Shown: positions 1 through 64,000 of the stretch, in pieces
Numbering within the stretch: position 1 is the stretch's first letter
Layout: every line of letters begins with the position of its first letter
Assembly (NCBI GenBank): GCA_040390125.1
Contig: JAZJYZ010000001.1
Span: 70,428 to 134,427 of the forward strand
Direction of reading: 5' to 3'
DNA length: 64,000 bases
Source: Patescibacteria group bacterium
GTDB taxonomy: Bacteria; Patescibacteriota; Minisyncoccia; Phycocordibacterales; Phycocordibacteraceae
Translations under genes and position numbers: made by a program
The notes under the pieces: model-generated
What the model saw: the letters and a program-made list of their open reading frames with translations, nothing else
Database searches by the model: none
What the model was told of the DNA's origin: nothing

Positions 1-274
1 GAAATGGGAGCCAAAGTGGTATTCCGAAGAACGATGGCTCTGCATAACTCCAAGCACCTGCTCTGATCGCAAGTATTTCAGTTGCTGGTCCAAAAACAAA
101 ACCGAACGAATAGAGAGCAACAAGTCGCTTGCTTTTCATGTAGTACGCATAGAACACCGAAGATAGAAAGAGAGAGATGCTCAGTAGTACCTCTGCGTGC
201 CAGAAGAAGAACACAAGGAGTGCAGTCCCAACGGCAAACAGAGTTGCTATCAGCAAGTTCAATAAAACTTTCAT
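1..274 (-). CDS. Partial (5' portion) hydrophobic membrane protein; the gene runs off the window start
   Basis: Reverse-strand ATG at 272-274 opens a stop-free frame (MKVLLNLLIATLFAVGTALLVFFFWHAEVLL...) to position 1. It is absent from the ORF track because there is no in-window stop. Strongly hydrophobic. Confidence 0.4.
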   Translation of the reverse strand, partial: MKVLLNLLIATLFAVGTALLVFFFWHAEVLLSISLFLSSVFYAYYMKSKRLVALYSFGFVFGPATEILAIRAGAWSYAEPSFFGIPLWLPF

Positions 275-365
275 GGGAAGCACAATATCACACGAGACAA
301 GTGGGCGATGCAGGACTTAATCAGGATTTTGCATAAAAAAGCATGTGGTGTACTCTAAATAATCT

Positions 366-441
366 GCGCGGTTAGCTCAGTTGGTAGAGCATCTCATTTA
401 CACTGAGAGGGTCGTAGGTTCGAGCCCTACACCGCGCACCA
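366..441 (+). tRNA. tRNA-Val (anticodon TAC)
   Basis: Cloverleaf read by eye. Acceptor GCGCGGT/ACCGCGC, D-arm GCTC...GAGC, anticodon stem TCTCA/TGAGA with loop TTTACAC, T-arm GTAGG-TTCGAGC-CCTAC, discriminator A. CCA is encoded. Confidence 0.85.
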
Positions 442-627
442 GAAGCAAATTTCTTGCTACTATCTTAGAGATATGAGTTTTATAAAAACACTATGATTCA
501 CAATCGCTACACGAAAAGCTGGTCTGGTTTTAACTAAGAAATTCCTTCCGACGCCTGGAAAGCGTGTCGGAGTTTTCTTATTCTCCCCGCTATACACTAT
601 TCACTGTCCACTAATCACTACTCATCT

Positions 628-1290
628 ATGATCCAACTCAGCGAATCATCATTCAAAAAACTGCTCCTTGCCCTTGCCATCTATCTCGCATCTCTTTTTG
701 CGGCAAACACTTTGGGTCTAAAGATTATGCCGTTTCTGTTTGGCACCGGTCTCTCTGTCGCTGTATTCTCATTCCCCATTGTGTTTCTCATGACAGACGT
801 CATCGGCGAAGTATATGGAAAACGCATCGCAAAATTCTTCGTTCTTGCTGGATTTATCGCCACTGCCCTATTCATTGCATATTCCTTCATTTCAATTGCC
901 ATGCCGTGGTCTGAGCGAGGCTTGTGGGTAAGCGAGAGCTACAATCAGGTCTTTGGCATTTCAGTGAGAATGGCAATCGCATCATTGGTCGCATTCGCCA
1001 TTGCGCAATATCAAGACGTCATATCGTTTTTCTTCTTCAAAAAGCTCTTGGGAAAATCTGGCTTTTGGCTTCGCTCAACACTCTCGAACATCTGGTCACA
1101 GTTCCTCGACACAGTAATCTTCATGGTGATCGCATTTGCGGGAGTGTATTCAACGTCAACACTCATAGGCATCATGTTTAGCTGGTGGCTCTACAAGGTT
1201 GCGATGGGCTTCCTCTATACTCCCCTTTCCTATCTCGCAATACGCCTACTCAAAGACAAGAATGAAATCAAAGAGCCAGCCTCTGTCTAA
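628..1290 (+). CDS. Queuosine-precursor transporter-like membrane protein (YhhQ/VUT family)
   Basis: 220 aa polytopic membrane protein. The motif TDVIGEVYGKRIA resembles the VUT/YhhQ signature. Family recognised by eye only. Confidence 0.45.
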   Translation: MIQLSESSFKKLLLALAIYLASLFAANTLGLKIMPFLFGTGLSVAVFSFPIVFLMTDVIGEVYGKRIAKFFVLAGFIATALFIAYSFISIAMPWSERGLWVSESYNQVFGISVRMAIASLVAFAIAQYQDVISFFFFKKLLGKSGFWLRSTLSNIWSQFLDTVIFMVIAFAGVYSTSTLIGIMFSWWLYKVAMGFLYTPLSYLAIRLLKDKNEIKEPASV

Positions 1291-1795
1291 AACACACTTC
1301 GTTGCCTATGTTGCGACATCCATAGATGGACGTATTTCACTTGAAAAAAGAAAGCTTCCTGATTGGACGAGCAAGGAGGATTGGAAATTCTTTCAGCGTG
1401 AACTCGCGAAAGCGGATGCCGTAGTGACAGGAAGAAACACATACCTATCTGCTGAGGGTCGCCTTAAAAAGCGTACGACTTTTGTATTGTCGAGCAGAGT
1501 AAAAAATACTCTCAAAAAAGGCACAGTGACCTTCATCAATCCAGCACACCAGAACCTTAAAAAACTCTTTTCAGAATATAAAACCGTCGCCATAGTTGGA
1601 GGTGCACGAGTGTATCAAGCAATGCTCGACAACAATCTACTCCATGATCTCTATGTAACTATTGAACCATTAGTGTTCGGGAGAGGAACCCCAATGTTTT
1701 CTGATGGACTACAAACAAAACGGTTTGAACTTGTCTCGGTAAAAAAACTAAACACGAAGAGCACTATTCTTCTTCACTACCGCATTAAAAAGTAA
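1262..1795 (+). CDS. RibD C-terminal domain / dihydrofolate-reductase-like reductase
   Basis: The motif YVATSIDGRIS...DW(T)S.ED...F..L...DAVVTGRNTY is typical of the RibD_C/DHFR-like family. I chose the internal Met start (MKSKSQ..) because the longer ORF (1199) overlaps the upstream gene. Confidence 0.55.
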   Translation: MKSKSQPLSKTHFVAYVATSIDGRISLEKRKLPDWTSKEDWKFFQRELAKADAVVTGRNTYLSAEGRLKKRTTFVLSSRVKNTLKKGTVTFINPAHQNLKKLFSEYKTVAIVGGARVYQAMLDNNLLHDLYVTIEPLVFGRGTPMFSDGLQTKRFELVSVKKLNTKSTILLHYRIKK

Positions 1796-1883
1796 GCTCT
1801 CATGACTACATTCGTTAAAACTAATCAATATAGTATAAAGTAACGACCGTTACTTTATACTATACTGCCACCCTATATACAGT

Positions 1884-2606
1884 ATGAATGTACGGGCAAT
1901 CAAAACACGTATTTTCAAACAAGAAGAAAACCTCTCGATGTTCATTGAGGAGCATATAAAAAAAATCCCTGACGGTTCAATTCTCCTCATCGCCTCAAAA
2001 ATCGTCGCCCTCTCCGAAGGCCAATTTGTGCAACCTCCGGAGGTTGCACAAATTGGAAAAGATTCTGTCGGCTCTCTGATAAGGAAAGAAAGTACGTGGG
2101 CAGTTCAGTCAGAGGGCGTATGGCTCACTGAGAAAGACGGAATGATCATGGCGAATGCTGGCATTGATAAGTCGAATGCAAACGGAGGCATCGTACTTCT
2201 CCCGAAAGACAGTTTTGCCTCAGCCGCACGCTTGCGAAAAGTTCTGCAAAAGAAATACCGAATAAAAAACCTCGGCATCGTGATTACCGACAGTGCACTC
2301 ATGCCCTTGCGTGCGGGTGTAGTGGGAGTAGCACTTGGCTATGCCGGCTTTACGGGAGTGCGTGACTACCGAGGGAAGAAGGATATTGTTGGACGAAAGA
2401 TGAAAATCTCTAGAACAAATATTGCCGACAGCATTGCAACCGCTGGAACTTTGATTATGGGGGAAGGAGCAGAACAACAACCAGTTGCTCTTATTACTGA
2501 TGCTCCTGTTGAGTTTGTAGAGAAAATAAATAAAAAAGAATTGAAAATTAACCCCAAAGAGGATATTTTCTGGCCGTTGTTGAAACGGGTCAGACGCACG
2601 AAATAG
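1884..2606 (+). CDS. CofE-like (F420-0:gamma-glutamyl ligase family) protein
   Basis: 240 aa. The motif ANAGIDKSNANGGIVLLPKDSFASAARL matches the CofE/F420-ligase fold signature. Confidence 0.5.
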   Translation: MNVRAIKTRIFKQEENLSMFIEEHIKKIPDGSILLIASKIVALSEGQFVQPPEVAQIGKDSVGSLIRKESTWAVQSEGVWLTEKDGMIMANAGIDKSNANGGIVLLPKDSFASAARLRKVLQKKYRIKNLGIVITDSALMPLRAGVVGVALGYAGFTGVRDYRGKKDIVGRKMKISRTNIADSIATAGTLIMGEGAEQQPVALITDAPVEFVEKINKKELKINPKEDIFWPLLKRVRRTK

Positions 2607-2628
2607 GCTTGGTATAATTGCTATATAT

Positions 2629-3018
2629 ATGGAGCTTACCGTCTTGTTGAGCAGAGTATTCGGTGTGTACCTGCTTATTATGGCAGTGGCAATATTCACG
2701 CGTCGAAAAGCACTAATGGTGAGCGTAGAGGCGATGTTTAAAGAGCAATTTGCACAGCTTGTGGCTGCGATGATTTCAATTCTTGGAGGTCTAATTTTTA
2801 TAAACATATATCAGGATTGGTCGTCAGTGCCGGCCGGGATTATCTCGACAATCGCCTGGCTGATTCTTATAAAGGGACTCTTGTACGCTTTCTTGCCTGA
2901 GGTCCGCCTTGCAGAGTTCACCAAGCTGTTCACGGAACGAGGGTGGTACACGATGGATGGGCTTTTGGCACTTAGTATCGGTATATATCTGACTGGTTTC
3001 GGATACGGACTCTGGTAA
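2629..3018 (+). CDS. Small membrane protein (3-4 TM), hypothetical
   Basis: 129 aa with hydrophobic segments. No recognisable motif. Confidence 0.4.
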   Translation: MELTVLLSRVFGVYLLIMAVAIFTRRKALMVSVEAMFKEQFAQLVAAMISILGGLIFINIYQDWSSVPAGIISTIAWLILIKGLLYAFLPEVRLAEFTKLFTERGWYTMDGLLALSIGIYLTGFGYGLW

Positions 3019-3254
3019 AAGATTCAAGTCGGTGCCCAGCCTCTCGGCACGATTTTCTAATCGCCTGCAGGAATCTCTCCTTACAGGAGCTGTACACCTC
3101 ATTCAGCAGAATGACTCTTGGAGCACGTGGATTTTTTCTTTCGGGAACTCAGAAAAAATGCACGCAGGATCTTCGATTCCTGCACGGATGTCTCCCAGAC
3201 ATCCTAGGGGGCACCAACAAAAATCGCCGCTCATGCGGCTGGTTTTTGTTTCTG

Positions 3255-3326
3255 TGCCCCCTGCAGGAATCGAACCTACATCGACGGCTTAGAAGTCCGC
3301 AGCTCTATCCATTGAGCTAAGGGGGC
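3255..3326 (-). tRNA. tRNA-Arg (anticodon TCT)
   Basis: The reverse complement reads GCCCCCT-TA-GCTC..GAGC-T-GCGGA-CTTCTAA-GCCGT-CGAT-GTAGG-TTCGATT-CCTGC-AGGGGGC-A. The anticodon loop is CTTCTAA. There is one 31-39 mismatch. No CCA is encoded. Confidence 0.8.
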
Positions 3327-3358
3327 GAGTACCGGGGCAATGATACCTCAATAACGGC

Positions 3359-3679
3359 TTATTTTCGAGCTGGAACGATGAGAGCAGGGTCAACAATTGG
3401 CAAAGGAAGTTCGGAGTTTGCATCATACATGGCCTTGCGGATGCGGTAAGAGGTAAGCACGGAGTCAATTTCATCTGACGTTACCACTTGTGCTGGGAAT
3501 GATGCGACATTCGCATTCACTATCAATCCCGATTGAATACCGAAAAAAATGTACCCTGCGTACGCTATGAAAAAAAGAAATGGCACCAATGCGATCACGA
3601 GCACAAGAAACCAATGACGCTCGGGGTTCGGTTGCATACTTGATGCAAAAAAGTGACCAATGTTTCTGATTTGATTCAT
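3359..3679 (-). CDS. Small membrane protein, last gene of the pilM-N-O operon, hypothetical
   Basis: 106 aa with one TM. It overlaps the upstream gene's stop by 4 nt, suggesting translational coupling. Confidence 0.4.
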   Translation of the reverse strand: MNQIRNIGHFFASSMQPNPERHWFLVLVIALVPFLFFIAYAGYIFFGIQSGLIVNANVASFPAQVVTSDEIDSVLTSYRIRKAMYDANSELPLPIVDPALIVPARK

Positions 3680-4197
3680 AGCGTGGGTGATTTTTCTTTT
3701 ATAAAATCAATCACGAAAGTTCCAAACCAGAGATGATTATCTGAAACTTGGAATGACATAGTGACGAGTCGAGATGCCTCTGGCAATGTCTCAAGCGCTG
3801 ATGCGAAGCGAACGAGGTCTCCCAGTGAACCTTGAGCGGAGAGCGTCACTCGTACCGGCTCATGATAGGTAAGCGTCGTAGACAACACTGAAACCGATCC
3901 GATTGTCGTTTTCACGTTTTCACGTTTTGCTGTAGCTTCAACCGCCTCGATAATACGCAATGAATTACTATCAGAAACTACAAACGTAGCTAGCTCTTCT
4001 CGACGTGAAGTTGTTTCAGCGAGTATGGTACCTGCACGTCGCAGAGCAAGATCCCGAGTATCGGTAGAGAAAGATACCTCCTTTGCTTTTGCAATTGTCG
4101 CAACAAATCCAGAAATGCGAACGTGGACAAACACGTACCCGGAAGTAGCTACACACAACAACAAGATTCCTAATAATAATGTGGTGACTTTTTTCAT
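3676..4197 (-). CDS. pilO: Type IV pilus assembly protein, PilO-like
   Basis: 173 aa with an N-terminal TM. It sits directly downstream of a PilN-like gene with a 4-nt overlap. The call is from position and architecture, not a motif. Confidence 0.4.
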   Translation of the reverse strand: MKKVTTLLLGILLLCVATSGYVFVHVRISGFVATIAKAKEVSFSTDTRDLALRRAGTILAETTSRREELATFVVSDSNSLRIIEAVEATAKRENVKTTIGSVSVLSTTLTYHEPVRVTLSAQGSLGDLVRFASALETLPEASRLVTMSFQVSDNHLWFGTFVIDFIKEKSPTL

Positions 4198-4769
4198 GGT
4201 GCGTTCACGTCAAAGGTAAATGGTATTGAAAAATCTATATCGACTCCGGTTGCAAGATCTGAAACTGGCACCACTGCTCCCTCGAACATACGCTCACTTT
4301 CGAGCTTCTTTCCAAAATTAATCAACGCAAGACGTGTGTTTGCCTTTCCGGAGACGGTTACCTTTCCAACACCGGAGCTCGTTACAACAAGAGATATTGC
4401 ATTAACGTGTATGTCATCCGCTACCCCTGCAGTAATGCGTGAAAGTACCAGAGCAGTCGCTTGATCCCCCTGATACTCTTTCAGAACAGAAATACGTTCT
4501 TTCAAGAGTGAAATTTGCTGAACAGTGCCTGAAGATTGGTAGAGCTTTACGCTCTCGGCGGACGACTCCATGGCACGAACAGCAATACCCGCTTCGCTTT
4601 CTGCGAGGAAATACGACGGCATAAGGAGTGCAATACCGACAATACAAACACCCACGAGCAAGAACACAAAAAGACTCGCAAGCGCTGTGTAGTAACGAAC
4701 ACGAAGATTCATCTGCTCCTTTGGAGGAAGAAGGTTCACTCCGATAGAAATTTTGGAATTGTTTTTCAT
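4194..4769 (-). CDS. pilN: Type IV pilus assembly protein PilN
   Basis: 191 aa. N-terminal VNLLPPKEQ (the INLLP motif), followed by a TM segment. Confidence 0.55.
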   Translation of the reverse strand: MKNNSKISIGVNLLPPKEQMNLRVRYYTALASLFVFLLVGVCIVGIALLMPSYFLAESEAGIAVRAMESSAESVKLYQSSGTVQQISLLKERISVLKEYQGDQATALVLSRITAGVADDIHVNAISLVVTSSGVGKVTVSGKANTRLALINFGKKLESERMFEGAVVPVSDLATGVDIDFSIPFTFDVNAP

Positions 4770-4829
4770 GATAGAAACGTCAAGAAATCGTGATGGACGA
4801 TAGTGTATGTAGTTTTTTTCTAACGGAGC

Positions 4830-5927
4830 TCACCATAGTACTTGGCGGTTTCCACGAAGTGCGAGACCGATTGCGGTTGCGTATTCCAACGATTCAGAAA
4901 ATTCCATCGGCGGTACGTAGCTATCGAGTGGGAAAGCATTCGTCCATACGTCTGCAATCGTCACAGGCACATTCAAAAATGTCTCAAGATATTCAGCGAT
5001 GCCACGTAAATTTGTACCGCCCCCCGAGAGGATCACCTTCTCTACAGGGAGTCTGGTTACATCGTCTGCAGATGGCGCATTCCAGTAGGAAAAATGTTTC
5101 ACTATTTCATCTTTCATAACTGACACTGTCGTCATGAGTGTTTCTACTAAGTCGGCATTTTGTGTACTCATCACAAAACCTTTTTCATTTTTCATCTTCT
5201 CGGCATCTACGCCAGAGATGCTGAATTTTTTCATGATGACACCCGTGAGTGCTTCGCTCCCCATGTCTACACTTGCCGTGAACGACACAACGCCTGCGTC
5301 CGCAATAGCAATGCGCGTGGAGTATCTCCCCAGGTCAATAATCATGATGGTGCGTGACAAATCCTCCGCACGTAACACTGAGCGAGCGAGTGCTTGTGAC
5401 TCCACTTCTATGGCACGAAGTATCACACCTGCAGATCGGAAGACAGAGGAATATTCTTCTATCATACGCTTCGCATATGCTGTGACGGATACAATGGTGC
5501 CGGCCTGGATACGCCGTACAATCTCGAAGTCAAAAAGCACCTCTCCTGGCGGCAGTGGCACATGAGCCTCGAGTCCAGATTCAACCCCGGCACGAAGATT
5601 TGTCACATTCTCTGGTATAAGCGCCTGGTAAAGATAGGCTTTTTGTTCGGGAATACTTGCCATTGCGTTTCGCACATGATGGCGAAGCCGATAGGAACGC
5701 AGAACATCAATAACTTTTTCTGGCTGTTCGATCTCACCCTCAACAACAATATCTTTTTGAAGCGGTGTTTCTTCACATGTTCGAACCTCTAAGCCAAGTG
5801 CGGTTGATTTCAAAGAAACACATTTTATAGAATTACTAGAAATATCAACCCCCGCAGCCGGCATGGCAATTACTGAGGGAGGTGGAAACATCGCAAGTAT
5901 GCGTTTCTGAAATGACATGCTTCTCAT
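4830..5927 (-). CDS. pilM: Type IV pilus assembly protein PilM (actin-like ATPase fold)
   Basis: 365 aa. The motif GVDISSNSIKCVSL resembles the PilM phosphate-1 motif, and the size and position upstream of pilN fit. Confidence 0.65.
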   Translation of the reverse strand: MRSMSFQKRILAMFPPPSVIAMPAAGVDISSNSIKCVSLKSTALGLEVRTCEETPLQKDIVVEGEIEQPEKVIDVLRSYRLRHHVRNAMASIPEQKAYLYQALIPENVTNLRAGVESGLEAHVPLPPGEVLFDFEIVRRIQAGTIVSVTAYAKRMIEEYSSVFRSAGVILRAIEVESQALARSVLRAEDLSRTIMIIDLGRYSTRIAIADAGVVSFTASVDMGSEALTGVIMKKFSISGVDAEKMKNEKGFVMSTQNADLVETLMTTVSVMKDEIVKHFSYWNAPSADDVTRLPVEKVILSGGGTNLRGIAEYLETFLNVPVTIADVWTNAFPLDSYVPPMEFSESLEYATAIGLALRGNRQVLW

Positions 5928-6028
5928 TATAAGCCCTCAATATCTCTGTACTCTATAGAGTCCCTCAAAAAAGAAGACACTAATTCCTCTCGATGGAGCA
6001 AAGTGCGGACTACACGGCAGTCCAAAAA

Positions 6029-6355
6029 TTAACGTATGCGACTTCCTGGATCAACAAACCTTGTTGGCGATAAAAGTGCAAACGTACTCCCCTCACCAAC
6101 AGCAAGAAGCATTCCATTGGAAACTTGTCCTCGAATTACACGTGGTTCAAGATTGGTGATGAAAGGAAACTGTCTACCTACAAGATCAGCCGGCGAAACA
6201 TATTCCGCAATACCGGAAAGAATTTGTCGCGGAGTCTCTTCCCCGAAATCAACTTCAAGTCGAAGGAGCTTGTCAGTATCAGGTACGTGTTCTGCAGAGC
6301 GGATGGTTCCAATCTGAATTTCAGCACGCTTAAAATCATCTAGTGAAAGAGACAT
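6029..6355 (-). CDS. tRNA-binding domain protein (CsaA/Trbp111-like)
   Basis: 108 aa with the signature of the MetRS-C/EMAP-like tRNA-binding fold (...GEGSTFALLSP...). Confidence 0.5.
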   Translation of the reverse strand: MSLSLDDFKRAEIQIGTIRSAEHVPDTDKLLRLEVDFGEETPRQILSGIAEYVSPADLVGRQFPFITNLEPRVIRGQVSNGMLLAVGEGSTFALLSPTRFVDPGSRIR

Positions 6356-6358
6356 AGA

Positions 6359-6745
6359 TTATTTTTTAGTTCGCTCTATGAAACTATTAAGAATTATAGC
6401 TGCTGCCTTTGCATCTACAAACTTATCGTCCGTGTCACGCCTCGCTTCAACGGAACTATAAAATTCAGGCTCATAGAAAATCTGCATCGCTGTCGCTCGC
6501 TCAAGATCCGCAACAAATTGCCGAGTATGTTTCATAACCGAGTTATCATTTCCGTCTTTATCCTTAGACTCCCCCACGACAATCTGTGCAACGTGTTCAG
6601 TTTTAATGAGCTCTGCCAACGTTGGTATAAGCGTGCGGTCAGTTGGAAAAATAGCTTTTGCAAAAGCAACAGAACCGGACTCGTCCGAAACTGCAACGCC
6701 AACGCGTTTTGTGCCATAGTCGATACCTAAAAGTTTGGAACCCAT
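6359..6745 (-). CDS. ruvX: Holliday-junction resolvase-like RuvX/YqgF
   Basis: 128 aa with N-terminal LGIDYGTKRVGVAVSD, the canonical YqgF motif. Confidence 0.8.
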   Translation of the reverse strand: MGSKLLGIDYGTKRVGVAVSDESGSVAFAKAIFPTDRTLIPTLAELIKTEHVAQIVVGESKDKDGNDNSVMKHTRQFVADLERATAMQIFYEPEFYSSVEARRDTDDKFVDAKAAAIILNSFIERTKK

Positions 6746-6868
6746 TATAAAAATAATTACGGAAGCTCTTCTTCAATAGTGGTTATTTTGAAATGGGATC
6801 CTTACACACTACTACTCTGTCCAGTATAGCGTGTTGCGAGTTCTAAGCGAGCACGCTAGGATGACGGT

Positions 6869-7153
6869 ATGTTTGGTTTTAACGTTGCGGGCTTTAATCT
6901 ATGGATTATTTTGTTGATCCTATGGACTTTGCCCTGGAAAGGCTACGCTCTTTGGCTTTCTGCAAGAAACAATCAGCCCCGCTGGTTTATCGCACTACTA
7001 CTACTCAACACTGTTGCAATTCTTGAAATAATCTATATCTTCGCTATAGGCCGTAAGGTCACAAAAAATCCAAACATTCAAGCAAACAAGGGGAAAGTAA
7101 CAGAATACAGCAAGCACGAAACAGTTCGAGTATATTCAGACTCTGAAAAATAA
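6869..7153 (+). CDS. Small membrane protein, hypothetical
   Basis: 94 aa with two hydrophobic helices. Confidence 0.35.
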   Translation: MFGFNVAGFNLWIILLILWTLPWKGYALWLSARNNQPRWFIALLLLNTVAILEIIYIFAIGRKVTKNPNIQANKGKVTEYSKHETVRVYSDSEK

Positions 7154-7210
7154 AAGTTCGACTAAGTCATGGTCTGACGTTCCATAAAAAATATCTGGTA
7201 TAGTGGTTGA

Positions 7211-7687
7211 GTGCGTGAGTACAAAAGAAAACCTAACACAAAATGTTCAACCTGTGACAGGCCAATCTACAGGCGCCCTGTTGAGCTCCAACGGGGGGCC
7301 GTATTCTGTAGCTCCATATGCTACGGAAAAGCTAACAGAAAAGAAAGGCCGTGTGTCATATGCAACAACCCTATCTTAGCAAGAGCTAACAAAAAAACGT
7401 GTAGCAGGGGTTGTGCAAATAAAAACCGAGCAGGTATCAAATACGGCACCAAGAGGCCTTATGACAAGGTAAGGAACGAAAGAACCATTAAGCTACGGGT
7501 ACTGGAAATCCGTGGAGCAAAATGTGAGCGATGCGAATATAGTAAAAAGCAAATTTTGCACGTACACCATAAGGACAGGAACCATAATAACAACGAACTT
7601 CGGAACCTAGAATTGATCTGCCCAAATTGCCACTACGAAGAACACTATTTAGAGAAAAGCTGGCTAAATGATACAGTGGGTCACTAA
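7211..7687 (+). CDS. HNH endonuclease-family zinc-finger protein
   Basis: 158 aa. The C-terminal HVHHKDRNHNNNELRNLELICPNCH is the HNH motif. There are multiple N-terminal CxxC pairs. The stop lies 1 nt before tRNA-Ser. Confidence 0.65.
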   Translation: MREYKRKPNTKCSTCDRPIYRRPVELQRGAVFCSSICYGKANRKERPCVICNNPILARANKKTCSRGCANKNRAGIKYGTKRPYDKVRNERTIKLRVLEIRGAKCERCEYSKKQILHVHHKDRNHNNNELRNLELICPNCHYEEHYLEKSWLNDTVGH

Positions 7688-7688
7688 C

Positions 7689-7775
7689 GGAGAGGTGGCA
7701 GAGTGGTCTAACGCACCGCACTTGAAATGCGGCGACCCTTAACGGGGTCCGAGAGTTCGAATCTCTCCCTCTCCG
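7689..7775 (+). tRNA. tRNA-Ser (anticodon TGA)
   Basis: Acceptor GGAGAGG/CCTCTCC, anticodon stem CCGCA/TGCGG with loop CTTGAAA, long variable arm, T-arm GAGAG-TTCGAAT-CTCTC. 87 nt. Confidence 0.85.
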
Positions 7776-7854
7776 CACGTTCGTTTTTTTTGAGCAATCG
7801 TTTACCGTTGAACTGGTAAACATAAGACTACATAATCAGACAAAAAATAACTAA

Positions 7855-8700
7855 ATGAAAATCCTTACTGCAAATATAGGGATGGGTATGCCCGGTATGC
7901 GGAGTGCTACAACAAGCCTCCGCATTCTTGTTGGCTTCCACGGATGGAGCGTTCTCCCTTTTATTATCTTCGGAGGAAGGCTCGGATGGCTCTTTCGTTA
8001 CAGTGTCTATGCGGATAGTAAACGAGAACGATGGCTCGGTAGCAAAAGTACACTTACGCCGACACTTGATCTTATAGAGAAAGAACAGCCTGATGTAGTG
8101 ATCCTCAACGAAGTGGTGTACGAAATCCATAAAGAAAGCCTGGAGACAGCACTGGAGCGACTTGGATTTCCACACATTGCGTGGGGTCGAAGTCTGCATC
8201 ACCCAGGAGCAACTATGTCGACTGTGACCGCGTCTAAGTTGCCATGTCTTTCTGATGGATTCACTCCTGAAATTCTTCAGCTTCCACAAATTTCCGGAGG
8301 TGCAGGGATAAGCGGTGTGCGTTTAGCACACCTGCCAGTAACCATTGTTGGTTTTCATTTAACGCTGGGGCTGCGCAAACTTTTCCAGAGACAGCTTGCT
8401 GATCTCGTGAAACTTGCTGAAGCTGAAAGAGCTGAAGGAAGAACAATGCTCTTGGCGGGAGATTTCAACGCACGAGCAAAAATAATAGGAAAACAAAAAG
8501 CGTTTGCAAAACTCCAAATGACATCAGTAACACGCCAGGTTACCTCTCCCTTAGGACTTCCGAAACAATTCCAACGAGATTTGGACCATATTTTTATCCC
8601 AACAAACTGGCACATTCAAGAAACAAAATATGCAGCATTCGGTTCAGATCACTCAGCAGTCATTGCAACGGTCACTCCACCGGTAGAATCAGATCAATAG
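7855..8700 (+). CDS. Endonuclease/exonuclease/phosphatase (EEP) family protein
   Basis: 281 aa with DVVILNEV, LAGDFNA and GSDHSAV motifs. Confidence 0.6.
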   Translation: MKILTANIGMGMPGMRSATTSLRILVGFHGWSVLPFIIFGGRLGWLFRYSVYADSKRERWLGSKSTLTPTLDLIEKEQPDVVILNEVVYEIHKESLETALERLGFPHIAWGRSLHHPGATMSTVTASKLPCLSDGFTPEILQLPQISGGAGISGVRLAHLPVTIVGFHLTLGLRKLFQRQLADLVKLAEAERAEGRTMLLAGDFNARAKIIGKQKAFAKLQMTSVTRQVTSPLGLPKQFQRDLDHIFIPTNWHIQETKYAAFGSDHSAVIATVTPPVESDQ

Positions 8701-8720
8701 AGAGCGGTATAATTTCATAC

Positions 8721-9665
8721 GTGCCCAAAAACACGATACCACTGAGTAGCGGAGCACTAATGCCAGCCTTAGGCTTAGGTACTTGGAAATCCCCTGCAGA
8801 TATTGTGGGTCAGGCAGTTGAATATGCTCTTACTGAAGGTGGGTACCGACACATCGACTGTGCAGCAATCTACCAGAACGAGAAAGAAATAGGACGTGCC
8901 TTTAAAAAAGTATTCGAAGGAGGCGCCGTGAAGCGTTCTGACGTTTTTATCACGAGCAAATTATGGAATTCGGCTCATAGAAAAAATGAAGTTCGAATAG
9001 CGTGTGAAAAAACATTGTACGATTTGAATTTAAAATATTTGGATCTCTACCTTGTGCATTGGGGTATTGCTACTCCATCACACTGGGCTATACCAACTAA
9101 CGGTGGGCCAGAAGCTGAGTACGATGAACATGGAGTCTTACTACTGGAAAAAATTCCAATTCGAGAAACATGGGAAGCAATGGAGGATTTGGTGCATGCG
9201 GGTCTGGTGAAAGCGATCGGCGTTGCGAACTTCACTGCACCAATGCTCATTGATATTCTCACCTATGCAACGATACCTCCTGCCATAAACCAGATAGAGC
9301 TTCATCCGTATCTTCAACAATCTCGACTTGTTGAGTTCTGCCAGCAAAAAAACATTGCGGTTACCGCATATTCCCCCCTTGGCTCTCCTGGGAATTACAC
9401 GAAATCAAATGTGCTAGAAGATGCATTGATCACAGAAATTGCAGAGACTCACAAAAAGTCCCCTGCCCAAGTATTAATCCGCTTCGCACTCGAGAGAAAC
9501 ACCATTGTTATTCCAAAAAGCACCTCCCCCGAAAGAATTAAAGAAAATATAGATGTGTTTGATTTTGAACTATCAGACCCTGAAATGGCAAAGCTCCGAG
9601 CACTAGAGCAGGGGCTTCGTTTTGTTGATCCATATGAATGGGGTAAAGTGCCGTATTTCGACTGA
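8721..9665 (+). CDS. Aldo/keto reductase
   Basis: 314 aa with PALGLGTWKS, YRHIDCAAIYQNE and IPKS motifs. Confidence 0.8.
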   Translation: MPKNTIPLSSGALMPALGLGTWKSPADIVGQAVEYALTEGGYRHIDCAAIYQNEKEIGRAFKKVFEGGAVKRSDVFITSKLWNSAHRKNEVRIACEKTLYDLNLKYLDLYLVHWGIATPSHWAIPTNGGPEAEYDEHGVLLLEKIPIRETWEAMEDLVHAGLVKAIGVANFTAPMLIDILTYATIPPAINQIELHPYLQQSRLVEFCQQKNIAVTAYSPLGSPGNYTKSNVLEDALITEIAETHKKSPAQVLIRFALERNTIVIPKSTSPERIKENIDVFDFELSDPEMAKLRALEQGLRFVDPYEWGKVPYFD

Positions 9666-9680
9666 ATCAATACAACGTAC

Positions 9681-10811
9681 ATGAAGCTGATTACGGTCAA
9701 CATTGAAGGCGACAAACACTTGGAACGTGTACTAGCTTTTTTAGAACGTGAACATGCGGACGTGATATGCATGCAAGAGCTTTTTGTAACAGATGCCGTG
9801 TTTTTTTCAGAGCGACTGAATATGCAGTATGCATACTCCCCTATGCTTTACGCAAAACGTAAAAAGTCTGATCTCGAAACAGGCGAAGAATTAGGTATAG
9901 GAATTTTTTCACACACTCCTTTAACCGATGTGAAATCACAAAACTATTGGTCACCGAGCGACACACTAGAACAATTTGACAGTACCGATGTGCACACCAA
10001 GCGTAAAACTGAAAGACATGTCCTTTTGTCAGGGAACATAGACATAGCCGGGGAACTATTTACAATTGCAACAACACATTTCACCTGGACGCCAAACGGA
10101 CTGCCTGACCACTATCAAGAAACTGACGCTGAAGCACTGCTTTCTCTTCTCTCTAGAATGCCCGAGGTAATTGTATGTGGAGATTTCAATATTCCTCGTG
10201 GACACAATAACCTATACAAAAAAATCACTACGATCTATAAGGATGCAATACCCACTTCATACATTTCGAGCTTAGACCTTACCTTGCATCGTGCGGGGAA
10301 AGACCCGATAGAAGCGACGAATTTGGCAAAGTTCATGGTCGATTACATTTTCCTTTCAAAGAAGTATGAGGCAACAGAAGTACGCCTTGAGGGAAACATC
10401 AGCGATCACATGGCAGTGATAGGAACTATACATGTGCTACACCCGGGTGTAGCACATGTAACGAAATATGCAGGGACAGTAGCACGAGGAGAAAGCACGG
10501 GAACACGACTCGGCTTCCCTACCGCAAACATTCCCCTTCAAGATGCGAAACTAACGGGCATCTACGCTGGCACAGTCATCGTTCAGGGCACTTCCTATCA
10601 GGCGGGTATATACGCAAACCAGCATCGACACATTCTTGAAGCACATGTATTGGATTTTTCGGGAGATCTGTATGGAAAAACAATCACGATTACTCTCGAT
10701 AAAAAAATCCGTGATGACAAAGAGTTCGCCTCTTTCTCAAACGAAGCAGAGCTCTCAAAGACGATTGCGGACGACATCAGACAGGTTCGTGAATATTTCA
10801 ATAAATCCTAA
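9681..10811 (+). CDS. Fusion protein: N-terminal EEP domain plus C-terminal riboflavin-kinase domain
   Basis: Residues 1-250 carry EEP motifs (ICMQELF, VCGDFNIP, SDHMAV). Residues 255-376 carry the RibF-C/riboflavin-kinase signature (GESTGTRLGFPTANIPL...LEAHVLDFSGDLYGK). Confidence 0.6.
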   Translation: MKLITVNIEGDKHLERVLAFLEREHADVICMQELFVTDAVFFSERLNMQYAYSPMLYAKRKKSDLETGEELGIGIFSHTPLTDVKSQNYWSPSDTLEQFDSTDVHTKRKTERHVLLSGNIDIAGELFTIATTHFTWTPNGLPDHYQETDAEALLSLLSRMPEVIVCGDFNIPRGHNNLYKKITTIYKDAIPTSYISSLDLTLHRAGKDPIEATNLAKFMVDYIFLSKKYEATEVRLEGNISDHMAVIGTIHVLHPGVAHVTKYAGTVARGESTGTRLGFPTANIPLQDAKLTGIYAGTVIVQGTSYQAGIYANQHRHILEAHVLDFSGDLYGKTITITLDKKIRDDKEFASFSNEAELSKTIADDIRQVREYFNKS

Positions 10812-10831
10812 TTACACGGTATCCTGAATCA

Positions 10832-11755
10832 ATGAATTTCTTTAAAAAATACGCTCCGTTTCTTGTCCTTTTTGCGGCGATGCTTTGGGCAACAGATGCA
10901 CCTTTCCGTATCCATTTAACCGAAGGTCTTTCAAGTAATTTTATTGTTCTTGGTGAGCACTTCATCGCCATACTATTTGTATTACCTATACTCCTTCTCA
11001 ATTTCAGAGAACTAAAAAAATTAAAACTAAAAGAGTGGTTAGCGGTTCTCTTCATTGCTATTGGCGGAAGTGCCCTTGCATCCATTGCGTTTACCCAAGC
11101 ATTCCATTACCTCAACCCATCGGTTGCAATTCTCTTACAGAAACTTCAACCATTCATGGTGATTGGTTTAGCGGCAGTCGTTTTGAAAGAAACACTGGGC
11201 AAGCGTTTTTGGCTTTTCGCTCTGGTCTCAATCGTGGGTGCATACCTCATCTCATTCCCTAATCTTATTCCGCAAACGTATCCCGGTGAGACATTTAATG
11301 CGAACCTGCTTGGCGTAGGACTCGCACTCATCGCTGCATTCTTCTGGGGTGCATCGACGGTGTTTGGTAAGGTGGTGCTGAATAAAACAAACTTTAAAGT
11401 TATGACGTCGCTCCGGTTTTGCGTTGCGTTTGTGTTTCTTGTTTTCTTGAACCTATTCCAACACTCGTTCCCCGAATGGAGCACCGTTACATCAACTGAC
11501 TATCTCTTCATATTCATAATCGGCATCACCTCAGGAGTGGTCTCACTCTTCATCTACTACAAAGGGCTTGAGAACACGAGTGCATCAGTTGCGACAATGG
11601 CGGAACTCGGCTTCCCTCTTGGGGCAGTTGTCGTGAACTGGATATTCCTAGGCGCCATTCTTCTCCCGATGCAAATCTTTGGCATGGCAATTCTACTGTT
11701 GGGTGTATACGGACTTGCGAAATACAACCGGGCATCTGAAGTGGCTAGCGTTTAG
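10832..11755 (+). CDS. EamA/DMT-family transporter
   Basis: 307 aa with about 10 TM helices and an EamA-like duplicated architecture. Confidence 0.6.
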   Translation: MNFFKKYAPFLVLFAAMLWATDAPFRIHLTEGLSSNFIVLGEHFIAILFVLPILLLNFRELKKLKLKEWLAVLFIAIGGSALASIAFTQAFHYLNPSVAILLQKLQPFMVIGLAAVVLKETLGKRFWLFALVSIVGAYLISFPNLIPQTYPGETFNANLLGVGLALIAAFFWGASTVFGKVVLNKTNFKVMTSLRFCVAFVFLVFLNLFQHSFPEWSTVTSTDYLFIFIIGITSGVVSLFIYYKGLENTSASVATMAELGFPLGAVVVNWIFLGAILLPMQIFGMAILLLGVYGLAKYNRASEVASV

Positions 11756-11799
11756 GGTTTAGTGCTCAGGGAACTCCCCTAAACGCTAAACGCTGTTCA

Positions 11800-12501
11800 C
11801 TAACCCCTGCGCTCTATCTCCTCAATCGATTTGTTGCGGTGCATGATTTCATCATTTCTCACTGACCTGAAGAATTCGTATTGATTCGGGGCCTCTCTAC
11901 CGTACCACTCAAGATATTTACTCACCATCGGTTTCTTTTTTAATTCTTCGCCGTTCGCTTCAAGAAAGCGAGAATACTGCTCAAATGCATGAGACTCAAA
12001 AAGATAGTTGAGCTCCAGTGCATTTCGTGGATTAAAAACATACAACCAGTAGGCCGCCCAAAAATAGAAGAAAGCAAAAAGCATCGGTATGACAGTGTGC
12101 ACAAGCACGTTGTCTTTCTGTTCAGCCTTGGCAAGCGCTGAAATTACTACAACATGCATTGTTTCGTTGTCTGTTGCTAAGCGAGCAAATTGCGAGAGTT
12201 TTGCAAGTCGCATAGCTTTACTCTCATTTTGATAAAACATTGTGAGAAAAGTAAATGCAGCAGAGTCCCATGAATGGTATGGGACGCGCGCAATCACTTC
12301 CACTGCTCTGAATTTCAAATATGAAGGTGCCTTGCCGTATACGGTATTCCCGCACCACACGAGCATGTGACCAAGAATACGTGGAAGTAAGTGGGGCTTG
12401 TAGTCATCGTATGGCTTTTTATATTCTTCGAGGGTGGTGGGATCATTGAGTGAAGCATTTAAAGCCTCAAGTTCTTCGTGCGTCTGCTCCATGCCGTACA
12501 T
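11800..12501 (-). CDS. Alternative oxidase (di-iron carboxylate quinol oxidase, AOX/PTOX family)
   Basis: 233 aa with four di-iron-binding-like motifs: AVEVIARVP, NETMHVVV, LFESHAFEQY and RNDEIMHRN. Confidence 0.6.
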   Translation of the reverse strand: MYGMEQTHEELEALNASLNDPTTLEEYKKPYDDYKPHLLPRILGHMLVWCGNTVYGKAPSYLKFRAVEVIARVPYHSWDSAAFTFLTMFYQNESKAMRLAKLSQFARLATDNETMHVVVISALAKAEQKDNVLVHTVIPMLFAFFYFWAAYWLYVFNPRNALELNYLFESHAFEQYSRFLEANGEELKKKPMVSKYLEWYGREAPNQYEFFRSVRNDEIMHRNKSIEEIERRG

Positions 12502-12568
12502 TGTAAACCAGTTCTTTTAAAGGAACGAGTGCCCTGTATGGTCTCAAAATGAGGTTATACTAAGCGGA

Positions 12569-13030
12569 ATGGAAAAACAGATACTCGCAAGCTGGCAAGC
12601 TCGGGAATATGAGTTTCGCCCTAAAGAACAGCAATGGTATTGGATAGTAGGTATTGTTGCGGTGGGTGCAGCTGTTGCAGCATTCATTCTCACTGATTAT
12701 CTTTTTTCTTTCATCGCAATCATAAGTGGGTTTGCCATCATGCTCGTTGGTTCAAAAAAACCTCAACGCCACAAGTATAGTCTTACGGAGCGAGGATTCT
12801 ACATTGGCACACACCTCATCCCCTATTCCCAAATGACAAAATTCGCCATCCGTGAAGACGAACCTAGGAAACTGAGTATTGAAACAAAGGGACTCACGGG
12901 AACCCTCAGTGCCCCGCTTGGAGACACGGACCATCGTGCAATTCGCACTGAACTCAAAAATAGGAACATCGAGGAAGTAGAGTCACTTGATTCATTTATA
13001 GATCAAGTAGTGAGGGGGATGGGACTTTGA
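12569..13030 (+). CDS. Membrane protein, hypothetical
   Basis: 153 aa with two N-terminal TM helices. Confidence 0.4.
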   Translation: MEKQILASWQAREYEFRPKEQQWYWIVGIVAVGAAVAAFILTDYLFSFIAIISGFAIMLVGSKKPQRHKYSLTERGFYIGTHLIPYSQMTKFAIREDEPRKLSIETKGLTGTLSAPLGDTDHRAIRTELKNRNIEEVESLDSFIDQVVRGMGL

Positions 13031-13234
13031 ACTAGGCGATGCCCCATCGGATCCGCAGGGATCATTTAGTGTTTAGGGGATAGGGTCTAGAGAAAACACA
13101 TAGGACAGTGTTTTTTCGGGGTTTTGTGCTAAATTTGAACGACTGTTCGTAGGCAACTGCTCCCGTAAGCGAAGCTTTCGGGGGCTCGCTCGAAGAGTAT
13201 GAAAATGCTAGCATTTTCATGTTCCTTCTCTCTC

Positions 13235-13306
13235 GCTCCCGTCGTTCAATGGATAGGACATATCCTTGCGGAGGATACGATGTGGGTTCGATTCCTGCCG
13301 GGAGCA
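13235..13306 (+). tRNA. tRNA-Arg (anticodon GCG as read)
   Basis: GCTCCCG-TC-GTTC..GGAC-A-TATCC-TTGCGGA-GGATA-CGAT-GTGGG-TTCGATT-CCTGC-CGGGAGC-A. The anticodon loop TTGCGGA gives GCG, which is unusual because bacteria typically use ACG. No CCA is encoded. Confidence 0.75.
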
Positions 13307-13310
13307 CAGG

Positions 13311-13347
13311 TATAGAAAAAGTCGGGATTACTCCCGACTTTTTCTAT
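13311..13347. terminator. Bidirectional rho-independent terminator hairpin
   Basis: agaaaaa-GTCGGGA-ttac-TCCCGAC-tttttct, directly after the tRNA-Arg. Confidence 0.6.
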
Positions 13348-13356
13348 ACTCTAAAT

Positions 13357-13510
13357 GTGCTCCCGGCAGGAATCGAACTGCGGGCCGCAGGGAGCGATGA
13401 GCGACCGTAGGTTTCGAGTCGTAGCAACGACGAGAGGCGATTCCTGCCGCAACTCGTGACCGATTCCTGCTGAGAGGCGATTCCTGCCAAAATGCACGAC
13501 CGATTCCTAA
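13357..13510. repeat. tRNA-Arg 3'-end fragment array: one inverted 21-nt copy plus 2 x 2 tandem T-arm-like units
   Basis: 13357-13377 gtgctcccggcaggaatcgaa is the exact reverse complement of the 3' end of the tRNA at 13235-13306. 13431-13510 holds [gaggcgattcctgcc-N9-gaccgattcctg] twice. Confidence 0.7.
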
Positions 13511-13511
13511 T

Positions 13512-13550
13512 AAAAAAATAAAACCTCGCAAATGGCGAGGTTTTATTTTT
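13512..13550. terminator. Rho-independent terminator (hairpin CCTCGC-aaatg-GCGAGG between A and T runs)
   Basis: aaaaaaataaaaCCTCGCaaatgGCGAGGttttattttt. It sits downstream of the minus-strand small gene at 13569-13745. Confidence 0.55.
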
Positions 13551-13568
13551 AGAAAATCTTAATCCCCC

Positions 13569-13745
13569 CTACTCAGCGTTAGCCGCATCTATTTCTTGTC
13601 CGCAAAACTCATTGCCACAGATACCAGTCTTTCGATCCTTCAAACCTACATGGCAAATTCCACACCTTACCCCCGTTTCTCTCGAAACTGAAGTTCCACC
13701 AATGAGGCCTCTTTCAAGAGCACTCCATCTATCTGCACTAGACAT
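13569..13745 (-). CDS. Small zinc-ribbon-like protein (58 aa), not in the ORF track
   Basis: Reverse strand reads MSSADRWSALERGLIGGTSVSRETGVRCGICHVGLKDRKTGICGNEFCGQEIDAANAE. It has CxxC...CxxxxC pairs and lies between rpsT and a terminator. Confidence 0.35.
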   Translation of the reverse strand: MSSADRWSALERGLIGGTSVSRETGVRCGICHVGLKDRKTGICGNEFCGQEIDAANAE

Positions 13746-13758
13746 AATTCTACGAAAT

Positions 13759-14022
13759 TTATTTCCCTGACTTCTTCAAAAGTGCAGAAAGACGAGCTTT
13801 CTTGCGGGAGGCAGTGTTCTTTTTGATAACCCCACGCTTTGCTGCCTTATCTATAACGCTATATGCCTTTGCGAGCTCAATCATCTGTTCCTTTCTGTCT
13901 TTACCAACGAATGAACGTGCTACTTTGACGCCCTCTGCCATAGCTCGCTTCCGACGGATATTGAAAACACGCTTACGTAGCGACGCACGATGTGCCTTTT
14001 TTGCTCCCTTTGTTATTGCCAT
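13759..14022 (-). CDS. rpsT: 30S ribosomal protein S20
   Basis: 87 aa, basic, with MAITKGAKKAHRASLKRRV... the typical S20 N-terminus. Confidence 0.85.
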   Translation of the reverse strand: MAITKGAKKAHRASLRKRVFNIRRKRAMAEGVKVARSFVGKDRKEQMIELAKAYSVIDKAAKRGVIKKNTASRKKARLSALLKKSGK

Positions 14023-14112
14023 AGTGTTCGCAGGCTACCATGAGTGGATTCAAGATTCAAGATTCACGAGCTAAAACTGTCCACTGTACACTCTTCGCTG
14101 TACACTATTCTC

Positions 14113-14685
14113 ATGATTGGCTCTTTAGACGGCACTGTGCGGGGGATAATCCGTGACAGCATCATTCTTGAAATAAACGGGGTTGGCTACCGTGTGGCGG
14201 TACCAATACCAACGCTCACAGGCGCAAAAGAAAACGACCATCTGTTCCTCTGGACACATATGGCAGTGCGGGAAACTGCCCAAGATCTCTACGGATTTGA
14301 AACACAAAACGAATTGTCGTGGTTTGAGCTACTCCTCAGTGTTTCGGGTATAGGCCCTAAATCAGCACTGAACATCATGAATACGGTTGATACTAAATCT
14401 TTAGAAAGTGCGATTGGTAGAAATGATGCAGGTATGCTCTCAAAATCGTTTGGAATCGGAAAGAAAACTGCAGAAAAAATAGTACTGGAACTTCGAGAGA
14501 AGGTTGGCTCCATTCAAGACAAAGGAACCGAAAGCGGGTCTGATGGTGATGTGGTTGATGCACTCGTAGGCTTGGGATATTCACTTCGTGAAGCTAGGGA
14601 CGCCGTACATGCGGTTTCCAAAGATCTGGTAACGCCGGAAGCACGCTTACGCGGTGCAATTCGCATTGCATCACGCTCTCGCTAA
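14113..14685 (+). CDS. ruvA: Holliday-junction DNA helicase RuvA
   Basis: MIGSLDGTVRGI...INGVGYRV...VRETAQDLYGF...LLSVSGIGPKSALNIM...GIGKKTAEKIVLEL are the canonical RuvA domain I/II/HhH motifs. I chose the internal Met start. Confidence 0.85.
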   Translation: MIGSLDGTVRGIIRDSIILEINGVGYRVAVPIPTLTGAKENDHLFLWTHMAVRETAQDLYGFETQNELSWFELLLSVSGIGPKSALNIMNTVDTKSLESAIGRNDAGMLSKSFGIGKKTAEKIVLELREKVGSIQDKGTESGSDGDVVDALVGLGYSLREARDAVHAVSKDLVTPEARLRGAIRIASRSR

Positions 14686-14690
14686 CACCC

Positions 14691-15968
14691 ATGCACAATT
14701 TGCTGAAAAAAGTTCTCCAAACACTCATTCCTCCATTTATATTTTCTCGCTTACTTGCGACGTATCATTTTCTGTTTGCATGGGGGGCAACAATACGTTA
14801 CGGATTCCCCTCTCGAAAACTTTTCGTCATTGGTGTTACTGGCACTAAAGGAAAATCGTCCGTTTCTGAAATGATGAATGCGATTCTTGAGGAAGCCGGA
14901 TACCGCACTGCACTTGCAAATACCATTCGTTTTAAGATAGATAAAAATTCAAAACCAAATCTCTTTAAAATGACCATGCCGGGACGAGGATTTCTTCAGA
15001 AATTCTTAAGGGAAGCGAAAAATAAAGACTGCACGCACGTGGTGTTAGAAATCACCTCCGAGGGTGCCAGGCAATTCAGGCACCAAGGCATTGACCTTAA
15101 TGCACTCATCTTCACCAATATTGCGCCTGAACATATTGAATCGCATGGCTCATTTGAAGCATACAAGCAAGCGAAGTTGGCTATCGGCATGTCACTCGTG
15201 CACTCACCAAAACGTCCACGCATCGTAGTAGCAAACGCCGAAGACGAAGTTGGAAAAAAATTCCTTACACTGCCCGTCGAGCACGTGCTCCCTTTTCATC
15301 TTGATGATGCGAAACCATATGAAACCAGAACAAATAAAATCTCAATGACATTCGATGGAGTTACCTTCGATATGCCGTTTCCAGGAATCTTCACCATTTT
15401 AAATGCACTTGCGGTAAGTACCCTTGCTCGAGCTCTGAACATCAACGCCGAAACAATAGGCCACGCTCTTCAGCATATACAGCCTATCCGTGGGCGAGTT
15501 GAGAGAATAGAATGCGGACAAACATTCACAGCAGTCGTGGACTATGCACACACCACAGATTCCCTCAAAGCGCTCTACGGTGCATTCCCTCAAACACGAA
15601 AAATTTGCGTGCTTGGAAATACTGGCGGTGGCAGAGACAGCTGGAAACGTAAAGAAATGGGTGCTATCGCAGATCAACTATGCGACACAGTGATTCTCAC
15701 CGATGAAGACCCGTACGATGAGAACCCGACGGATATCGTCAGAGCTATGGCCGAAGGAATGTCACGACCACCTCTCATAATTATGGATCGACGAGAGGCA
15801 ATTGCACATGCGCTAAAAGAAGCCCGCAAAGGAGATGCGGTATTGATTACTGGCAAAGGGACAGACCCATACATAATGGGACCACAAGGGACTAAAACAC
15901 CTTGGTCAGACTCCAGTGTGGTTCGGGAAGAACTTGAAAAGTTACTGCATGAAGAAGACTCAGATTAA
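14691..15968 (+). CDS. Mur ligase family protein (MurE/MurF-like, with a reduced N-terminal domain)
   Basis: 425 aa with P-loop GVTGTKGKSS, TNIAPEHIESHGSFEAY (Mur central domain) and DYAHTTDSLKAL (C-terminal domain). Only about 48 aa precede the P-loop. Confidence 0.6.
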   Translation: MHNLLKKVLQTLIPPFIFSRLLATYHFLFAWGATIRYGFPSRKLFVIGVTGTKGKSSVSEMMNAILEEAGYRTALANTIRFKIDKNSKPNLFKMTMPGRGFLQKFLREAKNKDCTHVVLEITSEGARQFRHQGIDLNALIFTNIAPEHIESHGSFEAYKQAKLAIGMSLVHSPKRPRIVVANAEDEVGKKFLTLPVEHVLPFHLDDAKPYETRTNKISMTFDGVTFDMPFPGIFTILNALAVSTLARALNINAETIGHALQHIQPIRGRVERIECGQTFTAVVDYAHTTDSLKALYGAFPQTRKICVLGNTGGGRDSWKRKEMGAIADQLCDTVILTDEDPYDENPTDIVRAMAEGMSRPPLIIMDRREAIAHALKEARKGDAVLITGKGTDPYIMGPQGTKTPWSDSSVVREELEKLLHEEDSD

Positions 15969-15998
15969 AAACAAGTAGTATCATTACATTAAATTTAT

Positions 15999-16982
15999 AT
16001 GGGGAACGCAAAGAGTGACTTCATGATTGTAATCTTGCTTGTGATAGCACTCGGCATTGCGTGGGTGATGACTGGTGGCCCAAGTAATCCTATGACACAT
16101 CAAGGCGGGCTTTTCAGTGCCCCATGGCCCTTAGGAGACGGAGGAAACGCATACACAGTGCCAACTATTCCCTTGGAATCAGGTAGTGTGTCTTCAAACA
16201 ACGAAGTAGCCCCAACAGCTCCAACAAACTCAACCACAAAATCAAAAACAACCGTTTTTGATTACTTTTTTGGATACCGTCCTGGTGTGGGCGCCGTAGC
16301 AGATCCGAGTGCTTCACCCTATGCATCGTATGTGCGACTAGAAAGAGGTAATGCAGAGAATACAGACCCCAAAAAAGAATACGTGACCATCCGCACGTCA
16401 GGCTCTCTCCAAAACAGCGTGACGATTACCGGCTGGGCACTGCAGAGCACGACAAACAACCTGCATGTCGTCATAGGTTCTGCAGCACAAATTCCATCCT
16501 TGGGTGGTCTAAACACCGACACACCAATCACACTCGGTTCAGACAGCGTTGTCTCCATAACAACAGGTCGCTCCCCAAATGGCGCATCGTTTCGCTTAAA
16601 TATGTGCACTGGGTATTTTGAGCAGTTCCAAGATTTTTCACCATCACTTCCGCAAGAATGCCCGAGACCCCGAGATGAAATGTATCTTTTTCCTGAAAAA
16701 ACCGCAGGCAATGCAGAGTGTGAAAACTTCATCAACACGCTCAACCAATGCACACTTACAGTTACAGAAATCCCTGGAAAAATTGGCAACTCCTGCCAAG
16801 ATTTCGTACTCACTAACCTCTCCTATAACGGATGCATCGCGAAGCACAGGAATGACCCCGACTTCTATCACAATGAATGGCGTGTCTTTTTAGGGCGTGA
16901 CCAAGAACTTTGGAATAATAGCCACGACCGCATTCTCCTTCTTGATGAAAATGGGAAATTAGTGTCGGTAGTGAGTTACTGA
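15999..16982 (+). CDS. Secreted/membrane-anchored protein with a Cys-rich C-terminal domain, hypothetical
   Basis: 327 aa with an N-terminal TM/signal. The C-terminus has 8 Cys (CTGYFEQ...ECPRP...AECENF...NQCT...NSCQDF...NGC). Confidence 0.45.
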   Translation: MGNAKSDFMIVILLVIALGIAWVMTGGPSNPMTHQGGLFSAPWPLGDGGNAYTVPTIPLESGSVSSNNEVAPTAPTNSTTKSKTTVFDYFFGYRPGVGAVADPSASPYASYVRLERGNAENTDPKKEYVTIRTSGSLQNSVTITGWALQSTTNNLHVVIGSAAQIPSLGGLNTDTPITLGSDSVVSITTGRSPNGASFRLNMCTGYFEQFQDFSPSLPQECPRPRDEMYLFPEKTAGNAECENFINTLNQCTLTVTEIPGKIGNSCQDFVLTNLSYNGCIAKHRNDPDFYHNEWRVFLGRDQELWNNSHDRILLLDENGKLVSVVSY

Positions 16983-16986
16983 TTTT

Positions 16987-17256
16987 CTACTTCTTCTTTG
17001 TGGTTGGAGGTACAGTCACATCATTGGGGTGCACCGACATCAGCCCTTTACCTTTTTCACCGTCCTTACGCTGAATACGCACGTACCCGTCATGAGCTCG
17101 GGCTTTGATGATGTAACGATGCCCATGCATTTCTACTATACGCCCAACACGTAATTTTTTAGACCTCCAAATTTCGAACATCCTCTTTCTAAAAAGATTA
17201 GCCGCATGTCGCATCTCAGCAACAAGATTAGAACCTATACCATGACGATTCTCCAT
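16987..17256 (-). CDS. Small basic protein, hypothetical
   Basis: 89 aa with no recognisable motif. Confidence 0.35.
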   Translation of the reverse strand: MENRHGIGSNLVAEMRHAANLFRKRMFEIWRSKKLRVGRIVEMHGHRYIIKARAHDGYVRIQRKDGEKGKGLMSVHPNDVTVPPTTKKK

Positions 17257-17277
17257 AATTCGTAGGAGTCTAATTGT

Positions 17278-17781
17278 TTACCTGTCTCTTGTCAAAGATT
17301 CTGATGCTTTAAAAAGAATAATGCCTGCCGCCACAGAAACATTGAGTGACTCCTTCTTTCCTCGCATAGGAATTTCCACGATCTCATCGCACACACGAAG
17401 TAAGGCGGATGACACACCCAAGACTTCATTTCCCAAAATCAATGCGGTTGGAAATTTTGGCTGCCACTTTGTATAAGAAACAGCACTCCGTGCTTGCTCG
17501 ACTGCAACCACTCTCACGCCTTCTTTCTTTAGTCGTTTTATGAGTGCTGATGCACTTTTGCACGACTCCCATGCAATCACCTGTTCAGCACCAAGCGCCG
17601 TCTTTGCTATCTTGCCGTCAGCTCTTCCAAAACGATCCAACGGTGCGGGTGTGTAGCCAGTTAAATATATCTTCCCTACCCCAACTGCATCTGCAGTGCG
17701 AAAAACAGAGCCTACGTTTTGAGCACTCCTAATATTGTGGAGAATAACGGAAAGAGTTGGAGAGCTTGAGTTCACAGACAT
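17278..17781 (-). CDS. SpoU/TrmH-family RNA 2'-O-methyltransferase
   Basis: 167 aa with LHNIRSAQNVGSVFRTADA and LILGNEVLGVS...ESLNVSVAAGIILF, the SPOUT motifs. Confidence 0.75.
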   Translation of the reverse strand: MSVNSSSPTLSVILHNIRSAQNVGSVFRTADAVGVGKIYLTGYTPAPLDRFGRADGKIAKTALGAEQVIAWESCKSASALIKRLKKEGVRVVAVEQARSAVSYTKWQPKFPTALILGNEVLGVSSALLRVCDEIVEIPMRGKKESLNVSVAAGIILFKASESLTRDR

Positions 17782-17828
17782 ACCGTAGCATTTTGAAGCT
17801 TATCGCTCCATGTGCTACCATTTTGCGA

Positions 17829-18176
17829 ATGGAAAGCTTATTCCCCTCACTCTTTACGTTTACTTTTTTTGCACCACTCATTCTACGAATTGCGATTGCA
17901 TTTGTATTCTTCGAAGCAGCTCGTGGCACTTGGAAGCAACAGAAGTCAGGCAAGGTGGCATCTTTCACCTCCGGCATCCTAGGCATTGCGCTTATGCTTG
18001 GTGCGTTTACCCAGCTCGCTGCAATATTAGGAATTGCAAAAATTATTCTTCTCACTTCTCAGAGACGAGTTCCTTCTATCTTTCATCGTAGAGCATTTGC
18101 ACTTCTCGTTATTGCCATACTACTCTCGCTCATTTTGACCGGCCCTGGAGCAATAGCGATTGATTTGCCGTATTAG
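17829..18176 (+). CDS. DoxX-like small membrane protein
   Basis: The APLILRIAIAFVFFEAARGTWKQ pattern and about 4 TM helices fit. I chose the internal Met because the longer ORF overlaps the convergent methyltransferase gene. Confidence 0.4.
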   Translation: MESLFPSLFTFTFFAPLILRIAIAFVFFEAARGTWKQQKSGKVASFTSGILGIALMLGAFTQLAAILGIAKIILLTSQRRVPSIFHRRAFALLVIAILLSLILTGPGAIAIDLPY

Positions 18177-18243
18177 GACTCTCACGCTCGACTTTTGAAG
18201 AGTGAATTGCTTTTTCTATTTTAAGGATTATTCTTGACCGGGT

Positions 18244-18420
18244 ATGGGACCTGGACATAAAGAAAAATCTGGACCTTCGGGCGACAGTCCGGCCACTGAA
18301 GAATTCCCGACTAAAATTCCTGGTGAGGGCCCTGGCCATGAAAATATTGATTGGAATCTACGTGCGGCGCTGCGGGCGCAAGAAAGGTTTGAGGAAGAGG
18401 GTGAGTTTGATGACGATTAA
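18244..18420 (+). CDS. Small acidic protein (58 aa), hypothetical, not in the ORF track
   Basis: MGPGHKEKSGPSGDSPATEEFPTKIPGEGPGHENIDWNLRAALRAQERFEEEGEFDDD. An AGGA-like motif lies about 15 nt upstream. Confidence 0.3.
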   Translation: MGPGHKEKSGPSGDSPATEEFPTKIPGEGPGHENIDWNLRAALRAQERFEEEGEFDDD

Positions 18421-18562
18421 CCATACCGGGGCTCGGCTACAACTCTCGGCTCACCCATGTTCACCTCGGTCGCAGCCCCAGCTCACGGTTTTTTGAAACC
18501 AAAAAACATCGTTCCGCTTTTCGAGCCCAGGACGCATGCAAACTATTGCATGCTCGGTCGCA

Positions 18563-18596
18563 CAGCAAAAACAGCACTTTCGTGCTGTTTTTAAAA
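18563..18596 (-). terminator. Rho-independent terminator downstream of tRNA-Lys
   Basis: aaaaACAGCACtttcGTGCTGTttttt hairpin flanked by A and T runs. Confidence 0.55.
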
Positions 18597-18600
18597 GCTG

Positions 18601-18673
<73 letters not shown>

Positions 18674-18893
18674 AAGCGAGAAGGAAAGTGTCTGCGGAGC
18701 AGTGTTTTTGCGAGGAAGAGGCAAAGGAAAGTCTTGCTTTCATTTTGACTCGACGAAACAAAAACAAGAGCGTCAGCGAACTTTCTTCGAGTGACCCGCC
18801 CGAAAGGTTCCCTTACGGGCGGGTGTTTCTTCTCCTAGTGTCCACCCGAAAGCAAAGCTTTGGGGCGAATTCGTGGATTATGCTCTAAAAATC

Positions 18894-19586
18894 TTATTTT
18901 TTCAACAAGAACGCCTCGAGTAAGTCCCCCAAATTCCCCCCACCCATACGAGACCGGTGCACTATTGCGACAAGCTCTCGAGAGATTTCTTCACATCCCG
19001 CCTCCCCTAAACGGGCTCCCGCTTTTTTTGCTTTTGAATATACAAATGGTTTTAGCCCTGCCTCTTCTGCTGTTTTTGATTTAGACGCAACAACCATCGC
19101 ACGTGCCTGCCACATCAAAATTCCGTGAATTTCTTCAGGTTGAGATCCTGCCTCAATAAGCCTACGGTACGTTATCCAAGAGCCTTTCCTGTCACCTGTC
19201 GCAAACGAATCGGTTAATGCAAATGCACTCAGTGGTGGTGCTTCATTTTTTTCTTTTACATCAAAGTGTTCTATCTCTGCACTCTTGGGGATTGCCTTAA
19301 GAATGAGGGCTGAAAGTGCAAGTTCAACAACAATAACAAGAGCATCTCCTTCTGCTAAATCTTTTCCATGCTCAGTGAGTAACACTTTCCCATCTGCATC
19401 CTCGAGAGGCCTGTCTAGAAGAAGGGTCGTTTTTGGAACAAAGAGACCTCTAGCACTCAAGTATCCAAGCGCATTGAAAAACGGTTCGCCTCCTTCACCA
19501 AACCGCACAACCTCGGAGCCTTCTGCAAGCTTCGCTGCTCGCACTTTTGCTTTTGGTATGTCAGAACCTATAAGTAAATAAAGCAT
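18894..19586 (-). CDS. Hypothetical protein; possible DNA polymerase III delta (HolA)-like, short
   Basis: 230 aa. The N-terminal LYLLIGSD and a mid-region helical segment weakly resemble HolA. It is adjacent to polA. Confidence 0.3.
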   Translation of the reverse strand: MLYLLIGSDIPKAKVRAAKLAEGSEVVRFGEGGEPFFNALGYLSARGLFVPKTTLLLDRPLEDADGKVLLTEHGKDLAEGDALVIVVELALSALILKAIPKSAEIEHFDVKEKNEAPPLSAFALTDSFATGDRKGSWITYRRLIEAGSQPEEIHGILMWQARAMVVASKSKTAEEAGLKPFVYSKAKKAGARLGEAGCEEISRELVAIVHRSRMGGGNLGDLLEAFLLKK

Positions 19587-19611
19587 GATGATGTTCCCTA
19601 AACGCTAAACC

Positions 19612-22077
19612 CTATTCACTAAATGTTCCCTCCGGAACCGACGAGGCGTCGCCTAGTTTAGACATTTCCCCCCAATTAGCTCCGACGGAAGAAGAGGAAA
19701 GAATGGGAACGCCTTTTGTTTTCTCAGGCGGGACTATTCCCTGCATATGCTCAAGGATTTTTGGGGCAAGCTCTTTTACTTTTTCTTTTCGTATTTCGAA
19801 AATAAGCTCATCGTGCACCTGGAGAATGAGGTGGGCATCTCCTTTGTATTCTCTCTGCAAAAGAGCATCGATTTCAATCATGGCGAGCTTGATGATGTCA
19901 GCTTGGGTGCCCTGCATCGGTGCGTTCAGTGCCTGTCGCTCTGCCTCGGCGCGCACGAAGGGCAATTTTGAACGAAGCCCCAGGAAAAAACGTTTCCTGC
20001 CGAAAAGTGTTTTCGTATAGCCGAGCCTGGACGCATCCGCTTTCACTGAAGTTAGATACTCTGCAAGACCTGCAAAGTTTGCAAAGTAGTCAGTGAGGTA
20101 TGCCTGTGCTTCGCTACGCTCAACTTTTTGTGCTCCAGTATCGAGGTTCATCTTGAGCGCATTGACTCCCATGCCATAGAGAATGCCGAAGTTAATAACC
20201 TTTGCCCTGCGACGCATCTCCGCATCAACTTCCTCGGGTGGAACTTTAAAAACGGCGGCGGCGACCGCACGGTGTACGTCCTCTCCACGCTTAAAAATAT
20301 CAATGAGCTTTTCATCACCCGAGAGAAATGCTGCAATGCGCAATTCTATTTGCGAATAGTCGAATGCTGCGAGCACAAAGCCTGGAGTAGCAACAAACGC
20401 ATTGCGGATACGTCGGCCAAGTTCGGTCTTAACAGGAATATTTTGCAAACCCGGGTCCTTTGAAGCCATGCGACCAGTTGCAGCGCCGGTCTGAATAAAC
20501 GTCGTGTGCAGACGACTTTCCTCGTCCAAGAGAGGCGGAATGGCGTCAATGTAGGTACCTAACAGCTTGGAGAGACTGCGATACGCAAGAATGTCATCGA
20601 TAATAGGATGTGCGTCTTTTAATTTTACTAGCTCGGATTCTTTAGTTGAGAGTTGGCCAGTTGCTGTCTTTTTTTGGCGTTTACCCTCTATGCCAATGCC
20701 AAGTTTAGTAAAAAGAATATCCCCTAGTTGCTTTGGTGAACTTATATTAAATTCTGTCCCCGCATGGGCATGTATTTTTTTCTCGAGCTTCGCAAGTTCT
20801 TTTGTATATTGATGCGATAGGTCTTTTAAATACGGCGCATCAATCAATACGCCACGTTTATTCATAGCCTCAACGACAGGAATGAGTGGTTTTTCAATGT
20901 TTTCAAAAACCCATGTTAATTCTTCCTTTTCCACCAGGATTTTGAGCTTCGCATGTGCCTCAGCAATACTGGCTGATTTTGTGTTCGCAAGCACGTCGTC
21001 GAGCGTCGGATTCGTAATCTCTGACTGGGTGAGCCAAAGCATGACTGCAGATTCAGCGAGAAGCGCTGAATCTGCAGAGTTTAGAGTACTGAGTCCAGAG
21101 TTCTGAGTTTCAGTAGTAACTTTGGACTCTGGACTCAGTACTCTCGACTCAGAACTGCCCGCCAAAGCACTCATTCTCGGCACAAGAGAACGGAACCCCA
21201 GATCGGTAAAAAGAGCCGTAGCGTTTGCAACATCAAGAGTGTCTCTAAATGTCTTTTCAGGTTCTTTAAAAACAATTGGTGCGTCGGTGCGTATCGTTGC
21301 CAAAACCTTTGAAAATTCAGCTTCATCTTCGTGCTCCCGAAGTAAATTTACGTTCCTCTCTGAAAACCCCGCCTCTTTCCACCTGTCCGTCGTCCACTGC
21401 GCACTGTGCACTGCTTTATATACCCCTTCCATTGAGTCAAATGCCTGCAAAAGCTTGGTTGCAGTTTTCTCACCAATACCAGGAATTCCTATGATGTTGT
21501 CAGATGGATCACCTGCAAATCCTTTGTAATCAGGAATGCGAACAGGTAGAAACCCGTATCTCGCAAGCACTGCTTTCTCATCGTAGAGAATAGTATCTTG
21601 AATACCTTTGCGAAGCGTAAATACTCGAACTTTTTCATCGTCAACCAACTGCAATGTATCCATGTCGCCGGACGCAATGATGACATTAAAGTTTTTTTTC
21701 GCACTCGTGGCTATCGTGCCAATAATATCGTCGGCTTCAAAGCCTGGCATTTCATAGATAGGAATACTGAACGCCGACAAAATGTCCCTTGAGCGATTAA
21801 TTTGCGTTATGAGAGAATCATCGATTTGTGGACGTTTCGCTTTGTACTCTTTATATACCTCGTGACGATGCGTTGGCCCTGGCAGGTCATACGCGGCAAC
21901 TACGTGGTCGGGCTTTAAATCCTTGATGATTTTTATGAGCATCGCTGCAAGTCCGTACACAGCATTCACTGGCTCCCCTGACGGCGAGTACATCTCCGGT
22001 AGTGCATGGTAGGCGCGATGGATAATCGCATGGGTATCAAGGAGGATGAGCGTCTCTTTTGCTTTTTTTGCACTCAT
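19612..22077 (-). CDS. polA: DNA polymerase I (5'-3' exonuclease plus polymerase domains, no recognisable 3'-5' exo domain)
   Basis: 821 aa. N-terminal DTHAIIHRAYHA (FEN/5'-exo). Motif B RRRAKVINFGILYGMG and motif C LQVHDELIFE are present. Confidence 0.9.
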   Translation of the reverse strand: MSAKKAKETLILLDTHAIIHRAYHALPEMYSPSGEPVNAVYGLAAMLIKIIKDLKPDHVVAAYDLPGPTHRHEVYKEYKAKRPQIDDSLITQINRSRDILSAFSIPIYEMPGFEADDIIGTIATSAKKNFNVIIASGDMDTLQLVDDEKVRVFTLRKGIQDTILYDEKAVLARYGFLPVRIPDYKGFAGDPSDNIIGIPGIGEKTATKLLQAFDSMEGVYKAVHSAQWTTDRWKEAGFSERNVNLLREHEDEAEFSKVLATIRTDAPIVFKEPEKTFRDTLDVANATALFTDLGFRSLVPRMSALAGSSESRVLSPESKVTTETQNSGLSTLNSADSALLAESAVMLWLTQSEITNPTLDDVLANTKSASIAEAHAKLKILVEKEELTWVFENIEKPLIPVVEAMNKRGVLIDAPYLKDLSHQYTKELAKLEKKIHAHAGTEFNISSPKQLGDILFTKLGIGIEGKRQKKTATGQLSTKESELVKLKDAHPIIDDILAYRSLSKLLGTYIDAIPPLLDEESRLHTTFIQTGAATGRMASKDPGLQNIPVKTELGRRIRNAFVATPGFVLAAFDYSQIELRIAAFLSGDEKLIDIFKRGEDVHRAVAAAVFKVPPEEVDAEMRRRAKVINFGILYGMGVNALKMNLDTGAQKVERSEAQAYLTDYFANFAGLAEYLTSVKADASRLGYTKTLFGRKRFFLGLRSKLPFVRAEAERQALNAPMQGTQADIIKLAMIEIDALLQREYKGDAHLILQVHDELIFEIRKEKVKELAPKILEHMQGIVPPEKTKGVPILSSSSVGANWGEMSKLGDASSVPEGTFSE

Positions 22078-22511
22078 ACGATCCTCTCTCTAAGCTCCCG
22101 TTCGTTTTCAGATAAGACTTCGAAATCAAGACAATGAAGCCCTGGTTGCATCCCACCGGGCACCCGCTCAGGCCACTCTACAAGAATGAGATTCTCGGGC
22201 TCTCCTATGTACTCTTTCCATCCGACAGTGTCGGTGTCGGCACTCTCTAGACGATACGCATCAACGTGTACTAATTTCTTGAAGGGAGGATGTGGAATGG
22301 GCATAGGATATACCTGAACAATTGGGAATGTCGGGCTCGTTACTGCAGATTCAATACCTAGTGCCTTAGCCACTTCTTTGGTAAAAGCAGTCTTCCCCGC
22401 ACCAAGCTCCCCACATAAGCCCACAATGTACGCCCCCTGCCTATGGTGTTTCGGCAAACCCTCCACAAACTTTCTGGCATATTCTGGCAGTTCTTCCAAC
22501 GTCACTTTCAT
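22074..22511 (-). CDS. tsaE: tRNA threonylcarbamoyladenosine biosynthesis protein TsaE
   Basis: 145 aa with GELGAGKTAFTKEVAKALG...SPTFPIV...HVDAYRL. Confidence 0.8.
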   Translation of the reverse strand: MKVTLEELPEYARKFVEGLPKHHRQGAYIVGLCGELGAGKTAFTKEVAKALGIESAVTSPTFPIVQVYPMPIPHPPFKKLVHVDAYRLESADTDTVGWKEYIGEPENLILVEWPERVPGGMQPGLHCLDFEVLSENERELRERIV

Positions 22512-22608
22512 ATCTCTTATAATCAGTATAATGCCGTTTCTTGGATGTTCCCAAGCTAAAAGCTAGAAGCTAGAAGCTAGAAGCTACCTTTAAGGTACTA
22601 TTCTCTCT

Positions 22609-24282
22609 ATGGTACAAACCGACGACACTGACAACCGCCTCCGAGAGCTACAGCTCAGGGAAGAAGAAGAGCTCACACTTATGCTTTCGCATAGGTATAA
22701 GGTTCGCTATCTGGATTTGACTCGGGTCTCCATTAACACTGATGCACTTCGTCTTATTCTGGAACCTACCGCTCGGGACGCTGAAGTTGCAGCGTTCGAC
22801 ATCGTTGGTAAAAAACTTACACTCGCTGTACGCTCTCCTCAACATCCGAAGCTTCCACTACTCTTAGAAGATTTAAAAAAACTTGGATACGAAATCGAAG
22901 AGGTAATGGTGTCACGTGTATCTTTGGAGCGTGCATGGGAACACTATAAAGATCTTTCTTTCGCAGTAGAGTCAAAGCAAGGTGTGCTGGATGTTTCACC
23001 GGAGGAGTTAAAAAAGGTAATCGGGACAATACATACCATAGAAGACATACAGAAAGCTGTTGCAAGCGTGACTGAGATGAAGCGTGCGTATCGTGTATCA
23101 AAAATACTTGAAGTAGTTCTTGCTGGAGCATTTGCGGTTGAAGCCTCCGACATTCACATTGAGCCGGAACAAACTCAAGTACGCCTGAGGTATCGCCTTG
23201 ATGGTGTCTTGCACGACGTTATCAATTTCGACACAGATACATCAAATCTTCTATTGTCCCGACTAAAGCTACTCTCGGGGTTGAAGTTGAACCTTAAGAG
23301 TCGCCCACAAGACGGACGATTTAGTCTTGCAATGGAAGGCAAAGAGATAGAAATTCGCACTTCTGTGATTCCCGGTGCGTACGGAGAAACAGTGGTGATG
23401 CGTCTTTTGAACCCTGACACTATTTCCGTACCATTTGAGGCTCTCGGCATGGAACCGAAACTACGAGCGCTCGTTGAGCGTGAAATCGGTAATCCAAACG
23501 GCATGCTCTTAAACACGGGGCCAACAGGTAGTGGAAAAACAACCACGTTGTATGCGTGCATGAAAAAAATAAATTCTTCTGAAATCAAAATAATTACCAT
23601 TGAAGACCCTGTTGAATATCACGTCGACGGCCTCGTGCAAACCCAAGTGGATGAAAAAAATTACACATTCCTCCAAGGGCTACGTTCCGCCTTGCGACAA
23701 GATCCCGATGTCATCATGATTGGAGAAATTCGTGACGAGGAAGTTGCGAAAACTGCAATTGATGCTGCACTCACCGGTCACTTCGTATTCTCAACATTGC
23801 ACACAAACGATGCCGCCGGCTCATTCCCTCGCCTTGTTGATCTTGGAGTGGATGCAAAAGTGTTTGGCTCTGCAATCAACGTGGCAATGGCACAAAGATT
23901 GGTGCGAGTTTTGTGCAAGCAATGCAAGAAACAAGTTCCACTTGAAGGTAAAGATAAGGAGCACGTTGATACGGTGCTTGCGGGTCTGCGGGATAAAAGC
24001 ATCATTCCAGCTGACATCTCAAAGGTATTTGCACCAGTGGGGTGTCCTGCCTGCAACAATACTGGGTTCAAGGGTCGTATCGGTGTATTTGAAGCGGTAG
24101 TAATTGATACTGAGATGGACACACTGCTTCGCACATCCCCTTCCGAACACGACATACAGAAGCTTCAACGCACAAAAGAAATACTCACGATGGTTGAAGA
24201 CGGCATTATGAAAGTTTTGACTGGCGTCACTTCTCTCGACGAACTCAACCGAGTGGTCTTAATTGAGGAAACCCTGAAATAA
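22609..24282 (+). CDS. pilB: Type IV pilus/T2SS assembly ATPase (PilB/GspE family)
   Basis: 557 aa with Walker A GPTGSGKTTT and EDPVEY, a His box (TLHTNDAAG) and a CxxC...CxxC tetracysteine. Confidence 0.85.
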   Translation: MVQTDDTDNRLRELQLREEEELTLMLSHRYKVRYLDLTRVSINTDALRLILEPTARDAEVAAFDIVGKKLTLAVRSPQHPKLPLLLEDLKKLGYEIEEVMVSRVSLERAWEHYKDLSFAVESKQGVLDVSPEELKKVIGTIHTIEDIQKAVASVTEMKRAYRVSKILEVVLAGAFAVEASDIHIEPEQTQVRLRYRLDGVLHDVINFDTDTSNLLLSRLKLLSGLKLNLKSRPQDGRFSLAMEGKEIEIRTSVIPGAYGETVVMRLLNPDTISVPFEALGMEPKLRALVEREIGNPNGMLLNTGPTGSGKTTTLYACMKKINSSEIKIITIEDPVEYHVDGLVQTQVDEKNYTFLQGLRSALRQDPDVIMIGEIRDEEVAKTAIDAALTGHFVFSTLHTNDAAGSFPRLVDLGVDAKVFGSAINVAMAQRLVRVLCKQCKKQVPLEGKDKEHVDTVLAGLRDKSIIPADISKVFAPVGCPACNNTGFKGRIGVFEAVVIDTEMDTLLRTSPSEHDIQKLQRTKEILTMVEDGIMKVLTGVTSLDELNRVVLIEETLK

Positions 24283-24477
24283 AAAAACCGCACCCCTCTA
24301 AACAACGCTTTGCAGTGAAGGTGGAACAAGTGATGAGGAGGTCGCCAGAGTGTAGGCCGAAACCTAGAACCAGCGAATCCTTACAATGATGCCACGGCGT
24401 TGCTTAGATGGGCACGATTTCTGTACAAGAAAACCCCTTTCGGGGCTATAATACAATGCTAGCATAGGCTTTTAGAT

Positions 24478-25509
24478 ATGTCAAGGGCACAACCATTACG
24501 GAACGATTCAGAAGACGACGCACCCAAAGAGGCCGGCGAGCGTGTTTTAGATCAGACACTTCGCCCGGAAGCATGGGAAGAATATGTCGGACAGGAAAAT
24601 GTAAAAGAAAATCTACGTGTGCTCATAGCAGCAGCAAGAGAAAGAAACCACGCCCCCGAACACACACTCCTTTATGGTCCTCCTGGTCTTGGAAAAACTA
24701 CACTTGCACATTTGATGGCAAAAGAGCTCGGTGCAAACATGCGTGCAACGGCAGGTCCCGTTATAGAGCGTGTGGGTGATCTTGCTGCGATTCTTACAAA
24801 CCTCGAGCCAGGTGATGTGCTTTTTATCGACGAGATACATAGACTCAACAAAACTATTGAGGAAGTTTTGTATCCTGCAATGGAAGCAGGTAAGCTCGAC
24901 ATTATTATCGGCAAAGGCCCCTCAGCTCGCACCATAGAGCTCGCCCTCCCCTCTTTCACGCTCGTAGGCGCAACAACAAGAATTGGACTCATCTCGGCAC
25001 CACTGCGCTCACGCTTCTCAGGCGGAGTATTCCAACTTGATTTTTATTCTGAAAAAGAAATCGAGAGAATCCTTGCCCGCTCTGCACAAATTCTAGGAAT
25101 TGAAGCTGACGCAGATGCACTTCAGGAAATTGCAAAACGTTCACGTAAAACACCACGCACCGCAAACTATCTTTTAAAAAGAAGCCGTGATGTTGCACAG
25201 CTTGATAGAACGGCACTCTCAAAAGTAGCAGCAGAAAAAGCGCTCGCCATGATTGGTATTGATACTGCCGGCCTCACCCCTTCCGACAGGCGAATCCTTG
25301 AAGCCCTTATAACGAAATTCGGCGGAGGGCCCGTGGGCGTAAAGACACTCGCAGCGGCAGCAGCTGAGGACGAGCAAACAATCGAGGATGTGTATGAGCC
25401 GTACTTAATGCAAGAGGGATTCTTGGAACGCACACCTCGTGGGCGTATTGTTACTGCTAGAGCTCGAGAGCATTTAGGGAAAGGAGGTGCGCAAAAAAAA
25501 CTTATATGA
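24478..25509 (+). CDS. ruvB: Holliday-junction branch-migration helicase RuvB
   Basis: 343 aa with [19 protein letters not shown]...[14 protein letters not shown]...[10 protein letters not shown]. Confidence 0.9.
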
Positions 25510-25838
25510 GTTTACTTTCAGACAAATTAAAGGCTTGGGTAAAAAATCAGGAGGCAATTATTTGGCAAGCCCAGAAGAAAGAGCGTGGTGATGCATCACA
25601 CCTACTTGCCTACACAGTAAAACTTGGGGAAGAAGTTGGAGAACTTGCAGAACAGGTATTGGCTCGGTTTGGGTATCAAAGAAAGTCAAAAGTGCTTGCA
25701 CAAGGAGACGATGAACTTGCTGACGAATGTGCCGATGTCATTATCGTGTCACTCTTTCTCGCAGAAGCTGCGGGTATTGATGTAGAAAAAGCGCTGGAGA
25801 GAAAAATGGAGAAGCTAGAAAAACGGAACCGTGAATAA
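25506..25838 (+). CDS. MazG-like nucleotide pyrophosphohydrolase (small single-domain)
   Basis: 110 aa with the EEVGELAE...[10 protein letters not shown] pattern of the MazG/NTP-PPase fold. There is a 4-nt overlap with ruvB. Confidence 0.55.
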
Positions 25839-26033
25839 TCAATCGTCTTCCTTTATCCAGCCCAAAGCGTTTGCTACATCTCTCGGCACTATTCCAGAAC
25901 CGTTACAGGTGGAGCAACTCTCCTCTTTCATACCAGAGCGTCTTCCATAGAAGCCCGGGCGCACTTTGCTGCAACCCTCCGCCATGCAACGTAACGCTCT
26001 ATTTTCAAAACGTAAGTGAGGCTCTCCAAGCAT
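25839..26033 (-). CDS. Small zinc-ribbon-like protein with a CxxCxGxG motif, hypothetical
   Basis: 64 aa containing RCMAEGCSKV...ESCSTCNGSG. Confidence 0.3.
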   Translation of the reverse strand: MLGEPHLRFENRALRCMAEGCSKVRPGFYGRRSGMKEESCSTCNGSGIVPRDVANALGWIKEDD

Positions 26034-26572
26034 CTGAAGAAGATATCATTTTTAGGCTGACTAACTTGAGTTTTTTAGAAAAACTATTGTTTTTATCAAC
26101 CTTTGTTACATTCATAACAAAACCTCTCTACTATTTGAGATAAATCTCTGTCATTGATCAGGATTCGGTTGACGTCCTGTTCCGCCACACCAAACACAGT
26201 CCCCTCCTTTGCCGCCACACATCCAGCATTGTTCCTCCGGGAGAATGTGCGAGCGTCTTTCGTTATTCAAGAACATAAATATTTGTCCCCTCTATATTCC
26301 TGTAATGTCGACCTGTTACTTCCTGCTCAGGCTGTATTGAAGTAGGCCGTGTCTCCGACGTGTACGTCAGAGAACGTGGCCGCCCCCCTAATCGCCCGGC
26401 ATTGCTAATGAGAACATCGAGAATGGACGGTTGTTCTGATGGGTGTTCGTAGTTCATATTGTTTTTTTATTTATTACCACTACTAATATTTAAAGTGTGC
26501 CGGCATGAAGGAATAAAGTTAATTTCTTTGCGAAGGTTATTGATTTTTAACAAATTATGTTACATTTAAAAC

Positions 26573-27214
26573 ATGTTAAGTATTCCTGAAGCCGTACAGC
26601 AAGCTACGGAGAAGGATGGATTTCTTCATTTCGGACTCTCGAATGGAGTGTTAAACCTTTCTAAAACAGCACGTTTCATAAAACCGCTCATTGAGGTTCG
26701 TACGAAAAAAAGCGTGAGCGTGGCGGCTATCACTATGGCGCTTTCACGCCTTAAAACATTAAAAAAGAGAACTAATGTTCAATTGAAACAAGTAAAACTT
26801 GATTCAATAAATATCACAAAAAATCTTGCGGAAATTACATTCGAAAGAACCTCACACAATATTGCTGCACTTGAAAAAGTAGAGAAAGAAGTGCGTAGTA
26901 AGAACGGGTATATCGTCATAACGTTCGGCACTACTGAACTTACCATCATCGTCGAGGAAAATTTTCTTCCGAGTATTAAAAAAATCATGCCCGCAAGCCC
27001 GAAAGTAATACTGCCAGGACTTGTTGCCGTAGGGGCACAATTTAATGAAAATTATATTGCTCACGTCGGAATGGTATACGCACTGATACAGCAACTCACC
27101 TTTCAAAACATTAACGTAGTTGAATTCTCCTCAACATATACGGAACTCGTTTTTTACCTCAATAAGAAAGATATGAAGCTCGCATTTGATACGCTGTACG
27201 AGCAATTCATGTAA
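26573..27214 (+). CDS. Hypothetical protein
   Basis: 213 aa with no recognised motif. Confidence 0.4.
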   Translation: MLSIPEAVQQATEKDGFLHFGLSNGVLNLSKTARFIKPLIEVRTKKSVSVAAITMALSRLKTLKKRTNVQLKQVKLDSINITKNLAEITFERTSHNIAALEKVEKEVRSKNGYIVITFGTTELTIIVEENFLPSIKKIMPASPKVILPGLVAVGAQFNENYIAHVGMVYALIQQLTFQNINVVEFSSTYTELVFYLNKKDMKLAFDTLYEQFM

Positions 27215-27220
27215 ATATTC

Positions 27221-27736
27221 ATGTCCTCCCTAAAAGCTGAAAGCCAAAAGCTAAAAGCCTCTGTCATCGCTGTCGACCCTGGTTACGATCGGGTGGGCAT
27301 TGCGGTAATGGAAGGAAGCGCCCTCATTCACTCTGAATGCTTCACTCCTGAGAAGGGCGCCGTATCGTTGCGCTTAGGTGCAGTGTTTCAACACGTGAAT
27401 GCTGTTATAAAAAAATACGCCCCTGACGCACTCGCAATAGAGACTCTCTTTTTCACTAAGAACCAAAAGACCGCAATACACGTAGCTGAAGCTCGGGGCG
27501 TGATAACCCTCGCCGGGGTGGAGGCGGGCATCCCTGTGTTTGAATATTCTCCTCAAGAGGTGAAAATCGCAGTATCAGGATCAGGCAATGCAAGCAAAAA
27601 GGGCGTCATCAGAATGGTGGAGATGTTGGTGCCAATGGGTCATAAAAAGCGTCATGACGACGAATACGACGCCATAGCATTAGCTATAGCTCATCAATCG
27701 AGTGCAAAATTCAGGCAGGCTCGCAGTGGAAAATAA
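27221..27736 (+). CDS. ruvC: Crossover-junction endodeoxyribonuclease RuvC (with a short N-terminal extension)
   Basis: VIAVDPGYDRVGIAV...ALAIETLFF...AIALAIAH. The first 14 codons (MSSLKAESQKLKAS) are encoded by the aaagctgaaagc-type oligo-repeat. Confidence 0.8.
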   Translation: MSSLKAESQKLKASVIAVDPGYDRVGIAVMEGSALIHSECFTPEKGAVSLRLGAVFQHVNAVIKKYAPDALAIETLFFTKNQKTAIHVAEARGVITLAGVEAGIPVFEYSPQEVKIAVSGSGNASKKGVIRMVEMLVPMGHKKRHDDEYDAIALAIAHQSSAKFRQARSGK

Positions 27737-27741
27737 TAGAA

Positions 27742-27898
27742 CCTGTCTAGAACCTTCCCCCTGCCCAAAAAGCTCTGTTTCCGGCTACAAAACTTCGTCT
27801 CGTCCTTAACGTAATGCTATTACGTTTCGGATTCCGACTCGTTTCTCGCTCAGAAACAGAACTTTTCAGTCTGGGTACCACGAGATTCTAGACAGGTT
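27742..27898. repeat. Structured element of about 157 bp bounded by perfect 15-bp inverted repeats (agaacctgtctagaa / ttctagacaggttct) with nested internal IRs
   Basis: Seen directly in the sequence. Internal sub-hairpins: ctctgtttc...gaaacagaac and cttaacgtaatgctattacgtttcgg. Confidence 0.6.
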
Positions 27899-27994
27899 CT
27901 TACGTTTCTGGTGTTTTCCCCTACCGCCCCCTAATGCCACTTGCTAAGAAATAAAGTTTTGGTACAAATAGGGCGTTAGAAAAATATATTACGT

Positions 27995-28135
27995 ATGCTG
28001 AGCGATTCTAAGAAAAAGAAAGGTTTTGAGGACGAGGAGCTGGAAGATACGCTTGTGTCTCCTCCGGCGGAAGAAGATTTACTCGATGAGGAGGAAGAGG
28101 AAGACACCTTCGGAGACGAAGACGACATGATGTAA
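27995..28135 (+). CDS. Small highly acidic protein (46 aa), hypothetical, not in the ORF track
   Basis: MLSDSKKKKGFEDEELEDTLVSPPAEEDLLDEEEEEDTFGDEDDMM, followed immediately by a plus-strand terminator. Confidence 0.3.
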   Translation: MLSDSKKKKGFEDEELEDTLVSPPAEEDLLDEEEEEDTFGDEDDMM

Positions 28136-28142
28136 TAAAGCT

Positions 28143-28176
28143 CCGCCCGACGAGACACTCCAGGGCGGTTTTTTTA
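28143..28176 (+). terminator. Rho-independent terminator (CCGCCC...GGGCGG plus T8)
   Basis: ccgcccgacgagacactccagggcggtttttttattt. The T-run is on the plus strand only. Confidence 0.5.
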
Positions 28177-29376
28177 TTTACGACTGATCGCAGCAAACCT
28201 ATGTTTGCCTACACGAATAATCGTTCCGTTTTCGGGTTGAAAATCAATGTCTGTAATTTTCTCATCGCTTCCAACTATCCGCACCGCCCCCTCGTTTATT
28301 AACCGCCGCCATTCCGTCTTCGAAGCAATCACCCTATTTCGAACAAGCACATCAACGAGCAATTCGCTGGCCGACATTTCGTACACAGGCACACCACTTG
28401 GTGCTTCTCGTTTAGAAAAAGCCGAAGTGAAATGTTCCTCTGCCTTCTTGCTTTCCTTATCGCCGTGATACATCCGCACAATTTCTGATGCAAGTTCAAA
28501 TTTCGCATCCCGGGGACCTTTGGTGAGAATACTCTTCACTGTGTCGAGTGGTACACGTGTGCAGTGAATAAAATACGTCTCAATAAGTGGGTCAGGTATG
28601 CTCATGACTTTGCCAAACATATCTTCCGGCACATCATTGAGATTTATAGTGTTGCCCCAGCTTGAGCTCATCTTTCTACCGTCAGTTCCAGGAATAAGCT
28701 CGCTCATCAGAATATGCTGAGGAGCTTGGCCTGCTTTCCCTTGGAGCACTCTGCCTGCAAGGAGATTAAATCTCTGGTCGGTACCGCCTAACTCAACGTC
28801 CGCTTGAACCGCAACGCTGTCATACCCTTGCATGAGTGGGTACAGCACTTCACGAAGAGAAACCCGCTTCCCGTCGTCTAAGCGACGCTTAATGTTGTCG
28901 CGAGCAATGAAGTCGGATACAGAAAACGCATCTGCCTGATCGCCAATTTGCGCATAATTCAGTTTTAAAAGCCACTCAGAGTTGTGTCGCACTTCAAGTA
29001 AGTTTTTGTCGAGGATTTTCTCTGCTTGTGCAACATACTGTGCGAGGTTCTTTTCGACATCAGCTTGACTGAGCATGGGGCGTTCACTCTCTTTGTCTGA
29101 AGTGTCGCCAACAACGCCCGTTGCATCCCCTATGATGAAAACTACGGTGTGCCCTAGGTTCTGAAAATCTCTAAGTTTCAAAAGTGGTACTGCTCGGCCA
29201 ATGTGAAGATTCGGACTCGTCGGGTCTATGCCAAGCTTGATACGTAAACGCTTTCCGCTCAATAAAAGTTTCCGGAGCGATTCACCCGATGGAATAATTT
29301 CAATGACACTCCTCGTTACTAGTGTTTCTATCTTCGCAGGGTCAGTGCTCACGGGGACTTTAGATTTAAAAAACAT
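28174..29376 (-). CDS. tyrS: Tyrosyl-tRNA synthetase
   Basis: 400 aa. HIGH-region PTSPNLHIGRAVPL...GDATGVVGD, KMSKS variant GRKMSSS, and a C-terminal S4-like domain. Confidence 0.85.
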   Translation of the reverse strand: MFFKSKVPVSTDPAKIETLVTRSVIEIIPSGESLRKLLLSGKRLRIKLGIDPTSPNLHIGRAVPLLKLRDFQNLGHTVVFIIGDATGVVGDTSDKESERPMLSQADVEKNLAQYVAQAEKILDKNLLEVRHNSEWLLKLNYAQIGDQADAFSVSDFIARDNIKRRLDDGKRVSLREVLYPLMQGYDSVAVQADVELGGTDQRFNLLAGRVLQGKAGQAPQHILMSELIPGTDGRKMSSSWGNTINLNDVPEDMFGKVMSIPDPLIETYFIHCTRVPLDTVKSILTKGPRDAKFELASEIVRMYHGDKESKKAEEHFTSAFSKREAPSGVPVYEMSASELLVDVLVRNRVIASKTEWRRLINEGAVRIVGSDEKITDIDFQPENGTIIRVGKHRFAAISRK

Positions 29377-29434
29377 GAAATAACTCTAGCATGCCACCTG
29401 GCACAGAGCCTCTTCCCTTGCTACGATTCACTCT

Positions 29435-31603
29435 ATGCGGAAAAGAGGATTCATTCGTAAGCACAAACGAAACATTGCGTTAATACTAGGGGCAGGAGCA
29501 CTTTTTTCTTTTGGCGTACTCGCACTATGGGCAGTGTCTCTAAAGATTCCCGATATTACATCCTTAGAAACCCGCAAAGTTGAGCAGTCGACAAAAATTT
29601 ATGATCGCACCGGCACTGTTCTTCTGGACGACTTGAGTGAGAACATGAAACGTACCGTAGTTAAAAGCGACGAGATTTCGCCATACATAAAACAAGCAAC
29701 GGTAGCTATCGAGGACACGGAATTTTACAATCACATCGGAGTGCGGCCAATAGCATTTTTGCGAGCGGCTATTGTTAACGTACTTTCTCTCGGATTTGAA
29801 CAAGGAGGCTCAACCATCACACAACAGGTGGTCAAAAATTCGATACTCACACTCGACAAAACCATTGCCAGGAAAGTGAAGGAATGGATCTTAGCAATAA
29901 AACTTGAGCGGGTCCTCACGAAAGAGCAGATACTCGAGCTTTACCTAAACGGGAACCCCTATGGCGGACTCATTTATGGCGTTGAGGAAGCAAGTGAACA
30001 GTTTTTCAGCAAACACGCAAAAGATGTGAGCCTAGCCGAAGCCGCGTATCTCGCAGCACTACCCCAAGCTCCCACCTATTACTCACCGTACGGGAATCAC
30101 CAAGACGCCTTGGACACACGAAAAAACGTAGTGTTGTCGAGAATGAAGGAGCTCGGATTCATCACTACAGAGGAGTACGAACAGGCTAAGGCTGAAAGAG
30201 TGGCGTTTGCTCCGCAAGCAACATCTGGCATACGTGCTCCACATTTTGTTTTCTATGTCCGAGGTTTGCTCGAGCAAGAATTTGGAACAAGTGCACTCGA
30301 ACAATCCGGCTGGCGTATTATCACCACACTCGATGCCGACCTTGAAGCAAAGGCAGAGGAAATCGTTAAAAAGAGAGCTACTGAAAATGAAAAAAACTTT
30401 AATGCAGAGAATGCGAGTCTCGTTGCGATCGACCCAAAAACAGGAGACATCCTTGTAATGGCTGGCTCTCGAGACTATTTTGATCCCGAAATAAATGGTG
30501 CCTACAATATTACCCTTGCAAAACGCCAGCCTGGTTCATCATTTAAACCATTCGTATACGCAGCATCCTTTCTAAAGGGATACACACCTGACACCGTGCT
30601 CTTCGATGTGCCTACACAATTTTCAACCTCGTGCCCCCCAACAAGTCTCAGCAATACTCCCCCATGCTATGCACCACAAAACTTTGATGACAAATTCTTT
30701 GGCCCCCTAACCCTCCGCGATGCACTCGCACAATCAAGAAACATTCCCGCACTGAAAGTTCTCTATCTTGTAGGAATTAATAATGCACTATCGCTTGCAC
30801 GGTCTATGGGTATCTCAACCTTGGCGGGGGCCGACCGATACGGCCTCACATTAGTGCTCGGAGGCGGAGAAGTGACACCACTTGATATGACGAGTGCCTA
30901 CGGCGTCTTCGCAAATGAAGGTGTGCGAAACCCACATCGTGCACTACTGCGTATCGAAGATAAGGACGGAAAGGAAATAAAAACATACCCTCTATCGCCA
31001 GAGCGAGTCCTTGATCAGAATGTAGCCTTAAACATATCTGACATCCTATCTGACAACGTGGCACGCACCCCCGAGTTCGGATCAGACTCAGCACTTAACT
31101 TTCCGGGTCGCCACGTTACCGCAAAAACCGGCACAACCAACGACTATAGGGACGCCTGGATCATGGGTTATACACCAGACATTGCAGTGGGTGCGTGGGC
31201 TGGCAATAACGACAACACGCCCATGGTAAAGCGAATTGCGGGCTTCATCGTCGCACCGCTTTGGCATGAATTTTTCGAATACGCACTCACTAAGTTTCCT
31301 AATACCCCATTCCCTGAAGCACGGGCATTAGACAGTGCGAGCGATAAACCGATCTTGCGAGGAATATGGCAGGGGGGTGATGTAACCCCCGTTGATGGGG
31401 GTACTACTTCAGGGGCTGATGTAGGCAAAAACCGCATTACCGTATCGGTGCATTCCATTCTCTTCTGGTTAAATAAAGACGATCCCCGTGGAGCGCCTCC
31501 TAGTAATCCGAACGAAGACCCTCAATTTGCACGCTGGGAGTGGGGTGTTAGAAATTGGGCCACGCAACATGGACTTGTTGATGGAACCACAATCATTCAG
31601 TAG
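29435..31603 (+). CDS. Class A penicillin-binding protein (glycosyltransferase plus transpeptidase)
   Basis: 722 aa. GT51 motifs EDTEFYNHIG and GGSTITQQ. TPase motifs SSFKP, SRN and KTGTT. Confidence 0.85.
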   Translation: MRKRGFIRKHKRNIALILGAGALFSFGVLALWAVSLKIPDITSLETRKVEQSTKIYDRTGTVLLDDLSENMKRTVVKSDEISPYIKQATVAIEDTEFYNHIGVRPIAFLRAAIVNVLSLGFEQGGSTITQQVVKNSILTLDKTIARKVKEWILAIKLERVLTKEQILELYLNGNPYGGLIYGVEEASEQFFSKHAKDVSLAEAAYLAALPQAPTYYSPYGNHQDALDTRKNVVLSRMKELGFITTEEYEQAKAERVAFAPQATSGIRAPHFVFYVRGLLEQEFGTSALEQSGWRIITTLDADLEAKAEEIVKKRATENEKNFNAENASLVAIDPKTGDILVMAGSRDYFDPEINGAYNITLAKRQPGSSFKPFVYAASFLKGYTPDTVLFDVPTQFSTSCPPTSLSNTPPCYAPQNFDDKFFGPLTLRDALAQSRNIPALKVLYLVGINNALSLARSMGISTLAGADRYGLTLVLGGGEVTPLDMTSAYGVFANEGVRNPHRALLRIEDKDGKEIKTYPLSPERVLDQNVALNISDILSDNVARTPEFGSDSALNFPGRHVTAKTGTTNDYRDAWIMGYTPDIAVGAWAGNNDNTPMVKRIAGFIVAPLWHEFFEYALTKFPNTPFPEARALDSASDKPILRGIWQGGDVTPVDGGTTSGADVGKNRITVSVHSILFWLNKDDPRGAPPSNPNEDPQFARWEWGVRNWATQHGLVDGTTIIQ

Positions 31604-31605
31604 TG

Positions 31606-31700
31606 GGGGGGGCTTCCAGCTGTCAGCTTCTAGCTTTCAGCTTTCAGCTTTAATTTCAGAAAAGCTGGAAGCTGGCACCTGGAAGCTAGAAGCTAATTAG
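31606..31700. repeat. Oligo-repeat spacer forming a long imperfect hairpin (agctttcag / agctagaag words) between convergent genes; likely a bidirectional terminator
   Basis: cttccagctgtcagcttctagctttcagctttcagcttt-aatttc-agaaaagctggaagctggcacctggaagctagaagct. Confidence 0.55.
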
Positions 31701-31960
31701 CGGATATCCCTCACTATATTTCGAGCTTTAGGTATTTCTTGAAATAGCTCTGCAAGAATCGCACCCCTCGCAACTTGAATTGCACTTTTTGCAATAGAGG
31801 AACACTTAACAAACGCCACATTGTTAGAAATTGAAATATCTTCTTTTTTAACAGGTACTTTTGCAATAAAAGAAACTGAAGACGCAACGGCACGACGAAT
31901 CGCATCATCTGGCGGGGTGAGGTTCTGGAACCTGGCGAGAAAATCATTTACGAGTTTCAT
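31697..31960 (-). CDS. Small protein downstream of dnaN; possible DUF721/DciA-like
   Basis: 87 aa. The position immediately after dnaN is typical for DUF721. The family assignment is unverified. Confidence 0.3.
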   Translation of the reverse strand: MKLVNDFLARFQNLTPPDDAIRRAVASSVSFIAKVPVKKEDISISNNVAFVKCSSIAKSAIQVARGAILAELFQEIPKARNIVRDIR

Positions 31961-32025
31961 AAGGTGCTAGGTGCTAGGTGCTAGGTGCTAGCTTTAAAAG
32001 CTAGAAGCTAGTCCCTAGAACCTGA
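31961..32025. repeat. Oligo-repeat spacer ((ggtgctag)x4, agctagaag)
   Basis: aaggtgctaggtgctaggtgctaggtgctagctttaaaagctagaagctagtccctagaacc. Confidence 0.5.
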
Positions 32026-33126
32026 CTAACGATTCATCGGCATCACAAGGTAGGTGAACCCCTTTCCTTGGCTATCGGTCATAACCATTGGTTTCCCGGC
32101 GCCCGCCACAGAAAAAGTAACACTATCCCCCGCAACGATTGAGAGTGCATCAATGATGTATTTTGCATTAAAGTTTATATCGATATCCTCGCCGGTGAGC
32201 ACTGCGGGAATATGATCAACCGTCTCCCCCACTGACGCATTAACCGCACGAACCGTAAAAGTCTTCTCTGAGGGTTTAAGAGAAATGTGGACCTGATTAA
32301 ATGAGTCAGTGAATATGGATACTTTGCGAAACGCACGTATAGCATCCTCTTTGAGACAGGTTGCGGACGCAACGTAATCTCGAGGAATAATCGCATGATA
32401 GTCAGGAAAGGCACCATCAATAGTTCTTGAAGTAATGTGCCCAAAATCAGAAATAAATGAGCACTGATTATCCCCCACACGTACTTCAACCTCAGACCCA
32501 AACTCAATCGCTCGCAGGATATCAAGAACATTCCGAGCAGGAATCAATACCGAACCAAAAGAACTTTTTGTTTTGATGGGTATTTTTACCTCAGCAAGAC
32601 GAAATGAGTCGGTAGCCACCGCAACCAATTCCCCTTTTTCTAAAGTAAGAGAAATACTTGAGAGCTCAGGCTTAACGCTCGACACTGATGCAGAAAATGA
32701 AACCGACTTTAGTGCACCAATAAACTCACGGACTGGTAATACAGTAGACGTACCCACACCCTCCTTTACATACGGCAGTGTAGGAAATTCCGATGGATCG
32801 ACTAACGTAATTGATGTAGTCCCCCTATCCCCATCAATAATAAGATTATTACCTGATGTTTTTAAAATTAATTTCTGATCAGTAAGTGCTGAAACTGTTT
32901 GCGACAAGATATGTGCAGGGACAGCAATAACCCCATCCTGACTCGTCTTTGCTTTAAGTACCACCTCAACACTCAAATCAAGATTGGTGGCACGAAGAAC
33001 AGCCCTCCCACCTTCAACTACTATCAAAACACAACCAAATACTGGAAGTGAGAGACTTTTATTACTCACCTTAGAGGCAATACCAACAGCCCTCTCTAAA
33101 TTCTCTCTTAATATCTCAATTTTCAT
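32026..33126 (-). CDS. dnaN: DNA polymerase III beta sliding clamp
   Basis: 366 aa, three-domain size, with MKIEILRENLERAVGIASKVS...LPVFGCVLI. Confidence 0.85.
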   Translation of the reverse strand: MKIEILRENLERAVGIASKVSNKSLSLPVFGCVLIVVEGGRAVLRATNLDLSVEVVLKAKTSQDGVIAVPAHILSQTVSALTDQKLILKTSGNNLIIDGDRGTTSITLVDPSEFPTLPYVKEGVGTSTVLPVREFIGALKSVSFSASVSSVKPELSSISLTLEKGELVAVATDSFRLAEVKIPIKTKSSFGSVLIPARNVLDILRAIEFGSEVEVRVGDNQCSFISDFGHITSRTIDGAFPDYHAIIPRDYVASATCLKEDAIRAFRKVSIFTDSFNQVHISLKPSEKTFTVRAVNASVGETVDHIPAVLTGEDIDINFNAKYIIDALSIVAGDSVTFSVAGAGKPMVMTDSQGKGFTYLVMPMNR

Positions 33127-33358
33127 ATGTATTTATAGTTAAGAGAATATCTCTATTCTAATACACTGTGGACTGTGTGGGTAGCTTAAAAAACCTTTAA
33201 TTAAGCTGTATTTATTAATTATTTTTATGAAAAGCTGTTTATTAGCCACGTTTCTACTGTGCGTAATGTCTCTAAGTATATTTTGTGATTTTTTAGAAAA
33301 AACTCTCCACATGTTTTCCACTAACTTTTTCAAGTAGTTATTCATGTTATTTTCAACA
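33127..33358. promoter_or_regulatory. AT-rich dnaA-dnaN intergenic region; candidate oriC/DUE segment
   Basis: 232 bp, very AT-rich, with DnaA-box-like 9-mers (ctgtggact, ttttccact, tctccacat). The ORF at 33139-33345 here is judged spurious. Confidence 0.4.
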
Positions 33359-34705
33359 TCATTTCAACATCCCACGAATTTCCTCTATTTGGGTTTTTAA
33401 ATCACCATCAGTAATGATTCCTCCACGAACTTTTTCACATGCATGAATAACAGTTGTGTGATCTCGCCCACCAAAAACAGTCCCTATAGCTGGATACGAT
33501 AGATGAAAATCTTCCCGGAGTATGTACATCATTATTTGACGAGGACGAACCACCTCTCTGCGTCTTGTTTTTGCATACATACTCGCCTCATCGATGTTAT
33601 AGAATTCAGCAATTCTTGAAATAACATGCTTTACAGACACAATACGTTTAGGTCTGGCGGTATTTTTTATAAGATCTTTTATTTGATCTTCTCCTAGTAT
33701 TCCCTTGAGTTGTATTTGGCAAAGAATAGTATTTAACATACCCTCTATTTCACGGATGTTTCCTGGCACCGCCATAGAAAGGCTCTCTATAGCCGTATCT
33801 GAGAGGTTGAGGTTCATTGATTCAGCTTTCGTTTTAATGATTGCCATTCTGGACTCATGGTCAGGTTCATTTATGGCGACAGCCATCCCCGCTACAAAAC
33901 GAGACTTGAGACGTTCCGTTATGTCAGGGATGAGGTTTGGGTGTTTATCGCTTGAGCAAACGATTTGCTTGTTCGCATCGTGGAGTGTATTGAAAAGGTG
34001 GAAAAATTCTTCTTGGATCGTCCCCTTTTTCGAAAAGAACTGTATGTCGTCGATTATAAGAACGTCATACGAGCGATATTTCTCTTTAAATGAAGGGATA
34101 CTGCGGTTATTGATGGCGTTCATGAACTCAAACCCAAATCTCTCAGCAGTAAGATAGAACACTTTCTTTGATGGGTAGGCTTTTTTTATCTGATTACCCA
34201 CCGCTTGAGTGAGATGCGTTTTCCCGCGTCCTGTTTCTCCGTATACGAAGAGTGGGTTGTAGGCAATACCGGGATTTTTAACAACCACTTGACCTGCAGT
34301 GAAGGCGAGCTCATTAAAAGGCCCCACGACGAAGGTATCGAAGGTGTAGCGTGGATTAAGATTGTCTGAGCGGTTGATGTAGTAGTCGGACAAAGGAAGC
34401 TCTGATTCGGTTCGAGTTTCTACGATGACCTTTTCTGGTGCTCTTTTAGGGCTTTCTTTTGAAACGATATATTCGACGCCACGAAGTGTGTCAACAAAGC
34501 CACGGATGGTCTTTAAAACGAGTTTTCCGAAGCGTTCAGATATCCATTCTTTCGTCAGTTGGTTGGGAACCCCGACAAACACAACCCCGTCTTCTATCCG
34601 TACAATGTGAGTTTCGCCGAACCACATCTTGAAACTCGCAGGAGATATTGAAAGCTCTATGTTCGTAAGCGTATTTTCCCAGAGTTGTTTTGTGTCAAGT
34701 TCCAT
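33359..34705 (-). CDS. dnaA: Chromosomal replication initiator DnaA
   Basis: 448 aa. Walker A GETGRGKTHL, IIDDIQF, and a C-terminal DNA-binding helix (...VFGGRDHTTVIHA). Confidence 0.9.
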   Translation of the reverse strand: MELDTKQLWENTLTNIELSISPASFKMWFGETHIVRIEDGVVFVGVPNQLTKEWISERFGKLVLKTIRGFVDTLRGVEYIVSKESPKRAPEKVIVETRTESELPLSDYYINRSDNLNPRYTFDTFVVGPFNELAFTAGQVVVKNPGIAYNPLFVYGETGRGKTHLTQAVGNQIKKAYPSKKVFYLTAERFGFEFMNAINNRSIPSFKEKYRSYDVLIIDDIQFFSKKGTIQEEFFHLFNTLHDANKQIVCSSDKHPNLIPDITERLKSRFVAGMAVAINEPDHESRMAIIKTKAESMNLNLSDTAIESLSMAVPGNIREIEGMLNTILCQIQLKGILGEDQIKDLIKNTARPKRIVSVKHVISRIAEFYNIDEASMYAKTRRREVVRPRQIMMYILREDFHLSYPAIGTVFGGRDHTTVIHACEKVRGGIITDGDLKTQIEEIRGMLK

Positions 34706-34820
34706 GCAAAAGTATTGTGAGTTCAGCTATTATACCTGTGTGGAGAAAACGGCAAACTTGCGGAAAAGCCCCGCTCATGTTAATAAACTGTGAGATACTT
34801 GTGTATAACAGTTCACTTCA
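34706..34820. promoter_or_regulatory. dnaA upstream / rpmH divergent region with DnaA-box-like sites (candidate oriC part)
   Basis: tgtggagaa (34737-34745) and tgtgtataa (34800-34808) resemble TGTGGATAA. Confidence 0.4.
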
Positions 34821-34976
34821 ATGAAAAGAACATACCAACCTAAAAAAAGAAAGAGAGCTACAACCCACGGCTTCTTGGTCCGCACAGCAACTACCTCTGG
34901 CAGGAAGGTTTTGAAGAATCGTCGTCGCAAAGGCCGTGCAAAACTCACTGTTCAAAGCAAGAAAAAGGGAAAATAG
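34821..34976 (+). CDS. rpmH: 50S ribosomal protein L34
   Basis: 51 aa: [44 protein letters not shown].... It is not in the ORF track because it is under 60 aa. Confidence 0.85.
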
Positions 34977-35052
34977 TGTTTAGGGTGTAGGGAAAGAAGT
35001 TTATTTTTCATGCTTCCCTAGTGGCTATACCCTAGTGGCTACCCCCTAATCT

Positions 35053-35367
35053 ATGTTGTCGAAAAAAGAGCGCGTTTCAAGGCTCACATTCCAAAAGCGA
35101 CCTGTACGTACAGGTCGCTTTATATATGGCTCTATAAAAGGGTTTGAGGGAGATCCTGCTGGGGCCGTTGTCGTTTCAAAAAAAGTCTGCCGTACGGCTC
35201 CAGCACGAAATAAGCTTAGACGAAGGATTTACAATATTCTCCGTCCTCTCATCCGCACCAAGGCACTTCAAGGTAACGTTATCGTGTATCCAAATGCACT
35301 GGCTATGAAGGCTCCGTTTCAAGAGCTGAAGAAAGAACTGGAGAAGCGTTTAGGGGTTAGCGTTTAG
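35053..35367 (+). CDS. rnpA: RNase P protein component
   Basis: 104 aa. LSKKERV...RNKLRRRI... is basic and RnpA-like, and its position after rpmH fits. Confidence 0.75.
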   Translation: MLSKKERVSRLTFQKRPVRTGRFIYGSIKGFEGDPAGAVVVSKKVCRTAPARNKLRRRIYNILRPLIRTKALQGNVIVYPNALAMKAPFQELKKELEKRLGVSV

Positions 35368-35450
35368 GGGCTAGTGTTGACAGAAAGGTAAAAAATATAG
35401 AACCCTACTTCGCTAAACGCTAAACACTAGCCCCTAACCCCTCTCCTGCG
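35368..35450. repeat. Oligo-repeat spacer forming an inverted repeat (ggggttagcgtttaggggctagtgtt ... aacactagcccctaacccct)
   Basis: Seen directly. It contains the ctaaacgctaaac word shared with other junctions. Confidence 0.55.
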
Positions 35451-35465
35451 TTATGATGCCTTGAA

Positions 35466-36200
35466 ATGGCATCTTTTTTTCATACAGCGGTATATCAGCC
35501 AATCTATAACGCACTCGCATTCATTATAGGTATTGTGCCGGGAGGCGACATAGGTGTCGCCATTATAGTTATTACCATTTTGGTGCGTTTTGTTCTGTTC
35601 CCTCTTTCCCTTACGGCAATAAAAACGCAAATCTCGATGCGTGCCATTGAACCGCAATTGAAGGCACTGAGAGATGAGCTGAAAGATAACAAGGAAGAGC
35701 TGGCACGCCGTACCATGGCACTTTTTAAAGAAAATAATATTAATCCGTTTGCAAGCTTCCTTTTGATACTGATCCAACTTCCTATAATTATTGGCTTGTA
35801 TTTAGTGCTTCAAAGTGAGACTAAGGTCGTATCGTTTGATCCAAGCGTACTCTACTCATTTGTGCACGCCCCCGAACAAGCGTCACTCCTATTTCTTGGT
35901 CTTATGGACCTTACGGGCAAAAGTATCCTCTTGGCACTCTTGGTCGCAGTCACCCAATTCATCTATGCCCGCCTCATGACCCCCGTGGCTCCTCCAAAAA
36001 ATACTTCAGGAAAACCTGCTTCTTTTCAAGATGATTTGGCAAGGAGTATGCATCTTCAAATGAGATATGTCTTCCCTGCGGTTATTGGCTTTGTCGCATA
36101 CGCCGCATCCTCAGCCATCGCACTCTACTTCCTTGTCGGTAACCTTTTCAGTATTGGACAGGAAATACTTATACGACGTATGCATCATGGAAAAAGATAA
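35466..36200 (+). CDS. yidC: Membrane protein insertase YidC (short form)
   Basis: 244 aa with 5 TM helices and a YidC/Oxa1-like core. It sits in the conserved rnpA-yidC-jag order. Confidence 0.75.
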   Translation: MASFFHTAVYQPIYNALAFIIGIVPGGDIGVAIIVITILVRFVLFPLSLTAIKTQISMRAIEPQLKALRDELKDNKEELARRTMALFKENNINPFASFLLILIQLPIIIGLYLVLQSETKVVSFDPSVLYSFVHAPEQASLLFLGLMDLTGKSILLALLVAVTQFIYARLMTPVAPPKNTSGKPASFQDDLARSMHLQMRYVFPAVIGFVAYAASSAIALYFLVGNLFSIGQEILIRRMHHGKR

Positions 36201-36660
36201 AGTAATTGCGATAATTAAAGAACTTGTTTCAAGAATGGGCTTACACCTCAAGGATGTTCAGGTATCTGAGGTTGCGGGGCACACGCTTTTCACACTTCTT
36301 TCCGATGATTCAGGAGCTCTTATTGGTACCGGGGGAGAGACACTCCACGCCTTAAACCATATAGTCAAAAAATCGCTTGAGTCGGGGACAAAAACAGACG
36401 AGCCATTTCGTTTCGTTGTTGATGTTAATGGGTACCACCTAAAACATATCAAAATGCTTGAAGCACAAGCTCACATGCTTGCTGAGCGTGCACGCACATT
36501 CAAATACGACATCGATATGAGCCCTATGAGTCCGTACGACCGTATGATCGTTCACGCATCACTACAAGGCTCTCCAGACGTCCTTACAGAATCAAACGGC
36601 GAAGGAAAGCTTCGGCACATCGTGATCCGCTATAAGGGAGAGACTCCACCAACGGTGTAA
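36187..36660 (+). CDS. jag: Jag/KhpB-like RNA-binding protein (R3H domain)
   Basis: MEKDKVIAIIKELVSRMGL... with a C-terminal R3H-like segment. It overlaps the yidC end by 14 nt. Confidence 0.7.
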   Translation: MEKDKVIAIIKELVSRMGLHLKDVQVSEVAGHTLFTLLSDDSGALIGTGGETLHALNHIVKKSLESGTKTDEPFRFVVDVNGYHLKHIKMLEAQAHMLAERARTFKYDIDMSPMSPYDRMIVHASLQGSPDVLTESNGEGKLRHIVIRYKGETPPTV

Positions 36661-36668
36661 GTTCACTG

Positions 36669-37886
36669 CTACTCGTCTCGAGTGAGGTCGAGCGACCATA
36701 AAGTGAGGTCGTTTTTATTCATGAATGTGACGTATTTTTGATCAGGAGAAATCACTGGGTTTATTAGATCAACTGGTGTGCCTGCTATTTCTTCAAGATG
36801 TCCTAATGACTGAGCTGTGCTTTCAAGGGGACGAATAATCCATGCGGAGTCATTGCGGGCAATTTTTCCTAAGAGCCAGTCGTCAGGAAGTGCAATGCTA
36901 CCTGCCATGAGAGGATCTGAAACCCCGCAGAATACAAGAGGAGCTTCCTCGGAAATCCACGCACACTTTGTTGCAAGCGTTCCCAAAGGCGATGCATAGG
37001 TTTGTCCGGTTTTAGTATCCACCATTCCCAAAGTAGTGCGAATGCCTACACCACTGCTATAAAGCACGTAACGCCCTCCCGGGCTTGGTAGTGCGAGTAG
37101 CCCCGGTACGTCACCTATAATTTTTGTCAGAGTGCCATTGGTTTTGATTTCATATAAAAACCCAGAGATTCCGGAGGATGGTGCACTTGCTATAAAGAAA
37201 CGCTCTCCGCCAGCTAAGGGTACCCATGAGCGAATGGGAGACAATAGAACTGTTCGAGGTTTAGCTCCATCAGGTTGCATGAGCTCTATGTGTGAACCGC
37301 CCGAGGTTTCGCTCACGGTAAGCATGGTTAATCCGCTTTTTGCCACTGCAGAACGCTTGAATCCTTTGAGCGGAAGCGTATACACGGACTGCTGAGAACT
37401 TGTTGCATTTAAAACCGCGAACGCATTAACGATTGTTTCTGTGTCGGGCAATGTACGGAGTAGCAGTGTGGAATCGGTAATCGCAATCAAATCTTGTATT
37501 AGGGGGATGGTGGTGTTGGAGAGTCGTACTTCTGTGTATGAGTCTACTGGTGTTTCAAATATATGTCCCGTCGCTCTTTCCATGAAGCGAATGTGCGAAG
37601 GAGTGGTGGTACTCGCTTCCGAGGCAAACCATGATCCTGCCGTTGGGCGACTGCTCACTTGGCGGAGGCGTGTAAGTACTTTTTGTACGGAAACTTCTTC
37701 GGTGCTCCCTTCAGGTGTTTTTGTTGCAGGAGTTCCAGCTCCGAATGGGAAAAATGCACTGAAAAAATCTCTTGGTGCTGGGGTGCCGCCATTCGGTGTT
37801 TTTTGGGCAGTGAAAAAAAAGTACCCCGAAACTAAGACAATGCCGAAGAGAAAGAGAACGACAATGAGGATGAGACGTCTATTCAT
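36669..37886 (-). CDS. Secreted beta-propeller (TolB/PD40-like) protein, hypothetical
   Basis: 405 aa with an N-terminal TM/signal and PD40-like segments (SPGGRYVLYSS, SPDQKYVTFMN). Confidence 0.45.
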   Translation of the reverse strand: MNRRLILIVVLFLFGIVLVSGYFFFTAQKTPNGGTPAPRDFFSAFFPFGAGTPATKTPEGSTEEVSVQKVLTRLRQVSSRPTAGSWFASEASTTTPSHIRFMERATGHIFETPVDSYTEVRLSNTTIPLIQDLIAITDSTLLLRTLPDTETIVNAFAVLNATSSQQSVYTLPLKGFKRSAVAKSGLTMLTVSETSGGSHIELMQPDGAKPRTVLLSPIRSWVPLAGGERFFIASAPSSGISGFLYEIKTNGTLTKIIGDVPGLLALPSPGGRYVLYSSGVGIRTTLGMVDTKTGQTYASPLGTLATKCAWISEEAPLVFCGVSDPLMAGSIALPDDWLLGKIARNDSAWIIRPLESTAQSLGHLEEIAGTPVDLINPVISPDQKYVTFMNKNDLTLWSLDLTRDE

Positions 37887-37898
37887 AGAAGCTCAAAG

Positions 37899-38597
37899 TT
37901 ATTTAGGGAGGGCACAGCACTGGTACCCTTCCGCAAGAGCCGGGCAACACTGGTTGTTTATTCTGGAGTAACCGACATCCATGAGTCGTTCACACGAGGC
38001 CCCGGTGGGCACAGCTCGAGGATTCTTAAATTGCGTACACGCCACCGTTACTTCCGCAGCTTGGGACACTGTTGGAACGGTACAGATAATAACAGACTCA
38101 TTTTTTGTAGCAGTTCCACCTTGCTTTTTGCAGTCTGCTTCGCTCGTTGCAGGAATTGTCGTTCGAGCGTCACTTTCAAAACTGCCCAGCATCGTTAAAT
38201 CTTTGGTAAGTGCATCCAGGTTAAGAATATTGGGGTTAATCACGTGCAAAATTACATATGCCAAGAGAAGCAGGATAAGACCCATCGCCGCACCCTGCAG
38301 GCCCTCCATCGCAGCCTGCTTTTTACCGACGACATCTGATGCCATGTATTTGAATCCGTCGAACGTAATCATGATGACCCCAAGGATTGCCGCAATGGCA
38401 ATCGTGAGCCCAAACACCGCATTCAGGTAGCTGGTGAGCGAGGTGCTGGAATCAACGGCACCACTTCCAGTTGGGAGTGGCACTGAGACGATTGGTTGAA
38501 ACTGAAATTGCGGAGCTTTGTCTGCCGCTAGTGCAGGAGTTATTCCTCCGAGGAGTGAAGCGAAGAGAAATGCGAGGGTTATGAGTATGCGGGACAT
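37899..38597 (-). CDS. VirB2/TrbC-like pilin candidate with a Cys-rich C-terminal extension
   Basis: Signal peptide (...ITPALAADKA), then two hydrophobic helices separated by a short loop (LTIAIAAILGVIMITF / AAMGLILLLLAYVILHVI), then a tail with 8 Cys. I chose the internal Met start, which gives a 4-nt-type overlap with the upstream gene. Confidence 0.4.
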   Translation of the reverse strand: MSRILITLAFLFASLLGGITPALAADKAPQFQFQPIVSVPLPTGSGAVDSSTSLTSYLNAVFGLTIAIAAILGVIMITFDGFKYMASDVVGKKQAAMEGLQGAAMGLILLLLAYVILHVINPNILNLDALTKDLTMLGSFESDARTTIPATSEADCKKQGGTATKNESVIICTVPTVSQAAEVTVACTQFKNPRAVPTGASCERLMDVGYSRINNQCCPALAEGYQCCALPK

Positions 38598-38598
38598 A

Positions 38599-39567
38599 TT
38601 AAAATGTAAGTTGGAATGATGTGTTTGCATGTTCTAAGAATTTTTTTATGTTTTCAAAAGATACACGCACCGTGTGTGCGCCACTTCCAGTTCCAACTTT
38701 TCTAAATGTTGCACTCTGTGGCTTTGTTGGATCGACAGTAAAGGGCACCGTGTCGAGAGTCCATGTGTATGATACGTCACCGGTGTTCTCTATGGAAAGA
38801 GGGTACGCAACAAATGATACTTCGTCTCCAGTTAGTGGAAACAATGCTGTGTGTGCCTTATCAAATCGCACGCCAAGTAGTGGCGCATCCTCGTATATAA
38901 CCAGAGATGGCGTTTGAGGCTGCACCGTGAGCGACTGCTCGCCAGCAATGGAGCCGTCTTGCGTGCTCACCACAACGGAGACAGTGAATGCGCCTCCGAA
39001 GCTGGGGGCTGTGACCACCGCACTCCATTTACCGTACCCAGATTGCTTTTGCAAAGGTACGTTATTTACTTTCCATGAATATACCAATGCGTTTGAAGGG
39101 GCCTCAGCTCCGTTTATTACCAAATGCGGTATAGCCATGAGTGTAACGGAACTGTGACCATTGGGGAGTGGGCGTCCGATGTAAAGAGCTGGCGTGTATG
39201 TGTTCCCTTCCCAGAGGATATCGACTGACGCTGGTCGAATAATGGTTATGCCGTCCGCTCGAGCGGAGTTGTTTTCGACCGCAATAACACGAATGGTTTC
39301 CGTCGTGCCCAAGCCATCGAGAATAATGGCAATTGAGGTGTGGTCAATTCCTTGGTCAACAACCTCACCGTTCAGACTCCATACGTATGCGGTGGTACCT
39401 ACTTCCCTGCCTGGATCAGAGACCGTCAATGTAACCTGGCTTCCTGGTCGTGGGTGTGCAGGGTTCACCCCTATTTCGAGCTCGGAGCTGAACGTTGGCA
39501 GAATTTCCGCCGAAGCGAAGACTGGAGCCAGGAATAGTAAAGAAAGCGCAAATGTCGCCCGAAGCAT
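38599..39567 (-). CDS. Secreted beta-rich protein, hypothetical (T4SS-like cluster)
   Basis: 322 aa with an N-terminal signal peptide (MLRATFALSLLFLAPVFASA). Confidence 0.45.
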   Translation of the reverse strand: MLRATFALSLLFLAPVFASAEILPTFSSELEIGVNPAHPRPGSQVTLTVSDPGREVGTTAYVWSLNGEVVDQGIDHTSIAIILDGLGTTETIRVIAVENNSARADGITIIRPASVDILWEGNTYTPALYIGRPLPNGHSSVTLMAIPHLVINGAEAPSNALVYSWKVNNVPLQKQSGYGKWSAVVTAPSFGGAFTVSVVVSTQDGSIAGEQSLTVQPQTPSLVIYEDAPLLGVRFDKAHTALFPLTGDEVSFVAYPLSIENTGDVSYTWTLDTVPFTVDPTKPQSATFRKVGTGSGAHTVRVSFENIKKFLEHANTSFQLTF

Positions 39568-39574
39568 CTGTTCA

Positions 39575-39738
39575 TTATAAGGGATGGGGAAGCTTTCAGC
39601 TTTCAGCTTTCAGCTTTCAGGGGGGAAATCAGCAGGGAGGCTTCTAGCGGACAGGCGATGTTTCATCGGATCCGTAGGGATCATTTAGCGTCTAGCTTTA
39701 ACTGCAGAAGCTAGTCGCTAAACGCTAGCCGCTATCCC
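39575..39738. repeat. Oligo-repeat spacer ((agctttcag)x3, agctagtcgctaaacgctagc) plus a 32-nt motif shared with 13045-13076
   Basis: Seen directly in the sequence. Confidence 0.55.
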
Positions 39739-41550
39739 CTAGCTGTTTCCCTCTCTTTTCTCCCGTGCTATCGAAAGCAACTGGGATGGGTCTGAGGTAA
39801 TTATCTGGTCTTCTGTGTAGGAGGCGATGATTTTTATGGCTACGTGCTTAAGACCTGCGAAGAAAATACCTTCACCGACGTCAGATTCTAGAAGCAGGTA
39901 TTTCTCCTCCTCGGTTAAGTTGAAGGTTTTTTGCACGGCCTCTATGGATGTGGGTGACTGCTTGAGAAGAATCTGAATAGAAGAGTTGGTGAGCATCGGC
40001 AAACCGTAGGGAGACTTCAAGAAGTCTTCTACGTCTTGAGTAATAGTGGCGAGCCCCAGATAGTATTTTCTTCCACGTTTCGCCATACCATAGAGGAATG
40101 CAGCAGTGTCTTCAGATTTCATCATCCACCACGCCTCGTCAATGACGAGCAGACGTTTACGCAGGTCCTTCCTGACCGCATTCCAAATAAAGTGCGTAAT
40201 GATATACATCGCAATCGTTTTTAGCTCGTCTTCCATGTTTCGAACTGAAAACGCCACGAACTTTTTGTTGATGTCTACGTTTGTTGGTCGGTTAATGAAG
40301 CCAGACCACGTACCTTTTGTGTATTTTGTAACTCTCTGCACCAAGGACTCGCTTCCTTCCATGCCTGCAAGCACAAGTTCGAAGTCAGACAAAAGCGGCG
40401 GCTCCATGTTGGTGAAGTCGTTGGCACCAGTGATGTCTTTAAGTGCGTACGTTTCTGTAATGGCCCGATCAATAATTGCATCTTCTTCAGGGGTAAGACC
40501 GCCAAGCATCAACCGAAACAATCCCACTAAGTTGATTATGTTTGATCGCAAGATGTCAGCCGGCGATTCATCTTCACGTGGCACCGGCAAATCGAAAGGG
40601 TTGATGCGGTTTTCTGAAGACAGTGAAATATTGAAAAATCTTCCACCAACGGCGTTTGCCAGGTACTCGTATTCGCTTTCAGGGTCTATGACGATGACTT
40701 CAGTGTCGAACATGAGCGACCGCAATATTTCAAGCTTCGTACCATATGACTTTCCGGAGCCAGATTTCGCAAAGGTGACGGAGTTATAGTTTTCCAAGGA
40801 AAATCTGTCGAACAAGATTAACGATGAGTTGTGTCTGTTAATGCCGTACAGAATTCCCTTGTCGCTTGTGAGGTCGAATGAAATGAATGGGAAGAAGCTT
40901 GAAAGCGGAGCAGAGTTCATTTTTGAGTTAACGGCGAGCTGGTCATCCCCTATCGGTATGACGCTTCGAAATCCCTGCTCTTGCTGGAAGAGAGCTGGTT
41001 TTATGTATACGAGTTTTGCGTCAAGAATCGAACGCATTTCGGCCTCTGTTTTGTCGAGCTCATCTTGGTTCGTGCCATAAATCGATATATAAAGACCAAC
41101 ATCAAATATGCGTTCTTGTGCCTGCTGGAGTTGATCACGGAGTTGTTCAATGTCTTGGGAGGCCGTGTCGAGTATTGGGTCACGCACCATCCCCTTCTCT
41201 TGGCGTGTCATTCTTTGGCTTTGAACCTCGGCAACCTTTTTCTGTAGTTTTCGAAGGACTGCCGCAGTGTCGATTGGATGGATGAATATAGAAATATCCA
41301 AAACCCTGTCACGGTTAATGATTGGTGCAAACCATGTGCCAGACAAAAAGCGAGGATATGAAATCACGTAAAAGGTACGCACCAGCTTGTCGCCCAAGTT
41401 CATCTCACGAGGAGTAATTTTGAGAGCTGACGGTGCAATAATGTCAGCAAAGTCTAACTTCGCCGCTTCGTAAATGTCTTTTGGCAAAAACGGCGTCAGT
41501 GCGTCTTTCTTTTTTGTTCCTTTCCCAGTGAATGCGTCGAAAATTCCCAT
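39739..41550 (-). CDS. Type IV secretion/conjugation ATPase, VirB4/TraC/TrbE class (C-terminal ATPase portion)
   Basis: 603 aa with Walker A FAKSGSGKSYG, DPESEY and Walker B LLVIDEAWWMM. The overall pattern matches VirB4-family ATPases. Confidence 0.7.
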   Translation of the reverse strand: MGIFDAFTGKGTKKKDALTPFLPKDIYEAAKLDFADIIAPSALKITPREMNLGDKLVRTFYVISYPRFLSGTWFAPIINRDRVLDISIFIHPIDTAAVLRKLQKKVAEVQSQRMTRQEKGMVRDPILDTASQDIEQLRDQLQQAQERIFDVGLYISIYGTNQDELDKTEAEMRSILDAKLVYIKPALFQQEQGFRSVIPIGDDQLAVNSKMNSAPLSSFFPFISFDLTSDKGILYGINRHNSSLILFDRFSLENYNSVTFAKSGSGKSYGTKLEILRSLMFDTEVIVIDPESEYEYLANAVGGRFFNISLSSENRINPFDLPVPREDESPADILRSNIINLVGLFRLMLGGLTPEEDAIIDRAITETYALKDITGANDFTNMEPPLLSDFELVLAGMEGSESLVQRVTKYTKGTWSGFINRPTNVDINKKFVAFSVRNMEDELKTIAMYIITHFIWNAVRKDLRKRLLVIDEAWWMMKSEDTAAFLYGMAKRGRKYYLGLATITQDVEDFLKSPYGLPMLTNSSIQILLKQSPTSIEAVQKTFNLTEEEKYLLLESDVGEGIFFAGLKHVAIKIIASYTEDQIITSDPSQLLSIAREKREGNS

Positions 41551-41552
41551 AT

Positions 41553-42227
41553 TTATTGAGTTTCAGCTGGCTGTTCCATAACAATTGGTTTTTCTAATTC
41601 GCCCGGATTAAATTCCTTATACAAAAGTTCAATCACCTCTTCAGTGCCAAGGGGTACTGTTCGCACTCCCGTGCGGGCAAGTCCTTGCTCCACCGTTCCC
41701 ATTCTTTGCTCAAGTTGAGTGCGGTGCTCTTCAAATCCTATGGCCCCTTTATCTTGCCTCGCAGAAAGATCAGTTTTCCCGAAAATTTTGTTTTGCACAG
41801 TCTTTTTAATATCAAGCATTGGAGGAGCATACGGAATCACTATAAAGAAGTGCTTGCTCATGATGTTGGCACGTTCAGTGAATGTTTTTATGAATTCTAT
41901 ATATTCACGCACCTGTATTTTCATGAGCTCCTCTGTTTGTGCTTTGAGACGCTCTTCAAGGAGTGCGATATAAGGACGGATGTCCAGTTTTCGAGATTGA
42001 ATGAAAAACTGTACGCTGAAATCGAGCGAATTCATGAAGCTCTGAAATTGCGAGAGTATCGCATTCTGCTCGTCTTCGGATTTAAGTGCGAAGTTCACGG
42101 ATGACGCTAGCATCACCCCCACGAGCGTTCCGCTTTTCATTACCATCACGCCCCCACGCACTTCTTTCACCGGAACGAAGTCCTGTGCCGCTTTTGTTTT
42201 TGCTGTTTTTTCGTCTCCGCCTGCCAT
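41553..42227 (-). CDS. Protein encoded immediately upstream of VirB4 with a 4-nt overlap; possibly a separately encoded VirB4 N-terminal domain
   Basis: 224 aa. 224 + 603 is about the size of a full VirB4 (around 800 aa). ATGA overlap. Confidence 0.4.
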   Translation of the reverse strand: MAGGDEKTAKTKAAQDFVPVKEVRGGVMVMKSGTLVGVMLASSVNFALKSEDEQNAILSQFQSFMNSLDFSVQFFIQSRKLDIRPYIALLEERLKAQTEELMKIQVREYIEFIKTFTERANIMSKHFFIVIPYAPPMLDIKKTVQNKIFGKTDLSARQDKGAIGFEEHRTQLEQRMGTVEQGLARTGVRTVPLGTEEVIELLYKEFNPGELEKPIVMEQPAETQ

Positions 42228-42249
42228 AGTATTTGAAAGGTTCTAGCTT

Positions 42250-42630
42250 CTAGGTGCTAGCTTTAAGGCTAGCAATCACAGCGACAAGCATTCTTGAAAC
42301 TTCTTCGAGCATTGCCGTCGATTCATTATAGTCGATTTTTTCTCCGTATTCTAAGCGTTTAGCCATTTCCAACTGTGTTTCTAGCTCTGAAGTAGATCCT
42401 AATGCGATGTGTAAAAATTGTGCAAAATCTTTTCTGGTACCACGTGATCTACCTTCGGCTATATTGGAAGGAATAGAAACAGCACTTCTTCTCATTTGAG
42501 AAATAAGTCCAAATTTTTCTTCCGATGGAAACTTTGAAGTAAATTTGTAAATAACCATTGCTAAATCTACCCCCTTTTGCCAAACAATCAGGTCTTTATG
42601 AGAACGTATTTGAGTTTTAGTTTTTTGCAT
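42250..42630 (-). CDS. Four-helix-bundle protein ('23S rRNA intervening-sequence protein' family), paralog 1
   Basis: 126 aa with LIVWQKGVDLAMVIYKFTSKFPSEEKFGLISQMRRSAVSIPSNIAEGRSR...FLHIALGSTSELETQL, the family signature. Confidence 0.7.
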   Translation of the reverse strand: MQKTKTQIRSHKDLIVWQKGVDLAMVIYKFTSKFPSEEKFGLISQMRRSAVSIPSNIAEGRSRGTRKDFAQFLHIALGSTSELETQLEMAKRLEYGEKIDYNESTAMLEEVSRMLVAVIASLKAST

Positions 42631-42674
42631 TTGAAAGCTAGCACCTAGAACCTAGTCCCTAGCACCCCCCCCCT

Positions 42675-43112
42675 CTACTGTTGTTTCTTGTCACTATATA
42701 CACTCTCCTTTATATCCAAACTCCACGCCAGATCTTTTATCTTGTTCGAGGTTGCTGAGGGCACATATTTTGAAGGATCTTCAGCACGTATTTCTCCTGG
42801 CAGTATGATTTCGTCAGGCAGTACCGTTTTTGATTGCTTCTTTTCCCAAATGTAGAGTTTAGTGCGAAATAGGTATTGAAAACCTGCCTCAAGAGCATTG
42901 ATGAGTGGTCGGTCATTTATTTTATAGAATGCGAGTCCAGCACCTAGTGCCGCTACGGGTCCGCCTATAAGGATGGCAAGCCAATGGGGAGCAATGAGCC
43001 ACATGGCAAACAAGAACCCACCTCCTCCAATGAGATAGATGAATTGCACTGCGGTTAAGGGACCGAAGATTTTATCTTCAACTTCTACGAATTGTGGTAC
43101 TTGGAATTGCAT
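42675..43112 (-). CDS. Small membrane protein, VirB3/PrgI-like candidate
   Basis: 145 aa with 2 TM helices near the N-terminus. Its size and position upstream of VirB4 fit. Confidence 0.35.
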   Translation of the reverse strand: MQFQVPQFVEVEDKIFGPLTAVQFIYLIGGGGFLFAMWLIAPHWLAILIGGPVAALGAGLAFYKINDRPLINALEAGFQYLFRTKLYIWEKKQSKTVLPDEIILPGEIRAEDPSKYVPSATSNKIKDLAWSLDIKESVYSDKKQQ

Positions 43113-43171
43113 GGAAGTGAATAGAACAGTGAACAGAGTACAGTGTACAGTGAACAGAGAGAAAAATGGAG

Positions 43172-43564
43172 TTACGTATGTGCTTTTGTTTTCAATACTG
43201 CGATAAGTTTTGAAAGCATGAGTTTAAGTTCAAGGGTTTGTTGGCGTAAATTGACACATTCTTTATTTGAGGAAAATTTGAGTTTTTCGGCTATAACAAT
43301 TTGAGTATCTAACTCCGCAAGTGAACCAAGTGCAATGTGCAAAAACTGTATAAAGTCTTTAGTGGTATTACGTGATTTCCCTTCAGCAATATTTGATGGA
43401 ATAGAAACCGCTGACCTCCGCATCTGAGAGATAAGTCCAAATTTTTCATCGGACGGATATTTTGATGTCGCAATATATATTTTTTCTACAAGGTTGATTG
43501 ATTTCTGCCACACCAATAAATTCTCATGCGAAGCTACACGGCCACCGTTATCAGAGTCACTCAT
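43172..43564 (-). CDS. Four-helix-bundle protein ('23S rRNA intervening-sequence protein' family), paralog 2
   Basis: 130 aa with LLVWQKSINLVEKIYIATSKYPSDEKFGLISQMRRSAVSIPSNIAEGKSR...FLHIALGSLAELDTQI, over 60% identical to paralog 1. Confidence 0.7.
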   Translation of the reverse strand: MSDSDNGGRVASHENLLVWQKSINLVEKIYIATSKYPSDEKFGLISQMRRSAVSIPSNIAEGKSRNTTKDFIQFLHIALGSLAELDTQIVIAEKLKFSSNKECVNLRQQTLELKLMLSKLIAVLKTKAHT

Positions 43565-43629
43565 ATTTTCTAGCTTCTTAATTCAGCGTCTTAAAGCTGT
43601 ACACTGTTCACTAAACACTATCCCCTACC

Positions 43630-44436
43630 TCATTCCACTGGTTCTCTATACGGGTCCACTCCTCCTTTATATATTGGTTTTGCTGATGTTGGCGACGGTG
43701 GGGGCGTTGGTGCTTTTTCTGCGACCGGTGTTTCTTTTGCAGGCTGAACGCTCTCCGCAGGAGCTGGTTCAGATTTAGGGGTTGTTTCTAGCCCGAGTTT
43801 TTGTAGGGCGATGTTTGGCTGTATTGGAGAGATACGAGGTGCGCTCGAGTCAGTCTCTCTTGGTTTCAGTTCTATTGAGTTGTCATGCTCTGGTACTGGA
43901 GTTTTTTCAGCTTCAAGGAGTGCTTCTGCAAGCTCCTTGTCCGCCTCCTCTTGCAATTTTTGAGCCTCCTCTTGCTCGGCTTTTTCTAGTGCCAACAGTT
44001 CCGGGTCATCGTCTGCCAGGTACTCTATTCTTTCTCTACGTGCATTTTCGGCTATTTCTTCTGCGGTAAGTTCTCGTTCGGGTTCGGAGACTCCCTCCGC
44101 AACTTTCTTAGGTTCGAGGATACCCTCTTTGAGGCGTCTTTTTGCTTCCTTAAATAGGCGGTCATTCATGTCAGCAACGAGTTCATGCGTTATTGCGTTC
44201 GACAGCTCCGGCATCCATTGGTGCAGATTTGTTTCAAGGGCCGACTCTGCTTCCAATCCCATCAACGTGACGTTGCCAATTTCGCTTATTATCATAAGCT
44301 CCCGTAAATCCAGGTTGAACTTTTTTTGTATCCCAATATAGATATTTGTTAAGGCTTCTGTACCTAGGAAATCAGAAACCGACTCAGGTAGTTTTTTTCT
44401 CGCTTCATCTTTTTCTTCGTTGGTGTGGGGTTTCAT
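43630..44436 (-). CDS. Acidic coiled-coil protein with a Pro/Thr-rich C-terminus, hypothetical
   Basis: 268 aa. E/K-rich heptad-like region, then PAPAESVQPAKETPVAEKAPTPPPSPTSAKP. Confidence 0.45.
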   Translation of the reverse strand: MKPHTNEEKDEARKKLPESVSDFLGTEALTNIYIGIQKKFNLDLRELMIISEIGNVTLMGLEAESALETNLHQWMPELSNAITHELVADMNDRLFKEAKRRLKEGILEPKKVAEGVSEPERELTAEEIAENARRERIEYLADDDPELLALEKAEQEEAQKLQEEADKELAEALLEAEKTPVPEHDNSIELKPRETDSSAPRISPIQPNIALQKLGLETTPKSEPAPAESVQPAKETPVAEKAPTPPPSPTSAKPIYKGGVDPYREPVE

Positions 44437-44439
44437 AGG

Positions 44440-47400
44440 TTATGTGGTTGGTGGTGGCAGTAGTGTATTGAATTCATCTGAATCTACAAATTGTTGCACA
44501 TCTCTACTCAATGCAACATCAGGTCGCCTACGGAATTCTTGCAGTGTTCTTCTAATATACTGCAGTCCTGTAGTATCACCTCTGCTTTGTGCCTTGCTTA
44601 TGATTGCACGAAGTGCTGACGCCCTTGGTGCTGCAGCTACTGCGTTTGGAATAAATTCATACGGCACCTGAGCCCACTGTTCATCCGTGCGACCCTCCAT
44701 GAATTTGCGGGTACTCTCCAATACTTGCGGGGTAAAGCGTGCTGCGGGGTCGATATTTCTAAAATGATCTTCCCATGTCGTTGGTGTTACTAAGTTACCC
44801 GCAGTAGGAGTGTCTGTGGAGGTGTTTACTAAACTACTTGCTACAGGTTCAGTCCCTGTGTATGTTTGTCCAACTAAACGAGGTGCATCAATGTCACTTT
44901 GGCCTCCTGGCATTCGTGCTTGTGAGCCCGACAGTGACATATTTGCGGATGGTTCCTCGGCATCCTCTGGCTCGCTATCGGCTTCATCAGGTCCTGATAC
45001 GTTTACATCACTATTATTTGGGATGATTTGTGGTTCGTAGATTGGCTCGCTTCTGGTTATTGTTGGGGGTTCTATTGTCTGCCCACCCCCGTCCGGACTA
45101 CTACCTCCCGGGTTATTCCCGTTATCGCCCCCATCATTTCCGTCGTCTGGATCATCATCTTCGTCGTCCCCATCATCACGGTTATCATTCATAGAAGCTT
45201 GTCCAGGTACAAATTCAGTCGTGAATGGGTCAGAAGGTAGATTATTTTTCCCATACCAGTTTCTACGGATTTTGTTGATTTCTGCCAATCGCTCTTCGTT
45301 TGGCCAACCGAATTGTTTTTTGATGTCGGGGTTTGTTAGGGCATTTGCAATGAAGGTGTCGTCGCCGTGCATAAGCATATTTTCCCATACTGCCGTTTTC
45401 TCGGCTTTATCCTGTCCTGAAAAGAGTGCTGTCAATCTGTCCGCATCTTTTACACCGAATACGGTCGAGATAGTGTGCGCCTCTCTTTTACCTAAGAGAC
45501 CCATTTCGAAGTCATTTTTCCCATCATGCCATCCTGGGATACCCGTTGGATCGTTGGGGTCATACCCACCTTCAATCATTTTCATCCTGTCGAAAATGAT
45601 ATTCAAAGGATCTGAACCAACCACTCCTCTAATTGCCTCTGCTTTTTCCTGTGGCGTTTTCTTTCCTACAAGGGCCGCGGCAATTTTTTTGTCATACTCT
45701 TTTCTTGCGTCACGAATTGCTCGCATCCTTTGAGCTTCGTTTTTGATACTGCTGAGTTCTGTTTTTTTGCCGTCCGGTGATGTTAGTGTTAAATTTTTAT
45801 TTAATGTAGCTTCAGCAAAATCTCGATCTCGCTTTGCTATCTTATAAGTGCTTACAGTGACCCCAGACAATTCACCGTCACCGTAGGCCCTCTCGGCACC
45901 CTCATAGAGATCGATTGTCTTTTGTCTATCTGCCATGAGACTTGTTCGACGTTTATAACCTCTCTCGACACCGTCATATTCTACGGTGCCGCCTACCTCT
46001 GGGACCATATTCTTGTTTTTTCCAAGTCCAAGTGCTAGCAAGGCCAAGCTGTATTCGTCACGCATGTCGGTCATCGGTGAGCGTTTCATACTGCCTGCTT
46101 TTCGTTGTTCAGTGGAAGAAAGAAGTTTGTCCCGTTTGATTTCAATTGCTGCGGTACTGCTGGTGCCAAGCCATAACTCCGGCATGGCACGCAGTTGTGC
46201 ACCGGTCAGTGCATCGTGTCCAGTACCAATGTGGTCAGCTTTGATGAGTGCCTTCAGCTCGTCATTTGGGAGGTATTTTGACTGATAGTTGTACGGAACC
46301 AATATGCGCCTACCATACTCCTCGCTACCGCGGATAAGCTTGCCATCCTCTACATCTTTATTTATATCCTTAATCATGCCTACAAACTCACCTGTGCGGA
46401 GTCCCCACATTGCATCTTTGATGTCATGTCTTATGGAATGATCATCTTGGAGTGCTTTAAATTGCGGGGTTGAAAGTAGCGTTGAATACTGAAGAAGTGA
46501 TTTAGGGTCCTTGCGGTATTCACGTTTCAAGAATTCCGGAGAAAACACGTCAACAATACTTTGGGCTTCGCCTCGCAATTCACGTGATTTGAAATGGTTA
46601 TCCAAACGTTCGTAGTAGCCCCAGTCCCCGTTGCTTTCATCGGCTGCGGCACCGTTAACGCCTTTTTTCTTTTTGCCGACCCCTTGTTTGATGCGAAGTG
46701 TAATTTCGTCGTCGTTTTCCAATCTATCGAGACCGGTATCTTTGTCTTTCACCATTATTTTTGCTTTATCAAGACCACCTCGAGCTCGCAATTCTTGCAG
46801 GTTTTCCCACCGCATCTTGCCATTTTTGTCTTTCACTTTCTGAAGGCCAGTACGTGCCAACACCTCCTCGTCGGTCTCCATTTCCCCGTTCTCTTTCCTT
46901 ATTTTGTGATCACGCAGTGCTTGCCTATTCCAAAATTCGTCTTGTGTCTCCACTCTGTCTTTAGAGAGTTTTTGTCCGGTCGTTGGGTCTATCTCCCCTT
47001 TCTTAAGTGTTTTTGGTTTGAAGCCGTCATTGAATTCTCTCTGGAAGTTTCTTTGTGCTTTTTCTAGAGCTGGACGTTTATCTGCGAGTTCTTTTTTTCT
47101 CTCCTCGTCCTTTTTAATTTCGTCTATGGCGATTTCACGAGCTTCTCTTTCTTTTTTTACAGTTTCATAACCTTTGAATCCTTCGTGTTTTTTGCCGTCT
47201 GCGTCGGTGTAGGCGCCGAACTTTTTGTCTGCAAGTTTATCCAAAACCTGAGCTTTTATAACTCGATCAGCACCTGTTCTCATAAGAAATTTTCCAAGGC
47301 GTGTCTCTTTTGCTATGTATTCGTCAAATTTATATGTAGCTCTTTCAGCCACTCTCCCCACAGTATTTCGTGCTGCAACAGCTCCAATCCAACTGGTAAG

Positions 47401-48660
47401 GCCAATGTAACCGTTTGGCATCCAGTTGGTCCATTTACCCGCAGCCTTGTATACATCGCCGAGCCTTTTTGCTTGTTCACTTAAGCCTTTCGCCATTGTA
47501 AGCGACTGTTGCATAAAAACAGTCGCCACTATGAATGTCAGCATGGTGCCAAGAAGCGCCTCGAGCCCAACTGCATTCACGCTAAAGAGTGCCCCCTTAG
47601 AGCCTTCTAGAATGGTGAGTGAAATACCTACAAGAAGAAAATATACCGGGGCAAAAAATGACTGACTGAAAATATCTTCCCACCACTCCTTTGCGTATTT
47701 GTTGACACGAGGTATCGCCATTGCCGCTATGCCAACGGGCGAGGTGATTATCAAAAACACCAGTGCAACGAAGCGTCCCACGAGCAGGCCTATGACTGAT
47801 AAAAAGAGGAAAATGGTTGTACTTTCAAAACCTATGAGGAAAATATTAAAGACGAGATGGTCGAGAGTGCTTAAAACAGTGAGACCGGTGGTATTGAATA
47901 TGCCCTGCTCGGGAGAGCGGAGCTTTTGATAATCTGCAATCTGCATAAATCTGCTGGCGATGTTGCACTTGAAGAATGTTTTATCTACACATGATTCCGT
48001 GGTGATGACACTTTCATATATTTTCGTTGCAACAAAATTTGATGAATCAATGATGGCTCCGGCAAAGAAGTAGCTGAAATTGATGAGGAGTGCTCCAATG
48101 ATGAGGCGCACAAGCCACTTTTGTACGTTTATATTAGGCAGATGGAGGATCGTCCCGATGGCGGTAGCGATGAGTCCGCCAATGATGCCGATGTTTGCGA
48201 GGTCGCGCATTATCCCCCACGCAATGCGTACCCCCACAGCGTCTGAAGAAGTGACGAAACGCCCCATCTGTACGACTGTGGTATTTACAACGAAGTTCAT
48301 AAGTGAACCCACAAAAGCCAGGACGATACTCATTACTATGAGTATGATTTCGGTAAGTTGAACTAGTCCTTTTAGAAGATTGTCAAAAGGTTGCAGAAGC
48401 GTGTTTGCGATAACCATTTTTGCTCCAGAAGCAAACTTCTCCACTCCACTAGGAGAATCGTCCGAAGATGTGGGTTCCGCTGTGGTGGCAGCCGCAGAAG
48501 GTGTTGCAGGAGCTGGAGTCGTTGCTGAGGCAGGTGCAGTAGTTGCAGGAGGAGGTACAACTGTTGCCGAAAGAGCACTGAGAGGCAGGGCTCCTGCAGT
48601 AAGGAAAACGAGAACTCCAAAAAGTATTAGGAGTTTTTTCATGCCTAATAGTTCTTGCAT
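44440..48660 (-). CDS. Giant VirB6/TrbL-like polytopic membrane protein with an extension of about 1000 aa
   Basis: 1406 aa. Signal peptide plus Thr/Pro/Ala-rich linker, then about 6-8 TM helices (residues about 100-400), then a long hydrophilic K/E/D-rich region ending in an acidic low-complexity tract (DNRDDGDDEDDDPDDGNDGGDNGNN). The alternative start MKKLL at 48642 would abolish the overlap with the upstream gene. Confidence 0.5.
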   Translation of the reverse strand: MQELLGMKKLLILFGVLVFLTAGALPLSALSATVVPPPATTAPASATTPAPATPSAAATTAEPTSSDDSPSGVEKFASGAKMVIANTLLQPFDNLLKGLVQLTEIILIVMSIVLAFVGSLMNFVVNTTVVQMGRFVTSSDAVGVRIAWGIMRDLANIGIIGGLIATAIGTILHLPNINVQKWLVRLIIGALLINFSYFFAGAIIDSSNFVATKIYESVITTESCVDKTFFKCNIASRFMQIADYQKLRSPEQGIFNTTGLTVLSTLDHLVFNIFLIGFESTTIFLFLSVIGLLVGRFVALVFLIITSPVGIAAMAIPRVNKYAKEWWEDIFSQSFFAPVYFLLVGISLTILEGSKGALFSVNAVGLEALLGTMLTFIVATVFMQQSLTMAKGLSEQAKRLGDVYKAAGKWTNWMPNGYIGLTSWIGAVAARNTVGRVAERATYKFDEYIAKETRLGKFLMRTGADRVIKAQVLDKLADKKFGAYTDADGKKHEGFKGYETVKKEREAREIAIDEIKKDEERKKELADKRPALEKAQRNFQREFNDGFKPKTLKKGEIDPTTGQKLSKDRVETQDEFWNRQALRDHKIRKENGEMETDEEVLARTGLQKVKDKNGKMRWENLQELRARGGLDKAKIMVKDKDTGLDRLENDDEITLRIKQGVGKKKKGVNGAAADESNGDWGYYERLDNHFKSRELRGEAQSIVDVFSPEFLKREYRKDPKSLLQYSTLLSTPQFKALQDDHSIRHDIKDAMWGLRTGEFVGMIKDINKDVEDGKLIRGSEEYGRRILVPYNYQSKYLPNDELKALIKADHIGTGHDALTGAQLRAMPELWLGTSSTAAIEIKRDKLLSSTEQRKAGSMKRSPMTDMRDEYSLALLALGLGKNKNMVPEVGGTVEYDGVERGYKRRTSLMADRQKTIDLYEGAERAYGDGELSGVTVSTYKIAKRDRDFAEATLNKNLTLTSPDGKKTELSSIKNEAQRMRAIRDARKEYDKKIAAALVGKKTPQEKAEAIRGVVGSDPLNIIFDRMKMIEGGYDPNDPTGIPGWHDGKNDFEMGLLGKREAHTISTVFGVKDADRLTALFSGQDKAEKTAVWENMLMHGDDTFIANALTNPDIKKQFGWPNEERLAEINKIRRNWYGKNNLPSDPFTTEFVPGQASMNDNRDDGDDEDDDPDDGNDGGDNGNNPGGSSPDGGGQTIEPPTITRSEPIYEPQIIPNNSDVNVSGPDEADSEPEDAEEPSANMSLSGSQARMPGGQSDIDAPRLVGQTYTGTEPVASSLVNTSTDTPTAGNLVTPTTWEDHFRNIDPAARFTPQVLESTRKFMEGRTDEQWAQVPYEFIPNAVAAAPRASALRAIISKAQSRGDTTGLQYIRRTLQEFRRRPDVALSRDVQQFVDSDEFNTLLPPPTT

Positions 48661-50504
48661 TGATTCAGCTCTGTGTTTGCATCCTCAGTCATACCATCCA
48701 AGAGTGTTTTTGATGCGTCGCGGTCGTTGGTAAGCTGTGCCAAGTCATTTTCAGTGTGGAGAGTGCTGTACGAGCGAAGGCCATTAAACGCATCCGAAAG
48801 TGCATTAATTTCAGTGGCAGTCGTTGCACCTGCAACTTGCTCTTGCAGAGCTTCAAGTGATGCGACTGTCCCTTCTGAGTCATCAAGTGCATTCGATTCT
48901 ATCTGTATCTGGGGCTCTATAACAGTGAGAATTGTTGATGATGCCTGGTTCATCTTTAGTGTTGCACCAGAAAGATCAATACTTGTTGTCCCTCCTCTGG
49001 TGACGAGCGTTTTGTAGCAAGCCTGCACTTCGCTATATGTGTCTTTCGTGTTTTCCAAGTTCCACAGCATGTCGGCAAGGGTCACTTGATATGCGTACTC
49101 AACTTCGAGTGCATTGTTTACGCTGTTTCGAAGGCTCGTTTTCGCTGGTGTGATTGCAGAATTCTGACTCGTGCCTGCAACGGTGTCGAGATATGAGCCT
49201 TTTCCTGTAGAGCTTTTTTCTGAGAGCCCCACCAAGCCTGTTAGGCTCGTGAGAACCTGCTGGCCGATTTGTGCAAACAGAGGATCAACCAACTGGCCAA
49301 TTTGCGTTGCACGTGCCTGCTGGTCGTACCCAGCATTCACTGCTCTTTGTACTACGCTGTTGTTAATTGAGCTTGGACTTTTGATTATGAAATGTTCACA
49401 CTGGTTCAAAGGCTTTCCTTCCCCGCCTTCATCGTTGCACGTAATGGCAGGGTAGATGTCTGATGTTTTTGTTATTTCTTCTTGTACTGCTAACCTATTT
49501 GCTGTGCGTGTGTACAGCAGCGAGTTTGCAGCAGAATACGCACCGAGATCTGTGCACTGCGGATTGTATGCCATAATATCTGCAAAGTTTTCAAACGTAG
49601 TGAAATGTTTTAGGTCTACATTTTCGATTGGGCATTTCAGTGCATTTTTATTTTCAGCTTTATTTATTTCATCGAGGTATTGTTGCACTTTGTGTGGGTT
49701 GTTGACTCCACTTTCAGGCAGTTCATTTATCAGGTTTGTAAATACTGTGTTTGTCAAAGAAGCAATATCATCTCCGGGGTTTTGAGAATACCCTGGTGTG
49801 CCACCGTTTCCAGTGTTTAATTGGTTTAAGACATTCTTACTATTTTCAGCTGCGAATTGCTGGCTTACTTTACTCACCAATACGTTTTGAACGCACGTTA
49901 CTTCAAGTTGAGTGTCTTGATCGGCTTGTATCTTTTGGGTGTTTCCTTGAATTTTTTGCGTGGTGCTTCTCACTTGACTGTCGTTTACCGGAACACCCCC
50001 TAAAAACCCGCTTACAAGCCCTAAAGGTCCACTTGTAAGAGCACTTAATCCTCCACCACTAATAAGACTAGTGACAGAACTACCAATATTGCCAAGCCCG
50101 TTGCCGCTTAACAGATTTCCAGCAATATTTCCCAAAGATGAGCTTATGCTTCCACCACTACCACCAAGTAGACTAGAAATGATTTGACCGGTTTGACTAC
50201 CTCCGGTAATTGCACTAATTACCCCGCCGGTATTTCCGCTTCGAAGGCTACTGAGTGCAGAGCTCCAGTTAGCGTCTTTCACTAGGTCTTTAAAGGCAGA
50301 GCTTATTCCTCCAAGGGAACCCGATGATTTCGAATTACAATTTGCAAGTGCAGAATGAGATGAAGTATCAAGCTCTACATCCGTTGGTGCACCTGGGAGG
50401 AGATCAACATTATTTTGAACAGTTTCTGCTTGTATCACTTCCTCTGCGACCGCAGACATTGGCACAAGAGCAATTACCAGAATCATGGCTAAAATTTTTT
50501 TCAT
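48645..50504 (-). CDS. Secreted Gly/Ser-rich protein, hypothetical (possible surface or pilus-associated component)
   Basis: 619 aa with a signal peptide (MKKILAMILVIALVPMSAVA) and a GGSGGSISSSLGNIAGNLLSGNGLGN low-complexity block. Confidence 0.45.
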   Translation of the reverse strand: MKKILAMILVIALVPMSAVAEEVIQAETVQNNVDLLPGAPTDVELDTSSHSALANCNSKSSGSLGGISSAFKDLVKDANWSSALSSLRSGNTGGVISAITGGSQTGQIISSLLGGSGGSISSSLGNIAGNLLSGNGLGNIGSSVTSLISGGGLSALTSGPLGLVSGFLGGVPVNDSQVRSTTQKIQGNTQKIQADQDTQLEVTCVQNVLVSKVSQQFAAENSKNVLNQLNTGNGGTPGYSQNPGDDIASLTNTVFTNLINELPESGVNNPHKVQQYLDEINKAENKNALKCPIENVDLKHFTTFENFADIMAYNPQCTDLGAYSAANSLLYTRTANRLAVQEEITKTSDIYPAITCNDEGGEGKPLNQCEHFIIKSPSSINNSVVQRAVNAGYDQQARATQIGQLVDPLFAQIGQQVLTSLTGLVGLSEKSSTGKGSYLDTVAGTSQNSAITPAKTSLRNSVNNALEVEYAYQVTLADMLWNLENTKDTYSEVQACYKTLVTRGGTTSIDLSGATLKMNQASSTILTVIEPQIQIESNALDDSEGTVASLEALQEQVAGATTATEINALSDAFNGLRSYSTLHTENDLAQLTNDRDASKTLLDGMTEDANTELNQCKNY

Positions 50505-51253
50505 GTTTTCTTTTGGAGCGTTACGATTGCGACCGCAAGAGTATCCATGCTGTTGGTCACGTACACTTGTGCTTTGTTAAATGTGTCCACATCGGTGAGT
50601 GCTTGTATTGGATCGCCTTTCCAATTTGCCATGTTCTCAACGGCTTTTGCTAGGGCCCCAACGCTTTTTACTGCTTCGAGATGTTGTGGTGCAAGTTTTA
50701 CGGGAACCTCCATTACAAGGAGTGATGCGGCAATTCTCTTATAGAGTTCTGCCGTCTCTTGCAGTGCAGGTGTTCCGTGTATGTTGCCCGCCGTGACGCT
50801 TTCTGTGAATACGGCAACTTCATATTTTTTTACCAAAGAAGCCTGACTCATAATGACGGCAAATAGTTTGACGTAGACATCTAAAGACGCTGTGTTGCTT
50901 GCATTCAAGTCAGCGAGGTTGATGATTGGGACTATCGCAGGAGTGGTGATGTGTCGCTTTGCCAAGTCTGCCAGCATTGCGTCTCTTTCAAGGGCCGTAA
51001 ATGTGCCACTTTGAGCGAGGTCAAGGTAGTTGTTATACAAATCCGTAGAAAGCGACTCGGATGTATTGAGATTAGAAGAAGCGTTTAAGGCAGTGCTCGA
51101 CACTTTTTGCCAATCCCCCAAATTTCCTTCTCCGAGGCGTGAGGCGTCTTTTGCAGGTTGGTTTTGAAAGTAATAGAAAGAAGCACCGCCTATCATAAGT
51201 AGCGCAAATATCACTGCCAAAAAAGACCCACCCCATTTTTTTCGGGTTTCCAT
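50501..51253 (-). CDS. Bitopic membrane protein, hypothetical (VirB8-like topology?)
   Basis: One N-terminal TM (FLAVIFALLMIGGASFYYF) plus a domain of about 200 aa. I chose the internal Met (METRKKW); the longer ORF reaches 51355. Confidence 0.35.
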   Translation of the reverse strand: METRKKWGGSFLAVIFALLMIGGASFYYFQNQPAKDASRLGEGNLGDWQKVSSTALNASSNLNTSESLSTDLYNNYLDLAQSGTFTALERDAMLADLAKRHITTPAIVPIINLADLNASNTASLDVYVKLFAVIMSQASLVKKYEVAVFTESVTAGNIHGTPALQETAELYKRIAASLLVMEVPVKLAPQHLEAVKSVGALAKAVENMANWKGDPIQALTDVDTFNKAQVYVTNSMDTLAVAIVTLQKKT

Positions 51254-51338
51254 TCTACCCTCAAGTATAACCCCACGTATAAAGGACGCTTGTCCTTTAT
51301 ACGTGTGCGTGGGGATTAGGACGGGATATAGTGTACGT

Positions 51339-52223
51339 ATGATTTCACTCCGCACGAATCTAAAAACTCACCGCAGTTTCACCGCCGTTCTTTTTTTGCT
51401 CGCACTTATAGTGATACCCGTTTCTGCACTGGCAATCAGTCAAGCACCAGTGAAACAAGGCTCTTTCGGAGGCACGGTACTTCAAATTCTTCCGTGCACC
51501 AACATTTCTGGCTCTCTCATAATGGTTTCTCCCTCTGGTTTTCAGTTTGTACACCGTACCAATGTCCCAAAATTACCTTTTTTAGGGAAAATGCCAACTC
51601 TTGGACAAGAGGTTGGGGGTGTATTGCTCCCCTCTTTTGTTGAATGCACTGTGGTAGAGGCGGGTGAGTCAAAGACTTTCTTAAAACAACCTGCTCTTTA
51701 CTACTCTGCCAAGCGATCTAGCAATACAGCTACCCCACCATCTCAAGGGTCGTCCTCGGGTTCTGGCAGTTCGTTTTCATCAAGTAACCTTTCATCACTA
51801 TTCAACACGCTCAAAAACCCACTTTCCTCTCTGTTTTCTAATGGAGCTGGAAGTTTACTCTCCAATGGCATGGCGAATGTTGGTGCCCATAGTGTGCTCA
51901 CGTCCTCCGCCAGTGGCGTCGCTGCCACAAATGCTGTGGCGGGAGGATCGGGAATTACTTTGATACCGTTTGGCGGGATAGTGCTGAGTCCTCCTGTTCC
52001 TTGCACCACCCCGCCGGGGGCATATATGGTAGTTCTTGGGCCACCGAGCCCAGGTAGTTACATGTACGTTCCTGTAGTTACAAAAAGTTATTTGTACGGA
52101 CCTCCAGTTATTCCCGGTCAATGGGTTTTGGGACAAGCGGTGCCTGGGGTGTGCGTGGTAGGTACTGTACCAACTCCGGTCATGTTAATAATGACTCACG
52201 GCACAAGCCTTTTGCCAATATAA
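51339..52223 (+). CDS. Secreted Ser/Gly-rich protein, hypothetical
   Basis: Signal peptide (AVLFLLALIVIPVSALA), an SSGSGSSFSSSNLSSLF tract, and a Pro/Val-rich C-terminus. Confidence 0.4.
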   Translation: MISLRTNLKTHRSFTAVLFLLALIVIPVSALAISQAPVKQGSFGGTVLQILPCTNISGSLIMVSPSGFQFVHRTNVPKLPFLGKMPTLGQEVGGVLLPSFVECTVVEAGESKTFLKQPALYYSAKRSSNTATPPSQGSSSGSGSSFSSSNLSSLFNTLKNPLSSLFSNGAGSLLSNGMANVGAHSVLTSSASGVAATNAVAGGSGITLIPFGGIVLSPPVPCTTPPGAYMVVLGPPSPGSYMYVPVVTKSYLYGPPVIPGQWVLGQAVPGVCVVGTVPTPVMLIMTHGTSLLPI

Positions 52224-52232
52224 TTTCTCTCT

Positions 52233-53048
52233 TTATTTATTACTCGACAGTGCCTCGGTGATTTTGAGCCACATATCCAAGGGCACATCTTCTGCACGGG
52301 TGTTCTTTGTAAGTTGAAATCTCTCCCACGCTAGTTCAATAGGTACCGCAGGAAATGCTTTTTTCAAATTCCCCAACAGCGTTTTTCTCTTTTGTGCAAA
52401 GCCTGCTTTCAGGATTGAAAAAAAACGTTCCTCAGAAATAGTTTTAAAATTTTTCCCTGAAATTTCAGTGATTGCAAGAATTGCCGAATCCACAGACGGT
52501 GGTGGATTAAAGCTCCCTCTCGAAACGGTCTTCACATATTTGGGAGTACCGTACACTTTTACTGACAGCGAAAGAATACTTTCTTTTTTGTTTCTTGCGA
52601 TTCTTTCGGCAACTTCTTTTTGAACGAGGAACGCTAATGCGACCGGTTTATTTTTTGCAGAGAGTGCACTTCGCACGAGCTCTCCCGTGATGTAGTACGG
52701 AATGTTAGCAGCAATCTTGTATTCGCCTTTAGGAAAAAGTGTGTCGGGCGTGAGTTCCCTCGCATCCCCTTCGTAAATCGTAAATCGTAACTCTTTAATC
52801 TCAAGTGCGAATCTTTCACGAAGCACTTCAATCATTCCCGGATCTTTTTCAACTGCACTCACCTCTGCCCCAAGTGCCAAAATTTCTTTTGTGAGCATTC
52901 CTTTGCCCGGCCCTATCTCCAGTACTCGGTCTCCTTTTTGAATAGTTGCAGCAAGAGCTACCGCTTTTGCGATTCCAACATTGGTAAGCAAATGTTGCCC
53001 GAGCTTTGCTCCTGGGCGTTTTTTATGTGATCGAGGGGATTTCATCAC
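52233..53048 (-). CDS. rsmA: 16S rRNA (adenine1518/1519-N6)-dimethyltransferase
   Basis: 271 aa with GQHLLTNVGIAKAV...VLEIGPGKGMLT. Confidence 0.85.
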   Translation of the reverse strand: MMKSPRSHKKRPGAKLGQHLLTNVGIAKAVALAATIQKGDRVLEIGPGKGMLTKEILALGAEVSAVEKDPGMIEVLRERFALEIKELRFTIYEGDARELTPDTLFPKGEYKIAANIPYYITGELVRSALSAKNKPVALAFLVQKEVAERIARNKKESILSLSVKVYGTPKYVKTVSRGSFNPPPSVDSAILAITEISGKNFKTISEERFFSILKAGFAQKRKTLLGNLKKAFPAVPIELAWERFQLTKNTRAEDVPLDMWLKITEALSSNK

Positions 53049-54960
53049 TCCAAAAAGGAAAGGTTATCATCATTTTAAGATCGGGGTCGAGTTCGCTCAT
53101 AAATACTGAAGGAGTGTTCTCTGAACGTGTGCCAAATATTCGACGTGTTTGTGCGTATGTTGCGTACACAAGCTTTCTGGCTCGAGTGAGTGCAACGTAG
53201 AAAAGTCGTCGCTCTTCCTCAGTGTCGACGTCGTCAGAGCCGTCTCGCTCATGTGGGAAAAGTCCCTCTTCAAGGCCTGTAATAAAGACCGTATCAAATT
53301 CAAGACCTTTTGCGGCGTGTATGGTCATAAGTTTTACCCCCGACTTTTCTTCTTTCAGTTCATCTTGATCTGACTGGAGTACCGCTTCTTCTATAAGTCG
53401 TTCAATGCCAGCCCCTCCCACAAGCTCGTCATATTTTGTGGCGACGGTAATCAATTCTTTCAGGTTTTCCAAACGTTCTTTATCTTCTGCATCGCCGTGC
53501 TCGTACATATGCCACATCCCGCTCTCTTTAATGGCATATAAAACAGCGTCAGAAGTTTTTTTGTCGTTGATAGCTTTTTCTATTCGCTCTAATGTTTGGC
53601 GAAACAGATATATTTTTTCTTGAGTTTTTGCTGGGAGCGTATGCTCGGTGTGATTGATTATTTTTGCAAGACTAACTTTCCCGATACCGCGAGACGGTGT
53701 GGCGATAGCTCGCATCATGTCCCCTGCTGAATCGGGGTTGAGTGCGGCACGAATATAGGAAAGCGTGTCTTTGATTTCTTTTCGCTCAAAAAATCGAGTT
53801 CCGAGAACCTGATAGACAACTCCAGCTTTCAAATACGCTTCTTCGAGTACTCTCGATTGGAAGTTTGCTCGATACAAGACTGCAATGTTGTCAGGTTTTT
53901 CTCCTCTTTCAATCAGTCCTTTTGATTCGTTAGCCACGAAGCGTGCTTCCTGAACTTCGTCACTGAACGCACCTATTTTTATTTTTTCTCCATCTTCGTT
54001 TTTTGTGTGCAATTCTTTTTCACGGCGGTTAACATTTTTTGCAATTGCATCGTTTGCAGCGGTCAAAATAGTTTTGGTGGAGCGATAATTTTCTGTGAGC
54101 AAGATTATCTCGGCGTTTGGGAATGCAGTTTCAAAATTCATAATGTGTTCGATGGAAGCTCCTCTCCACGAGTAGATATTTTGATCCACGTCACCAACGG
54201 CAGCAATGTTGCCATGACGCTCGGCAAGGATTTTTACAATCTCATATTGAACCCGATTGGTATCCTGATATTCGTCAACGTGTACGTAGTCCCATGCGTT
54301 TTGGAAATGTTCCCGAGCAGGTGCATGGTTTTCAAGGAGCCAGTGTGCGGTAAGAAGTATGTCGTCAAAATCGAGTGCCTTCTCTTTTTTTAATAGTGCT
54401 TCGTATCGCCCCCACACTTCAGCTATCGCTTCATCTATATACGAGGAAGCATGTTCATTTTGAAATTCCTTTTGGCCTATGGCGTCCCCCTTCTTTCTTC
54501 CAATGACAGAAATCACCCGGCGTGGTTCTAGTTGTTTCGGGTCAAAACCAGCTAGAGTAATTGCCTCTCGCATGGCACGCATTGAGTCTGAGCGGTCGTA
54601 AATGGTAAACCGTGCTGGCAGTCCTACTGCCCCATGAAAAGCTTTGATTATTTCTAGAGAAAGTCGATGAAATGTACCGATGAATGGAGCGTGGCGAGGC
54701 TTGTCGTATGGAGAAAGGGTAAGGTCAGTCTTTATCAGGTGCTCAACTCGCTCTTTCATCTCCCGGGCCGCTTTATTGGTGAAGGTAACTGCAAGTATCC
54801 TCTCAGGGGGCACACCGTGCCGAATAATTTCCGCAATACGGTGGACTATAACTCGGGTTTTACCTGCCCCAGCACCTGCCAATATAAGGAGGGGGCCTTC
54901 TAGATGAGTAACTGCCTTTTTCTGGGCTTCGTTGAGGTGCTTGAGGTGATCCATCCCCAT
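53023..54960 (-). CDS. UvrD/PcrA/Rep-family DNA helicase
   Basis: 645 aa with LNEAQKKAV, Walker A AGAGAGKTRV and helicase motifs (VDEYQDTN ...). Confidence 0.85.
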   Translation of the reverse strand: MGMDHLKHLNEAQKKAVTHLEGPLLILAGAGAGKTRVIVHRIAEIIRHGVPPERILAVTFTNKAAREMKERVEHLIKTDLTLSPYDKPRHAPFIGTFHRLSLEIIKAFHGAVGLPARFTIYDRSDSMRAMREAITLAGFDPKQLEPRRVISVIGRKKGDAIGQKEFQNEHASSYIDEAIAEVWGRYEALLKKEKALDFDDILLTAHWLLENHAPAREHFQNAWDYVHVDEYQDTNRVQYEIVKILAERHGNIAAVGDVDQNIYSWRGASIEHIMNFETAFPNAEIILLTENYRSTKTILTAANDAIAKNVNRREKELHTKNEDGEKIKIGAFSDEVQEARFVANESKGLIERGEKPDNIAVLYRANFQSRVLEEAYLKAGVVYQVLGTRFFERKEIKDTLSYIRAALNPDSAGDMMRAIATPSRGIGKVSLAKIINHTEHTLPAKTQEKIYLFRQTLERIEKAINDKKTSDAVLYAIKESGMWHMYEHGDAEDKERLENLKELITVATKYDELVGGAGIERLIEEAVLQSDQDELKEEKSGVKLMTIHAAKGLEFDTVFITGLEEGLFPHERDGSDDVDTEEERRLFYVALTRARKLVYATYAQTRRIFGTRSENTPSVFMSELDPDLKMMITFPFWSDEIPSIT

Positions 54961-55180
54961 GACTATAGCAGTGCATTGTCCCTAAGTGTTTATATTCTTA
55001 TAAAATGGCTCTGTAGAGGCATATTTTTATATATACAGGAAAAAGTACCTAAAAACCATTTTCCCCGTCATTTAAAGAGGTGTTTTTCTAAAATATGGCT
55101 TAAATAAAAGGTTTTATGAATTTTTATTACTAAAAACACCCTTTGTCCAGCATATTATCCCCCTAATGAGTTTTTCATGG

Positions 55181-55208
55181 TTGACTCCAAAGTTGGTGAG
55201 GATATAGT
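55181..55208 (+). promoter_or_regulatory. Candidate sigma70-like promoter (TTGACT-16 nt-TATAGT)
   Basis: ttgactccaaagttggtgaggatatagt, upstream of the LysM/M23 gene. Confidence 0.35.
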
Positions 55209-55265
55209 GAACGTAAGGTACCGCCCATCCTCGTCTCTCGCATTGGCTCGTATCAGCCATTCTTC

Positions 55266-56408
55266 TTGGAGACTCCCGTTCGGCTATCCCTAGAGTGGGG
55301 AATACATATAGAAAAAGAAAATAATAACGCCCGTGACCTCTCTCATTCAGGTCTTCGAGCTACACAAAGGAAGTACCGTTCGGTTTTCATTGCCGTCCTC
55401 ATCTTCTTTTCATGTGTCGGAATTTTTAATGAAGCACAAGCCTTCTCTTTTTCTTCCTTGTCTAACTTCTTTTCTCCTCTTATCTCTCTTTCGGGAGATC
55501 CTGCCCCGTATTTCTCTGCTTCAAAGACTCCCGCCCTTAAGGCTGCGGTAAACGTTGACCCAAACCCAGCAAAAGGCGGTGGGGATATTAGTATTGTGGG
55601 TGGTGTGGCTCTTGTGTCGGAGGCTGGCCCCGAAGGGACACTCGCAGACATCGAGGAGCAGAAACCAGTTTCGAGCCAGATTTCAATATATGTAGTCCGG
55701 CAGGGAGATTCACTCTCCGAAATCGCAGGAATGTTTGATGTTTCTGTAAATACCATCCTTTGGGCTAACAATTTGACGAGTGCAAAATCAGTGCACCCTG
55801 GCGATACTCTAGTCATTCTTCCAGTTACAGGAGTCGAGCACACCGTTTTGAAAGGAGAGACACTCGCTGGAATTGTTAAGAAGTACAAGGGAGACATGAA
55901 AGATGTGCTGGATTTCAATAATCTTTCTTCTGGGGCATCGCTTGCAGTCGGAGACACCATTGTGATACCTGACGGGGTTGAGGCATCTGCTCCTAGTGTG
56001 TCTTCTGGTTCTTCCTCGAAGGGTAATACAAAACTCGTAAAAAGTGCCGGAGGTCCAGTTGTGGAAGGGTATTACTTGCGACCTCTCATCGGTGGTAGGA
56101 AGTCGCAGGGACTTCACGGATATAACGGTGTGGACATCAGCACTCCTGTCGGTACGCAGATATTAGCTTCATGTCCTGGTAGTGTCATGGTAAGCAGAAA
56201 CTCTGGCTGGAACGGTGGTTATGGCGACTACATAGTCATTCAGTGTTCAAACGGTACGCAAACAGTGTACGGGCATCTTTCGGAAACACTGGTGTCTGCG
56301 GGCTCGTCAGTGGTACAAGGACAAGTCATCGCTCTCTCAGGAAACACAGGGCGTTCAACAGGTGCACATCTTCACTTCGAAATTCGTGGTGCCACGAATC
56401 CTTTTTAA
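55266..56408 (+). CDS. LysM-domain M23 metallopeptidase (cell-wall hydrolase)
   Basis: 380 aa. Two LysM repeats (YVVRQGDSLSEIA..., HTVLKGETLAGIV...) plus M23 motifs HGYNGVDI ... GAHLHFE. The track start is TTG, and there is no in-frame ATG before the signal segment. Confidence 0.75.
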   Translation: METPVRLSLEWGIHIEKENNNARDLSHSGLRATQRKYRSVFIAVLIFFSCVGIFNEAQAFSFSSLSNFFSPLISLSGDPAPYFSASKTPALKAAVNVDPNPAKGGGDISIVGGVALVSEAGPEGTLADIEEQKPVSSQISIYVVRQGDSLSEIAGMFDVSVNTILWANNLTSAKSVHPGDTLVILPVTGVEHTVLKGETLAGIVKKYKGDMKDVLDFNNLSSGASLAVGDTIVIPDGVEASAPSVSSGSSSKGNTKLVKSAGGPVVEGYYLRPLIGGRKSQGLHGYNGVDISTPVGTQILASCPGSVMVSRNSGWNGGYGDYIVIQCSNGTQTVYGHLSETLVSAGSSVVQGQVIALSGNTGRSTGAHLHFEIRGATNPF

Positions 56409-56424
56409 AAATTTACGTTAGCGT

Positions 56425-57429
56425 TTAAGCAACTCGCTGGGTTTGAGCCTCATCAAAAAATTCTTCCCCGTCTTCATTTGCAGGAAGAGTGTTTTCGGTT
56501 TCAGAAATTTCTACTTCTTCTGGGTCATCCACAGGCTCTTGTCTGAATACTGGTTGTGTATTTACGAGTGTGGAACTTTCAGGTCTACTAGAGCCACTAG
56601 TATTCATTAAATTGCTAGCGACTGGTTGCCTATTTGACGCATTACTTACAAACGCTGCACTTTGAGGGTCACCGGTGTTCCCTCTATTCACCAAATCGCT
56701 GGAGCTAGTAGTCCTCTCGGAAGATTGATTGACGAGGGTGGTACCTGTCGTTTGTGGTGGCCTTGCAATTCCGTCTACATTTCTACTTTCAAGTGGAGTA
56801 TTTTCTCTACGGGAGTCCCTCGAGGCATTTTGTGGGCTGTTGTCGTTTGCACCTGCCATGTTTGAAGGATCATAATTTTGGTTTGGAGTTCCTCCATAAG
56901 AGCTCATTCCTCCGTTGTAGCCGGCAGGCATAGGGCCTTCTGCCGTTTGAGTATCTTGGAGTTCTTCACGGGCATCGTTCAGCATTTTTACGATGCTTCT
57001 TTTTTTGCGGTATGCCACGAGAACGAATATAGTTTCGAGGGGAAGCACGTTGAGGCCGGGTATGAACTCTGCCACAACAGTTGTGCTCAATCTTTTCCAT
57101 ATCCACTTTTTCCAAATGCTTTTTATCAGCATTTTTTTCCACCAATCGCCATGCCGTATGTCGTCGGCGATACACCAGAAAAATAGAACTACCCATAAGA
57201 CCACTCCTGTAACAAAAGTTAATACAATGCCGACACCGGTTAAAGTTAGGCCAATATCTAAAGCATCTTTCAATGCAGATAACCCGAAGAGGTTAAAAGG
57301 GAATTTTGGCATTTCTATAGGATCGTCCTCGAGTAGTTTTTCTTCGCTGTCTTGAAGGTCGCCACCTCCATCACGCATTGCCTTGCGTGTTTCTTCAAGA
57401 GCCGTTCCCTTTCCTTTCCAAGATGCCAT
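56425..57429 (-). CDS. Membrane protein with a long disordered C-terminal region, hypothetical
   Basis: Two TM helices, then an S/T/N/P-rich tail. I chose the internal Met (MASWKG) to avoid a 110-nt overlap with comM. Confidence 0.35.
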   Translation of the reverse strand: MASWKGKGTALEETRKAMRDGGGDLQDSEEKLLEDDPIEMPKFPFNLFGLSALKDALDIGLTLTGVGIVLTFVTGVVLWVVLFFWCIADDIRHGDWWKKMLIKSIWKKWIWKRLSTTVVAEFIPGLNVLPLETIFVLVAYRKKRSIVKMLNDAREELQDTQTAEGPMPAGYNGGMSSYGGTPNQNYDPSNMAGANDNSPQNASRDSRRENTPLESRNVDGIARPPQTTGTTLVNQSSERTTSSSDLVNRGNTGDPQSAAFVSNASNRQPVASNLMNTSGSSRPESSTLVNTQPVFRQEPVDDPEEVEISETENTLPANEDGEEFFDEAQTQRVA

Positions 57430-57457
57430 TACGCTATTGTAACTCGTTACTCTTGGC

Positions 57458-58960
57458 TTACTGTCGGGGCAGACGTGGCCGGTACTGCAAGGCTTCAAGT
57501 ACGTGAGATGAGCCAACCACTTCCTCATCCGAAAGATCTGCGATAGTTCGTGCAAGCCGAAGCACACGATGGTACGAGCGTGGTGAGAGTTTTAATGTTT
57601 TTGCAGCACCAGTTAAGGTATTTCGTGCGTCATCAGAAATATCCACCTGCTCGTCGAGAACTTTTGAGGGAAGTTCGCTGTTTGTGGTGATGTTCAGCTT
57701 AAGATTTTTTGAACGTTCAATTTGTTTTTCTCTCGCTTTCATCACACGAGCCCGCACCGTGTGAGATTTTTCAGATTCGTTTTTGCTATTCAGTTTTTCG
57801 TGCGGAACGTGCGGAGCGTCTATCCATACGTCAACCCTATCAACGATGGCACCAGAAAGTTTTTTATAAAAACGAGACGCTTCTCGGGGGTCAGCGTTAT
57901 TTCCAGGTGGGTTCATCGCAGCGACGAGCATAATGTTAGCGGGGAACGTGGTTGAACCCACGGCTCTGGAGATGGTGATGGCTCGATTCTCCAAAGGTTC
58001 TCGTAGCGCTTCAAGAGCTCGTCTATCAAATTCAGGAAATTCATCAAGGAAAAGTACACCACGATGTGCAAGTGTTATCTCCCCTGGCCTGAGTGAGTTA
58101 CCTCCACCAACGAGTGCGACATAGGAAGATGTGTGATGTGGTGCACGCACAGGTGCATAGGTAATGAGTGTTTCTTTGAGTGTTCCTGCAACTGAGTGAA
58201 TTGCGGTTACTTCCACGGCTTCTTCAAAAGATAACGGCGGGAGGATTCCTGAAAGTGCGTGTGCAAGCATGGTCTTTCCTGTGCCGGGAGGGCCAACAAA
58301 CGCAATGTTATGGCGTCCTGCAGCCGCAATTTCAAGCCCACGTTTTGCAGTTTCTTGGCCTTTTATATCTGCAATGTCTACCGACGGGAGCATACTTTCT
58401 TCCGTTTTCCCTCCGTGGTGTGGAGTTTCAGCGAGTGCTTTTCTCCCCGTTATGTGTTCAATTACTTCTTTGAGTGAGTGTGCTCCGAATACCTTAATGC
58501 CAGCGACGAGCCCTGCTTCAAGGGCGTTTTTTTCAGGGACGAATATCGTAGTAAATCCTTTTGCTTTTGCGGTGAGTGTTGCTGGCAGTATTCCTCGTAC
58601 CTCTCTGAGTGTTCCGTCGAGCGCCAATTCTCCCAAGAAAGCTATTTTTTCGGGATCAAATTTAATTTCTTCTGCAGACAACAGATACGACAATGCCATT
58701 GGTAAATCAAAAACCGCCCCCTCCTTTTTCAGTCCGGCGGGGGCGAGTGAAATAACTATTTTATGATTGAACGTCTTTGGCGACTTGAAGCCAGAGTGTT
58801 TTATTGCGGCTGAAAGGCGATCTCTCGCTTCTTCCACTGCTTTATCTGCAAGTCCGACAACTGAAAATGCATACAGCGTCCTTTCGGTGACGTCAGCTTC
58901 AATAGTTACTATCGTGGAATGTGGAAATCCTGGCTGAACGCTAAAGGTGCGTGCAAACAT
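57458..58960 (-). CDS. comM: Mg-chelatase-family AAA+ ATPase YifB/ComM
   Basis: 500 aa with IKGQETAKRGLEIAAAG.HN, GPPGTGKTMLA and VLFLDEFPEF. Confidence 0.8.
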   Translation of the reverse strand: MFARTFSVQPGFPHSTIVTIEADVTERTLYAFSVVGLADKAVEEARDRLSAAIKHSGFKSPKTFNHKIVISLAPAGLKKEGAVFDLPMALSYLLSAEEIKFDPEKIAFLGELALDGTLREVRGILPATLTAKAKGFTTIFVPEKNALEAGLVAGIKVFGAHSLKEVIEHITGRKALAETPHHGGKTEESMLPSVDIADIKGQETAKRGLEIAAAGRHNIAFVGPPGTGKTMLAHALSGILPPLSFEEAVEVTAIHSVAGTLKETLITYAPVRAPHHTSSYVALVGGGNSLRPGEITLAHRGVLFLDEFPEFDRRALEALREPLENRAITISRAVGSTTFPANIMLVAAMNPPGNNADPREASRFYKKLSGAIVDRVDVWIDAPHVPHEKLNSKNESEKSHTVRARVMKAREKQIERSKNLKLNITTNSELPSKVLDEQVDISDDARNTLTGAAKTLKLSPRSYHRVLRLARTIADLSDEEVVGSSHVLEALQYRPRLPRQ

Positions 58961-59045
58961 AACTGCGAGCAGTATATCAGCTCAGAGAATGATCAAATTT
59001 CAATTATCAATTTTCCAGTCTAATATTCCAAACCTTCCCTCATGA

Positions 59046-59073
59046 TCTGACTATACGATCAATCGTATAGTCA
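59046..59073. promoter_or_regulatory. 24-26 bp palindrome (gactatacgatcaatcgtatagtc), copy 1, in the comM upstream region
   Basis: Near-perfect dyad. The same core recurs at 59533-59560. Confidence 0.5.
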
Positions 59074-59511
59074 GGAGTCATAGTATTCACTTTGGCGAGC
59101 CCCACGCTTGAATGCATCCCATCTGCCACGTCCTAGTGGGAGCACGCCGGCTTCAAGCAGTTTTTCTAAAAGATCTAGAAATGACTCACCTTCGAATTTT
59201 TTTGAGTTGTTCTTTGCGTACCGAATGACATGTGCATAACGACCCTTCTTCATATCTCGCACAATCCGGCCAACGGTATCCGGGCTTACCTTCAGAAGTT
59301 CCTCTATTTGTGGTGCACTATATGAACGAACGAGCATCACTATGATTGCCAGTCGTTTTGCTAGCACGATACGCTCCTCTTTTCCTAAGAGTTCCTTTAT
59401 GAGGGCATATGCATCGCGTTTGGTTCGTGCGTGCACTACCGACATAAGAAAGTAATCACCAATCGTTTCCGCAGTGTTAGGAGCGAGTTTCTTTTTTGAA
59501 GTATGTGCCAT
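59071..59511 (-). CDS. TrpR/YerC/YecD-like small HTH regulator
   Basis: About 146 aa with LLKVSPDTVGRIVR, a helix-turn-helix, and overall TrpR-like family resemblance. Confidence 0.45.
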   Translation of the reverse strand: MAHTSKKKLAPNTAETIGDYFLMSVVHARTKRDAYALIKELLGKEERIVLAKRLAIIVMLVRSYSAPQIEELLKVSPDTVGRIVRDMKKGRYAHVIRYAKNNSKKFEGESFLDLLEKLLEAGVLPLGRGRWDAFKRGARQSEYYDS

Positions 59512-59532
59512 AGACACGCATACCATACCACA

Positions 59533-59560
59533 AGACTATACGATCAATCGTATAGTCTTG
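59533..59560. promoter_or_regulatory. Palindrome copy 2 (caagactatacgatcaatcgtatagtcttg), immediately upstream of the TrpR-like gene
   Basis: Seen directly. A candidate autoregulatory operator. Confidence 0.5.
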
Positions 59561-59654
59561 TGTAGTGAATATAGCTCACTAGAATCTGAATTTTCCTCGG
59601 AGCTCTGCTACGAGGTTCTTAATTTAAATGAGTGCTCCAAAAATTCGAAGGAGT

Positions 59655-60032
59655 TTATCCAACCGTTTCTCGCATGTGCTTCTTGCAGGTGGGTGCTGCA
59701 GGATTTGCTTCAAGGCGATCCATTTCAATTGCCTCTCCTGAAATTTCACACGTACCGTACGTGCCCTCTGTTATTTTCAACAGTGCGTTCACGACTTGGT
59801 TCAATCTGCCTTCGAGTTCATTGAGAGCTGCATTGTTGTCTTGCATGTCTTCAATGATGTCGGCGTTGTCATTTCGGTCAGCACCAAATTCGTCTCCCGC
59901 AGGTTTAACAGGCATCCAGTCTGAAGGGTTTGAAGGATTTCTGCTCCCAAGCTCTGAAAGCTCTGTTTCTAGGAGCACCTTCTCTTCTTCGAGCAATTTT
60001 TTAAACTTTACAGTGTCGTTTTGTGTGAGCAT
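59655..60032 (-). CDS. DksA/TraR-family C4 zinc-finger protein
   Basis: 125 aa with a coiled-coil and CEISGEAIEMDRLEANPAAPTC. Confidence 0.65.
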   Translation of the reverse strand: MLTQNDTVKFKKLLEEEKVLLETELSELGSRNPSNPSDWMPVKPAGDEFGADRNDNADIIEDMQDNNAALNELEGRLNQVVNALLKITEGTYGTCEISGEAIEMDRLEANPAAPTCKKHMRETVG

Positions 60033-60039
60033 GCGGGTA

Positions 60040-60128
60040 TCCTAACATGGCTAGCCATTAGCCACTAGAGATTAGCCAATAGGGAGGATTTGGTCAGTCT
60101 GAGTTCCCTACACCCTAGTGGCGAGTGG
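60040..60128. repeat. Oligo-repeat spacer (ctagccattagccactag ... ccctagtggcgagtggctaat)
   Basis: Same word style as 34977-35052 (cctagtggcta). Confidence 0.5.
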
Positions 60129-61484
60129 CTAATTACTCGTTTTTTGCAATGAAAGCCGGGTGATTATTTCACGGAGTGTACTTTCGTTTGTGGTTATGAG
60201 AATAAGGTCAGGTCGAAGGAAGGTGTACATAATGTGCCACGAGACTTGGCTTTCACGGATGTCGATATTTTGAATAGTGCGATCAGTAAATGTGAGGGCT
60301 GGCGGAGTGGAAGTGATGCTTGCGGGTGCAAGCGAGGAAGGTCGGAAGAAATCCCCCAAGCCCTCGTTCATTCTTGTTTCCCAAGAGAGCATCGCTTCAA
60401 AGGCGCGGTCATACGCTGAAACAGTAACTAAGAGAAATGGTTGATTGTGATCAAACGCATGTATGCCGACCATAATGCCCGTTGCATTGCGCGACAATTC
60501 GTTCGGTGAACCAAGAAGTGTAAGAATTTCTGATGCATTCAACTCACTTCCATTGCTGGCTATTACAAATTCTTCCACTTCCCCGAGATTAATAACGGCC
60601 GACTCTTTTATTTTTGCGAGCTCGGTAGAAAGCACTTCTTCCGAAGTATGTTCTACCGAGAGTGCATGGTTAGCTGGAATGAGCGATTGGCGTGGTGGAT
60701 TTATTTCTGAAGACGTGTGTAAGAAAAATGCGACACCAACACTCCCAATGCCAATCACTATCAAAAAAAGAGCTCCCACCAAAAACATGCGTCCACGATT
60801 TTTACGTCGGCCAATTGCTGCCTCGTCTTCGTATGGTCCTTCAGTCATCGTGCGTTGTTGCTCAGCACCTACAATTGCGGTGAGTGTAGTATTTCTCTTT
60901 CGAATTTCCATACTGATGTCGTTCGCATAGGTGCGAACTCGGGGGATCCCATCTCCCCCGTCCTCAGTGTGTTTGATAGATTCAATTTCTGGTGGCGGAG
61001 TTTTTTCCCTGATTGGCTGTTCTCCAATGCCAATTTCACGCTCGCTTCTTTCGGCGGGTGGGATTGAACGCACAAGCTCAGGAGCGTCCTTTGCCAGTTC
61101 TTTTTTTCCCGGTAGAGTCGAGGCGATATTTTGTGCCTCAGTGATTGCGTTTCCTATATGCAAAGAATTTTGCGCTTTTGTGAGAGGTTCTTCCAATCCA
61201 AACTTTCTTTTCAACTCCAAAGCTCCCAGTGGCAGTACTACTTTATTAGGAACTACCGGGGCTGGTTTCTCAGTATTTTTTTCAGGCCCATCAAGAAGTA
61301 CTGGTGCAATAACTGGCAACAGTTCAGGGTGGTCTGTATTTGGAGAGTCCGCACTCTTTGTAGGGGCATCAAGAAGAGGCTCTTTCTCTGGGGTTCTATT
61401 ACCAGCGGTGTCCTCCGCCTTGTTCACGTCTGTCTCCATTTCGTCTATCATTGTAACCTCCTCTCGGTGCTTCTCCTCCTCCAT
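60129..61484 (-). CDS. Membrane protein with a Pro/Glu-rich N-terminal region, hypothetical
   Basis: 451 aa with a central TM (FLVGALFLIVIGIGSVGVAFFL). Its start overlaps the pnp 3' end by up to 85 nt. Confidence 0.45.
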   Translation of the reverse strand: MEEEKHREEVTMIDEMETDVNKAEDTAGNRTPEKEPLLDAPTKSADSPNTDHPELLPVIAPVLLDGPEKNTEKPAPVVPNKVVLPLGALELKRKFGLEEPLTKAQNSLHIGNAITEAQNIASTLPGKKELAKDAPELVRSIPPAERSEREIGIGEQPIREKTPPPEIESIKHTEDGGDGIPRVRTYANDISMEIRKRNTTLTAIVGAEQQRTMTEGPYEDEAAIGRRKNRGRMFLVGALFLIVIGIGSVGVAFFLHTSSEINPPRQSLIPANHALSVEHTSEEVLSTELAKIKESAVINLGEVEEFVIASNGSELNASEILTLLGSPNELSRNATGIMVGIHAFDHNQPFLLVTVSAYDRAFEAMLSWETRMNEGLGDFFRPSSLAPASITSTPPALTFTDRTIQNIDIRESQVSWHIMYTFLRPDLILITTNESTLREIITRLSLQKTSN

Positions 61485-63612
61485 TCCCCTCGGCAGGCTT
61501 CAAGCCTTTCCTTGTAGCGAAATCAGGGTCAATCATTTTTATAGAAAGATTCACCCGTCCTTGGTCGTCAACCTCTTTCACTACTACTTTCACCACGTCA
61601 CCCACTTTAAACGCCTCATCTACTGTGGCAATTTTGAAAGGTGCTACTTCAGAGATGTGCACTAATCCTTCTGCTTTGGCGTTGAGTCGGACGAATGCTC
61701 CGAAATTCATCAATCGTGTTACTGGCCCCTCAATTACGTCGCCCGCTTTGAATACACGTGTCATGTCTCGAATTATCTGTGCCGCTTTCTCTGGCGCATC
61801 CCCCACTCCGGTGAGGAATACGGTACCGTCATCATCTATTGCGATTGAACCGACTCCTGTCTCTTCTTCAATTTTGCGAATATTTTTTCCTTGTGGTCCG
61901 ATTACCATACCAATCATGTCAGGAGGAATGGTGAGCGAAACAATTTTTGGGGCACGAGGTGAGAGGTCGCCTCGTGGCTCTGCAATAGCTCCTGCCATTG
62001 TTTCAAGAATACTGAGGCGTGCTTTTTTTGCTGCAACGAGACCTTCAGCAAGTACCGCTACAGGTACACCTTCGACTTTCACGTCGAGCTGGATTGCAGT
62101 TACTCCGTTTTTTGTACCAGCTACTTTGAAATCCATATCGCCGTGGTGATCTTCAGGCCCCTGAATATCAGTCATTATTGCGTAGCGTGTTGGGCCATCG
62201 TACATAACGCCCATCGCAATGCCAGCAACCGGAGCTGAAAGTGGAACGCCACCATCCATAAGTGCCAACGTTGATGCACACACAGAACCCATTGAAGTGG
62301 AACCATTTGATGCGAGCGCTTCTGAAACGAGGCGAATGGTGTACGGGAAAGTTTCTTTTGGAGGAATCACAGCCGAGAGTGCTTTTTCTGCGAGTGCACC
62401 ATGGCCAATCATGCGACGGTTCATGCCTCCCATGCGCCCCGTCTCACCGACTGAGAATGGAGGAAAGTTGTAGTGATGCATGAAACGCTTCTTCACTTCT
62501 TTACCCTCGATGGAGTCAATAATTTGTGAATCATCGGGTCCACCCAAGGTGAGTGCTGAGAACACGTGCGTTCCACCACGATAGAAAATCCCTGAGCCGT
62601 GGAGCATTGGAGAAAAACCACCTGCTTCTGCGAAGAGTGGACGTAGCTCATCGAGCGCTCTTCCGTCCACACGCTCTTTTTTGTCGATGGCACGATCACG
62701 CATCATTTGTGCAACTTGATCTTCAAAATATGAGTCAGCTGTTTTGACTAACTCCGGCAAGGTTTCTGCTACGGTTTTTAGAAACCGATCTTTCAACTCA
62801 GCAGAGGCTTCTTTTCCTGGAACCCCCGAGAACACTGCCTGGCTAAACTCCCCTTCTATCGTTTTAAACAGGTCAGCAATTTGAGTATTCACTACTCGTT
62901 CCGGTACTACTTTTTTCTGCTTACCCATCGCTGCAATAATTTCCTTTTGAAACGCTTGAAGTTTTTCAAGTTCTTCCACTCCTCGAGAAAGCCCTGCAAC
63001 AAGCACGTCTTCAGAAACTTCTTTTGAGCCGACCTCAATCATCGTAACGACCCCGTCTTTACCACAGACCAGCAAGTCGAGCTCTGCGTCATCCGCATTT
63101 CTCATTGCATACGTAGGGTTCACATCGAATTCCGTTGCTCCTTTTTTTCTTCCGATACGTACCGCTGACACTGGACCGTTCCATGGGATGTGAGAAACGG
63201 CGAGTGCAATTGATGCCGCATTCACTGCCAAAATATCAGGATCGTCTTCGTCGATCGAGAGCACTGTAGTTACCACCTGCACTTCTTGTCGAAGATTGTG
63301 ATCGAAAAGAGGGCGAACCGTTCTGTCGATAACCCGACCCGAAAGAATGGCATCTTCAGAAGGTCTGCCTTCTCTGCGGAGGTAGCGTGAACCCAAGATG
63401 GAGCCTGCTGCATAAAATTTTTCTTCGTACTCAACGGTGAGAGGAAAATAATCAATGTCATTTCGCTCTCGTTTGCTCATGACGGCCGTTGCAAAGACTA
63501 TCGTGTTGCCATAGCGAACCATGACACTGCCATGTGCTTGTTCTGCAAGATCAGTAAATGTTGCAGTCAGCTTTTTCCCGCCAATCTCGGTCGAGAATTC
63601 TTTTTTTTGCAT
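61399..63612 (-). CDS. pnp: Polynucleotide phosphorylase
   Basis: 737 aa with two RNase PH domains, KH and S1, and an RGG-like C-terminal tail. Confidence 0.9.
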   Translation of the reverse strand: MQKKEFSTEIGGKKLTATFTDLAEQAHGSVMVRYGNTIVFATAVMSKRERNDIDYFPLTVEYEEKFYAAGSILGSRYLRREGRPSEDAILSGRVIDRTVRPLFDHNLRQEVQVVTTVLSIDEDDPDILAVNAASIALAVSHIPWNGPVSAVRIGRKKGATEFDVNPTYAMRNADDAELDLLVCGKDGVVTMIEVGSKEVSEDVLVAGLSRGVEELEKLQAFQKEIIAAMGKQKKVVPERVVNTQIADLFKTIEGEFSQAVFSGVPGKEASAELKDRFLKTVAETLPELVKTADSYFEDQVAQMMRDRAIDKKERVDGRALDELRPLFAEAGGFSPMLHGSGIFYRGGTHVFSALTLGGPDDSQIIDSIEGKEVKKRFMHHYNFPPFSVGETGRMGGMNRRMIGHGALAEKALSAVIPPKETFPYTIRLVSEALASNGSTSMGSVCASTLALMDGGVPLSAPVAGIAMGVMYDGPTRYAIMTDIQGPEDHHGDMDFKVAGTKNGVTAIQLDVKVEGVPVAVLAEGLVAAKKARLSILETMAGAIAEPRGDLSPRAPKIVSLTIPPDMIGMVIGPQGKNIRKIEEETGVGSIAIDDDGTVFLTGVGDAPEKAAQIIRDMTRVFKAGDVIEGPVTRLMNFGAFVRLNAKAEGLVHISEVAPFKIATVDEAFKVGDVVKVVVKEVDDQGRVNLSIKMIDPDFATRKGLKPAEGNGGGEAPRGGYNDRRNGDRREQGGGHRW

Positions 63613-63790
63613 GAATGTATAACGTTATGAGATTCGCAGAATTCAGGGCGGGCTAACCCTCCTCTGTATCTGAGAACCTCGCTTTTAATAGGCTGAGTAT
63701 AGCAAAAAACGCCTTTTGTGAAAGACGTTTTTTGCGCCGTCGTTTTTAGAAAAGCTGAAAGCTGACACCTGTAAGCTGAAAGCTTCTTGT

Positions 63791-64000
63791 TTATCTCCCA
63801 TCCGTATCCGACCCAACTACCGTAGGGGCTGAGTCATCAGTGTCATCGAACTCGCCAGACTTCGGAGCTGTGCCAATTGCTTCCGCTGCCATATCAAGGA
63901 AGTTGCGGCCGTGAGGCATGAGGAATTTTTTAGGTTCTTCCGACATATCGATGAAATCGTTTGCTGACTCTATAAGTCGTGCTGAAGACGATTTACCAAA
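63791..64000 (-). CDS. Partial CDS (C-terminal 69 codons); the gene continues beyond the window end
   Basis: Stop-free reverse frame ...FGKSSSARLIESANDFIDMSEEPKKFLMPHGRNF...DGR*. It is not rpsO-like. Confidence 0.3.
   Translation of the reverse strand, partial: FGKSSSARLIESANDFIDMSEEPKKFLMPHGRNFLDMAAEAIGTAPKSGEFDDTDDSAPTVVGSDTDGR

Follow-up and report, generated by a model that had tools for sequence, protein, structure and literature searches.

The open reading frame at 44440..48660 on the reverse strand of the window (the whole stretch of DNA analysed, 64 kb) is best explained as a VirB6/TrbL-type subunit of a chromosomal, monoderm-type Patescibacteria T4SS, belonging to the 'extended VirB6' class, and we regard this reading of the whole protein as probable. 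The class itself is a recognised one (PMC12857230). The N-terminal third consists of a signal peptide, a Pro/Ala/Thr-rich tail and a polytopic helical core of VirB6 fold. The C-terminal 1000 aa are modular, with helices, a charged helix, an all-alpha domain, a disordered linker and an end domain. All genes and protein segments given with coordinates below lie on this same strand.

Extent of the reading frame

This extended VirB6/TrbL-like subunit is encoded as 1406 aa in a single uninterrupted frame of 4.2 kb. Translation probably starts at Met7 (ATG at 48642), since eight relatives align from this residue, and the product would then be 1400 aa. NCBI lists an identical hypothetical protein from a Patescibacteria MAG, encoded on a contig of 748,944 bp, and a Logan assembly contains it too. 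Across the domain junctions the query is collinear with at least ten relatives that are 1278-1463 aa long; by BLAST, P0002 matches over aa 7-1146 and P0005 over aa 99-1396. The identical database protein and the collinear relatives together indicate that the frame is no mis-assembly, and they rule out the fusion artefact that an earlier sequence-only reading of this DNA had named as an objection to itself. The broader idea of an artefact, whether low-complexity DNA was wrongly assembled or two genes were falsely joined, could draw on the metagenome-assembled source genome and on relatives in which core and helical module are two genes. Beyond the two records and the collinear relatives, the unbroken frame, the trivial size of the DNA repeats (47 nt and 49 nt) and the continuous chain modelled by AF2 across aa 420-1150 make it exceedingly improbable.

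The N-terminus and the VirB6 core

The protein begins with a signal-peptide-like segment (aa 1-32, 48565..48660), in which K-K precedes a hydrophobic run and then ALSA. The hydropathy of aa 10-28 is 2.36, and a hydrophobic N-terminus is present in 59 of 63 relatives. The Pro/Ala/Thr-rich tail that follows (aa 33-90, 48391..48564) is predicted to be disordered (pLDDT 45-53) and is probably extracytoplasmic; across the family it is acidic (net -5.6) and carries about 3 Cys on average.

The TrbL/VirB6-like core occupies aa 91-395 (47476..48390). The polytopic membrane core that had been read from the letters was borne out, as hydropathy marks seven hydrophobic segments from aa 99 to 387 and the AlphaFold model is a helical bundle with pLDDT mostly 90-97. 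Residues 262-305 are predicted by AF2 as one continuous helix, and the loop at aa 207-261 holds a Cys pair, C224/C232 (conservation 89% and 67%).

When the AlphaFold model of aa 1-450 was compared with the PDB by Foldseek, the top five matches were R388 TrwI/VirB6 structures (7o3v, 8rtd, 8rt9), with probability 1.00, target-normalised TM-scores of 0.53-0.59 and about 286 aligned columns; matches after these had probabilities of at most 0.5. The E-values were modest (7.5e-3) and the structure-based identity between core and TrwI is 15-19%. By hhalign, aa 266-396 align onto TrwI 139-270 (E = 1.1e-3). The query itself scores below threshold against Pfam TrbL (7.8 bits vs 25.9), and a sequence-level PDB search with it gave no match. 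TrbL (PF04610) is found at E <= 0.01 in 17 of the 33 alignment members scanned (best E = 8.9e-8), covering the equivalent of aa 180-383, and four relatives checked singly exceed its gathering score. The Foldseek and hhalign matches to TrwI, the TrbL matches of relatives and the T4SS gene neighbours support the earlier description of the protein as VirB6-like with a long extension.

TrwI of R388 (PDB 7O3V, 8RT9, 8RTD; PMC9259494) shares the core fold of long hydrophobic helices, and its gene also adjoins virB3 and virB4. However, TrwI has 342 aa with only a short C-terminal tail and is part of a diderm MPF-T machine that includes VirB5 and VirB7-10, whereas the query starts with a signal peptide that looks cleavable, followed by a PT-rich N-terminal tail, and has a C-terminal extension of 1000 aa.

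Operon and genomic context

The VirB6-like gene shares an operon near dnaA with genes for PrgI/VirB3, TrsD, VirB4 and a VirB2-like pilin. A PrgI/VirB3-like protein (42675..43112) was identified by Pfam PF12666 (E = 3.4e-8), and a TrsD-like protein, equal to the N-terminal part of VirB4 (41553..42227), by NCBIfam TrsD (E = 5.9e-9) as well as by the N-terminal region of VirB4_plasma (E = 9.2e-11). The VirB4-like ATPase (39739..41550) scores 375 bits against NCBIfam conju_CD1110 (cut-off 325) and has the Pfam TraG P-loop. The VirB2-like pilin (37899..38630; PF18895, E = 3.4e-7) has a Cys-rich C-terminal extension with 8 Cys. Upstream, overlapping the start of the VirB6-like gene in the same operon, lies a gene for a predicted secreted, Gly/Ser-rich protein of 619 aa with 8 Cys (48645..50504), for which the family search gave no match. 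Directly downstream is a conserved syntenic neighbour, an acidic soluble protein of 268 aa with a PT-rich tail and neither signal peptide nor TM segment (43630..44436); equivalent ORFs in L001, L012, L014 and L015 come right after the VirB6-like gene or, where the module is separate, right after its ORF.

The operon is tight, with gene gaps of -32 to +171 nt, and its synteny is kept in a relative of 46% identity. The window carries a single copy of the VirB6-like gene. Of its 80 ORFs that reach 120 aa or more, about 50 were scanned, and these include neither a relaxase nor a coupling protein. The genes ksgA and dnaA adjoin the operon, like the Patescibacteria T4SS loci described beside dnaA, dnaN and ksgA on the chromosome (PMC12102498). 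The partners are also alike, namely VirB4, TrsD, PrgI/VirB3 and VirB2-like pilins (Quinonero-Coronel et al. 2025, PMC12102498; Wang et al. 2023, PMC10633639). The T4SS here is the chromosomal system of the ultrasmall Patescibacteria (CPR) already described in 2023-2025, which is essential in Saccharibacteria (PMC10633639).

Neither paper describes the extension, how it is built of modules, or the variants with a split gene. SEML1_0013 of Southlakia epibionticum, of at least 1085 aa, is annotated as having a membrane domain together with a helical hairpin, and its C-terminal region is called 'ARM repeat'-like (supplementary table, PMC10633639). By annotation it has the overall layout of the query; at the sequence level, no likeness to any characterised protein from Saccharibacteria was demonstrated.

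Architecture of the extension

A hydrophilic continuation of about 1000 aa does follow the core, as had been proposed. It had been described by its K/E-rich and Gly-Asp/Asn-rich segments, but most of it is folded and not of low complexity: the AF2 model of the extension has a mean pLDDT of 83 and a pTM of 0.76. It opens with K/R-rich juxtamembrane helices (aa 396-497, 47170..47475; pLDDT about 60-70), followed by a single long E/K/R-rich helix (aa 498-546, 47023..47169; pLDDT up to 93). This helix of 49 residues is 57% charged, has 23 opposite-charge i+3/i+4 pairs and is probably a rigid spacer. The 26 K+R and 26 D+E in aa 501-600 match the K/E-rich segment noted earlier. Short hairpins and helices of lower confidence come next (aa 547-679, 46624..47022; pLDDT 36-78), with pLDDT below 50 at aa 657-676, a flexible boundary where relatives split the gene.

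The largest module is an all-alpha domain of about 460 aa (aa 680-1146, 45223..46623), with pLDDT 82-98 over aa ~680-1139 and, by BLAST, conservation in 15-30 relatives. Foldseek searches with this domain against the PDB and the viral models of BFVD returned nothing at E <= 0.001. A low-complexity linker of about 140 aa (aa 1147-1290, 44791..45222) follows, first a Gly/Asp/Asn acidic tract and then Pro/Ser/Thr/Glu-rich sequence. The Ser/Thr/Pro-rich part had been mistaken for the end of the protein. After it comes a conserved domain of about 110 aa (aa ~1291-1406, 44443..44790), recognised by MAFFT motifs and BLAST: F.D, SD-DQI and STL are shared in an alignment of ten family members, and P0005, P0017 and P0020 match by BLAST.

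The helical-domain clade is small, unlike the wider Patescibacteria VirB6 homologues. HMMER found 33 cluster representatives of the all-alpha domain among 1.84 billion proteins, and there are 9 loci in 185,579 species genomes; the MAG records say Kaiserbacteria, Paceibacterota or Saccharibacteria. A tblastn search of 72,556 plasmids with the core or the helical domain gave no VirB6-like match; the sole plasmid match, to a polyketide synthase gene (E = 2), was a chance one.

Two distant relatives, L014 and L015, encode the helical module apart from the core, in a downstream ORF of 616 aa and 592 aa, respectively, placed after a stop codon and a spacer of 29-37 nt in a different frame. These stand-alone ORFs (P0068, P0069) start at the equivalents of aa 562 and aa 622 and have no hydrophobic segment and no signal peptide. 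Between the two pairs identity is only 37-40%, which makes the split between core and module an old and stable one.

Which side of the membrane

We favour a cytoplasmic extension over a surface-exposed one, a topology that draws on hydropathy, charge and Cys statistics only. First, the flank after the last hydrophobic helix has, across the family, 4.4 K+R in 28 aa and a net charge of +2.3, and loop 3 is acidic (-1.8) and Cys-rich like the N-terminal tail. Second, 7 of the 40,756 residues in the family extensions are Cys, while every N-terminal part has 2-13. Third, the module can be its own signal-less ORF. The K/R flank, the near-total exclusion of Cys and the separate ORF would place the extension on the cytoplasmic side, and the earlier suggestion of surface exposure is not supported. 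In A. tumefaciens, the N-terminus of VirB6 is periplasmic and its C-terminus cytoplasmic, as cited in PMC7648143.

Helix counting is an unreliable guide, because VirB6 in the cryo-EM structure of R388 has five hydrophobic helices of which only two lie in the membrane (PMC9259494) and the topology of monoderm VirB6-like proteins has been termed uncertain (PMC12857230). With aa 262-305 as one AF2 helix, a count of six crossings would put the C-terminus outside. It could also emerge there because the R388 VirB6 helices are mostly in the periplasmic dome (PMC9259494). By analogy with Rickettsiales VirB6-3/-4 and the periplasmic C-domain of F-plasmid TraG, the extension might span the wall, be exposed on the surface or be cleaved and released, as an adhesin or as part of an envelope-spanning conduit towards a host bacterium. 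The extended VirB6 C-termini of Anaplasma are surface-exposed (PMC7648143), wall-spanning proteins commonly carry acidic and Pro/Thr-rich linkers, and Patescibacteria lack VirB5 or an outer-membrane core for an extracellular role (PMC12102498). We nevertheless judge an extension outside the cell unlikely. The K/R-rich flank is family-wide, and the extension is nearly Cys-free, whereas the N-terminal tail, loop 3 and the predicted secreted pilin and 619-aa protein are Cys-rich. The module ORFs of the two relatives have no signal peptide or TM segment, although a signal-less stand-alone module could be exported by the T4SS itself. PT-rich linkers are no mark of export here, since the 268-aa neighbour has one without a signal peptide.

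Tandem repeats of the Rickettsiales kind are also missing. The Rickettsiales proteins (Anaplasma VirB6-3/-4, Rickettsia RvhB6; PMC7648143, PMC2653234) resemble the query in joining a VirB6 core to a hydrophilic C-terminal region of very large size, in bacteria that depend on a host and have reduced genomes. However, they come as arrays of tandem paralogues within a diderm MPF-T system and their surface-exposed extensions have long tandem repeats that vary between strains, whereas the query is single-copy in the window, with a folded domain, no repeat array and cytoplasmic indications. The Patescibacteria T4SS is monoderm-type (PMC12102498), and the analogy first drawn with such obligately host-associated bacteria is not supported.

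The VirB6-like proteins of Gram-positive systems (PrgH of pCF10, Orf15 of Tn916, TcpH of pCW3, ConG of ICEBs1) belong to monoderm-type T4SS with PrgI/VirB4-type partners; many are 700-850 aa long and hydrophilic in their C-terminal regions. The C-domain of TcpH is reported to be cytoplasmic and needed for transfer. Those systems differ in being on mobile elements with a relaxase and coupling protein and without a pilin, and the Pfam matches of the query family are to TrbL.

Proposed role

By comparison with R388, the core would oligomerise at the centre of the machine, above VirB3 and the VirB4 ATPase, recruiting pilins and forming the membrane passage. The extension would remain on the cytoplasmic side, with the charged helix as a spacer that keeps the helical domain off the ATPase barrel. 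Both this domain and the end domain on its flexible tether may be protein-binding platforms for partners, regulators or substrates, serving a system in which no coupling protein was recognised in the window.

Alternatively, either the helical module or the C-terminal domain on its tether could be T4SS cargo, cleaved in the disordered linker and delivered into a host bacterium. It would be made in the cytoplasm, fused to or beside VirB6. Stand-alone forms inside the T4SS operon lack a Sec signal, and the small conserved end domain, which has an Arg-rich stretch (RRTLQEFRRRP), hangs on a long flexible linker. Release has been proposed for Rickettsiales extended VirB6 C-termini (PMC7648143), and the Patescibacteria T4SS is a suspected exporter of proteins, not DNA (PMC10633639). 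Against this, no cleavage site is in evidence, and the module keeps its place in the operon immediately behind the VirB6 core gene, as a structural subunit would, whereas effectors tend to vary and to lie dispersed. No toxin, enzyme or catalytic motif was seen in the extension, and a fold match was likewise not found. We consider delivery as cargo very unlikely.

The acidic tract and DNA repeats

In the proposed cytoplasmic extension, the acidic tract would be a mere flexible linker whose sequence drifts between species. An acidic tract followed by S/T/P-rich sequence had been described at the protein end; both parts were found, with DNRDDGDDEDDDPDDGNDGGDNGNN at aa 1159-1183 (45112..45186), but not at the end. 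Acidic Gly/Asp tracts occupy the equivalent linker position in P0002, P0006 and P0013 and Gly/Pro-rich tracts in P0003, P0005 and P0007, and these six linkers are not alignable. The DNA repetition reported near 45150 proved marginal. Long direct repeats were looked for and not found, and Tandem Repeats Finder gave one weak array overlapping the acidic tract, at 45132-45178, with an imperfect 21-nt unit in 2.2 copies (80% matches, score 59). A similar weak 21-nt array lies at 48508-48556, in the DNA of the N-terminal tail.

The core of the VirB6-like protein

The VirB6-like gene at 44440-48660 on the minus strand is a single unbroken ORF of 1406 codons. By Kyte-Doolittle hydropathy, its product begins with a signal-like hydrophobic segment (aa 10-28) and a Pro/Ala/Thr-rich tail, followed by seven hydrophobic segments within aa 99-387 and about 1000 hydrophilic residues thereafter. 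An extended VirB6 has been defined by five or more hydrophobic helices with at least one large central or C-proximal hydrophilic domain (PMC12857230, after Alvarez-Martinez and Christie 2009). The protein has a core at aa 91-395 and a hydrophilic region at aa 396-1406, and it fits this literature class (PMC12857230). The sequence-only reading had proposed a VirB6-like protein that continues for about 1000 residues after its membrane core, and hydropathy, fold, homology and genetic context all bear this out.

Profile searches did not recognize the core directly. The full-length protein matched nothing in Pfam, NCBIfam or PHROGs, and aa 1-450 scored 7.8 bits (E = 3.4) against Pfam TrbL/VirB6 (PF04610), under the gathering cut-off of 25.9 bits. 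Searches of PDB sequences by phmmer and with a 64-sequence profile returned K/E-rich low-complexity noise only, and plasmid tblastn with the core and with the helical domain of the extension gave nothing relevant. Over the equivalent of aa 180-383, relatives P0003 (32.3 bits), P0005 (32.6 bits), P0017 (28.8 bits) and P0031 (27.0 bits) exceed the TrbL cut-off, and 17 of the 33 scanned alignment members match TrbL at E <= 0.01. These TrbL-matching relatives are 35-46% identical to the protein studied here, with E-values down to 1e-173. The AlphaFold model of aa 1-450, built from a 64-sequence alignment, is a helical bundle with a mean pLDDT of 79 and core values of about 90-97. The top five PDB matches of this model in Foldseek were all chains of TrwI, the VirB6 of plasmid R388, at a probability of 1.00 (TM-score 0.53-0.59 normalised to the target, about 286 aligned columns, 15-19% identity); below them, the probability was 0.5 or less. 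Finally, hhalign placed aa 266-396 of the family profile onto TrwI 139-270 (E = 1.1e-3). Because fold, transitive homology and context agree, we accept the protein as a member of the TrbL/VirB6 superfamily, the direct profile test having failed.

An identical protein, 'hypothetical protein V4449_00685', is encoded on a 748,944-bp contig of a Patescibacteria-group MAG, and the same sequence is present in Logan assemblies. Relatives of 1278-1463 aa are collinear with it over every junction; in BLAST, for example, P0002 spans aa 7-1146 and P0005 spans aa 99-1396. Because of this collinearity, mis-assembly is very unlikely, and the earlier concern that the ORF could be a fusion artefact across repeats was not borne out. 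As annotated, the gene starts with the ATG at 48660, which gives a 16-nt overlap with the upstream ORF. An ATG at 48642, encoding Met7, lies 2 bases past the upstream stop codon and is probably the true start, since the equivalent of Met7 is where the alignment begins in eight relatives.

A type IV secretion locus of the Patescibacteria kind

The gene is part of a compact minus-strand operon, in which neighbouring genes are spaced by -32 to +171 nt. In transcription order, the operon starts with a 284-aa membrane-anchored protein (50501-51355) and a 619-aa secreted Gly/Ser-rich protein with 8 Cys (48645-50504). The VirB6-like gene is third, followed by a 268-aa acidic soluble protein with a PT-rich tail (43630-44436), which is syntenic in all relatives examined. 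A PF05635 gene (43172-43564), PrgI/VirB3 (PrgI E = 3.4e-8) and a second PF05635 gene (42250-42630) come fifth to seventh. The eighth gene encodes a 224-aa TrsD-like protein (41553-42227; E = 5.9e-9) that matches the N-terminal part of VirB4, and the ninth a 603-aa VirB4 ATPase (39739-41550), scoring 375 bits against the 325-bit cut-off of NCBIfam conju_CD1110. The last three genes encode a 322-aa secreted protein (38599-39567) with a sub-threshold BiPBP_C match (E = 0.0019), a 243-aa VirB2-like pilin of family PF18895 (37899-38630; T4SS_pilin E = 3.4e-7), and a 405-aa membrane-anchored protein (36669-37886). PrgI, TrsD and VirB4 thus lie 1.3-4.7 kb downstream of the VirB6-like gene on the same strand. 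This virB3/virB4-type linkage is kept in four loci of relatives (L001, L012, L014 and L015), and a relative with 46% identity in VirB6 shows the same synteny. The housekeeping genes dnaA (33359-34705), dnaN (32026-33126), ksgA (52233-53048) and pcrA flank the operon.

Type IV secretion systems of Patescibacteria comprise VirB4, TrsD, PrgI, VirB6 and VirB2-like pilins, often beside dnaA, dnaN and ksgA, and usually lack a relaxase (PMC12102498). This is the closest known system. The window locus agrees with it in its operon, its place on the chromosome and its general layout, and all marker genes are present: a monoderm (MPF-FATA-related) VirB4 with TrsD, PrgI, VirB6 and pilin, near dnaA/dnaN/ksgA. 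No relaxase or coupling ATPase/VirD4 domain was found among the scanned window ORFs. Five operon members (the 619-, 268-, 322-, 405- and 284-aa proteins) have no significant match in Pfam, NCBIfam or PHROGs, and are probably lineage-specific components of the secretion system.

Several smaller features of the operon deserve mention. The TrsD-like and VirB4 ORFs are separated by 2 nt; we considered and rejected a broken VirB4, as TrsD-plus-VirB4 is the norm in these systems, and the arrangement is the layout reported for Patescibacteria rather than a frameshift (PMC12102498). The two PF05635 genes ('23S rRNA-intervening sequence protein') are paralogues, 55% identical, whose products are four-helix bundles with weak bAvd-like similarity; ten more short window ORFs gave no PF05635 match. 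One copy, lying between PrgI and TrsD, shares 83% identity with the corresponding gene of a relative with a VirB6 of only 46% identity, and the other copy occupies differing intergenic slots in the two genomes. Locus L001 also has two such genes, at 15545-15925 and 16642-17001. The pilin has a C-terminal extension of about 110 aa and 8 Cys, including CC...CC motifs, which is unusual among VirB2-type pilins.

The extension contains a folded helical module

Conservation among 63 relatives, as seen by BLAST, falls off along the protein. All of them retain the core (aa 100-450), 15-30 retain aa 450-1140, and only a few can be aligned over aa 1150-1406. For aa 420-1150, an AlphaFold model based on 33 sequences has a mean pLDDT of 83 and a pTM of 0.76. 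It starts with juxtamembrane helices (pLDDT 60-70), followed by a 49-residue helix at aa 498-546 that is 57% charged, with 23 opposite-charge pairs at i+3/i+4 spacing. The K/E-rich segment noticed in the sequence-only reading is present, with 26 K+R and 26 D+E in aa 501-600. A hairpin region of lower confidence (aa 547-679) leads into an all-alpha domain (aa 680-1139; pLDDT 82-98). Self-BLAST detected no internal protein repeat in aa 540-700.

Foldseek comparison of this model with the PDB and BFVD gave nothing at E <= 0.001; the best matches, at a TM of about 0.1, were alpha-solenoids such as importins and Scc4, which we rejected as homologues. Searched exhaustively by HMMER with aa 420-1150, 1.84 billion cluster representatives yielded only 33 proteins, and 9 loci were found in 185,579 species-level genomes, labelled Kaiserbacteria, Paceibacterota, Saccharibacteria or Patescibacteria. 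Together, the model, the 33 proteins and the 9 loci indicate a helical module that is real, predicted to be folded, and narrowly distributed. In this one CPR clade, modelling shows the extension as an autonomous and confidently predicted fold, not junk low complexity.

After aa 1146, the module gives way to a low-complexity linker of about 140 aa. This contains the acidic tract DNRDDGDDEDDDPDDGNDGGDNGNN (aa 1159-1183; 45112-45186), followed by a Ser/Thr/Pro-rich stretch. Both had been taken as the end of the protein; they are present, and a C-terminal domain of about 110 aa comes after them, with motifs common to ten family members. A word-indexed search with the C-terminal 156 aa gave no scored match, and as it did not return the protein itself either, this negative is uninformative. 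At the linker position, relatives also have low-complexity sequence that cannot be aligned, acidic Gly/Asp in P0002, P0006 and P0013 and Gly/Pro-rich in P0003, P0005 and P0007, and some other relatives terminate right after the helical domain. For these reasons, the acidic tract seems to behave as a drifting flexible tether, unlike a functional repeat array.

The underlying DNA had been described as repetitive, which holds only marginally. Tandem Repeats Finder reported an imperfect 21-nt unit at 45132-45178 (2.2 copies, 80% matches) and a second, similarly weak array at 48508-48556, both with 2.2-2.3 copies, and no substantial direct repeats were found. For a strain-level comparison of the acidic tract, the 90% cluster of the protein offers a single member, and a degenerate DNA anchor scanned across metagenomes matched zero contigs.

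Core and module are encoded separately in some relatives

Two distantly related Patescibacteria contigs carry the module as a gene of its own. In L014 (3525-7851), the 812-aa VirB6-like ORF P0038 ends in a stop codon and is followed, after a 37-nt AT-rich spacer and a change of frame, by the 616-aa ORF P0069, homologous to aa 622-1154. L015 (3353-7779) has the same layout, with the 872-aa ORF P0040 and then the 592-aa ORF P0068, equivalent to aa 562-1156. The spacers in these splits are 29-37 nt long and AT-rich, and the next genes in both loci are a short ORF, PrgI and TrsD. The split point corresponds to a low-pLDDT boundary at aa 657-676 of the fused protein. Since the two pairs are just 37-40% identical to each other, the split must be ancient and stable, and a sequencing error is excluded. 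We accepted only L014 and L015 as genuine splits. The short matches P0066 and P0074 were rejected as contig-edge fragments, and locus L016 was discarded for a scaffold gap inside it.

The stand-alone proteins P0069 and P0068 have no hydrophobic segment at all, and neither a signal peptide nor a transmembrane segment. We infer that such a signal-less module would be made in the cytoplasm and, by Rosetta-stone logic, would bind VirB6 there. The occurrence of the module both fused to VirB6 and separately encoded is the reason to predict a physical interaction between the two.

The extension is probably cytoplasmic

Loop statistics across the family bear on which side of the membrane the extension lies. 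The N-tail has a net charge of -5.6 and about 3 Cys on average. Net charges are -0.6 for loop 1, +1.8 for loop 2, -1.8 for loop 3, +0.5 for loop 5 and -0.3 for loop 6. Loop 3 holds a conserved Cys pair, C224/C232 in the protein studied here. The flank past the last hydrophobic helix has a net charge of +2.3, with 4.4 K+R in 28 aa. This charge pattern fits a protein with a signal peptide, its N-terminus outside and its C-terminus inside. Models with five and with seven crossings both place the C-terminus inside. Of the two, five crossings agree better with the loops; a simple seven-crossing topology poorly matches the way charge and Cys are distributed over loops 1-3. Caution is warranted, as just two of the five hydrophobic helices of VirB6 insert into the membrane in the R388 structure (PMC9259494), and the topology of monoderm VirB6-like proteins has been called uncertain (PMC12857230).

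Cysteine distribution follows the same division. The only two Cys in the 1406 residues are C224 and C232, both in loop 3 and both conserved. Extensions across relatives (P0002-P0043) contain 7 Cys in 40,756 residues, and their N-terminal parts (tails and loop 3) contain 2-13 each. Within the window, sampled cytoplasmic-type proteins have a Cys content of 0.27%, compared with 0.85% for predicted secreted proteins (the pilin and the 619-aa protein have 8 each). In Agrobacterium tumefaciens VirB6, the N-terminus is periplasmic and the C-terminus cytoplasmic (cited in PMC7648143). Charge, Cys exclusion, split ORFs without a signal peptide and the A. tumefaciens precedent all point to an extension that probably resides in the cytoplasm.

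The sequence-only reading had instead suggested an extension that is surface-exposed or translocated. Extensions of the Rickettsiales proteins are surface-exposed (PMC7648143), and the protein here shows indications against this: the charge bias, the Cys exclusion and the signal-less split ORFs favour the cytoplasm, making surface exposure unlikely. A signal-less protein could in principle exit via the secretion system itself, so that the module or the end domain would be its cargo; we regard this as very improbable.

The Rickettsiales proteins (VirB6-3/-4, RvhB6) differ in other respects. Their extensions consist of long tandem repeats that vary between strains, whereas the gene studied here has two weak 21-nt arrays only. 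They are encoded in a tandem array of virB6 paralogues within a diderm MPF-T system, whereas this operon has one VirB6-like ORF with PrgI, TrsD and CD1110-type VirB4 partners. With no repeat extension, no paralogue array and a monoderm-type system, the protein is not an extended VirB6 of the Rickettsiales type.

Possible function of the module

The Patescibacteria system is needed for epibiotic growth of a saccharibacterium (PMC10633639), and is the only type IV secretion system reported to be essential to the growth of its owner (PMC10633639, PMC12857230). The role of the extended VirB6 domain 'is not yet known', according to reviews (PMC12857230), and the main texts of PMC12102498 and PMC10633639 do not discuss the extension. 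In a supplementary table, Wang et al. class SEML1_0013 as TrbL/VirB6-like, and its domains, one of them an 'ARM repeat'-like region, reach as far as residue 1085 (PMC10633639), so long helical tails are not unique to this genome.

In the mechanism we propose, with a core role modelled on the R388 proposal (PMC9259494, PMC12624023), the VirB6 core would oligomerise above the PrgI/TrsD/VirB4 ATPase assembly, recruit VirB2-like pilins and form the membrane passage. The charged helix would hold the helical domain out from the ATPase barrel, and the helical domain with its tethered end domain could then bind partners, regulators or cargo. It is tempting to go further and speculate, at rather long odds, that the module, fused here and a separate signal-less ORF in relatives, is a cytoplasmic substrate-docking or 'coupling' platform whose tethered C-terminal domain captures cargo or the ATPase. 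Such a role is attractive because the system, which also lacks a relaxase, has no recognisable coupling protein. If true, this would mean a novel way of selecting substrates in type IV secretion, and would open a route to learning what these epibionts inject into their hosts.

Beyond the module, the gene is what one would expect to find in a system that has already been described, and nothing about it is categorically new. What it adds is a fold-orphan helical module confined to a small clade, the occurrence of that module in fused and in split form, and the pattern of Cys exclusion. The module also gives multimer modelling, pull-downs and cryo-ET a well-defined object.

Other genes in the window

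Type IV pilus genes are present elsewhere in the window, encoding PilM (4830-5927, minus strand) and a PilB/T2SSE-type ATPase with an MshEN domain (22609-24282, plus strand). They fit the pilus-dependent epibiotic lifestyle of CPR bacteria. An ORF of 158 aa with an HNH endonuclease domain (7211-7687, plus strand; E = 6e-5) sits amid housekeeping genes, and may be the remnant of a mobile or homing element.
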